This document shows, piece by piece, positions 1 to 64,000 of a stretch of 64,000 nucleotides of DNA. Both the position numbers and the translations under genes were made by a program. Position 1 is the stretch's first letter. Every line of letters begins with the position of its first letter. The DNA is from Lytechinus pictus. Lineage: Eukaryota. The DNA lies in assembly GCF_037042905.1 (NCBI RefSeq), contig NC_087251.1, positions 22,756,001 to 22,820,000 of the forward strand. Reading direction: 5' to 3'. The notes under the pieces are model-generated. The model worked only from the letters and a program-made list of their open reading frames with translations, searched no databases and was not told the origin of the DNA.

Positions 1-851
1 ATGTGTATGTTTATTCATTTGCACCTATTTAAGGTTGTTAAAAAAATTGTTAAGTTACTCCTAGGGAAAAATATATCTCAATTTGTATTGTTTGTACTTT
101 GTAGATAATATACAATGTCATTGTATTTCTTTTATTTGTTGGAAATGCAATAAACACAAATTTGAAATTGCATTTGAATGACAGAGAAAGTGGTATAGTG
201 CCATCTATGGGTTGGGGGGATACATGTTGCATGGGGAGGGGGATATTCATTTGTCAAATCATGGTATTTATTTATGATTTATTATTATAGTTCAAAAATA
301 TTAATTTTGTTTTAAATTAAGAGAAAATGTAGTAATATAAGATAAAGTTTTAGTTTAAACAATAATGAAATGCTTGACAAGATAACATATGACATGTATA
401 TGAGCTGCATTGGATGAAAATATACTGTAGTAATATGAGGGAAGTGGGTGTTTGACATATTATGCAAGGGAAGGTCAAAGCCAGAATTTTTAAATAAGTC
501 CATTTATGCAACTTCTTGGCATTTCCGGGGCCATTTCAATTTCCTAATGTTCACCCGTCAAAATGATGTACTTGGTAAATAAATCATGGACTTAGTACCA
601 GTTAAAATATATTTTGAATAAAATTGAAAATTACTATCTGTTTTTATAATTGGCATTTTCTCTTTCTTTCTTTCTCTCTGTCTTTCTTTCTTGTTTCTTT
701 CCTTCCATCCTTCCTTCCTTTTTCCTATGTATTTTCTTCAACAGTTTAAAGTATTAACAATAGTTACTGAATGTTTTATCAGAATTTTAACTTGAATGCA
801 CAGAAAAGTATGCAGCACTGTACATTCATTTACAAGGTGTAGAGTTCATAG

Positions 852-1160
852 TGGGCACGTCGTGGTCTATAGTGGTTCTGACTTTCGCCTTTCAAACAGA
901 GGGTCGCGGGTACGAATCCCAGCCATGGCGTGTTTTCCTTCAGCAAGAAATTTATTCACACTGCTGCACCCAATCCAGGTGAGGTGAATGGGTACCCAGT
1001 AGGAAAAAATTCCTCGAATGCTTGAGTACCCGGTCAAGGTTGCCATGCTAAAGCCGGGGTGATGATAACATTATATCATGTTAAGCAGGGCCTGCTGGTA
1101 GAACAGTTTTCGGAACTGAAGTGGCTACCCTTGGTAAAATTGTGTCATTATTATTATTGT
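852..1160 (+). mobile_element. tRNA-derived SINE
   Basis: A-box-like GTGGTCTATAGTGG and B-box-like GGTACGAATCCC, central TCCTTCAGCAAG...CCAGGTGAGGTGAATGGGTACC domain, (TTA)n tail. Confidence 0.8.
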
Positions 1161-1984
1161 AGGCCCAGTTCATGGCAGAAGTTGGAATGCCCCGTATCCG
1201 CATTTCTATTTTCTAGTACACCTGAAGTACCAATTCTCATAAAGAAAAGTGTCTTTTCTCTTCTATGAGATGCATATGTTATATTTTATAAGTTCCTGTT
1301 ATCTTGTGCTATTCGGGTCAAGAGTCAGTTTACCAAAGGAAGTGTCCAAGGTGATGCCAGGAAATTTCAATAGGGGAGGGGCAAAACAATCTAAATATGG
1401 CGTCATAGTTTTCTGAATTCAATTATTATTTTTATTCTGAATTAAACGGTAAATACAGATTTACACGGCCAAAAGCTTTTCTTGTTTTTCTTGTTAGGTC
1501 AATGTATACTCTTCTTCATCTCTGCCATTCTTTTCCCCTTCTTTCTTCATGTGTTCATTTGAGTTATGTCATTACTCTCCTTGAAGAATCACAATTTTAG
1601 CTTTCAAAGTCCATAATTTTGCAAGAGAGTGGAGCAGGCAAGCACATATTTTTCAGGATATTTGTTTTCAGAATATTATTGTGTTTTGGTTGTATGTATA
1701 AATCTATACATGGGGAGAAGGCCTATACACATGAAAATCCCGGGAATCGCTATTACTCCTTGAAAACCTTGAAAACTTATTATGAAAATCATGATTTCCC
1801 ATTATCTTGTGAAGTTGTTCTATTCGAATCACCGCTGCAACTGCAGTTCGTAAGTGGGGGAAGCCCCTTGCTTTTATGATGGGGGAAAGTTTGTTGAACC
1901 ACAACATCGACACACAGTTACTTTACATGGCACACACTTCTTTAGCTGCTCAAAAATCACACACACATATTGGTACACAGGCAA

Positions 1985-2500
1985 GCAAGCTGCGCTGCAT
2001 TTGGCTGCATATAGCGCATCGATATGCATAAGCGCATGCATGCTGCTGGCTCGGCCGCGCCGCCGCCGTATCGTACGGTATACCGTATTTTAGTATGAAC
2101 TAGTAGTAGTACGCGTAGATCGGAACAACGGAGTGCTGTGCGAAGATGACAAGGGAAAGTCATACCCGAGACATTCTCTAATTCTTGGACTGGCCTCTTG
2201 AGTTTCAACGATATTTCAGGTAAAATATTGAGAATAATACTTTTGTAAATGATAAAGTGATAGCTCTAAATTATCGGTCGCTAGCTCGACTCAAAGACAT
2301 AATTATGACACAGAACCGCGTACCGCAGGCAGAGGCGCGGCGAGGGTGCGAGACAGCTTCAGTGGCAGTGCAGTGTACCGCTCAGCTCCCGAGCGCGAGA
2401 GCTAGCGTTAGGCCCAGATTGATTTGGGTGTGGAACGTCTCAGCTAGCCACTGCAGCATGCAGTGCACGTGCATCAAACTTGACTGTAGCTGCTAGCTGT
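1985..2500 (+). promoter_or_regulatory. CpG-rich putative promoter / non-coding first exon of the START gene
   Basis: Local CpG enrichment in a CpG-poor background; candidate donor CAG|GTAAAA at 2220; lies upstream of the acceptor at 7677. Confidence 0.5.
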
Positions 2501-3782
2501 CATGACTGTAGTCTAGTACTGGCTACCTCAGCTGTCCCGTCCCATCTCGTCTGCTTTCATGCATTAGGTCTAACTTTGTCTAAATCTACGTCTCAGTCAC
2601 AGCTGCGACTGCTTAGATCTATTATTATGCTGCGCTAAAAAACAAAACCTGCAGCCACACTTTGCTTTTGTTGTCTTTGAGTCGAAAATAAACGGCCAGA
2701 CATAACAAAGTCATAAGGCATGGCATAGACTTTAACTTAGACTCTAGTACTAGATCTAGTCTAAGACTAAATAGTAGATAATACCCTACCTCAAGTGATG
2801 TTCGTGCAGGCTCCACTTCACTGCCGCTACACTACGCTCCACCTATACTCAGAGTGGCAAAGGTGGGAAAAAAAGGATATTTATCGTAAAAATTATATGA
2901 AAAAAATACATCAAGAATGAATAAAAGCTTAATTTCTTACTCTACACCCTTATTTCTCTCCGGTTATCATCAAAATTTGTGATTTTGGGCCAGTATCTAA
3001 TTCCTCACGCGTATTATTCACGGCCGATTTCAAAACATCGCATGTGCATGCTCGAGGGTCACAGGTCAAACAGCATGAATATTTATATTATATTGGATGG
3101 CTCATGGAATTCCAGAAATATTCCCTGGGAAAATATTCTGGAATCAATTAGCTATTTTGTTACCGCAGATTTTTTTTTGTTTCATTCATCATATATCAAT
3201 TAAGTTAGCACAATTTTCATTGATTGAAATTAATCTCAGCCAAAAAAAATAATGATTATGAAAATGAAATGAAAAGAAATAAATGATTTAGCAGGTTTAG
3301 TAACATCTTAGTTTTGTATCACACTTTTTTGTTGTTTGCTGAACGTTATAAACATGTTTCTTTACCATACATAATTTCTTTTTGAGAAATTTGTTTTCAT
3401 GTTTATCTAATGATAGAGCATGAGGGGTCAGAGAGATTGCAGCCCATTTTGATATTTCAAGTTTGGTTGAAAAAAAAATGGACAAAAGGGGTGGGGAAAA
3501 GAGGGAGAAAAAAAAATTATATTGGCCCCCTATGGGCCAAGATTACCCCGGAGAAGTTAAAATGACATCCGTTTTGCCGTGAAATTGATGACAGCCTCCA
3601 TATAAAAATGACTTGGCGTCATCCCAGATAAAATGCATCAGAGTCAGGGTTGTAATAAAAAACGTTTTTAATTAAAAAAAACAAAACTTTTTTTATTGTT
3701 TTAAAACGTTTTAAATCGTTTTTTTCCAGCGAATGATGCAATTTTCCGTAAATCAATTAAACTATATTAAAGTCTGATTTAA

Positions 3783-5716
3783 AGGTCAAGTCCACCCCAG
3801 AAAAATGATGATGTGAATAAATAGAGAAAAATCAAACTAGCAAAACGCTAAAAAATTCATCAAAATCGGATGTAAAATAAGAAAGTTATGACATTTTAAA
3901 GTTTCGCTTATTTTTCGCAAAACAGTTATATGCACATCTCAGTGGCATGCAAATGAGACAGTCGATGATGTCCATCACTCACTATTTTTTTTGTTTTTTA
4001 TTGTTTGAAATATACAATATATCATTTTTTACAGATTTGGCAATAAGGAGCAACTTGACTGAACCATACAGTGCGTATAAAAAAAAACAGGACAGATTTG
4101 AAGTCTATAATTTTTTTTTTTCAAATTATGATCTCTATATTTTGGTGTCAATAGGTGCTCTGAGGTCTTATCCTTCAAATGCCTTCAAATACCATCAAAA
4201 TAATTTAGTTTTGTTCATGCTTGAGCGAACACGGAATGTTTTTGTCGGGTTAAAAAGGAGGCTTGCGCCAAAATGGCATAAAATGATAAATATGATGGTC
4301 GGACTTCTTGCTAATCAGCAGACTTCCTCTTAACCTTTTCATTATCTTTGCCATAATTTTCGAATTATGCAGTCAAAATTCATTTCCAAATCTACTTATT
4401 TGCTTGAAAAGTTCTGTTGTGCGTATTTAATGTTCTCTTTCAGCTTTGAATATTCCTTCTCTAAGCAAAAACATTTTTTTTTTCAACCGAAGTATGGGAG
4501 AGCGTCAATTTTTTTTCAAATCCTTTCATTGTGTGCTACAAAGGTTATGGTGCCTTTGAACAGTGGCATACTGAAAAAAAAAAAAAAATCATGACCAAGA
4601 AAAAAAGCGAAAAGGAAAATCACAGAAAACATAGAAAGTGAAATATGATATAATTTTCTGAATATTATGTCAAAATCACAAAATTTGATATTTTAATAAA
4701 AAAAGTGGAAATGTTTTGCTTGCTCGCTTCACAACTTTTTTACATTTTACCCGATCTGCCTTATCTTGCTCCTTCAAAATCGACTCAATAGGCTACACCA
4801 TTGCCATTGAAAGACATGAATCCTTTCCTGTTTGTCCTGCCAAGCACAAAATTAAACTTGAAGGATTCAATAACCCCTTGAAAATAGGATTCATGTCTTT
4901 TATAGGTGCCATAACATAATTTGTTTCACATAATAAAAGGATTTGAATGATTACAAATTCTCCCACTTAATAATGCAAGTCTTCTTACTTGGGTTGACAA
5001 AGTCTTCTTTTCTTACTTATGAAGGAAAATTCAAAGGTAAAAGAAGTTTAAATGAAAAACAAAATAATTCAGGTAAATAGATAAATTTGTAAATGAAATT
5101 TGACAGCATAATTTGAAAATAATGGCATAGATAATGACAAGATTAAGAGGAAGTCTGCTGATTGGCCAAAAGTCTAATAATCAAATTTCTCATTTCTGCC
5201 ATTTTGGCGCAAGTCTCTTTTTGAACCCCCGACAAAAACGTCCCATGTTCGCTCAAGCATGAATAAAATATATTTTTTTAAATTGCATTTCAAAGATAAG
5301 ATATCAGAGCATCTATTAACATCAAAATATAGATATAATAATTTGAAACAAATTTTCTATAGACTTTTCAAAACTGTCCTGTTTTTTTTTATACGCACTG
5401 TAGTATTAAAACAAAACAATGGTAATTCAACATGTTCAGGAAGGAAAAAAAATTTTGTTTCACTTTACAATGAGGAGAAAATTAGTATATTTCATATAAT
5501 AAGATACAAAAGAAATAGTGAGTGGATGACGTCATCAGTGTCCTCATTTACATACCGATCAGGGTGTGCACATAACTGTTTGCGAAATTAAGGGAAACTT
5601 TAAAATGTCATAACTTTCTTATTTTACAACCGATTTTGATGAAATTTTCAGTGTTATGCTTGTTGGATTTTTCTTTTTTTATTCAAATCAACTAATGGTT
5701 AGGGTGGACTTGTCCT
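3783..5716. mobile_element. Kolobok-like MITE (TTAA TSD), interrupted by a Tc1/mariner-like element
   Basis: TTAA|AGGTCAAGTCCACCC...GGGTGGACTTGTCCT|TTAA; long imperfect inverted arms; partial paralog at 17577-17964. Confidence 0.8.
4069..5400. mobile_element. Non-autonomous Tc1/mariner-like element
   Basis: TA|CAGTGCGTATAAAAAAAAACAGGACAG...CTGTCCTGTTTTTTTTTATACGCACTG|TA; imperfect inverted arms of about 250 bp. Confidence 0.85.
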
Positions 5717-7954
5717 TTAAGCTCTTGATGTTTTGAATATATTTTGGGAGTAAATAAGAGAAGACTACAATTTTTTTTACTGAATTTCCAACAGAAAAAA
5801 AAAAAACTAAATCATGGAAATTAAATGCCCCCCCCCCAAAAAAAAAAACCCTCTAAAGTTGACATTTTATAAGTTCATTCCTTATACATGTAGTCTCGGG
5901 GTATATTGAGTCTTGTCAATCTAGCGGGGGGGGGGGGGGGGGCAAGAAGAATTTGCACAATGGAAGAAAATGACATACTGTAATCTATGGGGTTTCAAAG
6001 CTTAATTTAATTAAATCAAGAAATGCTTTGTTTCATTTGAATCAATTATGCCAATTTTAGTTAAATCTATAAACAAAGTCCTTGAACTGCATATTTTTAA
6101 TTGGAGGAATTTAGATCAAATGCATATCTTTTTTTTTTTAATGGAAATTATTGGCAATAATAAACAAAAAGTACAAATGATACAAATTTTGGTGAGAATT
6201 TACAATTGGCTTTATGCATGAATCACATTCTTGAGTAATTCGGGGTCTGACATGCACTTGTGTAATATCATAACTGCATACCCATGCATGCATGGGTATG
6301 CGGTCTTGAATGATATGGCATGGCCCTGTCATGTTTATAGATTTATCATATAAATTTTTGAGGGGGCCATTGGGGTCCACTGGAATTGTTAGGGTTAAGG
6401 TTTGCTAGCTGGTTATCTTATACTGTTTAAAGTACTTTTCTTCATCTTTACAAAGCGCAAAGTTTCACATGCTTTCGTGTGTACCTCAAGTGTACGATGT
6501 CAGATTCACAATCTATTAATCGTCGCCTTCCAGCACAAAGGCCGTTAGTGCACACTGCGCGTCGCTTTCCCGCACAAAGGTCAGCGTGTCTTGCACGACG
6601 CCTTCCCGCAGAAAGGCCGTTAGCGTGCAGTTAACAGTGCGCGCTAACGGCCTTTATGCAGGAAGGCGACGCGCAGTGCCCTTATTCGTAAAATATTATT
6701 ATGCTTGTGCAACACTTCCATTTCATTAAAGTACTACTATGTATTTGAGCTTATTTTAAATAGTTTTTCTTTCCCTGTCCAAAACGTTAGCACAACACTC
6801 AGATATGTTTGTTAAAATGAGAATATTCGAAATATGGATTGATGTACACAATTGAACTGGGAAGAAAGGAACATGACAAAGCATTGGAAAAGGGGAGAAT
6901 AAAGGGGGAAAGAGAAAGAGGAGAAAAGTAGTGGTGTTGAGAAAGATTTTTAATTAGTTAGAAGAATTAATACACCACTTCAGAAATAAAAGTATGAAAA
7001 AAACATTCATCTAAAATTACATCCATGCAAATTTACAACACACAAGCCTATACCCATGTTTTTTTGTAAAAACATTTTTTTGTAAAAAAAACGGGTGTTT
7101 TAAAATGTGTTTTAAAACATGTTTTAAAACACACCGTTTAAAACATGCCAACCCTGATCAAAGTGCAATCGAATGACCCCGAAAATGTTTAAAGGTGATA
7201 TGTCAGTGTGGCTTACCGTAAACGCATTTTCTCTCAATGCCGACGGTGGCAGGCGGTGTGCAAAAAAGATCATGCCTACGTAGGACATGTCTGGAGGTGT
7301 CTTTCCAAGGACCATTCTTCGTATCGCCCAAATCGGCTTTGTGAAACAGTCGAGCGATATCTCGTTCTTACGTAGAACGGTTCTACCAGGGAAGTGTTAT
7401 AGAAAAGACCCTTACATGCAACAGGCCCCTGAAGTACCAATTCTCATAAAGAAAATTTTTCTTCTATGATATGCGTATGTTATATTTTATAAGTTCCTGT
7501 CATTTTGTGTTCATGTTTCTGACATAAAATTTGGATTTTAGTAAAGTCTGCATTGTTTATGAGATTATTCTCGTGTGAGAAAAAGTTAGACTTTTTATAT
7601 CTTTCTTTGCCATCCATATGGTTTTGTTGAGCTTACATACGTATGCGTTTCTTTGTCTTCTTCCTTCATGTGTACAGAACAAATTGTGACTTGAAAAGAT
7701 TCAAATTCTCCTGTCAAAGAAGGCTGACTTATAAGACATGAACCTTGCATGAGTGCCCCAAAGCTCGACTGGGAGACTTAAAATTCAGACCTGGTATCAG
7801 TCGGATCAACCTGAAGGCTAAACAAATGCTGTAAGCAGTCCTCTGAATTTGCTGGCTCTTAGTGTTTGAGATTACACTGTAATTCTTCACTTGGAAGGCT
7901 AGGAGTAGGACAGACGTTAAACGGTAAAAGTGAGGAGAAACGAGGCTGATCAGG

Positions 7955-8110
7955 ATGACCAGTGTTGGGTCATCATCAGTGGTGTGGGAAGCTCTGGGAT
8001 GCCTGGCAGGCATTGACTGGATCGCTCTCTTCTTTTGGTGTCTTATCACTTTCTCCCTCTGCCTTGTATCCATTCTTCTGATCAGTTTATTCCTGCCTGT
8101 CACAATAAAG
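7955..8110 (+). CDS. START gene coding exon 1 (hydrophobic TM/signal anchor)
   Basis: ATG at 7955; WIALFFWCLITFSLCLVSILLISLFLPV; AAG|GTAAGT donor at 8111, phase 0; probable acceptor tgtacag| at 7677. The link to exon 2 is inferred from phase and strand. Confidence 0.7.
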
Positions 8111-11100
8111 GTAAGTCTTGGTACTTTTTTTTTAATTTTCCCAATAGTCATCTTTTCAGATATTGAAGGTACAATTACAATGTAGAAAACTATTAGAGTT
8201 GATAAAACATCAGGTCTTTGTCATTTGGCATTTACATAAAATACATTTACATTGTAGGATGCCATTGTAATAACTGGCATGTATGTGCAATTTCTTATTC
8301 ATACATTTCCGATAGGGTCTCACAATTGATTGAATTCTATGGTATATTGATACTAATATTGTGCTAGGTTAGTAGATGTACATATATGTACTATGTAGAC
8401 CTACGAGTTACTGCTAACTCATTGATTTTGAGTTCATTAACACCTTTTTTTTCCATGAAGGAGAAAGATGAACCAGACATGCCTTTTGCCCCTTGCTATG
8501 TTAAAGCAAGTTTATTCCTTTTGAAAACACATTTTCACTATCAGAAGTCTCACAAATTATATTTCACTCCTGTAACTCATGTTCACATGTATGCACTAAA
8601 TCTTCATATAAGTGAATGAGCCAAGGCTAAAGAGTACCGGTAGATGGAGAACAGTAGATGTAGCTTTTCAATACATTATCATGTCTAAAGTCTATAAACT
8701 TTTTTTTGTAAAGGTTCATTTAAAGGCACATTGTCAGCAGGGGGTTTTATGTAGAATGTGACACCATTCATATTTCAATCACCCATAGTAGAACAGCATT
8801 TATAACCTGTTGATGTTGTGTAATGTCACTGGAAGTTGCCTTATGGTATTAAAGTCATCATTCATTATCTCACTTTTCCTGGCCTGACAGGACAGTTGTC
8901 CGAAGCTATTAAGCAGGCTTGGCTGGATAATTTCTTGCTGGTACATCGAATTTGCTCCCCCCCCCCCCCCAAGAAGTCTAGATCAAGATGCTTCAAAGGC
9001 TTTTCACAAAGTGATATAAAAAAGGAGCTACATACATCAGTATGCTGACGGATAAATTAGGTCTCAAATTCTTCTGTTGTCTAAATATACATGTATGATG
9101 AAATCTTCAATGTCCAGTAGAATTAAAATGTTACCAACTATCAGTTCCCAGTCTGCTCAGTGCTCTCATGTTTTTTTTTTTGGTGGGGAGCTTCCCACAT
9201 TTAATATGCACACAGATCACTCACATATATTTGCTGTAATGGAAATCTTTTTGGTTCTCCATACAATTGGCTTTTTAAAAGACCCAAACAGTACAAGATT
9301 CAATGTTTATATTTTGCATATTTCAGCCATTTCTGAACTAATTTTTCTCAAACAAATGGTACCCATGTTTGTAATTTCCGATCTTCATGTAACATCAGTT
9401 GTCATTTTCATTGTAGATGACAAGTAGTGTAGTTAAAAATATCCACAGTGCCACCTTTTCCTCTACTCAACATTATTTTTTGACAAGTCAAGACTCAAGA
9501 GCCTCTTTCAGATTGTGGACAAAGCTCAACAACTTTTTGTTTTATTGCACATGGACATGGTGAAATACATATTATTGATAAAGGAGCAGTATAGACCGTC
9601 ATCAATTCTTAACATTATTCAAAGGTGTATATCATGGCTAGCCTGTGATGTCTAGCCATGATTGTCTGATGTCATGATATGGTGAAATCTAAGCCTTAAG
9701 GATTATCATGTTAAGAAACATTGTCGGCAACATTTTACCTGTACTGGTGTGGTCATCATTACCCAACTTAAATATCTATTGATATTGATTATACGAGTAT
9801 TATGTTTATTTGATATGTGTACACAAAATTTTCCAAGAGCTCAACAGAAGTATCAATAGGTGGTTTCAGACTGCCTCAAAGTTTGTCAGTTCCAGTTATT
9901 TTCTGATCAGGAAATTTACCCCTATCACAAAATACAGGGTAATTTGGCAGTGTAAAAGCAAATTACGCGTAATCTCCCCGAAAGAACATAGCAACCCGCT
10001 AAATAGTAGGTACATGTAGGCTACTTGTCAAAATTACAAGAACTTTCGCTGGGATTTTTCCAAGGTCGCAGGTATTTTGGCAGTGTGAAAGCAAATTACG
10101 AGAACTTTTAGCCCAGCGCGTAGTTGGGCGTGGGCGCTGTGGGTGGCTGCTGAGCTAGCGATTTTGAATCTTGTACCTTGATGCTCTTCACTATCAGACC
10201 ATACTGCAAACACTCGTAACTTGAGGAACTTATTCCGAAGGGTGTGATGTGAATGTGGGAATAATTAAAGTTCTGTATTTTTAGCCTGAAAAAGTACTTG
10301 TAATTTTAATGGAGATTCTTGTAACCGAGGCAGTTTGAAACCACCTAATTGCATGTACTCAAGTGCTCATAATAATCCACTTTCATTCATCCACTTCATG
10401 GTGTTTACAGAGAAGTGAAAGTTGATCAATCACAGCACTGGATTCTCACAATATCCTGGTATCGTGTAGCTCAAAACTTGGATCCATTGTCAGCAGTGTA
10501 ATCGATCCGAAAATGAAATTCACTGAATATGGTGTTGGTTATCAGCCTTGTCCTTGAATGTGATTCTGATATTTTACTCACAGGTTCCAGCAAATTTCAG
10601 TGTACATGTACTGTACATTAAATCGACATGTATGTCCCTCACTTTTATTATATACCATTGTTTTGGAAATCAACCCCTAACTTTAAAATCATACAGCATG
10701 CAACTTGATTTTCAATCATCCAAACAAACATTTAGGAGTTGCAAATGATTTTGTGAGTTGTAATTAATTACATTTTTTTATGCAAGTTCCCATGCTGTCT
10801 GCAGGCACAGACCTTTGGGTTTTCACAATTCGCATAGTGCATTTATAATGCAGAGTCTGAAGTAGTGAGACTAGATTCACTTTGTACTGTGACTGGCTCT
10901 TTGGCTGCGTTTATGCGACCTCAAGCCAGAATCATGATTTGAATCATGATTTGAATCATTATTCAAAGATTCAAAACACAAACATGAATCACAATATCAC
11001 AGAATCAGCGTTTAGACGACCTTCATTCCAATGCTGTTTCTCCTCAGATTCGGGCCAATCCAGTGCGCAGTTTGACAGAGGAAGTTTTTCGCACGTGTGT

Positions 11101-14100
11101 TTCGGCTCTCGAAAAATCTTTTGCTTCCAGAATTCAGTCTATACCTCATTTTGTTTACTTTTATCATATAGGGTCCATATGCTTCTATTCATCTTGTTAG
11201 TTTATCCAAAATGGTGTTCGGAAGTGAATTTCAGCGTAGATCCAATTTAATATTGATACTCTATATACTCAACAACAACTGAGATCATTGTCTGTCCAGT
11301 TAATTCATTTACTAGAACTTGAAGTTGAAGACATGACCAAAAAGTGAAAAGTAGTGGACGATGCGATGACCAACACAGAACTTGAACATGACAAGAAATG
11401 CATGCGTAGTACATAATCATGTACATACAATGAGCAAATAGAGCGCCTTGAGCTTGGCAAGAGTCAAACCGACAGTAGCCCGACACAACAGTGAGGTCAT
11501 AGAATCATGATTGTAATCACGATATCGTTTATTCGAACATTTTCGTACGTGATTCTGCAGAGACGTCTTTCCAAACGCCCCTTTTTTTGTGTTTCATGTT
11601 TGTGATTCTAATCATGATTATATTCAATTTCGACTAAACGCAGTCGTGATTCTAGGGTAAAAAAGTGGCGGATAAACGCACCCTTTGACACATGCAGAGA
11701 GTTTATTCTTCACTCTAGACTGGTGTAATTGGATGAAGTGTCAAAGAGTCTGTGCTTGCAGAGTTCTCCTGTGTACCTTTCAGTTTCATACTTGACACTT
11801 TCCCCCTTCACTGGCGAAGTTCACTAGGAAAAGCGCAGTATGAAAAGGGTATTAGGAGATTTCAACTGGCTGTAAGTAAGCCTCAAGGTCAGGGTACATG
11901 TAGTCTTCCATGTAAGCATGCTTCATTAAGCATCTACACCAGCAGCAGAATTTATAATGCACGCGATGACTAGACAGCTACTCATCATGTTTGCACTTTT
12001 CAGGAAAGATCCATGGGTGGTATTCCAAGTATTGATATTTTTATTTTTTATATGTATTAGCATTGTAAATCCATGATGTTTTATGCCTACATTTACAAAT
12101 TAGCGTGTTTCTCCAGAGAAAAATGAGAAGTTAGTCTGACCCAGTTTAAAGTGAAAGAAGGCTGAGTTGAGCAAAAGGCCAAATGCCTCAATTTGCCTGT
12201 GCATTTGGCCCAGCTCTGGAGTTTGTCTCAGCCATGGCTTGACCTGGCCTTTTTATTGTAAATGTGCTTATAATGTACTGAATGTGGCTTCGCCTCCAGG
12301 GGGCTACACCAGTACACTGTGACCTTGTGGATGTAGAGCGCCACTATGACAGAATGTAAAAAGGGGGAGGGAGCAGGGGAAAAGAATCTAAAGAAAATTT
12401 GAATGTAATTTCATGTTTATCAAAATTATTCTGTGAATTGAATAACTAACAAAGATGAAATATTGTTTATTTTTAATACTCTTTATTTTATCAAATTTCA
12501 GATTTAGGCCTATCTATGGTTCTAACTTCTATGCTTCATGCAATGAACAATTTTTACAATTTTTTGTCAGGTCAGGATAGTATTATACTGTATATGCAGG
12601 CTTTCTATTTGGAGGTACAGTATGCATTCTGTTGGGGATGAAGTTCTTGAATCTATTTTCATTTCTTGACTTCACAAATATATGCATTTCGAGGATTTGA
12701 AAGGATAAGGAAAAAGTGGAAGGGAAAGTTGTTTACCAAACACTAAAGACCAAGCTCAAGCTGGGCAGGTGATTGTAACACCCCAAGACTCTTTGCTATG
12801 GCATTCCTGTAGTGACAGTATACACCAAAAAGTTTGTTGACCTGGCAGAGGGTTTGTCCATGGTGAATTTGAGGACCAGTTCTTTGATAGGGGGAAATAG
12901 ATCTTTGAATTTTCATGAGTGGTGCTGTAGTGTACCGTAATGTGCTGTACATGTAATTTGAATAGCATTAATTGCTTTCTCTTTTCTTTTCTGTTCAAAA
13001 TGAATGATCCCAAATGGATTTTAGAATTTCCCCCAAATATCCTGAAGTTATGCAAATGGACTCTGATTATTCTTTTTTTTTCTTTCAAGTTTCAATGACT
13101 TTTTGGGAAAGTTTCCAAACCTTTATTTTGCAATTTTACCATTCAAACTTCTGCTTGCTTTACAAGCCAAGAAAATACAGGCAAAGACCTATCTTTTAAC
13201 TTTTAACTCTCTGCATGCCATTTGTAAGTATCCTTGAAATCTTAGAAGTTTTCAATTCTTGTTATTGTCCACAAAAACCTACTAAAAAATCAAGAGAAAA
13301 AGGAGCACCGACTTGCTTTTTTGTCTCTCAGCAAACTTTTGAAAAGGCATGCTTGAATTTACTATCAGAACTTTATTTTGGGAGTGTGCTCTGTACCTAC
13401 AGGAATTCAAGTTTAAAAAGTGTGTTCATCCCAAGTATTGGCACCGTTTCAAGTTTATGCAGGAAAGTTTGCTGACCTCTTTGTACTGTGGGGGGTGCAG
13501 TTTTTTATAGTGTTTTGATTGGTCAGAAGGTTTGACCTATTGTGTATGTTCAAAGAGTGAAATCCTAGTAAATAATTTTTTTTTCTAAAGCCGAGAAAAA
13601 AACAATCCAAGGAGCACCTCTATTGTGACAGTCAGAAGGAAAATGTACATTATTGGTAGGGTGAATACAGCCATTCTTAGAAAGAGCCTGGGACGAAAGC
13701 ACTCTTTGTTAATTCAACAATAAAAGAAAGCCTTCTACTACTATTGATTTCTATTATTTACATGTAGGTCCAGGGACAGTGGTACATGTAAAGGTCAGTG
13801 GTTGGGATATATACATGTAGGCCTTTGTAATATGGTTCCTTTATAGTGCTTTTCAATTCCAAACAAATGTAGAGAAACAAAGTCTATTGACAAGAAATGA
13901 TGTTATTGTACCTTCAAAATCAAGATTGCTGATAAGCCAGCACTTACAATGTATGAAAAAAATTAAACCTTGATACCGGTACCATAGAATTTGATCGATT
14001 AATGAATGGCGAAACTTTAAATAAAAAAAAAATAGATTGAAAGGTCATTAGGATTCTGTGAAGTCTTCTTTTATCATGACCATTCTCTATCCACAGTACA

Positions 14101-17100
14101 AGTACATTGCATGAAACTATAGATTTATATGTACAGTAGGATTAAAGTCCCCTTCAAGGCACTGGAAGGGGGTGTCTTACATGGCTTTGATAAAGTTTGA
14201 TGTACACTATACAGTGCGTATCAAAAAAAAGTTTACACTTTGAAAAAATCCTGTAAAATTATACATTTGTAATATCCTGAAGATTTTTCCACATTTTAAC
14301 ATTGGTACAGATCCATTTAAGCAAATGACAATATAACTGTCGAAAAATATTTCCGCTTGAGTGAGCACCACTTACTTTTGAAAAGTTAGTGAAAAATGAT
14401 TTGCGCAGAACTTTGAAATATACACAACAAAAAAAGTAAGTCCCCCCTTAAACAAACATCAATAATTTCCGAACCAATGCGAGTCTTTAATATATTTTTA
14501 CATGAGCGTGTAGGTAATTTTATAAGCTACCCTCTGAGTAAACGTTATGAACGTATTTCACTTCATGCTTCAGTGAGCACCGTCAGAAGGCAAAAATGTC
14601 ACTTTTCAAAAGTCACAAGCCAAATATCATGACTTTGATTCCATTTTATTGGAACTAATTCCACATTCTCATCATAAAAAATAGTCAGAAGGCTTGTAAA
14701 AGGTACTCTCTAAAAGACGATACAACTTTTTTGGCTAAATTTCACGGTTGAATAAACACAAGTCCAAATTTGCTATAATTGGATTTTTTACACATTTATA
14801 TCAATAAAAATTATAGAATATGATGACAGTTATTTTTGGAAGAGTTTCTTAAAAAATATTCATCGTTTCACGGTTCAATGAACATTTATTGAAAACAAAA
14901 AATACGATTTTCAAATATCATAGGCAAGTATTGGTTCATTTTGGGAACTGAAAATGATCTTTTCTCAACTTTTTCGTTATGGTCATGACCAATTAACATG
15001 CTTCAATGATTCAAAGGCGTTTAATTAAATATCCACGCTTGAATGAACATGTGGAATGCGATTAGCTCTTTTGTACGTTATTGGAAAAAATGCAATTTGT
15101 TACTATGGATATCTGTCACAAACCTCCTTGCATAGTTCATGTGATTCGATTATTATTCGATAATAAAGTGAATATTGGGGGCAAATTCTGTTTCAAATAA
15201 GACTTTAATTGCCAATGTTTTTATCATACATCATTTCTATCACCACACACTTTCCGAACTTTAAACATTTTCATGGTTGAGCAAGCACATTCGAAAACCT
15301 AGGAATGAATACTCTTTACACTGCATAAATGTATTCTTTTCCTAACAATTTCTCATGATCAGTTTAATTTATGGACAAATCAGTGGTGGGTCCAGAATTT
15401 TAAAATGGGGGAGGGGCCTACATGTATAATAGTGGGAGCCACCAACATTTTCAAATTTTAACATGATCTAACAAGTTGTAGAGGATAATACCATAAACCC
15501 CTATGATGATACGTCACAATACAGGGGCCGGGGAAGGGTTTTCAAAGTGGGGGGGGGGGGGCTGACCATGCCAAAAATCACAATCGTATGGTCATTTTTA
15601 CATTTTTTACATGCTTTTGGAAAAAAGTGGGGGGGGGGGAACTGAAGGTCCCTGCCCAGCCCAGCCCCCCCCCCCCCCCGCGGCCCCTGCAATACATTGT
15701 GCTCACTCAACCATGAACATATGATATCAAAATTGTTTGTGGAGTGGCTAAATGATGGATAGTAAAACAGCATAACACCATAAAATTCACCTAAAGACAA
15801 CATTTGCCCAACTTTGTATTTGCACAATCTGAAAAACGACTCTTGTGACTTTTAAAAATGGTTATTTTTAATTCAATCTTTAATTACTCATGCATGACTC
15901 AACTGATCAATCTTATTTTTCCCCAGGAGTTGCTTAATGAGTGTAGAAAACCACCTACAGAATATCATATCTCAAAATAATTCCGTTCAAAAGTTACAGC
16001 AATTTGATTTAGGGGGGACTTACTTTTTTTGTTGTGTATAGTTATGCGAATAAAAGTAGACCTTAATCATGAAGAACACGTGGAATTTAGCTAGTAAAAT
16101 TGATTTGAAAATATCTTTTACCTTTTTTTACTTGTTTTCTTGCCCAAAACACTTCGAAGAGTGCATTTCGCTCCACCCCACTCCCCCACACACCGAGGCC
16201 ATCGTGACGATATTTGCTTTACACTGAGCTGTGATTACATGGAATGGCTTAAGCTTGATTTTCATTTTGTTAATCATTGCCAAGCTTGGGAATAGTGTGG
16301 AGAAACAAGTATTAAATGAAACATGAAATGTAAACCCACTTTAAATGATAAAAACTTAGTAAAAAAATGCTGCAGATGTCTGATATAAACTTTTGTTCAG
16401 ATTCAGGTATGTCCTCAGATCCAGCTGGCAGGGTATTAAGGTTGTGCTTACTAAGTGTTGAAATTTAAATTTGGGTGGCAAAATTGTTACAAAAGGCTTG
16501 AATGTATCAGTTTTATTTCAATTGACTAAAAGTGCAAGGGAAATGTATGAGAAATGTTTCGCAGGGTAAGTTTGATTTCGCCCTTTCCCCTTGACACAGC
16601 GTAAAAACAAGCATTTCTGCGCAAACAGATTTCTGCGAGCTTTACAAAAATGGACAGTGCTCACTCAAGTGTAACATTCTGACAAAACTTTTACTTTCAT
16701 TGGATACATGAGACCCAATCCCAAGATTATATGTGAAAAAATTACCCACATGTTGTATATTTTTTTATTCCCAGGGCTTTTTCGAAGTGTAAACTTTTTT
16801 TTGATACGCACTGTATATACTGTATGCCTTACACAATATTTGAATCTCATCACTCTACTTGTTAATATATATTTTTTTTGTCACCAAATATGAAATATAA
16901 TGAAATAAGAAATTACATGTATTCTCAGACATACATGTATTGTATTTGATCCTAGGAACACTGCTTCAAACAGTTTTGCTAATGAATTGTTCAAATTACA
17001 TTTTCTGTCATTTGTGAAACAAACATTTTTTCTCATGTGGGTTATAGCAAGGATCAATGGTTTTAATGTGAGCTTGTTGAGCCATAAAACTGTGAAAAGT

Positions 17101-20100
17101 GTCAGGAAAGGTGTCACTATCATGGTTATTTAATTAGGAAGGAAACTGTCCATTGATTTGACATGATCGCTTTCATTCAGATCACACAACTGGCGGTTGC
17201 TTCAACTTCCTTAGTTTCATTCTGTAGACCTTTACTTGCCTATAAGTTGGGAGGGTACAGTGTACAATGTATGCCTAATGAAATAGTGTTTTCAAAGAAG
17301 TCAGCATTTTCTAGTGTAGCCGGAATTCATTTTTATACATTTTGGGAAATATCCAAAAGGTATTAAACATGTATACAATTTGCAGCATTATTGGGCATTC
17401 CCTGTTTTGTACTTTTATTTTGATCTTGGATCCAGAAGTCCCTTTTTTTAATAGATTGTTTGTGATGGTCCCAAGGTGCTAAAGGCTTATATTTTTAAAA
17501 AGACAAAATAATATCTTGAATGCACAGGATCATATTGTACATGTAGGCTCCTAAACAGATTTGAAAGAGTAGTGATTTTGATTGTTTGAATTATACAATG
17601 TTTCATTTTTTGCAGATTTGACCATAGGGACCGACTTGACTGAATCATATAGTGTTAAACAATGCTAATTCCACATGTTCAGGGAGGAATTAATCAGTTT
17701 CACTTGATAATGAGGAGAAAATTAGAATATTTCATATTGCATATAATAAAATACAAAAGAAATAGTGAGTGGATGACGTAATCAGTCTCCTCATTTGCAT
17801 ACCAACCAGGATGTGCATATAACTGTTTTGTGAAATTAAGCGAAAATTTAAAATGTCATAACTTTCTTATTTTACATCCGATTTTGATGAAATTTTCAGT
17901 GTTATGCTTGTTGGATTTATCTATTTTTCTTCAAATCATTTTTTTGTTAGGGTGGACTTGTCCTTTAAGCTTTATGTTTATTTTTGTGTGACGTAGAATT
18001 AGCTGATTATAGTAGAGCGGATTAGCCGAACAATTGTGCAAATTTTGACTAAAGCATGAAACTTTCACAAGTATAAGTATATGCCCTAAGATTTATTTTA
18101 AAGATGGGAGGTAAATTTTAAAATGCCATTTTCGGCCGTTGCCATGGCAACGGATTAATTTCTCAAAAATGACATACATTCCCATGTAAATGCTAAATAA
18201 ACATGATATAGATGACCAAAATGATAATTTTTAAGCTCCCAAATGAATATATATAAAATTTAGAAACATTCAAAATTAACAAGATAGTTCCAATTGGTCC
18301 GTTGCCATGGCAACGACTTGTTTTTCCCCAGAAAAATAAAAAAACTGATTAAAAAAACGTTGTAGAATAGGATTTATCTTTAATTTTCCCGAATTTTACA
18401 GTGTTGAACAATGATATTTTGGTTGATCAATGTATAAACTACATCTCAAGCCGTTGCCATGGCAACCAAATAACATCAATTTACAAAAATTAAATGGTTA
18501 ACAAGACAATGGACAGGTGGAAAATACAACTGGAAATGACTTAATCTGTATGCTTAAGTTTTGACCCCCTCATTTGAACAAAAAATACAGAAAGTGTTCT
18601 GCAGGAATTCTTTATAAAGATGAAACATTATGTTGCCTTGGTAATGCTTGAATTAAATTTAAAAAACAAATGTTCCAAAGATCCCGTTGCCATGGCAACA
18701 GCATATTTCCCTCTAGAAAGGTAAAAATATTGATAAAAATGTAGAATACGATCATCATTCCATTTTCAATATTTTTAAGGAACTAATAAAAATATATGTT
18801 TGTGACTGCATTTATAAATATAACATCTTAAGCCATTGCCATGGCAACCAAATAACATCTAATTTAAAAAAAATCAATGACAGGGATGACAGGGTTATGG
18901 ATAGGTGAAAAATCCAATGAAAATAACTTTTATGCATAAGTTTTGACCTACTCAATTAATTTAGGGGAAACAGTATACAGTGAGTGTTCTTCATGAACTA
19001 ATTAGAATGATAAACATTGATGTTACCTTAGTAACACTTGAATTCAACGATAAATATCAATGTTGCAAATGACCTGTTGCCATAGCAACGGCTCATTTAC
19101 GCAAAAAAGTTCTAGTTTTGATTAGAAAAAGGACTTTGGACTCTGATTTTTCTTTCATTTCCCCTAATTTAATGGTAAGAATTGATATGTTTGCTGTTAA
19201 CATACAAACAATATCTGAAGCCATTGTCATGGCAACCAAATTAATCTAATTTGAAAAAAAAATAACATGGTTGACAACACAATGGACAGGTGGAAAATAC
19301 AATTAGAATTGACTTAATCTGTATGCTTAACTTTTGACCCCCTCATTTGAACAAAAAGTACTTAAAATGTTCTGCAGGAGTTCTTTAAAAAGATATGAAC
19401 TTATGTTGCCTTGGTAACACTTGGATTAAATTCTTTTAAAAATGTTACAAAGGGCTCGTTGCCATGGCAACAGCTTATTTCCCTCTAGAAAGGTAAAAAT
19501 ATTGATAAGAATTTAGAATACAGACATGTATGATCATCTTTCCATTTTCAATAATTTTAAGGTACTAATCGAGATATATATGTGACTAAATTTATAAATA
19601 TAACATCTTAGACCATTGCCATGGCAACCAGATAACATCTAATTAAAAAAACAACATGGATGAGAAGGATATGGACAGGTGAAAAATACAATGAAAATTC
19701 ACTTGATGTGCATCACTGTATGCATCAGGATTGACCTCAATTAATCTAGGGGAAACAATACAATGAGTGTTCTGCATGAACTATTTATCATTCTAAGAAT
19801 GATAAACATTGAAGTTGCCTTGGTAATAATTGAATTCGATAAACATCAACGTTGCAAATGACCTGTTGCCATAGCAACTACTCATTTCCCCAAGAAAAGT
19901 ACCAGTTTTGATCAGAAAATCTGTAGAATCCGATTTTTTCCTTTCATTTCCCCTAATTTTAGGGTAAGAATGGATATGTTTCCTGTTAACATTCAAATTA
20001 TAGCTTAAGCCATTGTCATGGCAACCAAATAACATCTAATTTGAAAAAAATAACATGGTTGACATGATAATGGACAGGTGGAAAATGCAATCCATTAACT

Positions 20101-23100
20101 CAAGGTTTGACCCAGTCAATTAATTTTGAACAAAGATTACAGTGGTTCGCATTAGTTCATTAGAATGATAAAATTTGAGGTTGCCTTGGTAATGCTTGAA
20201 TTTAATGATAAATATCACTGTTACATATAGCCCGTTGCCATGGCAATGACTCCTTTTTTCCCGAATAAAGTACCAAATTTGATCGAAAAACAGTTTAGAA
20301 TCTGCATTTTGTCATAAATTTCCCCTAATTTTAGAGTGCAAAGCATTATGTTTGCTGTTGATATACAAATAACTTATGCCATTGCCATGACAACCAAATT
20401 ACATCTAATTCCAGTGGCTTAATGTGGTTTATATGCAATGGTTTTAAGGGTGAAGTAGTATATTGTGACTAGTTACAAGGACAGCCAGTGGTCTGATGTG
20501 TCCAAGACCCTGAGACAGCTTCCAAAAATGGAGTTTGAAATGGCTGTTGATATATAAATGGACATACAGTATCGCTCGAAATAAAGTTGACACCATTAAC
20601 GGACGTAACGCCGCACCGGCCCGTACTGCGTTTATTTTTTCATTAACGTTCACGCGCGTTATTGCCAGCGCGGAAGGATATCAAACAAAAACCAAAAAAA
20701 AAGTACCTCGTAGACGTACGTCGCATTATTATCGCGATACAATGAACGCGATAATAGCGCAATAAACAGGAAGATTGTCATAATAAGATGAATCGGCGCG
20801 CCGATGTTTTACTAAAACCTCGTGTAAATATCTTGAAATTTACTACCCTCACGGAGATCGAAATCCAGGAAATCCAAGGGTGTCGATTTGGGTTGATTAA
20901 CGGTGCGCTAGTTGACAAGTCAACAAACTCAAGCCGTCTCGGAGGAGGTGACATGGTTTGGCCAGACCTCGGAGATGCCAGAACACTCGTCGTCTCGTGC
21001 CATCATTTGTACCGGTTCACAATATTTATCTCACTCCAAACCATTATTTTACCAATTAAAAACTCTGACAGTATTTGACATTAATACACTACAAAGTTTA
21101 TTGTTCATTTTCAAGTATTTAAATGGGATGCTACCAAATTCATTTCAAAATTTTTATACTTTGAATAAAACCATTCATGATTACCCCACCCGTAATTCCT
21201 CTAATTTACATTTAGTCAATCCAAAACTACGTATTGCCCAGAGATCCGTAAGACATCATGGTCCTGACCTTTGGAATCCTCTCCCAGACTCAATTAAATC
21301 CTCTTGCTCCCTACACTCATTCAAAGCTTAAGTGAAGGTCATGTTACTATCGGAATATGTAAAATAAACTTTCTTGTGTCATAATCGTGATCCAATATTC
21401 CGTTTCCATCATCATTAACATTATTTCCACCACCACCACCGTCACCACTATCATCATCATCATCATCTTCATCATCTTCATTTGTCATTATCATTATTAT
21501 AATTTTTTTTTTTTTTACTTGATTATATATATTATAGCAAGTTTTGGCTTGTTAGATTTTGTTCTTCTCTTTTTTATATTATACTTAATTGATACTTTAA
21601 TAATTTGTTATTGTCCATTCTGCTCATAATATGATTATATGGTTAAAATATGTTTCGGTTTGTCATATTTTTCAAGCATTTTTTTGCTTACTATGGCAAT
21701 CCATCTTCTGCTATTAATTTTATGCTAAATGATTTATACCTGATTTATTGTCAATATATGTTTGTTACATTTATGTTATATTATATTGTTATGTAGAAGA
21801 AAAATAAATTCAAATCAAAATAAAAAATCATGAGAAAGCTCGATCCGTTCTGATTTGGAGTTCAGTTGTTTTCCCCATGATTCATTAATATACTCGTTTT
21901 AACTAGTGTCACTTTTTAAGAATTCTCAATTTTCTTATCTTGTTTCACTCTCTTTAAATGCGTGTAGTTTGTGCAAGCGAGACCAACTCACGGATACATG
22001 GGGGCAAGAACAAAAAAATTCCTGGTCATATCATGGTAACACGAACAGGATTTTTTTATAGTTGTGCTCGGGCATTATTAGCTCAATGCGTGATATTTAA
22101 ACACAAAAAGAGGGGGAACATCATGGTGACTTCTCTTTTATTTCATTTCCTTTTCGCCATTGTCAGAATAATGCTTCTTTTATATTTCTTAGAGAGTTCA
22201 TAACAAAAGGTATATAAAATATATGTTAACTCCTTATAGCATCTCAAAACAATTTTGAAACATGTCCTGATCATTCGTTCATTAAATCTGAGATGTTTGT
22301 GACTTCTATTTTATTTCCTTTTGCCGTTGTCGGAATGTTTCTTTATATTTCTTAGAGAGTTTATAACAAAAGGTATATAAAATACATTTTAACTCCTTAG
22401 CACCTCAAAACAATTTTGAAACATATTCTGGTCATTCGTTCATTAATCTGAGATGTTTGTGAATTCTCTTTTATTTTGTTTCTTATTTGCCGTTCTCGGA
22501 ATAGTGCTTCATTTATCTTTCTTAGAGAGTTCACATCGAAAGGTATATAAAATATATTTTAACTCCGTAGCATCTCAAAACAATTTTGAAACATGTCCTG
22601 ATCATTCGTTCATTAATCTGAGATGTTTGTGACTTCTATTTTATTTCCTTTTGCCGTTTTCATATTTATATATATATTTCTTAGGGGGTGTTGCAAGAAA
22701 ATATTTGCAATTCAATTGCAAATATTCTGTTGCAATTTCACAACTGATTTTTACAACGTTAGCTGTAGCAAATCAGATTAAACTTCTTGTTTCAAGGAGC
22801 AGATTAACAATCAATCACTAATTTGCAATTAATTACAAGACTTATGATTGATTTTGGGACCAAGAATAGACTTGCAATTGATCGCAAGTTTCTTGCAACA
22901 CCCCAATAGAGGGCTCATAAAGAAAGGTATATAAAATATATTTTAACTCCTTGCACCTCAAATCAATTTTGAAACATGTCCTGATCATTCGTTCCTTAAT
23001 CTGAGATGTTTGTGACTTCTCTTTTATTTTACTTTCTGCTAAAGAGTTAAAATATATTTATATACCTTTCGTTATAAATTCTCTAAGAAATATAGAAGAA

Positions 23101-26100
23101 GCATTCATATTCCGTCAACGGCGAAAAGGAAATAAAATAAAAGAGAAGTCACAAACATCTCAGATTAATGAACGAATGATCAGGACATGTTTCAAAATTG
23201 TTTTGAGGTGCTAATAAAGGAATTAAAATATATTTCATATACCTTGATCCTTAAGAACTAAGAAATATAGTCACTGCATAATGAGTGATTTCATGCAACG
23301 GTCTAGAGTGGGCCATAATGTGCCTGCACGTCTATCATGTACTGTGTTATAGAAGCGTTGGTGTATGGTTGAAGTTAATGACCCTATATAGCTACTACGA
23401 CCCGTTGAACCTGACTGGGATCAATATTCGTCAATTACGCCGTCTAGCACGTTTTGAGAACAATGGACGAAGGTGTGAAAATCACAAAGCAGCCAACAAT
23501 AGGAAGAATCCGTTTCAATTGAAGTTATGCTCAGATCTCTTGCGTAGCGGTTTGAATGTGAATTAACCCTGAATGGTCTTTATGATAAAAAAAACATTAC
23601 GCCTATTTTATCTTCAAGACAGTTATGAGAAAAAAAGGATAAATCAATGAAATAATTAATGTATGTGTTTTACTTTTTACAAACGTGTATCGATTGAACA
23701 TCTTATTTGCTGTATTGATGAAGAGTGCCACCCACTGGGCAATTTGTTACCGATTACCAATTTTACCGGTTATTACCGGTAATATCACCCGGAAATTTGA
23801 GTAACACCAAATATTACCGTTATTACCATGTTATTACCGAAATTATAATTCCTGTTGATACCTGTTACTGTTATCACCCTGATGAAACCTACATTTACCT
23901 AGTTACAACAGGGTGATGAGGGGTAATAAGGGTAATGTTGAATGACTTTGATTGGTTATAACATTGCAAACTTTAGTAATAAGAGCAATCTTACAGCAAT
24001 CCCAGCGAAATTTTCAAAGTCCAAAAAATTACTGTTATCACCCTGATGAAACCAACATTTTACCCAGTTACAAACAGGTTGATAAGGGGGTAATGGGTAA
24101 TGTTGAAACGCTTCCATTCCCAGACAGCAACGTATCTGGATCACATACGGTTCTTATCTGGGATATCTGGGTCCCATATGGGCCCACATGGAACCCAGAT
24201 GAAAACATATACTTGAACCCACATGGTGCCCAGATAGGACTCAGATGGAAACGAGACCTCCAACCCATGCGGAACCCATTAATATTGGGTAAATGGAGTA
24301 ATATCAGATGGTAATATCAGGAAAATGCTGGGAATATTAGTTACTCATGAATATTCATTACTACAATAAATGGCCAAAATTTTAGCTAATATAGCTGTAA
24401 TAGTTAATGTGTTTATGTTTATGCAATTATTCCACCCAGAAAATTTTCAGAAAAATGTGTAGTTTATATATCATATTAGTCATAATCATGACATTAATTT
24501 TAGAAAAATGTTTTAGGGTTGAATAATTGTTAACCATAATTTGTCAAGTGTTGTAAACTCGCTCAATATATAGAAGTAAATGACAGGGTTTGGTGGATAG
24601 GTGTAGGATAGGATTAGGATTAGGATGTAGGATTTTAGGATAGGATAAGATGATATGGCTTAGAGTATGGAGTTGTAAAAATGTGCTTCAATGACCCTAA
24701 TGACACTAATTGTTTTTTTAATGAGCCGACATTAATTGGGTAATATTGGGTAAACAGAGTAATATGAGGTGGTGATATCATTAAAATGCTGGAAATAGTA
24801 GTTACATCATACTGAGAAATATTGGGTAAATGGAGTAATATCAGGTCCAGGTAATAAGAGGGAAGGATTGGTCTACTATTTCCCTGTTATTACCCACTGT
24901 TGTTACCGTAGTAATATCCATGTTATTACCTGTTACAACCCGGGTAATGTCAGGTAAAATGCCCAGTGGGCAAGGTCGATGACATGATTTATTGATAATA
25001 CGCCATTTGAGTTCTCAAATAATGGTACAAGATTTTAGAAAAAGAAGTTTTGAGTGTCGTCTCGTTTATATCAAATCTCAGCAAAATTTAAAAAGTTTCT
25101 GAAATGTCATTACTTTGAAAGTATGCACTTCATTAAACTTGCACATCAGGGTGGTCTCCCTTAAAAGGAAAACATTTTGCCCTATCAGGGTGCAACTCCC
25201 CTTGTAAGGAGACAAAGGAGCTGCACCCCTTCCCCATTGTCAGCGGAAATGAAGAAAGTGATTACTCAGAGAAGTCGGAGATGGAGGGGAGAAAGAGCAA
25301 GAGGAAGGTAAGGATCTGTTAAAGAATATTAAAAAATAAAATGAAAGAAACATAAACAGAACGGGGGGGGGGGGGGGGGCGGCGGAAGGAGAGGTTGGCC
25401 AAATAACCAATTATAAAAAACATTTAGGTCACTGTATCAAAAGCAAGTTCAAGTTTATTTATTCAAAATTTAAAAAAAAATCACGTTATAATAAAAAAAA
25501 GGCCTACATGCGATGCAAGTGACTACAGTAAAAGTATAATTTTGTTTAAATGAAATGATATGTATGTACTCTGCCTTCTATCTCTTTTTTCCCCTCTTTA
25601 TTTTCCTGATCACTTCAATCTTTCGTAATTATGATTTATCATTAAATTTATTGTGAACACTTTGATGTAAAGGATTGGTATGTGATAATTTATTAATAAA
25701 ACATAAGTTAAAAAAAATTATAGTATAGACAAATTGGTTAATTAAAGCCCCCCCCCCCCCCCCCCCCGTGGTGCAAATCTAGCTGGTCCAACAGTTGGGT
25801 AATAACAATTTATATTGGCCTGATCAGACCCCCTTCCCCGGGCGGGATATAAAATACGGGAAAAATAACCAGGGGGTATAACATATTATGCAAGCTGATC
25901 TGAGGCCCCATGCACTGTCCACATTTATTATTATTCTAAGGTTGCGTAGAACATGTTTTAATCCTGACAAAATGGCTTTTATTATATTCTATTGTATTTT
26001 ATTTTCACCATTCGTTGTGCCCAATCTCGGCTCCAACTACTCTCTTCCTTTCTATTCGTTTCAACGTTTCCTCTGCCTCTACATCGGGGGACAGGGGTGT

Positions 26101-26198
26101 GCGGCTGAAGGTTCAAAACCAATACCCACTCAGGGTCATTTCGGCTAAAAGGTACCCATTATTAGGGATTTATTAAAATTTGAACCCCCCCCCAAAAA

Positions 26199-26229
<31 letters not shown>

Positions 26230-29200
26230 TGGAGAATATGGGCCCATTTTTAAGGCCAGTATCTAAAACTTAGGGCCATGTTTAGGGAATTTCCAGCATA
26301 AAACCAAACCCCACGTTTAGGGATTTCTTCCAAAAAAAAAAGCGACCCATTCCAGCGGCACATCCCCGTATGCCTTATTTCGTGAGAACACCCCCCCCCC
26401 CCCCGGGCTCTGAAGGTATTCAAAATTTTCTGAACGCTAATATATTTGACTTAATTGCTCGTAATTAATTTCCTCGTAATTTTTATATTATGGCTCGACT
26501 GCATTGATTTTTTATTTGCATTTTGCAGATACCATATTAAGACTCGTGTCTATCTATTAAAATTAGATCCAACTACTGTCTTGGAGAGAAGCGACTACCA
26601 CATAAAGGGCCGCAATCGGTCATGCATTGAAGTTTTATTTATACCGGTATTAGAAATATGTATTTGTTTGCGATTTTGGTATATTTCTCCTAGGGCTGGC
26701 TTCAAATTGTAAATTTTGTGCGTGCCGTGGAATTGTTTAACACAACTTCCAAGTCCGGACGGCTGCACACGCGTTGAGCCCGTTGACTGTAATGTACCGC
26801 CTACCGGTACCGGTAGATCCACCGTCGTCTCGACTGGAGTGAAAGGGTCTAGTCACTTGTCCAACTACAAAGTACAAGAACAAGTTCTGCTTTTGCCTGA
26901 TCTTTGGCAGAGCCTTTCTATTTCTAGGCTCAGGTTGTGGAGTAGGGATTTTCGTTTATTTCGTTCTCTGCTTATTTTATTGTTATTCTTTTACGGGCAT
27001 TTGAACTAATTAGTACTTTCTGGTACTAATGTCTGGCCAGGATTAAACTTGGGGGTAAATCGCGGAATTTTCTGTTTATGGGGGGGGGGGGGGGGTGGGG
27101 TCGAGTACAAAGTCGGACATCAAATTCTTAGCAAACGTGTGGATGCATACGTTATACCGGATGTGGTTTATAAAGATATATAGGTCGATCGATATCTATT
27201 GTTAGGTTAAGAGTAAGGATCAGGACATCATGTAAAGGGTGTACATGCCCGGGGTACATGCTAGCTCGGAAGGACAGGTGTGGAAAAGTAGATCAGCCAA
27301 TTACCTAATTGTGAGAACAAATCCTCTTCTTTTTGACCTTCTTTCAAGCCTATAATTCAATTTTTCTTTAAAATTTTGGAAAATGTAGTCCTACCAAAAA
27401 CCATCATTCTTACAAGTTAAAAAAATCACGTTTCTTGGAGAAAATCCATGCAGCGTGTTTCCTTCCCCTTAAAAATCCCACACTTAGGCAACTTTTAAGA
27501 AGTCACCATGTAATCAAAATAATGTTTGCCTCACTGTAATGGAAACCTTACGATAAAAATAGACATAAGGAGAAAATTTTGTCCATTGACATCGTATGCC
27601 ATTGATTATGTTACCTGGTTATTGTTCATTCGTTCACTATGGGTGGAATCCCGAACCAACTGGAGAGTTGCAGCTCTGTAATTACCGATAGCTTGAAGTA
27701 GAAGTTCGCCTTGGTGACAAACACGCGGTGAAACTGTTCAGTATATAGGACTTACCTTTAATTTTCAAATGGAATCTCAAAAAAAAATAAAAAATGCATA
27801 CATGCCCCCTCCCCACTGCCATGTCATCACCATCGCCATAATCATCATTGACATATAATTATTGTAATCATCAAACTTTTAGGATTATTATCATAATTAT
27901 TATCGGCACCTTCATCACTATCATCACCGTCAACATCATAAAACATTAATTAATCATCACCGAGGGGGCCGAAGCAGGGATATATCCTATGTTCATAGGG
28001 TGCATCAATATTTGTCCCCCACCGCAAAATATTATCTTCTGATCCGCCGCCCATGATCATCACTATTATTGCTATTATCGGGATTATTTCATAATTCTAA
28101 TGATCAATTATTAAGATCATTATTACCATCATCATAATCTCAACATTATTATCATCATCACCATTCTTGTCATTGTCATCATCGTTAGGATTACAATCAC
28201 AATCATCACCATCATGATCACCGTCATTACCTTTCTTTTCGATATCATCATCACGATCATAATACCCATCACTGTCATCACGATCATAATAACCATCACT
28301 GTCATCACGTAAGTTACTCAGAATACTGATTTAAAGACTGCCTAATTCGACGAATTATTCACTCAATTATTGTTTCAAACGTAAGCTTAAGTTATACCTC
28401 TTAGAGAGGTACAATGCTGCATCGTACTGATGAGCTGCAAATAATAATTATTGTAATTGTGTTTTTCTATTCTTTCTTTCAGTATACTCTCTATTAATGA
28501 ATGAACACAAAATTATCATAACGGGGATCATAGTAGGCGGAGAAATAGGAAGAAAAGAGAGAATTATAGGGAGGTAAATTATGTGATATTCCCTCAAAAC
28601 AATTATCATGCTTGAAACAAAATCACTAAATCTATTTTTTAACACTTAAGAGGTCCATATTTTGGTAATTCTTAGCTTACATTCGTGTAATTGCACGCAA
28701 GTTAAATCAATCCATTATAGGGCTCGGGTCTCATTTGAAAAAAAAAACCGGTATAGTGGTAGAATTAATGATAACATCGACGATTATGATAATAATGATA
28801 ATAGAAATAATAGTAGTAGTAATAATAATGATGCAAAAAGCTATGTGACTCTAAATACGGGCCTTGAGATTTGGCTCAGCCAGCAAAGAGTCAACATCAG
28901 GCAGATACTCGGACCCTAGCTAGAGCTGGAGAAGGAAGAAAGAACAAAATGGATAATTATTGGTTGGGTCTGAGCATGTAATAGGTCCATGGTCTGAGGG
29001 ACGATTGTGAGTAATTTATTTCAACGTTAACAATTTAAGTACTTTGCTTGGGACAGCTGCGCTGGCATACAAACTCGTAGTCAGCGTCTATCAACCCATT
29101 TCATTTCGCACGCGCGTACGGCGGAGAACTGAGGCCAGGAACCAAGATTGTTTGCTGGCCTGGCCAGGCATGTGATGCGCGGCCGAGTAGATTCTAGATT

Positions 29201-32200
29201 CTTATTCTAAAGCAGAGCGATTCCACTGATCGCTACATGTGAGTTGTTTTCCAAGCCAATCAGTTATCGAAAATGTAATTGAAAGAAATAATCTATGCCC
29301 ATAATCTTTGCGAATGATATAGAAAAGGTTCGCTGATTGGAGTCCTATCGCGATAATTATCGCAGCTCGAGACAGTAGTTCGCGGCCGTGGCCGTGCGCC
29401 GAATCACCGGCAAGAACACGGCGATATCTGCCACAGACTGGCCTGACGTTCACGCGCGTGAATATTGCGATAGTCAGACCCACATCGATTAGCGCGTTTC
29501 ACGTGCGTTATCTGTCAACTTTATTTCGAGCGATACTGTAGCTTATTTCATATCCGTCTGGGATATATGATTTGGTGTCTAGACCATGGTTTCAATGGTC
29601 AAGTAATACACTATGACAAGTTACACGGACAGTCAGTTGTCCAGTATATTTAAAAAATCCAAGATGGCTTTGAAAATAGAGTCTAAAATTGTTGCTGCTG
29701 CATTAAAAAAACGTAGATTGTTTAATAGCCTGGAATAAGTTTATGCCATGGTGAAATGTGTCAAACTATACATTAGGACAAGTTACAAGAACACTCAGTG
29801 GTCAAGTATGTCAAAAATCCAAGGTGGCTTCAAAAAATGGATTATAGAATAGCCCTGTTACTAAAGAATTGACATATTTCGTGTAATATCTGCCAAGGGC
29901 ATATTATTTTGATATCAAAACCATGGTTTTAAAAGTCAGTAAATACATCATGACATGGAACAAGTTACAAGGACAGTGAGTAATCCAATATGTCTAAACA
30001 TCTAAGATGGCTTCAAACAATCGGGGTTTAATTGGAGTCTGTTGCTTAAAAATTGACATAGTTCATTGAAAGTCAACCAAGGAAAAATGATTTTGGTGTT
30101 CAAACTTTGGTTTAAAGTTTCGAAAAATACGTTTAGACTTGTTACAATGATATCCAGTTGTCCAAATTGCCTATTGTACTCATGCAGAACACTTACTGTA
30201 ATTTTCGTTCAAAACTTAAAGGAGAATGAAACCTTTGGAACAAGATAGCTTGTGTGAAAACAGAAAAATCTAAGAAACAGATCAATGAAAGTTTGAGAAA
30301 AATCGGACAAATAATGAGAAAGTTATGAGCTTTTGAATATTGCGATCACTAATGCTATGGAGATCCTCACATTGGCAATGCGACAAAGATGTGTGATGTC
30401 ACTCTTGAACAACTCTCCCCATTACTTTAGTATATATTTCACTTAAATTGCCTCTTTTATTACATCTATCAGTAGAACATGTATTCTTTCTATAGGAGGG
30501 CATGTAATACAGATTTTTAAAGAATACATCATGGATAAAGAGTTTGTATCACCATACGAAAAAGCAAAAAGACACATTTTCAGGGTCCATCAGAGGGAAG
30601 TTGTTCATGTGTGACATCACACATCCTTGTAGCGTTGCCAATGAGAGGATCTCCATAGCATTAGAGATTGCAATATTCAAATGCTCATAACTTTCTTATT
30701 ATTTGTCTGATTTTTCTTTTGTTTCTTTGTTCTTATTCTTTGATTTTTCTGTTTCGACACAAGCCTACTTGTTCCAAAGGTTTCATTCCCCTTTAATGAC
30801 TGGTCAAACATTATGGAGCTTTTAAAAGTAAACCTTTATTTTACATCCCACCTGACCATTATCATTTCAACAGTAATTTTTTTTTGTATTTATAAATTAC
30901 ATCTTGATTGGTTGCCAAGGCAATGGCTGAAGATGTTATCTACATATTAACTGCAAACATATATTTTCTAACACCCTTAACTTAAAATGAAAGAAAAATC
31001 AGATTTTATCATGTTTTTATTTATCAAAGCTGCTGATACTTTTCTGGGGGAAATGAGCTGTTGCCATGGCAACAGAACATTTGAATTATTAATATTTATC
31101 ATTTAATTCAAGAATTACCAAGGCAACATCAATTTATTATTCTAATGAACTCATGCAGAATACTTAGTGAATTTTTTGTTTGAAATTAAATGACTAGCCA
31201 AACCTTTCGCATATTGAGTTATATTTGTATTTTCCACCTGTCCATGATCTTGTCATCCAAATTTTTATTTTTTTGTGAATTAGATATTATTTGGTTGCCA
31301 TGGCAATAGCATTAGATTTTATTTAAACAATTTGCATCAAACATATCTATGTTTAACACACTAAGATTGGGGGAAATGCAAGAAAAACCAGATTCTATAG
31401 TCCTTTTTTAATAAAAACTGGTACTAAATGATCCGTTGCTATGGCAACAGGCAATTTGCAACATTGATATTTATCGTTGAATTCAAGTATTACCAAGGCA
31501 ACATCAATCTGTATCATTCCAATTAGTTCATGCAGAACACTCACTGTATTATTTCCCCTAAATTAATTGAGTAGGTCAAACCTTATGCATATACATAAGT
31601 TAATTTTCATTGTACTTTTCACCTATCCATAACCTTGTCATCCCTGCTGTTGTTTTTTTAATTAGATGTTATCACGTTGCCATGGCAATGGCTTAAGATG
31701 TTATATTTATAAATGTAGTCACAATTATATTTTGATTAGTTCCTTAAAAATATTGAAAATGGAATGATGATCATACATGTATTCTATATTTTTATCAATA
31801 TTTTTACCTTTCTAGAGGGAAATAAACTGTTGCCATGGCAACGGGATCTTTGCAACATTCGTTTTTTTAATTTAATTCAAGCATTACCAAGGCAACATAA
31901 TGTTTTATCTTTATAAAGAACTCCTGCAGAACACATTCTGTATTTTTTGTTCAAATGAGGGGGTCAAAACTTAAGCATACAGATTAAGTCATTTCCAGTT
32001 GTATTTTCCACCTGTCCATTGTCTAGTTTACCATGTTATTTTTGTAAATTAGATGTTATTTGGTTGCCATGGCAATGGCTTGAGATGTAGTTTATACATT
32101 GAGCAACCAAAATATCGTTGTTTTACACTGTAAAATTAGGGGAAATTAAAGATAAATCCTATTCTACAACGTTTTTTTAATCAGTTTGTTTATTTTTCTG

Positions 32201-35200
32201 GGGAAAAACAAGCCGTTGCCATGGCAACGGACCAATTGGAACTATCTTGTTAATTTTGAATGTTTCTAAATTTTATATATATTCAATTGGGAACTTGAAA
32301 ATTATCATTTTGGTCATCTATGTCATGTTTATTTACCATTTACATGGGAATGTATGTCATTTTTGATAAATTAATCCGTTGCCATGGCAACGGCCGAAAA
32401 TGGCATTTTGAAATTTACCTCCCACCTTTAAAATAAATCTTACGGCATATACTAATACTTGTGAAAGTTTCATGCTTTAGTCAAAATTTGCACAATTGTT
32501 GTGATTTTTGGAGCTAATCCGCTCTACTATTATGTGTGTACACTACAGTATGTTCGGGGTTACCAATAAAGTTTGTGAAATTTACCAAGAAAGTAATTTG
32601 AAAATGTGTTTATGGGGGATTTCGAAAAATATATGAGGGGCCTCCTTGGGTGTTTACTTTTCTTAACTGCATGTTATAAACAAGTGCAATGGATATCAAG
32701 TGTTGAGAGTAAGAGGAAGTGAATCCCGGATCTAGTCTTGTCTCAACCCTGGTTAAAAGTATTTCCTGTCAACAATCATCATGTGTAGTTAAAGGCAGTG
32801 ACTCCAATCACTCTATGTCAGTGTACTGTGCATATTAGATTCCAGTCTGTAGAAGGGCACTTTAAATATTTTTCAGATCCACAATCCATGATACAAGATA
32901 AATTTAATCATTCTTGAAATTGAAAATACAACTTCTGTGTTCTGAATCAGTTCCTGGTAAATTTGTAGATCTATACCTCAATTACCCTAAAGATTCCAAG
33001 AAAATGCGAAATGGTTTCCAACATCTGATCTGTCCTGTAAGATAAGGACAGGTGCAAGTCCCATCACAGGCATACATGTACACACATAAAAAACAAAACA
33101 TACTCCCACGACCAGCCAAACACACATTGACTTTAATTGGGCTCATTTGGTATTTATGTGGTCCCTTTCAAATGGATTCCTGTCAAAGTTGGACTGTTGA
33201 TGGCTTCATCATGCTCCTAGAGCTGACATTTTCATTAAAAGTCATTTACGAACTAAAAAGAAAATAATAGTGAAGTCATCACTTTGATGTACTATATTTT
33301 GAATAAGGAAACATGAGGGATACAGCTCAAAAGTCTAGTCAGGGTAATGTAAATAACACCACTGTCATCCTTCCTTCTGTAGGCCTACACCTGTTTCCTT
33401 CTTCAGATACTGAGGTTTAGGCCTATAAGGGCCGTCTGCACCATCCCAAGTTTTCAAATTAGCGCGCTATATCTGATCCGGCAAATTATCCTGATCTGAA
33501 CAATCTCGAGATTATTTGCAATGGAGACGCAATTATCGCGCTAGTTCGTAGGATTAATCGCGAGATTGCAATCCCAAGTCAACTTGGGATTATTTGCAAA
33601 ATAGCACGCTATTTTACGAATTATCGCGCTAATTTGTAGGTGCAGACGCACTCAGGATTACTTATTCACGGCGTCAGACCATAATGCATCAATGCCTCGC
33701 TCGAGCAGGAATCGCTCTTCTTGCGATGGTGGAGATGGGGTTTCTTGAATCTCAAGATTAATCGCGAAGAGGGCCGATTGGGCTAAAGTCTCGAGATTGA
33801 GCAAACTTGGGATGGTGCAGCACCGCCTACTGTGTACTGTAGCTGAAAGGAAACCCAGAGACTTTTTTTTTAATGAAAGTATGAAAGTAAGAAGGCCATG
33901 TCACATACATGTACTGCCATCTTATGATATGATAAACAAGTGCATGGTTTTCAGTCTTTAGCATTGATTTACACTTTAAGTCCCCACCTTTCTGCAATGC
34001 GTAAAACAGAAAAATTTAATCTAATTTTGGAAGAACCAAATTTCACAGAAACTGCCAACAAATTATAAAAGTGAATTGCGAAAAAACAATGAAAATAAAA
34101 GAAAAAATCTGATAACCAATGTGCATCAGTGGAAAATCTTCCAGTCGTGCCTGTATTACATGTAGTTCGACCAGCTTATTCTCCATACTGTAGTGCGTGT
34201 GTACATGTACATAATGGAACCAAAGGTTACAATTTTTAATTCCATTATCATCTAGGTTTTTTTTACATGTCATCAAAGAGCACAAAATTCGCATTTTAGA
34301 AAACTGGGGACTCTGCTTTACAGGCATTTCAACGTTGGCAATTGGTAGAATGGACAGTCTCCCATCCATTAGTATATCAATTATTGCAGCCTTCAAACAT
34401 ATGTATTGAAAAGATAGCAGTTGTATTCCTAGATGACAGTTGAGATCAGGCTCTCAAACTTAAAGTGGGAAATTATTCTCCACTCTCCACTTTTCCTTCT
34501 CTTTAAATAAGTTACCATCTTGTCATTAAAATCTAAGGGTGTGTTCAATGTCGGTTTCCAAATTTAAACGGCAACATGAAACGTTAGTGAAAACGTCAAA
34601 CGTGATTACAAAATGCGGATATAATGAGAAACAAAGAATGTGTTCAATGTCCTCCATTCCTGGTGGTAAAAGTAAATGTCTGTAAAATCATGATTCTGAG
34701 AAAAATTTAAAGGTTGAAAAAGATGCGTTTGTAAAAGCGAACAGCTCATATTTTACGACCTTGAGCATCGCGAATGCGACATTGAACACAATTGAGTTTT
34801 GAAACGTCTTTAAATTTGCTCTTGCAGTGGAAGCCTACACAAACAGGTGCCAGAACTGACCTTTCTTGTGATTGGTCAAAATGCACTCTAAAACTGCGAT
34901 ATTAACAAAAGTGGGAAATTTAAAGACGATCAACATATAAACGGCTTTATAATTTGAACACTGAACAATGCACTGCTGATCGTGTTTGTGTTCGGTGATT
35001 TGTTATTGAGTTTTCAATCATGATTCATGTTCCTTTTTAAATTTGAAAATCGACATTGAACACACCCTTTATACCCAGTAAATATTTCCTTCTTCAAATC
35101 ATGTGGGGGGGGGGGGCTATCTAGACATAAGCATTAATGACAAAGGACTTCAATGAAGATTTCATTGTAGTATGGAGATTTGAAGATTTGATTAGAGACA

Positions 35201-38200
35201 CAATTTCAGAGAATTTGGGCAGATTGCCACAAAATTTGTAGGTTAACAAACTTTTGTACTACATGTAGCTAAATAAATGGAATTATGAAGGAAATGACAA
35301 CTTAAGCTTTGCCTCTCATTCACTTCTGAAGTTATCTTACATGTACAGTATTTCAATATGAAGATAAATATACAAAAGTGTTTTGTTTTTTTCAAAATGG
35401 GAGTGAAAATGAAAAATATCAGGTTTTGCAGAATAACATGAGGAAATATTTTTTATTTAGTAACAGACTTTCAGTCATGTAATTTTGAAAAACATAAAAT
35501 ATTCCTGTTAATATATATTGTCTCGCCTGCATAGCAGAGCGAGACTGCGGCGGCGTCAACATCAAATCTTAACCTAAGGTTAAGTTTTTGAAATGACATC
35601 ATAACTTAAAAAGTATATGGACCTAGTTCATGAAACTTGGCCATGAGGATAATCAAGTATTACTGAACATCCTACCTGAGTTTCAGGTCACATGACCAAG
35701 GTCAAAGGTCATTTAGGGTCAATGAACTTAGACCATGTTGGGAGAATTATTTTCAAAATCTTAACCTGAGGTTAAGTTTTTGAAATGACATTATAACTTA
35801 AAAAGTATATGGACCTAGTTCATGAAACTTGGGCATAAGGTTAATCAAGTATTAGTGAACATCATGCTCGAGTTTCAGGTCACGTGACCAAGGTCAAAGG
35901 TCATTTAGGGTCAATGAACTTTGGTCAAGTTGGGGGTATTTGTTGAATTACTATCATAACTTTGAAAATTTATGGATCTAGTTCATGAAACTTGGACATA
36001 AGGTTAATCAAGTATGAGTGAACATCCTGCCTGAGTTTCAGGTCACATGACCAAGGTCAAAGGTCATTTAGGGTCAATGAACTTTGGCCAAGTTGGGGGT
36101 ACTTGTTGAATTACCATCATAACTTTGAAAATTTATGGATCTAGTTCATGAAACTTGGACATTAGGTTAATCAAATACCACTGAATATCCTGTGCGAGTT
36201 TCAGGTCACATGACCATGGTCAATGGTCATTTAAGGTCAATGAACTTTGGCCATGTTGGGGGTATTTGTTGAATTACCATCCTAACTCTGAAAGTTTATA
36301 GATCTAGTTCATAAAACTTGGGATATAAGAGTAATCAAGTATCACTGAACATCCCCTGTGAGTTTCAGGTCACAAAACCAAGGTCAAAGGTCAGTTAAGG
36401 TCAATAAACTTAGGCCATGTTGGGGTAATTGTTGAATTGCCATCATAACTTTGAAAGTTTATGGATAGAGTGAATGAAATGTGGACATGGGTGTAGTTGA
36501 CAAGTCTTAAGTCACCGTTCAAATGTCGTTTATGGTCAATGAACGTGGTATTATGTCATTATATGAATGGTGTTTTTGTGAATGATTATTTGATTGTAGT
36601 TTTCAAAGTTAGCACTGCTGCTATATTAAATTGCGTAATGCAGGCGAGACTGCCAGAGGCGTTCCACTTGTTTGAACTTGCTCTAGGCTGCAGCTGTGTT
36701 TAAAAGATAAAGTGACACATCCTTTAAAGAACAAGGATACTTCAATCTCAACAATTGCATGTTTCTTTCGAAATTACAAACTGAGACCCAAACTGGCTTT
36801 CTCCATTCTTTTGCTTCTCTTTGCACTAAAAAAGTAGTTGTCAACCTCTTTTTATCATGATTTGGATTTGATATTCTCATTTTTCTTCTTATTTCCTTAG
36901 CATTCTTCCTTTTATTCTTATTTTTGTCTATAGGAGAATGAAGGACTACATACAGATGATCTTGGGCAACCACCTCAGGGACTAGAAGTCTTCCAACAAC
37001 TCTTCTCCCAAAAGGTAAATTGGTTATCTTCCTCATCATCGTCATCATCACTACTACTATTATCATTAAAAGCTATTTGAATTTTTTATAGGGGCTTTGC
37101 TTTCATGTAATTCATATACAATTTTTTACTGTACATGAACAAAAGTATATAATTTTTGAAACATTTACAATATTGGGTGTTGAAAAAAAAGTAATCCAAT
37201 TTACCATCTCTGTGCATTCTTCACAATCTAGGTTCACTCAGTCTCTATTGTTCAGTTTGGTCTGGGCATTGTTACATTAAAATGTTGATATTGGTAATGT
37301 TGTAATCGTATTTAAACTTGATTTTGATTGGTTGTTGAATGTTGAGCAGTGTAACCATACAAAGTAGGATGGCAAAGCTACCATAAAGTAACTTTTGTGC
37401 AAGAGGGCCTGTGATGTCACAGAATACAAGCTGGTACTGGAGAGATAATCTTTGTATCGTAAAAACTTGAATTTGCAGATTCTCCCAATAGATTCCAGCA
37501 CAGGTTGGCAGCTACTAGGTGTCCAACATGATCTCCGGTGTTGGGAGAAACAGGTTAGACTTGGTGGGAGCTACTACAGTCTTCATGGATCAAGTGCTAT
37601 TGTTTCATCCAGTGCAATGGTAAGTATATGGGGGAAAACTTGGTATATTCAGACCATCTTGAAGTTCAAGAGTTCCAGATATTCTCTGATCTGGAATTTT
37701 AAAATACCAGAATTTTACAAAAAATACAAATTTTTGCCTATGTGAAAGCAAAATACCCTTCATATCCCCAAAAGAAAATACCCGCACAATAGTAGGTTCT
37801 TGCTGAAATAATTGGAACTTTTGCAAGGATTTTTCCAAGGTCGCAGGTATTTTGGCAGTGTGAAATCAAATTACAAGACCTTTAGCCATACAGCATGTGG
37901 GTGTGAGCGCCATGGCCTTGCCTGCTAATCCGACCATACTGCACATGCTCGTATCTTTGAGAACTTACACCGAAAAGGTGTACTTTGTGTCGGTGTGAAT
38001 GCATAGAAATTAATTATCAGATATTTCTTAGCAAGCCTGAACAAGTAATTTCACAGGTACTCTGGTGATAGAGGCGGTCTGAATTCACCATATGACTTCA
38101 ATTCACAAAGGTGGTGTTGAATCTATGGTTTTAACCATTATTTTTTTTAACTTCATGCATTAATTAGCTTAATTGATTGCACTTAGAAAGCATCCAATAA

Positions 38201-41200
38201 TAAATGCACACTTTTATCACAGCATGCTAATCAATGTTTGTTACTATGGCATTTGTGTGCCCTCTGTTTTGATATATCCACTGATTATGCTAATTAATTT
38301 ACATTAATAAGTTGGCTTATATATAACACCTTATTGGCAGGTTCGATTATAGAAGATCGTCTTGTAGCTGTTAAGGTGTCAGGGAATGAATTTAATGATA
38401 TTTTGAATTCCACATAACATGCAGAAACCTGAGCTTATGACATCATTGGTTCAGTGATTTGCATCAAGCCATTCTGTAATGGATTTTTCTATTCCAATCG
38501 AACTTTCAATATTTTATCTCGATAAATTCAACTAAGATGTTTAATTAACTTTTGGGTGGATTTAATTTTCAAGATAAGTCAATAATCAAGATTGTTCCGT
38601 TTGTTTCTGTAATCATATTCAGAGTGATATGTATTTGAGTAGTGTATAAACACGCAGTATGTAAATATCACTATCATAAAAATGAACAAGCTTCAAAAGA
38701 CTGTCCCATAGACATTATGATTATTGTTACTCAAACTTGCTGCGAGTGTTATTATCCCTGGTGACTCATCATTATGAGAAAGAATCACCTCGACTGATAT
38801 TTCTAATCCCTCTAGGCTTTGTGATTCACCCTTTTAAAAGAGAGTGATGAGTCCTTGTATAACAGAATCACAGCACTCATGCAAATAAAAAGAATTTTTG
38901 AAATTATTCTTTTAGATTTGATTAGTATAATGATGTACATTTTGTCAGTTTGATGTTTATCTTTCATGTTTAGTTATGTTGTTGATTCATCAAGTTTAGT
39001 TTGTAAATTTATTTTTTCTTGAATTATTTTATTTATAATATTAACTTATGCATAATTTTTCTTGTATTCAAATTTTGTATGCAGACTTACTGTTTAAATA
39101 GACTATTCTGATACTTTTCTTTGTCCTGTAAAGACATCTGTTCATATGGTCATAATAAATGCACTGTAAAATAAAGCTTAGATGTTTAAATTTCATTATT
39201 GAAATAATTTGATCTGTAGATTTATTGGAACAGATATTATCATGTTCAAGTATGTTTGGCAAGCAATATGATTGTTTTGCCAAAACATGTTGCTATGACT
39301 TGGTTCAGTTACTTTTGCATGTAATGTACATCAATTAAATATGATACATTTATAGAGCAATGTACATTGTAACTTGAGCTCAAAATGACACTAATATTAT
39401 ATTTATTTGAACTTGTTTTGGTTCAGTAGTACCAGTAGATATTTTATTGATATTATTCTTAACTACCCTGTGTATGCTATGTACATTTATGTTGTCCAAA
39501 ATACATATTTGTGTAGGAGTTTCAAGTCTGGTAACTTTATATGAGCATTTGTTCGAGCTACTTGTACAGTACATGTAGCTGCTAAAAAGTACCTGAAGAA
39601 TGTATAGTGAGAATGACAAATATATCAATAAAAAATGACAAAAAAATTGTTTTCTCTATTTTGATTTCAATATTCTATTGTGATTCTGTTATTCCTTTTG
39701 AAATTCTGTCCCATGATAATACATCTTTAGATTAGAGATTTCATGTTTGAGAAGAAGAGTGATGTAGACCCTACCCTAGCTAAGTGAAATATTGATTTTG
39801 ATGTTTCAGTCATGTGAAAATCCTCAATTCACTTGAAATATTCATGTTGCTTTATACCTTTACGGACCTGCATGTACCCTGGGCTTTGGATTTTTTTTCG
39901 TATTGGTCACTTGGCAATGATTTGGTAACTAGAATAAACATGTCTAAATGTCGGCATTCTCAGAATTTTTGGTTGGGTGTGTGTCGAACAATAGAAATAT
40001 AGTTTAGCAACTTTAAAGACAACTGCTTGTTGTGCCAAAAATTAGCCCTAAAAATTCAGCAATCGCCCAAAATGACAAATGTATAGCCTCTAGAATGTTG
40101 AAGTGTTTGTACTAGTACCCTGATGAACATGTTGCTAACTCTAGATAAGTTGTACATACATGTACATGTATATGCACAGTATATGAATCTCCCTGCTTTT
40201 ACCCATTTTTAAAATTTTTTCTTCCATACAGTGTACACGTGCCAGCCCAATCACTTGTTCCAAAATATTATTTTGATACACTGTACATGTATGTATTTTT
40301 TATGACATAATTCTTCATGTTTGTTTATAAGTGAAACTAAGATCAGATTACATTCCTTCACAAACTCTAAATGTACTGTATCAGAGATGTGCTTCCATGG
40401 TTGCCAAGGATCCTGAAGGTTACAAATAAAACGTCTCTCGATGAAAATGTGCATTACCCATGAAGCTACATTGTCCTTCATTAATAATGTGTGACAAAAT
40501 ATGTACAGTAATACCAATCATGCATACTACATGTACATACTGTAGAAACAATTTGTGTGAATTAAACTAATGTCAAGTTTTCAAGGACGTGACATGTGTT
40601 CATTGTGGTTACCAGGAAACATCAAGTTTGTTTACAATCAATTTTTCATTTCTTTATCTTCAACTTCCCCGCCAGTACTATTTTTAAAATCCAAGTTCGG
40701 TCATTGAAGGCATATGTCTGATTTTTTTTTTTAATTCTGTTGTAGTAAGAAACTGAAGAAAATGCATTAATTCTACTTCTTGAGTACATAGATTCAGTTT
40801 GTAGTGATTGCAGAGATGAAATGAATAGATCTTTTGAATTTATTTATTTTTGCTTAAATAAAGACCAAGTCCACCCCCAGCAATAAGTTATTTTTATCAC
40901 ATTCTTATCTATTTATTATGTGTACGAGCATATTTTCAAATAAAAGTAGAAAAGTGATAATGTGCAATGATTTTTTTTTTGCAATGCATTCATGAAGTAG
41001 CCCCTGTGCATGAACATTGTTGATCAAATTAATAGAAATTAGAAAATTTAGATATATTAGTATCTTTGCAATTCTGTTAAGTTATACTTTATACTTTAAA
41101 GTAATATAAGTTTCATAGTTATATATTTAGTAGTTTCCACACTTGTAAACAATCATTAAATTTATGTTTTCTTTTAATTTATAATTTGTACACCTCATAA

Positions 41201-44200
41201 AATATACAGGGATTTTGTTTTTATTTTCAATTTACATTTGTTGAATGTTGTACAGAATATACTTTTTCTTTTTTTAAGCAGAAAAATTGAAGATATTTAG
41301 AAGGAATTTTATATTTGAGTGATATTTCTCTGTGATTAATTCTGCATTGAATGCACATCACATCATTTTAATAACACAGAGAGTCTCCAAATGTGCGATT
41401 GGGCATTCATGTTTGATAGATTGCCATGGCTACAGATTCTCTTCAAGGATTGCCATATTCAAATGAAGAACTAAAAGCCTTGATTCAAAAGAATTTTCAA
41501 GAATGAAATTAAGTACCCTTCAATGCCAGACAATATGCATTTTCTTACCCTGGGGTTTCTTGTGAAGTTGGGTATTGATAGCAAGTATTACTATTGTAGA
41601 TTATGATTGAAAAATTCCTTGAATTGATCACTTATAAGTAAAAAAAAAAAAGAAGAAAATTCCTCCCAGGCATATGTCACAATGTATTGGGCCAACTTTA
41701 ACGTGTGAAAGACTGCATTACATCTTAAACAATATTATGGCACTTTCGTTGTTATATTCATTTGTTTTTATCTTATGTGATTATTTTCTATTCTAATATC
41801 ATGCTAATTTTATGACTTTTTTTCTAATTCAATCAAAACATTCCAATAATAATGAATGATAATAAAATACAGTGCATGAAAAAATTGGTTTGACCAATGT
41901 AGATTCCATGTTGACAAAGATGTTACATTTGTAATAATATTTCATCAAAAGAAGGTATCAAGGTAACCATCGTAAACATCATCAATTTTCATTTATCATT
42001 CATCGTCACGATCATCATGATCATCATCATTGTTATTAATGTCATAGTCGTCATCATCATCATCGTTATTATTGTTATTGTCATCATCATAATCAACAGG
42101 AGTACCATTACCAAAGAAACCCTTGATTTTTACTTCATTCCCATACCTGTTTTACAGGGTATCATGGAGACTCTGAAAGACATCACCAAGACCACAGAAT
42201 GGGACAACGAAGTCAGTGAAAGCAACTATGTTTCCATCCCAACCACCACCAATGCCTCAGACCACCATCCCCTCGTGGTAGACGTAGTCAGCTTGACCCT
42301 CGCCAAACGGAAAACACTCTCACCAAGTTTTATGGACAGACTCGTTGCTTTTCTTGCCATACCCTACAACATGCTGTCCCAGGGGTCTGGGTATAGCACA
42401 TACAGGAATGCCTCTAAACCAGCTGTGGTTGCAAGGTATGTACTATATAAATGTTTGTTCCGTTGGCAGGAAGTTATCCTTGTTGTTGCTCTTTAGAACT
42501 GAAAAGATAACATTGAATGCCATGTGATGGAAGTATAAATGTGATATTGCCTCCAATTTTCACTTTCTGTCTGACAGTTGAGTATGTAAGATTTACTATA
42601 AAATAATGTGTATGGATTAGATTACTAATACTACGACACTCCTTGCAAACCCCGTAGTGAAATATATTGCAAAATAGAAGGAAGTACTGTCTGTGAAAAT
42701 GCATCAGACATTGCTCTTCAGGCACAGATATTTTACCAAATAACACAATAAAGCAAAAACATCACTAATGTTAAGTTGTTCTGAAGGATAGATGCAAAAT
42801 TTGAGAACTATACCAAAGCATAATGAATGTTTGAAGTAGACAATCATCATGAAATTACAATCCATTTCATTCCAAATCAATCAAAAGCTAAAGGGTGTAT
42901 GCATAGGCCAATGTAGCAACTTCCATTGCAGTTACAAACAAAGCAGTGCAAACATTGCTCTGTTTCGTTGAGCTGCTTAAAATATATTTATAAAATAATC
43001 ACAAACAAATATAGACATACAATCAAATTTCTCACTTTATCGAGTAGCTCAATTAAGCATCTTACAAGCAAAATTTAGTTTTGCAGATATGTTGTAATTA
43101 AAAGGACACAAAATTTATATTGTTCTCGTACTCTATTTACATGCAAAAAAAGGCAGCAAGCATTATTTTGCAAGTAGTGAGATGCCAAATATATTTGGGT
43201 AGAAAATAAGTGAATAACTCTTTATTCTTAAACGTTTTACATTGTAGTGTGTTGTTAACAAATCTACAATTTTAAGAAATTATGTAACTGGCAGGAACCT
43301 CAAGTCAAACAAAAGATGCCAGATATTAAATTTTAGTTCATGACTGACACTTCAAGGACATTCTCAGCTTTAAATTACAAGTCTAATGGCATTGGAAGGT
43401 CCAGAGACATTATAGTCCCACATAATGTTTCTTTTCTTTGTTTAAAATTCAAAAGGTGCTTCAAATTTTGCAGGCTATTCAAGCACCCTGTGTAATGATG
43501 TATTGAGTGTAGATGACAAAAGGTAGATTAGTACTCAAAGGAACAAAACCTCTATGAAAGGATTATTTGACTGACCTTATATTTGACGCTGTAATGAGGC
43601 ACATCCTGTTCATAACAACTTTTAATTGAATGGTTGTTCAAAGAGAGAGAAGGGTGAATGGTTGTGAAGACAAATGTAGTCTTTAAAAGGTTAGCTGAAA
43701 GATAACTTGTAGGGTACTTCCCTCTAAATAGTTTTTTAATAGAACAAAGCATATTCTGTCAATAAACCTAACATTTCTTCAATATTATTCTTTACCTCTT
43801 GAAAGTGTTGAAGGGCAATTGCTCAGAGTTTGGTTAGCATTGACAAAAAAAATGTGCGGCATTACTCCTTTGACAACTTTTTATCTTTGTGTCAACATTA
43901 GATCTTGGAAGATGGAAGGAGACTCATCGGGTTGGATGTTCAGTCGGACAGTGTCTAAGGGCAAAGGTCACTCACTTGATGAATTATGGAGTTATACACT
44001 AGTACAGTCATCTACAGAAGGTGCATATATTGGTATAATAATTAGTATTCACATTAAAAAGATTTATATAGCATATTTTTCGGAGAAGATGAGGTGCTGT
44101 TTAAGACTTGGGCAAATTAAGATTTCTTATACTGTATATAGTATGTATGTTTCAAGTGCTTTTTGAGTAGGTCAAGTGAGGTACTGTTGCATGAAAATCG

Positions 44201-47200
44201 GAGGGTGTTTGTTCCAAGATGTGGGGAAAGAGATGTTCTATTTGTAACTTCTGAAGGTTTCCATGGCAAAGACGAATTGTCTAGTTTGGGTCAGCCCACA
44301 AAAGTAAGGTGTATTGTGAAACTACTACTCTCGGGATGTTCTTTGTTGTTGGAAGAGTGAAGACTTGCATCGAGGAAATGTGGTTGATAGAGATTATTAT
44401 TTAAGTGTGAACAATACCTAGTGATGAATTCTCTTAGAAAAAATAGTAAGTTTAATCCATCTCCTTTTCTGCTAGTGTGATTGCTTGTTTTGTTTTACTC
44501 CCAATATTCCCTCTAGATACCAATAAGAGTCTTATACATCACCTAGCCTGCACCATGCTATCAGATAAGAACGCTTCACACTCTGAGAAACCAGCCTCAA
44601 GACTATCTGCTCTCAAACAATACTTTGAGCTGAAGCATCTTAAAGTAGGCCCACTATGCCATTGCAGCCTTAAACATCTCACCAGCCACACTTTGCAATC
44701 CAAAGCCTGCATCAATGGCACCTCCAATAAATACTCTTTGAAGGAGTCACTTCCAGATAGTGTCATGCCTATATACAACGCATTGGATAGTCTGAGCAAG
44801 TCAGATAGTCAAGTGATGGAGAAACTGAGTTTGAGTTGGCCGAATGATACCAACAGGCCAAGAACTTCCAGTCTAGGTGTGTGGCAGGATAACTCTTCCA
44901 GTGATGATGCAGGGTTTTACAGCGAGAGGCAGTACAGGAGTCGTAGGCAGAGAGCCAAGAAGACTATGAGTGCCGATGTAACGGCAGGAGGCGAAGGGAG
45001 GAAGAGGAATTCCTTGGAGAAGAAGACAAGGTCATTGGATAGAACCACCAATGAGAAGGAATTAGGAGACATAGAAGACAGTGGCGTTGCAGGTAGCTAT
45101 ATCATTAAGCAGTTTTAATCATACCTGAGGCCTTTAACACAAAGCTTAATGATTGATAATTCAGTGTATTTTACAATGAATTTCACATAATAATCAGTTT
45201 AATCACTTGTAAATATCAGCGCTACATTCAAGTACTAGGCTTTCTGTTACTGGGTCTTATTCTCCCATTTGATAAAACTTAATATTGTCTGATCTATGCC
45301 CCATGGTGACTACCATGGTAACCAGGCTGAGCAGCCAATCAAGCTAAAAATTTCCATGGTAATTACAATTGTTAGCCGCACAGAACAGTAAGCCCAGTCA
45401 CATCTTTCAGATTGTGAAATCAAAACATTTATTTCATTTTGTAAGTAATGCATTGTTGTAACATTAGGCATTGCTGGCACATTACCTGTTGTAACAGGGC
45501 CTCTGTAAGCACATTGTTAGCGCTAACAACGTTTCTGTGCGGTCAGTACATGTATATAATGATAATGATACCATAATTAATGTAAATCAGTCATTAAAAT
45601 AGTATTTTGCTATCTCATATCATGCCTCAACGTTAACTGAATGATACCATATGCAATTTCATTTCTTGGTAATAGACAATATGGTTGAGTATCAAACATT
45701 AGCTGATCAAGGAGCAGAAGTGGTATTGGAGGAAAGTATCAAAGCAGCAAGAATCAATGTTAATGGTTCTGAGGATGATCAGATGCAGCAGACAGGTGGA
45801 TGGTCGTAAGTCATCAATGTCTTGTCATTTTTTTTTTGTAAAATGGTTAGCCATACGTACTGTATTTGTTTCTTTAGCATCTGCAGGTTTTGAAGACTTC
45901 AATATGGTATTGAGATCTTAAATTAGTTATATGATATTGACAAAGATGATATATTTTAAGCACATATGTTTATAATTTCAGACTTTTCTTAGCAAGAGTG
46001 AATGTGATCTTAAACTAATTAAATACGTCAAATAATATTCCTTGAATATAATGATAAATGTGCAAGATCATTTGATATTACACTCTATAAAGTTCTTTCA
46101 AATTTCACTTTGTATTTTTAAAGTGAGTGTAAATGGTCACTTTTTACATACTGTATGTTTGTACATTGTAGGCTTCAAGTTTTCTTTCATATTGCATGAT
46201 TTGGTCCTAACAGCTTTCATTGTCTTGAGAAGGATGTGGTAATACTGAAGAAACCAAAGAATGGAAAGTATTACAGGTAAAACTTCTCTTTTTTTTTCTT
46301 TAAAATTATCAATTTTTTAAATGAAGATGAAATCAAGTAAATATAATTGCCCCAAGCAAATTGAATATTAATCCTCTGTGTCAAGCATTTATTAGTATAT
46401 AAATTTCAATACATACTGTAGCAAGACTTAAGTAATGCAAGTAAGTTGACCCAAAACAGGGAGATATATGTATCTGTATGGGGATTGTTTTCCTAATCAT
46501 ATTTCTTCTATATTACATTTTTCTTGAATTCAGTAGCAATCAAAGGGGTTCTTTTTACAATTGGGGCTAAGAAAAGTGCTCCATTTATTTTTTTCACTGA
46601 TCTCTAACCAAGTTCATGAATATTATATGATTGATGATAGAGTTTTTTCTTTGCTTTCTGTTTCATCGCGTATGTTATCTTTGACTTAAAGTAAATAATG
46701 ATTGTATACCTTTCATAATTAGCTACCTTGGAAAGGGAGTGATCAAAGCATCTCCTGCTGCTGTCTTCAAAGCCATTAGAAACCCAAGGACTAGATTCAC
46801 CTATGATACAATGTTGAAGGTTGGTAGAATTATTGGATTGAGAAGGGGTTGAGTAGAGGGAGGGGCTTGGCGAGAGTGCAGGGTTGTGTTTCAAGCTGTT
46901 TATAGGTTACACATGACTTAAGACATGGTTAGTGTCCCTTTCTTGGATGCTAAATCAGATTCTCAATAATTTTTATTCCCATGAGCTTGAGTTGAAATCT
47001 TTGGATTGAGTTGAAGTATTTGGATGGTAATAAAAGTATATTTCAAAATTTTATTATGGTGATAGGAATTGCACTCTTATTATGTTAAAATGGGATAAAT
47101 ATTCAGGGATGTCATTCAGCAAAGGAAATCTTCAGTCCTGCATAAGTTTATGCAAAATTTGTAAATAGCTTTGTATCCATTCTGAAGTAGGAAAATAATA

Positions 47201-50200
47201 CGAATTTCAACCATTATTAGCTGTAAAAATAAATATACATTTCTGAAACATATCCTTATGTTAATCATTTATTATTGGTCCCCATTTGTTTTTATTTGCC
47301 AGCTAAATAGGGGGTGAATCCTTTAGAAATCAATTCCATTTGAAGGGAGATAAACATTTTTCTTTTCCAGATTTGACTGGTCTACTGATTCTGCAATTTA
47401 GTTTTGTGAATTTCACCTTCCCCGATATGGCAGTGCTTTTATTGTACTATTCTGTATGTATATGTATGCACTTCAAGACACATGCATCCAGATAATGCAG
47501 GTACTGAGTAGACATCAAGGATGAACTTTTTGTAGGTTTGCAAACTATTTTCATTTCTTTCTCCTTTTGCAGAAAATGGACATTGTAAAAACCTTCTCAG
47601 ATGATTTGTGTGTCTGTAAGTATTATTCATATCAAGATACCAGTATATAGTTTCATAGTTTCCCAATGGGGTTGAATATTTGCTGCTTTCTTTATAAATT
47701 TGCATTGAATTGGTTGTTCACTGTTCCCTTTGCAACATTTTAAAAGAGGGGTTATTATGTAGAGCTTTAAGGCCACCGCACACCTTACGACCCGACTGGT
47801 CGGCGACTGGCTTGCGACTGGGTGAGGGGAAATGAATCGCAAGGTAGTCATAAGCCTCGACACCGCACATCTTGCGATCCGATCTGCGACTCACGCATGC
47901 GCTTTTTGGCATAGCAACTGAGAAAGTGCACTTACTACTGTGTATGCGCGTTGTTTATCATATACGCGTTGTGCAACTCTACTGTCTGATTGGCTGGAAG
48001 TTGGATTGAGCTTGCGATCCAGTCATAAGGATTCGACATGTCAAATCCTTACGATTTTTCTTGCGACTTGTCTCTGACCGGTCTGCGACTCGAAGCTGAC
48101 AAGAGCTGTGACGTCACATCTCCCCTCACCCAGTCGCAAGCCAGTCGGCGACTGGTCGGGTCGTAAGGTGTGCGGTGGCCTTTAGAGGTCTTGCAAATAG
48201 TCCACTGTCTTTAGTAACATGATTTGAAATAGTGCTGAACAATGATTTATTTATAAAAATATATAATAATTTGATACATATTTTTTAAAAGAGTTTCCAG
48301 TAAGACTATGAATTATAATATCATGTAATTCATAGTGTTCCTGATATAATCTTCCAGGCATTAGATTATTTTACAAGGTTTTGGAGCCCATTGCAGATCA
48401 TGCTATCTTGTACAATACCATTTTAGGGACTGGATTGTTTGTGCACAATAGTTGTTCCATTAAAACTATTTTGTCTAAACTGGCTGGATCTGTGCCTGCA
48501 TTGACATGCATGAGTTCGTATGGTAGAGGTTTTTTGTCTCACCTGCATAGCAGAGTGAGACTATAGGCGCCGCTTTTCCGACGGCGGCGGCGGCGTCGTC
48601 AACACCAAATCTTAACCTGAGGTTAAGTTTTTGAAATGACAGCATAACTTAGAAAGTATATGGACCTAGTTCATGAAACTTGGTCATAAGGTTAATCAAG
48701 TATTACTGAACATCCTGCCTGAGTTTCATGTCACATGACCAAGGTCAAAGGTCATTTAGGGTCAATGAACTTAGACCATGTTGGGGGAATCAACATCAAA
48801 ATCTTAACCTAAGGTTAAGTTTTTGAAATGTCATCATAACTTAGAAAATATATGGACCTAGTTCATGAAACTTATACATAAGGTTAATCAAGTATCACTG
48901 AACATCCTGCATGAGTTTCACGTCACATGACCAAGGTCAAAGGTCATTTAGGGTCAATGAACTTTGGCCGAATTGGGGGTATCTGTTGAATTACCATCAT
49001 AACTTTGAAAGTTTATGGATCTGATTCATGAAACTTGGACATAATAGTAATCAAGTATTACTGAACATCCTGTGCAAGTTTCAGGTCACATGATCAAGGT
49101 CAAAGGTCATTTAGGGTCAATGAACTTTGGCCAAATTGGGGTATTTGTTGAATTACAGCCATAAATTTGAAAGTGTGTTGGTCTAGTTCATAAAACTTGG
49201 ACATAATAGTAATCAAGTATCACTGAACATCCTGTGCGAGTTTCAGGTCACATGATCAAGGTCAAAGGTCATGTAAGGTCAAAGAACTGTGGCCACGTTG
49301 GGGGTATTTGTTGAATTGCCATCATATCTCTATAAGTGTATTGGTCTAGTTCATAAAACGTGGAAATAAGAGTAACCAAGTATCACTGAACATCTTGTGC
49401 GAGTTATAGTAGTTTTCAAAATCAGCACTGCTGCTATATTGAATCGCGTGATGCAGGTGAGACGGCCAGAGGCATTCCACTTGTTTAATAGATGCACAGT
49501 CGAGCACTTTTCTTTTTTATTTAGTTCAGTACTGGGCTCCGTAGCATAAAGATTAGCGATCAATCAGCTTTAGACTCGTCTACCCTCCAGATTTCATGTA
49601 CAGGCTATTATGAATAGCTTTATACTGCCCCCCTTTCATGGATACTATAGTGTGACTGTGATGAGTGCTCAGTTTAATAGTTATATCAGAATAATCATGT
49701 ATTTATTCCTCTCTTGCAGATCACATGGTCCATGAAGTGCCTCAAATCTTGAAAAAGGAATCAAGAGATTTCTGTGTGCTACAAGTCTGTAAGACAGTGG
49801 TAAGTCTTCCCTTTTTACTGATTTTTTTTTTTAATGAAAGCAGAAGGTTAAAGAATTGTGATTTGCAGAAAGTCTCCCAAGGTCATGTATTCTATCTCTA
49901 AAAAAAGTATATATTTAAGTTATTCAGTTAAGTAGGGATCAGTTCTCTCTGTAACGGCTGATCCAATGTAAAATAGACAATGGACCGGGATGGAGGAGAG
50001 GAGGGTGTCCTAAACATTTAAACTCCTCTTTCATAGAGCCACATACACTTACAGAGACAGAGCATTTATATGTGGTCAGCCAATACTTTGAAATTTTCTC
50101 TTGTAGTGTCTACATGCCGTGACTGGCACTGAAGTTTTTAAGATCGTGCTGAAAAATGAACTTGGTTGAGTGTTTGTTCGAATGCTTTTCACTCTGTTGA

Positions 50201-51948
50201 ACATCCTCTAGGGGCCCATGACACAAAGATTTGCCTTCAATCGCAAACTTCTAACAATGATTTTGATCGGTTGATATGGTGTCTGTTGAACAAAATTACA
50301 TATCTAACTGAATATTTGATTGTCCATGATCAATCATTACTTTTGGGTTATTGATCCCAATTATGATATTGATACTGTTCTTTTTTATCCCATTGTAGGG
50401 TGAGCGTTACATTGTGGCTTGCCAATCCATTGATTGTAGAGACTGTCCAGAGGAAGGGTTGTTGGTCAGAGGTCATATATTACCCAGTGGATGGGTCATT
50501 GAACCAGTGGGAAACCAGTACTCAATGGTCACCTACTTTACTCATGTAAGTTATTATATTTCGTACTACAGTTGATTGCATAGTTAATTTCTCTTTATCT
50601 GTTTTCCCTCACATTTTTTAGAGTTCAACTTACATGTTAAAAATCAATAACATCAATATGATTTTGAAGGAGTTGTCAGGGTATTCCCCCTCTTTCAGAT
50701 GAGTTTCAAGTAATTGCATCATATTTCAGTGTACTCCAGTTTCTTTTCCATTGTTTTCTAACATTTTTATTGAAATATTATTGAAATAATCTGACAAGAT
50801 TGAAAAGAAAGGAAATGTTGAAAGTTCCCAACATTTCTTTCTGATCACTTTTAATGAAATCCATTACGGGGTACTCTCAAGAAAACATATTCAAGAAGAC
50901 CAGTATAAGGAGACAAGCTAAAGCTTTTTTAATTGAAAACAAAAATAAATAAATCTGGGGCCGTATTCTGAAAATTGTCTTAAGAGAAATATTCTTGTAT
51001 CTTTAGAGTTACAATAAAATCTGTATTCCAAAAATTCTTGTATCTTTTCTTGTAAATTTTCTTGTAACTTTCGCTGATCCCGTATGATGCCAGAGCTAGA
51101 ATTATGCGTAAAGTTAAAAACGGCGCATAAATATCCCTTTGCACAAGATAACATATCGAGATAAAAGGTATTCCGAAAATTCTCTTATCTTTGCGTTCTG
51201 TAACTTCCTTGAAAAATACAAGAAAATTTACAAGAGGTAGGGGGCTATTGTAACTTATTGTTGCATGCAATATTTGTCCGTCTGCAATAATTATTTCTTG
51301 CTGCATCCCGCAAGAACATCATGTTTTACAAAAGGAGACATTCCAAAGACCTTATAACGACACATTGGTAGACTTTTCAGCAATTAAAAATTGGTGTTTG
51401 AGACGATGAATCTTTTCAGAGAAAATATATCTTTGAGAAGAGCCACGTGTATTTTTAGTACAGAAGCGCACAAGCATAAGCGTTGGGGGGGGCAAGGAAA
51501 TTACGCCTCATATGCTATTGGTTGACCTAAGCATATAACAAGCTTAATGATTGGTTGATGATGAAATATTGGGCGTGTCAGAGATAAAATAGGGGACGTA
51601 TTTACAGAGATAAGACAATTTTCAGAATACCAATTTAAGAGAATTTTAGCGAGCTGTTATCTTGCTGATTTACAAGAAAAGTGAATACAATTTTCAGAAT
51701 ACCACCCCAGGACTTTGTTTGTCACTGTTTCAGTTTCAGTTGAAAATTCCACTTGTTTCTTCTGACTTTCAGAATTGAACTACAGATGATGATTCTTGTT
51801 TACATATTGATTCTACAACTATTTTTCCACCAACTAGGTTGCCTTGTGTGGTAAAGATGTCCCAGTCGCCTTCAATCAGTTCCTATCTGTTCGCGTGCCA
51901 CTCAGCATTGCTTACCTTCGTCTCTTCCTGGAAGCACAGCTGCCTTGA
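7955..51948 (+). CDS. Multi-exon gene: membrane-anchored tandem START-domain lipid-transfer protein (C-terminal START is STARD9-like), about 673 aa
   Basis: join(7955..8110,36934..37014,37479..37619,42158..42435,43902..44020,44517..45092,45676..45805,46214..46276,46723..46819,47573..47615,49720..49799,50399..50545,51838..51948) = 2022 nt, all GT-AG, phases compatible, no internal stop. START motifs YLGKGVI..P..V, SRDFCVL, VRGHILPSGWVIEP, VTYFTHV, PLSIAYLRLFL resemble STARD9 START as I recall it. Extra exons in the 28.8-kb intron cannot be excluded. Confidence 0.85.
9858..10346. mobile_element. PIF/Harbinger-like MITE
   Basis: AAT|AGGTGGTTTCAGACTGCCTC...GAGGCAGTTTGAAACCACCT|AAT (3-bp TSD); related copy at about 37645-38090. 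Confidence 0.75.
10903..11683. mobile_element. PIF/Harbinger-like MITE
   Basis: TTT|GGCTGCGTTTAT...ATAAACGCACCC|TTT; subterminal AATCATGATT repeats. Confidence 0.65.
14421..16038. mobile_element. TA-targeting non-autonomous DNA transposon nested in 14212-16813
   Basis: TA|TACACAACAAAAAAAGTAAGTCCCCCCT...AGGGGGGACTTACTTTTTTTGTTGTGTA|TA; ends uncertain by 2 bp. Confidence 0.85.
15522..15689. mobile_element. 168-bp G/C-tract MITE with 5-bp TSD
   Basis: CAATA|CAGGGGCCG...CGGCCCCTG|CAATA; internal poly-G and poly-C runs. Confidence 0.75.
17577..17964. mobile_element. Kolobok-like MITE, right half (same family as 3783-5716)
   Basis: Colinear with 4000-4068 plus 5401-5716; ends GGTGGACTTGTCCT|TTAA. 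Confidence 0.75.
20995..21826 (+). mobile_element. 5'-truncated LINE (L2/CR1-type ORF2 C-terminus + 3'UTR)
   Basis: YLSHSKPLFYQLKTL...HDYPTRN...GPDLWNPLPDSIK..SLHSFK is typical of the post-RT tail; ends AATAAA-TTCAAATCAAA. Confidence 0.8.
22127..23245. repeat. Tandem array of ~160-175-bp units with a terminal inverted copy
   Basis: Unit GTGACTTCT...CTTAGAGAGTT...AAGGTATATAAAATA...GAAACATGTCCTGATCATTCGTTCATTAATCTGAGATGTTT about 4x direct; 23043-23245 is the reverse complement. Confidence 0.85.
22685..22904. mobile_element. MITE inserted in the tandem array
   Basis: TIR GGGGTGTTGCAAGAAA/TTTCTTGCAACACCCC interrupts the unit at CTTAG|AG; neighbouring units show the empty site. Confidence 0.8.
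23731..24970. mobile_element. EnSpm/CMC-like non-autonomous element
   Basis: CA|CCCACTGGGCA...TGCCCAGTGGG|CA (2-bp TSD); many TTACC/GGTAA subterminal repeats. Confidence 0.75.
27820..28310. repeat. Degenerate (ATC)n/(ATT)n microsatellite
   Basis: Trinucleotide periodicity; similar tracts at 21405-21500 and 41965-42095. Confidence 0.7.
30220..30792. mobile_element. Kolobok-like palindromic MITE inserted in the right arm of the foldback
   Basis: TTAA|AGGAGAATGAAACCTTTGGAACAAG...CTTGTTCCAAAGGTTTCATTCCCCT|TTAA; the left arm (about 20105-20135) shows the empty site. Confidence 0.85.
33429..33827. mobile_element. PIF/Harbinger-like MITE
   Basis: TIR core CTGCACCATCCCAAGTTT/AAACTTGGGATGGTGCAG; flanks TAA/TAC; ATCGCG subterminal repeats. 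Confidence 0.7.
34536..35068. mobile_element. MITE (PIF/Harbinger-like)
   Basis: TIR AGGGTGTGTTCAATGTCG/CGACATTGAACACACCCT; TSD unclear. Confidence 0.7.
35518..36672 (+). mobile_element. Helentron-associated (HINE/DINE-1-like) element with internal tandem array
   Basis: Subterminal inverted repeat GTCTCGCCTGC/GCAGGCGAGAC, 5' self-complementary GCGAGAC, GGC run, five ~163-190-bp core repeats, T-rich ends, no TSD. Confidence 0.75.
36934..37014 (+). CDS. START gene coding exon 2
   Basis: Long polypyrimidine tract + TAG; ENEGLHTDDLGQPPQGLEVFQQLFSQK; GTAAAT donor; phase 0-0. Confidence 0.75.
37479..37619 (+). CDS. START gene coding exon 3 (start of first START domain)
   Basis: tttgcag| ILPIDSSTGWQLLGVQHDLRCWEKQ...SSSAM |GTAAGT; phase 0-0. 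Confidence 0.85.
37645..38090. mobile_element. Degenerate copy of the 9858-10346 MITE family
   Basis: Shares GGATTTTTCCAAGGTCGCAGGTATTTTGGCAGTGTGAAA and GACCATACTGCA; ends ATTCAGACC/GGTCTGAAT. Confidence 0.65.
42158..42435 (+). CDS. START gene coding exon 4
   Basis: ttttacag| GIMETLKDITKTTEWDNEV...PAVVA |GTATGT; phase 0-2. Confidence 0.85.
43902..44020 (+). CDS. START gene coding exon 5
   Basis: ttag| (R)SWKMEGDSSGWMFSRTV...QSSTE |GTGCAT; phase 2-1. Confidence 0.8.
44517..45092 (+). CDS. START gene coding exon 6 (end of first START, Ser-rich/basic linker)
   Basis: ctctag| (D)TNKSLIHHLAC...DSGVA |GTAGCT; lies in ORF 44477..45118; phase 1-1. Confidence 0.85.
45676..45805 (+). CDS. START gene coding exon 7
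   Basis: aatag| (D)NMVEYQTLADQGAE...QQTGGW |GTAAGT; phase 1-2. Confidence 0.85.
46214..46276 (+). CDS. START gene coding exon 8
   Basis: ctaacag| (S)FHCLEKDVVILKKPKNGKYY |GTAAAA; phase 2-2. Confidence 0.85.
46723..46819 (+). CDS. START gene coding exon 9
   Basis: ttag| (S)YLGKGVIKASPAAVFKAIRNPRTRFTYDTMLK |GTTGGT; phase 2-0. Confidence 0.9.
47573..47615 (+). CDS. START gene coding exon 10
   Basis: ttttgcag| KMDIVKTFSDDLCV |GTAAGT; phase 0-1. Confidence 0.85.
47770..48181. mobile_element. PIF/Harbinger MITE
   Basis: TTA|AGGCCACCGCACACCTTACGACCCGAC...GTCGGGTCGTAAGGTGTGCGGTGGCCT|TTA; TIR about 60 bp. Confidence 0.85.
48534..49485 (+). mobile_element. HINE-like element, second copy of the 35518 family
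   Basis: GTCTCACCTGC/GCAGGTGAGAC; same core repeats and 3' end CCAGAGGCATTCCACTTGTT. Confidence 0.75.
49720..49799 (+). CDS. START gene coding exon 11
   Basis: cttgcag| (Y)HMVHEVPQILKKESRDFCVLQVCKTV |GTAAGT; START RDF motif; phase 1-0. Confidence 0.9.
50399..50545 (+). CDS. START gene coding exon 12
   Basis: ttgtag| GERYIVACQSIDCRDCPEEGLLVRGHILPSGWVIEPVGNQYSMVTYFTH |GTAAGT. Confidence 0.9.
50955..51710. mobile_element. MITE with CWG ends (Harbinger-like)
   Basis: CTGGGGCCGTATTCTGAAAATTG...CAATTTTCAGAATACCACCCCAG; TCTTGTA/TACAAGA internal repeats. Confidence 0.7.
51838..51948 (+). CDS. START gene last coding exon
   Basis: ctag| VALCGKDVPVAFNQFLSVRVPLSIAYLRLFLEAQLP* (TGA 51946-51948). Confidence 0.9.
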   Translation, partial: VALCGKDVPVAFNQFLSVRVPLSIAYLRLFLEAQLP

Positions 51949-53793
51949 TCACTCTATAATGCCTGTAATATCATGCCTTCAGACATTTCATCATTATGTT
52001 CGGAGAAACCAGCATAGAATGACAGGAATGGGACTATTGGAATTTCTTATACCTTTCATAAATGGTAACTGTACATAGTAAAATTTTCATGTACAGGTAT
52101 TTTGCAGATTGTGATGATTGAACATTTTCATGCTTCCACCCACCAAGTGTGATTGCTGAGGTGTTGTGTATTTGGGTCGTCCCATTTTCGTGGACAGATC
52201 AACTTTAAACTTGGCTCATGTGTACATGGGGGATGGGTATCAAGGTCAAAGTTGAAAGGTTACAGGTAATTTTGTACCTGAAATGTGTTTTTTGGCGAGA
52301 ACTAGAAGAGCATGTGATGGATCAAATTCATAAGTTGGCTCATGTATTTGTATTGCAGTGGTAATATTCTGATATGATATGAGGTTCAATCAGTGATCGA
52401 AGTATTGATGATGGACGAGACATACATTCTGACTATGTTAAGTCTAAAATTCTTTGAGGTTGAGTTGTTGGATTTTTTTAGTAATATATTATACGGCTGA
52501 CTTTTGATGAGTGTGTTTTAACAGTCTTTACGATTACCCATCATGAACTTTAGTACTGTCGTGTAAATATTTCATCAGACAAAATGGCTGAACACTCTTC
52601 AATCGAAATGGAGAGTAGTTTTTCTTAAAGCATAAACATCTTGAGATTGAACTTGTTTGACAGAAACTGTATTTATTGAAAGCACTTAATTAAACCTAAC
52701 TTAAAATATAAAAATTGAAACCTCTCTTGATGCACATCTCTTGTTATCAAATTCATATTTCCTGAATACAGGGTCTTTGAATAATACAGGATATCCTCAA
52801 TTCTCTAGTTAGTTTCCCTTTGAGTTTTGGTATCAAGAATTTTGAGAAATAGATTATGAGAAAAGTTCATTCTAGAAGGAAAGGAATGAAACACAAAAGG
52901 GCGGAAGTAGACAGAAGAGCATTATCTTTCCTGCTTAACATGGTTTTGACTTTATTAACAACACTCAAAACTTGGTAATGTCTTGTCTTAGTCTTCTTCC
53001 TTCCCTGGGGTAAGGGATGTGGCCAGAAATTATTTTCAGCCAATTGAAATGACAACTACACATTTGTCACTGGTAACTCAATTTTTTTCTTGCGATATTA
53101 TCAAGTTATTACCTATTCACTTGCAAATATACAGTCATAGGCAAGAATTACAATTGATTTTAGAACTTCCTTTAGGTTCACATTTTATTGTATGTTGCTT
53201 ACAATATTCCCTTATTCAGTGATGTAATTACCTTCTGATTCTCTTCCACTTAAACATTTCTTTGTAGTATTTCACAGATATATTACAAGTATGCTTAATG
53301 CAATCAAAGTATTTATTATTTACATATTTCCCGCTGATAGTGAGTGATAAAGGCATATTATCTTGGGGGTATGTTTTTGTTCAGAGAGACATGCCCATAG
53401 TTGTATTTACTTTTTCAGGTGAAGTTTGGTTGAATTGACTTTAAATTTGATTCTACTGGGTTAGCAATGAAGATAAAAGTGGAAGGACACCATAGATTCA
53501 TGAATGAATTATGTAGATTTCACTTCATTTCATGGTGTGTTATTCTCTGAAACTGATGCTAACAATCAGTAGGAAAAACAGAAACTTTACCAAATGACCC
53601 AAATGGGCAAGTATTTCTGGTAAACTGAAGGAGGAGGATTCATTATTCATTTTTAGATTAAAGTATAAATTGTCATGAATTTCATTTTTATGAATTTTGA
53701 GAAGTTGTTACTCCATGTTTGCCCTTAGAAAAAATGAAATTGCAAATGATTTCATTCTTCACATTTTTTGAAATAGTAATTTGTATACATTAC

Positions 53794-55245
53794 CCCTAAC
53801 TAGACTTTCTAGCTCCCCCTTTTTGACCTAGATAGGTCCAAATCGGCAAAAGATTTTGCCGCATCTCCTGACTTTTTTCTTTGAAGTCTGAGGCCAATTT
53901 GCGACACCCAGGTACGTGGTTCCAAAGAAATGTAACATGTTAATGCATGTCTGACCAAACATTGCTCAAAAACATTATTTCATGAACAAATCCAATGCAA
54001 GTTCTTTTTCTTGCCAAAATTCATAAATGTATCCTTATTTTTAGATTTTGTCTCGCCTGAATGAAGTTCGGCAGAGACCTAATAATTACTTTTCCTGTTG
54101 GTCCGTTGATCTGTTTTAAAATGTTAAAGCTTTTGTTCAACTTGCTTTTCTTTATTTTTGCATCAATTATGTTTGTACTTGGTACATATGATCCTTGGGT
54201 AATACCACATGTGACCCCATGAGAATGATGGGGTCAAAGGTCATCTAGGGGTCAAAAGGTCAAATTATATGAGGTCATGTTCATCCTTTTTTTGAAGTTT
54301 TTGTTCAACTTGCTCTCATTTCTTTATTTCTGCATAGATTTTGATCACACTTGGTTGAAATGATCATTGTGTTATACCACATGTGTGTTGTTAAGGAAGG
54401 TGGGGTCAAAGGTCTTCTAGGGGTCAAAAGGTCAAGTTTTTGTTCAACTTGGTCTCATTTCTTTATTTCTGCATCAATTATGTTCACACTTAGTGCAATG
54501 TTCACACTTAGTGCATGTGATCCTTGGGTAATACCACATGTGTGTACATGAGGATAATGGTGTCAAAGGACATCTAGGGGTTAAATGGTCAAATGATTTG
54601 AGGTCATGTCCATTCTTTTTTCAAGTTTTTTCAAATTCCTCTCATCTGCATCAATTGTGTTCATACTCAGTACAAATAATCTTTGGGTAATACCACACGT
54701 GTGTTCTTGAGGATGATAAGGTCAAAGGTCAAAAGATCATATTGCATGTTTTATTGATCGTGAAATCAGGCGAGACTCATGGTTCGGGAACCACCTTGTT
54801 TTACTTCTACTCATTTAAATCAATTAATTTCTATATCATTTATGATACAAATAGTGTAGGTGGCACTATCCATTGAAGAAAGAAAAAAAAAAGGAAAAAA
54901 AAAATGAAATTTATAACACAACAAAATAAATAAAAAATTACTTTTGATAACACAAACTTTTTCATATTAGAATAGAGTGTCTGACCCCAAATTATGATAT
55001 ATGGACCTTTATTTTGAGCAGAACCGTATTTCATGCATTAATTATGAATACATTAGCATAATCAATGGATGGAATCATTTTTTTTTTTCAAAAAAAGAAC
55101 TACGCAATTTTGTTGATTATGCCATGGACAACATATGTGCCAATTATCGACAGGATCGCACAGTTGATGGCCAAGATCATGAGGAGGGCTTGTGAGGCCC
55201 CTCCCCAGCTTTATAAACTATGAAAATAACTTGGTGTAATTAGGG
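53794..55245. mobile_element. Old piggyBac-like non-autonomous element
   Basis: TTAC|CCCTAA...TTAGGG|TTAA; left TSD degenerate; interrupted by a HINE-like element. Confidence 0.5.
54048..54800 (+). mobile_element. HINE-like element, different subfamily
   Basis: GTCTCGCCTGA...TCAGGCGAGAC followed by 3' hairpin TGGTTC-GG-GAACCA and CTTGTT; three core repeats with GGGGTCAAAGGTCA. Confidence 0.7.
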
Positions 55246-56343
55246 TTAAGACACTAATCATAATTGTATGTTTGTTTCAATTCATATTTAAAAAGTGATT
55301 TGCATGTCTTATTTCCTGTTGATATGCAATGTGATGATCTAGTTTGTACTTCGATAAGAAGCAAACAATTTTTATTGTATTTTGATTGAACTGAACACCT
55401 ATTATACTGAAATATTATTTATACCAGAACTTGGTCATAACATTGTAATATTTTGCATGAGGCTTTGAGCTAAAACTAACTCCTTAAAATGTTTGTGTAA
55501 ATGAGATGAATTTCTATGGTTTTGCATATAGTTGTTAACATGATACTTGTTATTTTTGCCTTGTTACGAAATTTCACAGTTATGTGAATGATGTACTAGT
55601 AATACATGATAATAGAATGTCCAGAGCTCGACATTAGCAGTGTCCCGATGGCCCGGGGCAACCAAAAATTAAGGTCAAGTCACCGAAATTCAGTAAAAGC
55701 CCACACTTGGTGGCCTGGTTGGGCTACCAAAGTTTTGATAAATTGTATTGTTTTCTATTTTAGGGCCACCAAATTTGCTTTGCAGGCCACACTATATAAG
55801 AAAGTACTGATTTTGGTGGACTAATCAGGCCACTATGAAAAAAAAGTTGGCGTGGAGCCTTGGAATATCATCTGAAATCTACCCCATCATGATCAATTTA
55901 GATCATGATGAATCTTTACAATAGTGTTATAGATATGGCATTAATAGCTTATAAGTTTATGGCGATGTGAACTTTTTTTTTTGCAAACCACACCATGAAA
56001 TCACTTTTTGTTTGGAACTATTTTCTCCTACTTGTGTGTGATGTCTTGTGACAATAATTTTCATGTTTCAAGTTTGAAATATTTTGTTAGAAATGTTTAA
56101 TCTTAACAATATTTTCATTCATTAATAAACAACAGTTTATGTTGACATTTGAAAGATAATCATTTAACTGGCTCTTATCAGTTGATTGCATGGGGCTGTG
56201 TTAAGTTTTAACCCAAACTTAAATTTAGCCATCCCATGTCAAGGTGGGTAGACCATTTTGGGAATATATTTGTGGTAATCTTCAAATGGCCATGTCCATT
56301 TAGTCAAAGCTTGTTTTAAAAATAATCAGGCAAATATAGGGTC

Positions 56344-56492
56344 TGGGGCCTGTTGCAGAAAGTGTTGTGTTTAAAGCAAGTCAAAATATCAAGCGCAAGT
56401 CCCGAATGCGGGTGCTTCATTGGCTGAAAATCAAGTTGCGCAAGATTTTTTGAGTTGCGTTTGATTGCAACTCTTTCTGCAACGGGCCCCAG
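56344..56492. mobile_element. Short MITE with CWG ends
   Basis: CTGGGGCCTGTTGCAGAAAG...CTTTCTGCAACGGGCCCCAG. Confidence 0.75.
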
Positions 56493-57939
56493 GTCTTGTA
56501 TCTCAGAAACATTTACTTTTGTGAAAACTGCCCCTTCATTTATGAACTTATGTAGCAAACATTTTTTTAAATAAATGGGGCTGTTTTCCCAAAAGGTCAG
56601 GTTTTGAGATTAAGTGACTGCTGGTTCAAAGTTTGTGCAGAAGGAAGACAAGATCTCTCTGCCGAAAGCGCATTTGAAACATTTTCTCCTGTGCGATCTT
56701 ACAGTTTATATGTACATTTCTTTTGCCACATTTTGGACATCCTACATGTTCCCAAATACTTATTTGTATGTGCCATGTAAAAAAATACACCTGATTGTTT
56801 TCTGTAAGCTGTGTGGAGTGAGTTTGTACCCAGCGTTGGCTGCAACAAATTTTCTATAATTTCTATAATCTTTGAAGCACAAATATCTGCATTCTTCTAT
56901 TTTGTTTTTTATTGTAAATTTATAAATGCTGCTTATGTTATTTTTTTTATATATTTTTTTTAATATCATTTTCTTACATGGCCATGCAATCTATTGTCTA
57001 TGCATGTTCTGTACATAACACTCAAGTAAATCCTTTGTGTGTGCATTTTTTATTTCTCACCTATAAGGTAATACTCTCAAAATTTTATCGACAGATTTGA
57101 AGAACAAAATAAAACATCTCTTCATTCTATTTTACACTATTTTGTTGTAAAGTTAATGTAGAATTTCTGTAACTTGCAATAAGTTTTGAAATATTTTTTT
57201 TTGTATCTGTACAATGTGTATTGAATAGTTTTTAATACTGAAATAGCCACACACAAGAACACAAACGTTTTGCCATGTGTATCCCTTAAATTGTAATGTG
57301 TTCAATAACCAAGATTTCCATGAAAGGATTAAAAAGGTGCTCTTTTACATTCTTAATCAAAATATCAAGACATAATTTATTCATCAATTTACCATTGCAA
57401 ATCATATATTTTGTTAAGCGTTTATGGAAACAGATTTACATGGTTTGTGTGCTTCATACATAATTTTGATGTTGATTAATTTTCTGTTACTCTTTTGACC
57501 AACCTGTACAGTAACTCATCTATATTTAGGTATTTGTAATGTTAATACCATCTCTATCTGTCATGCTATTCAAGGGGGAGGGGAGTTGGTGACATGAAAG
57601 GTCAGCTAAAATATTTAAACTCTTTTTTTTTAAACAGATATGGATCATATATTTCCCATGGCATCACTAATTTACGAGTGCTTAAGTTATAGCCCTGATA
57701 AATAATTTGTTTATTTGGTCTTTAATGATAGTAGCCATTATCATTTGATGTATTTTAAAATTAGTATCCTTGGGGTCATTTGGGTTAAACAATGGGGAAA
57801 CTGTTATCTTGCAGTACTAAAGTGCAATAAAAATCAAACTTGTTGCATATAATAACAAAGTTTTTGTTTTACTCATTGCCTAGTGGATTTGCCTTGTTTT
57901 TGACGATTTGCAATTTGTTACTTTGCACCAGGTTAATGA

Positions 57940-58200
57940 GTGAGAGGGAGAGAGAGAGTAAAAGAGAGTTGGGTGAGATGGGGCAGAGAAGATGAATTTA
58001 AAGAAATGAGGGGTTCAACAGAGAGAGGGGGAGAGAGATGGTGGGGTACAAGAGGGGTGGGGGAATAGCAGACGAGAGAGATTTAATCATACATGAGATT
58101 TGTATAGCGCACTTTCCATCTTGATTAGATGGAAAGAGAAGGAAGGGGAGGAGGGAAACCCGAGAGAGAGAGAGACCAAAGTGAGAAAAGAGAGAGGGGA
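57940..58200. repeat. GA-rich low-complexity tract
   Basis: (GA)n and purine-rich runs; similar tract at 60990-61115. Confidence 0.7.
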
Positions 58201-58797
58201 ATACCTATGTATAGAATAACCATTATACCATGGCTATTGATGTAAACAGATATTCAGCATACAGGGAATAATCAAATCTGAAATAGTCATTTTTAATAAA
58301 CCTAGACTTCGTGTAAGCCAAGTTAGCAATTTTGTTCATTCATTATTAGCCCAAGTTTCTCTTACTTCAGAATATCTTAGTCATCTGATTTGATTTTCAC
58401 TCATTCATATCATTAGTCGAGATTAAAAAGCCTAATTTTTGCCTAACTTCCGAATCTCTGTAAGTCACCATGATATCATTCTCACTATTAGTCGAGATTA
58501 TTAAGTATACAGTTCGCGATATTAAGCGCCTCGGATGTCGAGAATTTCATGGTTCACGACCGAACGGATTCCTTATATCTTATTACCAATAATGGGCAGG
58601 CACGTTCCAATCAGGGATCCAATACTAAAATATCCTAAATATTCAGAGTGCTCGTTACAGTGGAGCCTTGATGAAAAACGATACAATGCAACTTTGAAAC
58701 AAGAAATCACTTTATACTACAAGCATCCCGGTGTATATGTACTGTATGTTATTTTTTGTTCGATGATTATTTAGCCAATATATTTTGAGTTTGAGAC

Positions 58798-59607
58798 ATG
58801 AGCTTTCAAATCGGAAACACCTATTTCATTTGTGCAACTTTACATGACGGCATTGAAGACAAACGTCGTAATCGTGAGCAACCTTCCATCTATTCTAATC
58901 GCTATCAGCGAGCCCTTCGGCTGAATGAGATGGAAAATGTTCGTTTGGAAGCTAGAATCAGGAATCTGGAACAACAACATCGTCAGAGTATTGATAAGTT
59001 GAGGGACGATAAAAAGGAAGTCCGACAGCTTTTCCGAAAGATAAGGACTAAGAAAGGCCATACTCGAGAGGAAAGGAAAATATTTTCTATGAGAATCAAG
59101 ATTGGAAGTGATTCGTGTAGAGTCGAGGAGATTTCAAATGTTGGAAACAGTCGAAGTAAAGAAGAGACAAAGAAAGATGTGCTTAAATCACGTCGTGGCG
59201 CCAAACTGCATCATTTGTGGTGTTTAAAAAGCGAAGATCTCAAACAGAATCATCGTGAATCATGTGATAAAAGGGAAAGTGATAAATGTCATCCAAGTAT
59301 CAGTGTACAAAAACATTTGACTCTGCCAACGCAAAACCCACTTCAGCCTCTGAGAAATCTTGATGGCAAACTTAGCGAGATCAAAAAAGAAGGTTCCGAC
59401 CGATTCATCACTAGGGGTTTACCAACTCTCCTTAAAACACAGTTTGGTTTTAGCGATCCCGAGGTCGGATCTATCTCGCCACCTGAATCACCACTACCAC
59501 TTCGAGGTCGACAAGCGAAGGACGCACAAGGAGTGACACGCATGATGATCGCAGAAGCGATGTCGTGGAATCAGCGAAGATGGAAGTTCAGAGTATATCA
59601 TCAGTAA
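58798..59607 (+). CDS. Intronless hypothetical coiled-coil basic protein (269 aa)
   Basis: 810-nt ORF, the longest in an AT-rich window; heptad-like NEMENVRLEARIRNLEQQHRQSIDKLRDDKKEVRQLF; ATTAAA at about 59735. Confidence 0.65.
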   Translation: MSFQIGNTYFICATLHDGIEDKRRNREQPSIYSNRYQRALRLNEMENVRLEARIRNLEQQHRQSIDKLRDDKKEVRQLFRKIRTKKGHTREERKIFSMRIKIGSDSCRVEEISNVGNSRSKEETKKDVLKSRRGAKLHHLWCLKSEDLKQNHRESCDKRESDKCHPSISVQKHLTLPTQNPLQPLRNLDGKLSEIKKEGSDRFITRGLPTLLKTQFGFSDPEVGSISPPESPLPLRGRQAKDAQGVTRMMIAEAMSWNQRRWKFRVYHQ

Positions 59608-61226
59608 TTTCATCACAGAATCAACGTGGAACAGGAATTGATACATCAAATTATAAGAAAATTATCAATTTCAAACAATATACAATAATTATATTAATCT
59701 GAGTCAGATATTTATGTGCATTAATTAGTTGATAATTAAAGCATGACCCTGTCAAAGGATGCGACTTGCCTTTATTGTCGGCATGATGATTTGAGCTCAT
59801 AAAGAAAGGGGATTTTAGTTAGCGATGGGCATAAATATATAAAATGAAAATACCATATTTCAATACCATTTTATATAGGCACATTGTGTGTTATTACGTC
59901 TAATGACAATTTTATTTTCATTAATACAATGTATGATAACATAGCGCTGGAGGCCTGACATCATCAAGGGCTTATAGGCGTCATTTGGCCGACATCGAAA
60001 CCCTAACTTTCATTGTCTCGCATGCCTTAGCCCACTCGTTCACGAAACCACCACTACGTCACCGAACTATTCAGATACCAGACAGAACTGATGTTGGCCA
60101 AGGATTCATGTGGGCAAAATACATTCATGTTGATTTAGCTTCTAGTAATCATGCGTGCATCCCCTTCCTTATAATGATTTTTTTTTCAATTCTAAATATC
60201 AGATTTTTAAAGAAATTTCATAATTGGATTGTTGACTTGTTTAATAAGTCATATTTAAAAACGAATCCAAAAACCATACACAGATACCAGTCTAATATTG
60301 AATTCGTAGTAAAATGTACACTGTCACGGTCCATTCAAATTTATTTTACAATCTTCGATATATTCAGAGTGTACAGACTGATTCTATGATAAAAAGGGAT
60401 AGCACCGGGCCGGGGAATTCTAATGGGGGGGGGGGGGGGGCACGGGAGACAAATGGGACGTCTCCCTCTCGATCATAAATATATGAACACGGTGGTGTAG
60501 GTATTAGACACACCTCTCGTTTTCATTTCCCCATCCTTCCTCCCTCTTTCTCCTCATTCCCCCAACTATAAAATCACGGACGGCGGTCACAACAGCTCCC
60601 CTATAGCAATACCCCTGAAAAGGAATAAACGATTTGTTTATTATTTCAGTTCTTCTATTTGTGTCTTACGGACTGCTCTTTTTTTTTTAAGAAGAGTTTG
60701 ATACCTGCATGTAGGCCTGTGCTTCGGTACTTTTCTGTTTACGTATTCTTTATTGTTCTGTCCGTTCTATGTACATTATTTGATTTCTTGAATGTTCACC
60801 ACCTTTACTTTCCTATAGTTAACCACTTTTTCTTTGTCACAAAGTTTTCATATAAAATATGAGTATCTTTCAAACAATAAACAAAAGTGGGTCGACATAT
60901 TAAAATATGGAGATGCCGACCCCCCTGAAAGCGAGTCGCTTTATTATCAGGCTATAGTTTATAAAAGGACAAAGCTAATATTATGAGAGAAGTGACAAAG
61001 CAGATAGGAGTGACAGAGAGTGTACAGAGGGAGAGACGGGTAATAGAGAGTCCGAGGGTGGGCAAAAAAGAGCGAGTGGGAAAGAGAGAGGGGGGGGGGG
61101 GAGAGAGGGGGGTTGGCATTGAAGGGAAATTCGGGATGGACGAAGTTTATCAAGAAAAACATCAAAATTTGGGATAACAAGAAAGTTATAGTTTTATAAT
61201 TATGTTAATAAGAAAGTAAAAAAGGG

Positions 61227-61265
61227 GCCTAAGCTTTCGATCCTAGCAGAATCTTCGTCGGAGGC
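61227..61265 (-). other. Penelope-type terminal motif / degenerate minimal hammerhead ribozyme
   Basis: Minus strand GCCT-CCGACGA-A-GATTCT-GCT-AGGATC-GAAA-GC-TT-AGGC; stems I and II pair; core U4 is C. Confidence 0.45.
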
Positions 61266-61979
61266 AAAATGACAAACATATAACACAGTAAAAATTCTGT
61301 TTATAACTTTTTATTCAACGCTGTTAATTATCAACCTTACAGTAGTTATTTTTTAAGTGTTTAAACCGGGGGATTAAATAAGTGTTTAAAATCTTAAAGG
61401 ATATATTTTCTACATTATTTTAATTCTCAATAATTTAAGCATGCATGGTTGTTTCATCTGCTAAACAACTCAGATGCTCTTTTGAATTATAGCCTACTAG
61501 GCAAATAGACTGATAATTTATATAGGGGTCAAACAATAACATTTTAAAAGCACAAGCTTATTTATTTTCCAGAAACGGAATTCATAAAAATTCTTTATAA
61601 AATAACCCCACCCCCATGGCCTTGCAACTAAAGTGACGTTTGCTGCTGATATATGCTCACTCTCGCATCACGAATGAATCTTAATTCGCATAGAACTTAT
61701 AGTAAATGAATGGAGCAGAATTTCTGCTAAATCAATTTGCTTAAAACTCGAGGGGTCGAAGGGCGGGGTCCCGGGTTTGCTTCTTTTTATCTGTTATGGA
61801 TATCCTCGGTCCCTCGCCTTTACGTACACGATGCGGGTTATTACGGGTATTGTTCAGTATGGTATTTTTAGTCAGATTGTAATTATATTATCGTAATTAT
61901 TTATTATTATTGTTGTCATTTATTTCTTAATAAATATATAAATAACATTCCAGTTTGATAGACCGAAAAAAAAAACACA

Positions 61980-62068
61980 TCCACCGAGCCGGATTCGAAC
62001 CAGCGACCTAAGGATAACAGTTTTCTTTCATCTACAGTCCTCCGCTCTACCAACTGAGCTATCGGTGG
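61980..62068 (-). tRNA. trnY-GUA: tRNA-Tyr (GUA) with 16-nt intron (62016-62031)
   Basis: CCACCGATAGCTCAGTTGGTAGAGCGGAGGACTGTAG[ATGAAAGAAAACTGTT]ATCCTTAGGTCGCTGGTTCGAATCCGGCTCGGTGGA; full cloverleaf, intron after position 37, oligo-T terminator at about 61965-61975, TATA-like box at about 62095. Confidence 0.95.
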
Positions 62069-62426
62069 TTGCTTGTCAGAAGGGTGCAAGTAAAGTATAT
62101 AATGGAATGATCGTTACATACGTCTATTATCGTCACGTGATCATGTTGTTATCACTAAATTTGCATAATTGAACAGTTTACACGGTCATGACGGTAATGG
62201 AAGTCGACTCAAAGCAGTACAAGGGCCACAATTTCAGGGTAATGTTACCAAATATCATGATTTATATGTCCTTTAATATACTTTATCGAGGTTGAAGTAC
62301 AAAAATGTTGAGTTTTAGTTGTCCTGGGAGGCTAGGACCGAGAAATGGTGCAACATCAGTTTGGGATCAGTCCCATCCATGTCAATCTATGTTAGGCGCC
62401 GTTGGTACATCACTTCCACTCAAGCC

Positions 62427-62954
62427 TAACCCAGAGAGCTCCCGCCCGCACAGCGGGCGGGAGCCCAGAAGCTTACCGTGTATTTTACCATTGTCACCGG
62501 ACTAGGGTGATTTATGGTCTAAATATTTCTCCAAATGAATTGTGAAAACGGAAAGTATACAATTACCACGATTATATGGATAAAGGTCTAACGAGTGGCA
62601 GATTCCTGACATCTGGGCACAGTCTGGAACCTCAAAAAACCGAAAAGTTCTCTCCTTCTACCCAGTCTCGATCGGCCATTTTGTTACGATTTTTAACAAA
62701 AATGGCCGATCGAGACGGGGTAGAAGGAGAGAACTTTTCGTTTTTTTGAGGTTCCAGACTGTGCCCAGATGTCAGGAATCTGCCACTCGTTAGACCTTCA
62801 TCCATATAATCATGGTAATTGTATACTTTCTGTTTTCACAATTCATTTGGAGAAATATTTAGACCATAAATCACCCTAGTCCGGTGACAATGGTAAAATA
62901 CACGGTAAGCTTCTGGGCTCCCGCCCGCTACGCGGGCGGGAGCTCTCTGGGTTA
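62427..62954. mobile_element. 528-bp palindromic MITE with 9-bp TSD (MULE-like by TSD length), copy 1
   Basis: ACTCAAGCC|TAACCCAGAGAGCTCCC...GGGAGCTCTCTGGGTTA|ACTCAAGCC; near-perfect ~260-bp arms. Confidence 0.9.
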
Positions 62955-63190
62955 ACTCAAGCCTAGCCTCATTACATTTACATGCCGACGCGCACAGAAA
63001 AATCAAGCCATAGAAGTCGTGTGTTGTGGACACCAGAAGTAGCCAGGAGGCGGAAAGAGTTCCATATGCACCCCCCACCAAAAATAACAAAAGATTGTTG
63101 AGACTTCCACTGTTCCAGTTCGTTCACTTCTTCAGATTTTTCTATCATTTTTTTTACTGCTGCTTACCTTAGTTCACTCACACTAATACG

Positions 63191-63718
63191 TAACCCAGAG
63201 AGCTCCCGCCCGCGCAGCGGGCGGGAGCCCAGAAGCTTACCGTGTATTTTACCATTGTCACCGGACTAGGGTGATTTATGGTCTAAATATTTCTCCAAAT
63301 GAATTGTGAAAATGGAAAGTATACAATTACCACGATTATAAGGATGAAGGTCTAACGAGTGGCAGATTCCTGACATCTGGGCACAGTCTGGAACCTCAAA
63401 AAAACGAAAAGTTCTCTCCTTCTACCCAGTCTCGATCGGCCATTTTGTTACGATTTTTAACAAAAATGGCCGATCGAGACGGGGTAGAAGGAGAGAACTT
63501 TTCGTTTTTTTGAGGTTCCAGACTGTGCCCAGATGTCAGGAATCTGCCACTCGTTAGACCTTCATCCATATAATCGTGGTAATTGTATACTTTCTGTTTT
63601 CACAATTCATTTGGAGAAATATTTAGACCATAAATCACCCTAGTCCGGTGACAATGGTAAAATACACGGTAAGCTTCTGGGCTCCCGCCCGCGCAGCGGG
63701 CGGGAGCTCTCTGGGTTA
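63191..63718. mobile_element. 528-bp palindromic MITE with 9-bp TSD, copy 2
   Basis: ACTAATACG|TAACCCAGAG...CTCTGGGTTA|ACTAATACG; nearly identical to copy 1. Confidence 0.9.
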
Positions 63719-64000
63719 ACTAATACGAGGTTAGTATATATGTATATATATATACGAACCTCGTACACCGGACCGTGTTTGACCGTAGATTTCGAAGTAG
63801 TCGGCAAACATTGCTTCATTGCTGAAGTAATATTTGCCGAAACTCCTTCTCGCTACGCACCGGGGCTCTTTCCGGTAAGTAGCAATACATAAAAAAATAA
63901 TACATATGATGTTTAACTAATTTCATTTAAAAAGAGCAAATTTCGCTTACCTCGGCCTAGCAAGTGACTTCGTTTGTCTCTTCTACGGAAATACAAGGAA

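Follow-up and report, generated by a model that had tools for sequence, protein, structure and literature searches.

Academ transposons carry TAG...CTA ends. Foldback-type elements with repetitive terminal inverted repeats (TIRs) include FB and Galileo of Drosophila and the TU elements of sea urchins. Some transposons employ host DNA-binding proteins as helpers, among them IRBP (Xrp1/Irbp18) for the P element, HMGB1 for Sleeping Beauty and IHF for Tn10 and Mu. RFX is a host regulator of cilia and sperm. To our knowledge, the retention of long tandem arrays with short conserved boxes by non-autonomous transposons of marine invertebrates is unexplained.

The AcademX lineage belongs to the Academ superfamily (Kapitonov and Jurka 2010; Kojima 2020, as cited in PMC10045372). 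Its target-site duplication (TSD) is given as 3 or 4 bp in PMC10045372, and that of Academ as 3 bp in PMC5199201. Autonomous Academ elements of bivalves have a mean length of 5,565 bp, as stated in PMC10294476, and under the Repbase rule quoted in PMC4455052 the terminal 11 bp of a non-autonomous element match an autonomous Academ element. According to PMC5751038, the Academ domain was without a Pfam model at the time of that paper. Non-autonomous Helentrons of the HINE or DINE-1-like type are described in PMC4067079 as having a subTIR and stem-loop anatomy and central tandem repeats.

Within the window, a 64,000-nucleotide stretch of the Lytechinus pictus genome, we identified an element that, judging from its ends, is best read as an AcademX-like non-autonomous cut-and-paste DNA transposon. 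It resembles AcademX elements in its 3-bp TSD, its TAG...CTA ends and a length of ~5.0 kb, close to the Academ mean, but lacks a transposase or nuclease gene and has arms of 1.7-2.4 kb, built of ~385-bp units with three X-box-like sites each. With the foldback-type elements it shares long, unequal inverted arms, tandem units and a non-coding middle; it differs from them in unit length (~385 bp versus tens of bp), in TSD length (3 bp versus 7-9 bp) and in that its conserved box is the known consensus of a host factor. Central tandem repeats are a likeness to HINEs, and HINE loci from metagenomes carry the same palindrome at ~150-bp steps, although the window element has true TIRs and a TSD and no subTIR or stem-loop ends. 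The arrangement also recalls the host-helper systems, in which the site of a host DNA-binding protein has a fixed place near the transposon end, but with up to 18 copies of the site in a single arm, and with the same site found in two classes of transposon.

Ends, core and nested insertions

The element spans positions 18010-32529, with TAG...CTA ends and TTA flanking both sides, and is the sole element of this kind found within the window. Its features, and the intron that holds it, are as follows.

8111..36933, plus strand: intron of the host gene (28.8 kb, GT..AG), flanked by coding exons 7955-8110 and 36934-37014
18007..18009: left target-site duplication, TTA
18010..18029, plus strand: short end, a 17-bp outer TIR (18010-18026) and a 3-bp spacer; the inner TIR runs from 18030
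18010..20412, plus strand: left arm (~2.4 kb), with the terminal X-box at 18138, six ~385-bp units (the sixth partial) and 18 X-box-like sites
18137..18152: outermost site, an exact 16-mer CGTTGCCATGGCAACG
20413..20566, plus strand: left core piece, a single direct-repeat unit (~165-180 bp) belonging to a second array, 71-76% alike to the units at 29570-30060
20567..29538: nested element of 8,972 bp whose perfect 26-bp TIRs start with CAGT, with a TA duplication (20565-20566, 29539-29540)
29541..30180, plus strand: right core piece, three to four further direct-repeat units, no open reading frame (ORF)
30180..30219, minus strand: inner remnant of the right arm, severed by the MITE, matching left-arm units at 77-90% over 21-44 nt
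30220..30792: nested 573-bp MITE with a TTAA duplication (30216-30219, 30793-30796)
30797..32529, minus strand: right arm (1.7 kb), with four units, the terminal X-box at 32378 and 12 X-box-like sites
32500..32529, minus strand: long end, a 17-bp outer TIR (32513-32529) and a 13-bp spacer (32500-32512)
32530..32532: right target-site duplication, TTA

An earlier, sequence-only reading described a giant Academ-like foldback element with two inverted arms of ~2 kb. The Academ-like termini hold up (TAG...CTA, a 3-bp TSD, a non-coding body), as does the foldback character, seen in the long, internally repetitive inverted arms; both arms are present, their sizes corrected to ~2.4 kb on the left and 1.7 kb on the right. 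The word giant is wrong for the element itself, because the two nested insertions (20567-29538 and 30220-30792) bring their own TIRs and TSDs: they make up 9.5 kb of the 14.5-kb span, leaving a native length of 4,969 bp. The 8,972-bp insertion, which from its ends we take to be Tc1/mariner-like, holds additional insertions, interrupts the core array and is foreign to the native element. No Pfam match was found for any of the 7 tested ORFs of at least 70 amino acids inside the element, nor at the cut-off for any of the 13 ORFs tested overall, and Rfam gave no match across 17000-34000.

The spacers of 3 bp at the left end and 13 bp at the right end produce a 10-bp long/short asymmetry. The short-end form recurs in other copies of the element in runs X1 and X7 (loose ends at 32500). 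The long form, too, occurs in other copies, next to different flanks. The sequence-only reading mentioned neither this asymmetry nor the third type of site described below. Element termini are dispersed, occurring at many additional sites. In three of four sequencing runs, whose read depths are not copy numbers and serve solely to show the element boundary, that boundary is sharp at 32529/32530, with different flanks beyond; these loose ends confirm the boundary of the TAG-starting TIR. In run X1, one contig (depth 3) continues from the right flank not into the element but into different sequence. This single contig suggests an empty allele; the insertion looks polymorphic and is probably not fixed.

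By the orthologue model P0002 of L. variegatus, on which the intron call rests, the element lies in the first intron of a START-domain gene, in agreement with the intronic position proposed earlier; the L. pictus models P0001 and P0003 start later. An ORF at 33749 looked exon-like and was rejected, as it is not among the exons of the host protein.

X-box-like sites and their conservation

The X-box consensus is quoted as GYTRYYN(1-3)RRHRAC in PMC3414849, and the 16-mer CGTTGCCATGGCAACG is tabulated for RFX4 in PMC5449588. The window contains nine perfect copies of the 14-mer GTTGCCATGGCAAC, every one (9/9) at a coordinate listed by the sequence-only reading, and four perfect copies of the 16-mer; beyond the outermost site, these lie at 18300, 32214 and 32377, so that the 16-mer marks the outer two sites of either arm and is absent from the rest of the window. 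An estimate by eye of about 22 palindromes is close to the 23 sites within two mismatches that we counted in the arms (14 left, 9 right); the whole window has 25 such sites, against 0.12 expected from 100 shuffles. Adding the GTTGCCTTGGTAA-type sites gives 30 X-box-like sites in the arms, of which 14 fit the full consensus and 16 fail it, while at least one perfect RGYAAC half-site is retained in 29 of the 30 and is missing from one. The terminal X-box lies 128 bp from the left end of the element (18138) and 138 bp from the right end (32378), with a second palindrome 163 bp beyond it. The likeness to RFX X-boxes extends to exact 14-bp and 16-bp consensus matches and the near-general half-site. 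Known X-boxes, however, lie near the starts of ciliary genes, whereas those of the window form tandem arrays in a mobile element and are candidate targets of RFX. The arms also hold seven CAGGTG words in 4.1 kb. A C precedes GTTG in 12 of 18 half-sites in the window, an observation of little weight as related copies are not independent.

Left-arm units carry three sites, A, B and C, and a TGGACAGGTG box. Units measure 369-407 bp, with 141-157 bp from site A to B and 233-250 bp from B to the next A, which bears out the alternating ~150/~235-bp spacing and ~390-bp unit described earlier; site C lies ahead of A by 51-54 bp (six of the eight full units have 54 bp), and the distance from B to C ranges from 168 to 199 bp. 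A proposed ~780-bp dimer stands for the left arm, where unit L2 is 87% identical to L4 and L3 84% identical to L5, and fails for the right arm, which is without an extra dimer. Non-mirror unit pairs outside the dimer partners are 62-80% alike.

The palindrome had been thought better kept than the spacers, and a per-column check across units had been suggested; that check supports the claim. Across eight non-redundant units, column identity is 0.94 for site A, 0.92 for B, 0.95 for C and 0.94 for the TGGACAGGTG box, compared with 0.67 for the spacer (330 columns); the X-box-like sites are thus 92–95% conserved in units that are ~67% alike overall. These four are the best 14-column windows; in 2000 column shuffles the fourth-ranked window never scored above 0.876, against 0.905 in the real alignment. 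The contrast persists among G/C columns alone (motif 0.90, spacer 0.58). In 142 sister units collected without use of the motif, the motif is 85% identical and the spacers 76%, the motif being better kept in 108 units and no better kept in 34. Site B (of the form ATTGCC...), site C (GTTGCCTTGGTAA) and the TGGACAGGTG box are none of them perfect palindromes. Between the two arms of this copy, a comparison of low power, motif differences (4/112) do not depart significantly from spacer differences (55/952; p=0.51). Within the sites, TT/AA positions change least and most substitutions are G/C to A/T transitions, so that mutation bias predicts the spectrum as well as RFX tolerance does.

The same palindrome in other elements

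The paired palindrome occurs in at least 120 metagenome loci that look animal-derived. Because a locus had to contain two exact palindromes at a distance of 149-179 bp to be chosen, its motif content and that one spacing are selected; among unselected spacings, 133 fall at 140-159 bp. One locus, L067, holds a complete 1,137-bp TAG...CTA element with ATA on both sides, a 3-bp TSD like the TTA of the window element, and its short and long ends likewise differ by 10 bp. Its first palindrome lies 129 and 139 bp from the ends and the next 163 bp further at the long end, this last figure being within the selected spacing. Two further short ends of the L067 family have the first palindrome at 128 and 129 bp; L063 and L067 are one site, and two families supply the evidence for the shared end offset. 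With palindromes masked, the L067 and window ends score 18, against a shuffle mean of 19, and on this comparison the two families share no detectable similarity outside the palindrome. The whole window element gave no blastn match to the 120 metagenome loci, and its end pattern matched no metagenome or prokaryote contig.

Fifteen of the 120 loci examined, members of another family (H1), show Helentron/HINE anatomy around the palindromes, with a 5' subTIR with inverted repeat, a 3' subTIR with stem-loop and T-rich flanks (the 5' call of L018 is doubtful). None of these 15 was among the matches to the TAG-family unit by blast. Some HINE-like loci are 67-75% identical to the L067 arm unit, so in those animals the palindrome recurs in part through the swapping of modules rather than by arising independently. 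No X-box is present in the Helentron-like arrays of the window itself (35547-36488). Viral contigs yielded no paired-palindrome locus and prokaryote genomes one (L129), a duplicate across an assembly gap; the single 16-mer had eight isolated viral matches, none with a second perfect copy. Flanking C or G accompanies 82% of 650 half-sites in the metagenome loci, again of little weight because related copies are not independent.

Candidate proteins for the arrays

Our preferred explanation, to which we assign a probability of roughly 0.45, is that this is a ~5-kb AcademX-type element whose arms are docking arrays, most likely for RFX, that aid its spread. The element would have landed in the intron as a non-autonomous transposon, and it carries two nested insertions, its arms having presumably expanded by tandem amplification of the ~385-bp unit. 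Cutting at the TAG ends would be the work of a transposase provided in trans, which may pair the short end with the long end, the two differing by one helical turn. The X-box-like sites are putative docking sites for a DNA-binding protein, the first lying at a constant distance from the cut (128-139 bp) and the others following inward at ~150-bp steps; they would be kept by selection on the transposon family, in which site-keeping copies spread better, and not on this locus. The candidate protein is a host RFX dimer, which might open chromatin or organise the ends as a helper in the germ line.

The sequence-only reading had offered host RFX or a mimicking transposase domain, and the case for a host factor is strengthened by the occurrence of the same site in families that belong to another class of transposon. 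This recurrence in unrelated elements of other animals suggests, as far as comparison of sequences goes, that elements borrow a host protein. A broader and more doubtful proposal is that RFX serves as a shared helper of invertebrate DNA transposons, both Academ-type elements and Helentrons, through arrays of optimal X-boxes. These boxes, nearly nucleosome-spaced and in Academ-type ends 128-139 bp from the cut, would open or organise the ends in RFX-rich germ cells. What sets the arrays apart is a box identical to the consensus of a named host factor, at a conserved end distance in two otherwise dissimilar families and also in a second transposon class. No earlier description of X-box arrays of this kind was found in the literature searched, the scope of which excluded most subscription journals and Repbase Reports. 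If the RFX reading is true, a cilia and sperm regulator would be linked to germ-line transposition. On the broader proposal, the dispersed arrays, in their thousands, would in addition offer RFX a large reserve of sites in competition with the promoters of ciliary and spermatogenic genes. Enrichment of RFX motifs in invertebrate genomes may stem from repeats and calls for caution.

The most probable alternative, although we consider it unlikely, is that the palindromes bind a protein encoded by the element, either its transposase or a second one, with the RFX likeness arising by convergence on a dimer-binding palindrome. In foldback, Mutator and CACTA elements the subterminal repeats are bound by proteins of the element, and conserved boxes in subterminal arrays are a common feature of TIR elements in general. 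An end organised by a transposase would also be expected to keep its sites at a constant spacing from the cut, as two unrelated TAG-ended families do (128-129/138-139 bp). However, the same 14-mer is present in HINE-type families, which are moved by a rolling-circle protein, and one transposase would not explain a palindrome found in both classes; the RFX consensus match moreover extends to 16 bp at the outermost sites.

It is less probable still that no protein selects the motif, and that fold-back repair or conversion, or nucleosome-sized units of ~150 bp, together with module swapping between families, account for the arrays. The unselected spacings at 140-159 bp are near one nucleosome core, TAG-type and HINE-like families share units in other animals, and the motifs are unprotected between the two arms of the window element. 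Against this, sites B and C and the TGGACAGGTG box are asymmetric yet conserved like site A, and self-repair cannot hold such sites; palindrome self-repair is accordingly rejected as the whole explanation. The nearly fixed C-to-A distance also argues against it.

Returning to the RFX reading, we consider it improbable, more so than either alternative above, that host selection keeps the array as a cis-regulatory element, serving the START-domain gene or a ciliary programme as an RFX enhancer or an RFX sponge. The first-intron position and the concentration of 30 X-box-like sites and seven CAGGTG words in 4.1 kb would suit such a role. The motif conservation lies, however, among old paralogous units and thus predates the window insertion, the ends are dispersed at many other sites, and the run X1 contig indicates an insertion that is probably not fixed. 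The enhancer or sponge role proposed earlier is, for the host gene, unsupported, given the last point and the unprotected motifs between the arms.

PIF/Harbinger elements have a TWA target duplication in all copies, and the TTA flanks, together with ends also readable as TA|GTAG...CTAC|TA, could indicate that superfamily or a TA-target element with GTAG...CTAC ends. Membership in another superfamily is very improbable: the first option is rejected because one copy in run X2 is followed by CAA, and the second on the varied flanks (CAA in run X2, ATA/ATA in L067) and on the putative empty-allele contig, whose alignment starts at 32529 (one contig, 1-nt resolution), as fits a 3-bp TTA duplication, and not at 32528, as a TA duplication predicts.

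Structure and ends of the element

The element (18010-32529) begins with TAG and ends with CTA, with TTA on both flanks, and its left (18010-20412) and right (30797-32529) arms are inverted repeats of each other, 84% alike across 1,695 aligned columns, the two outer units being 96% and 92% alike between arms. A 17-bp outer repeat is common to both ends and is followed by a spacer of 3 bp on the left and 13 bp on the right. TAG at the termini is the rule for Academ, and the identification as a transposon with Academ-like ends is very probably correct, far surer than any step that involves RFX. The sequence-only reading had called the element giant, a label that falls once the two nested insertions listed below are subtracted, leaving a native length of 4,969 bp. 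This is near the mean of 5,565 bp reported for autonomous bivalve Academ elements in PMC10294476. None of the seven ORFs tested from inside the element span had a Pfam match.

Insertions nested in the element, and features within the larger one
20567-29538: nested unit (~9 kb) bounded by perfect 26-bp TIRs (CAGT at the start) and duplicated TA
Right arm: nested 573-bp MITE with a TTAA duplication
20912-21328: LINE-like 3' fragment, inside the ~9-kb unit
22126-23269: foldback of 170-bp repeats, inside the ~9-kb unit
About 22684-22907: MITE within that foldback
About 23731-24971: element with CCCACTGGGCA ends, inside the ~9-kb unit
About 25300, 26530 and 27630-27750: several splice-site-like stretches, inside the ~9-kb unit

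The core repeat array is present on either side of the larger insertion (71-76% alike), and right-arm unit sequence picks up again beyond the 573-bp MITE. The interior of the ~9-kb unit is very mixed despite its perfect TIRs, and host sequence captured by it, or a spliced gene, may be part of its cargo. The core array (20413-20566 and 29541-30180) is built of a different unit, ~165-180 bp long, in which the words GACAAGTTAC and AAGATGGC occur; AAGATGGC, exact in only some core units, resembles a YY1 site. A repeat at 17657-17979, 87% like 5414-5733, stops 30 bp short of the element's left end.

Contigs of four runs from two organisms were aligned to 32260-33440. Read depth, which is not a copy number, falls roughly a hundredfold at the terminus, and loose ends with other flanks occur at 32529/32530 in X1, X2 and X5. 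A short-end form at 32500 was found in one contig of X1 and five of X7; therefore, both end types belong to the element's family. A single X1 contig of 1,053 nt (depth 3) matches 32529-33440 and has unaligned letters before 32529, suggesting an empty allele.

X-box-like sites in the arms and elsewhere

The ~385-bp arm unit comprises a near-perfect X-box-like site (A), a second site (B, usually ATTGCC...) 141-157 bp further, a TGGACAGGTG box and a third site (C, GTTGCCTTGGTAA) 51-54 bp ahead of the next site A. The left arm has an additional 780-bp dimer, its alternate units being 87% and 84% alike. All nine perfect palindromes noticed by eye in the sequence-only reading lie exactly where it placed them, and a scan against a shuffled background returned 25 sites with at most two mismatches across the window (0.12 expected), 23 of them in the arms. 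The RGYAAC half-site is kept in 29 of 30 sites, and 14 of the 30 fit the full X-box consensus quoted in PMC3414849. The two outermost sites per arm match exactly the 16-mer that PMC5449588 gives for RFX4. The substitution spectrum of the sites is compatible with both RFX tolerance and mutation bias.

Across eight non-redundant units (right-arm units R1 and R2 being left out as mirror copies of left-arm L1 and L2), column identity was 0.94 for A, 0.92 for B, 0.95 for C and 0.94 for the box, versus 0.67 in 330 spacer columns, bearing out the earlier impression that the motif is better conserved than the spacers. These were the top four windows, the fourth above all 2000 column shuffles, and the gap persists within G/C columns and within A/T columns. 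Between left and right arms, on the other hand, the motifs are not significantly protected (4/112 versus 55/952, p=0.51); their conservation is old and a family property, not demonstrably one of this locus. What other sea-urchin repeat families have in common with the element is confined to ~85 bp at 32323-32408 surrounding the terminal palindrome; in either organism they diverge to the left and right of it, with loose ends at 32359-32370 and 32408-32416. The X-box module appears common to several families within Lytechinus.

When sequence collections were scanned for pairs of exact palindromes with a spacing of 149-179 bp, at least 120 metagenome loci were identified, no viral contig and no genuine instance in prokaryote genomes. 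The lone prokaryote match (L129, 10001-10169) is identical sequence duplicated across an N gap, and was rejected as an assembly artefact. The metagenome loci look like animal host DNA, with RING-finger and C2H2 ORFs recognized by eye. Blastn of the window element against the 120 loci listed gave no matches; end probes placed 33 of these in family H1, 17 in H3, 6 in H2 and 4 in a TAG-ended family, and the other 60 in none. Full HINE/Helentron anatomy, by criteria in PMC4067079, was found in 15 H1 loci, one of them doubtful. Counting those spacings that played no part in the choice of loci, 133 in the listed loci fall at 140-159 bp. Sister units were also located without use of the motif (142, from 68 loci); in them the motif is 85% and the spacers 76% identical, motif exceeding spacer in 108 of 142.

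Long arrays of 6-13 X-box-like sites with a 145-165-bp period occur in other animals (L004, L078, L048, L062, L053 and L033), in both orientations within L004 and L078. Within the window, two related Helentron-like arrays (35547-36488 and 48590-49405) have 192/163-bp units that are 89% alike; the former contains four GGTCAAAGGTCA words, a nuclear-receptor direct repeat, and lacks the X-box half-site, which suggests that different repeat families bear different host-factor words.

One locus, L067 (identical to L063 over 1,100 nt), has TAG...CTA ends, ATA on both flanks and ends differing by 10 bp in length, so that the long/short asymmetry is present both here and in the window element. Its first palindromes lie 129 and 139 bp from the ends, those of the window element 128 and 138 bp, an offset independent of scan selection in a comparison of two families; the next palindrome is 163 bp further in both, a spacing inside the selected range. 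The short ends of L057 and L085 have their first palindrome at 129 and 128 bp. Outside the palindromes, L067-family and window ends are no more alike than shuffles. Because some HINE-like loci (none among the 15 fully resolved H1 loci) have units 67-75% identical to the L067 arm unit, part of the motif's spread reflects module swapping.

Possible role of the arms

We propose, with a probability of roughly 0.45, that the element is an AcademX-type non-autonomous transposon whose arms act as docking arrays for a host protein, likely RFX. It would be mobilized in trans, its short end paired with its long end, and RFX would open or organize the ends in germ cells. A host protein is preferred because it would cover both the fixed offset and the rolling-circle occurrence, and RFX is the candidate because it is a known binder of this exact sequence. 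The analogy is with P, Sleeping Beauty and Tn10, whose transposition is aided by host helpers. That two transposon classes might both rely on RFX as a helper is a more doubtful extension. Conserved boxes in foldback arms have precedents; we found no published account of arrays of X-boxes in either transposon arms or Helentrons, in a literature search covering few subscription journals and neither Repbase Reports nor the AcademH paper.

Binding of the palindromes by a transposase, which we consider unlikely, would explain the fixed end offset but leaves their presence in rolling-circle elements unexplained. Less likely again is a motif with no protein behind it: the lack of significant motif protection between the arms speaks for it, but self-repair cannot account for the conservation of B, C and the box, as these are not perfect palindromes. 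The array is very unlikely to be a host enhancer, given that motif conservation is old and family-wide, not demonstrably of this locus. Membership of another superfamily is the least probable, since the flank of another copy begins CAA, evidence against a Harbinger-type TWA target, and with its start at 32529 the single X1 contig is more readily reconciled with a 3-bp TTA duplication than with a TA one, in line with the 3-bp TSD and TAG termini originally read from the sequence and with the 3-4 bp reported for AcademX in PMC10045372.

Host gene

Mapping of the L. variegatus orthologue model places coding exons with GT..AG borders at 7955-8110 and from 36934. The element therefore sits, by that model, in a 28.8-kb first intron; L. 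pictus gene models begin further downstream. The window is marked as sea-urchin DNA by its exon 42158-42436, which shows 100% identity with an L. pictus START-domain protein. Exons 7955-8110, 36934-37014 and 37479-37619 are intact in the window and encode ~125 extra N-terminal residues of the START protein, hydrophobic and membrane-like, which the L. pictus models P0001 and P0003 omit; the gene may be truncated in the L. pictus annotation. Elsewhere in the window, a 548-bp stretch at 62410-63721 is repeated directly (97%) and inverted (96%).
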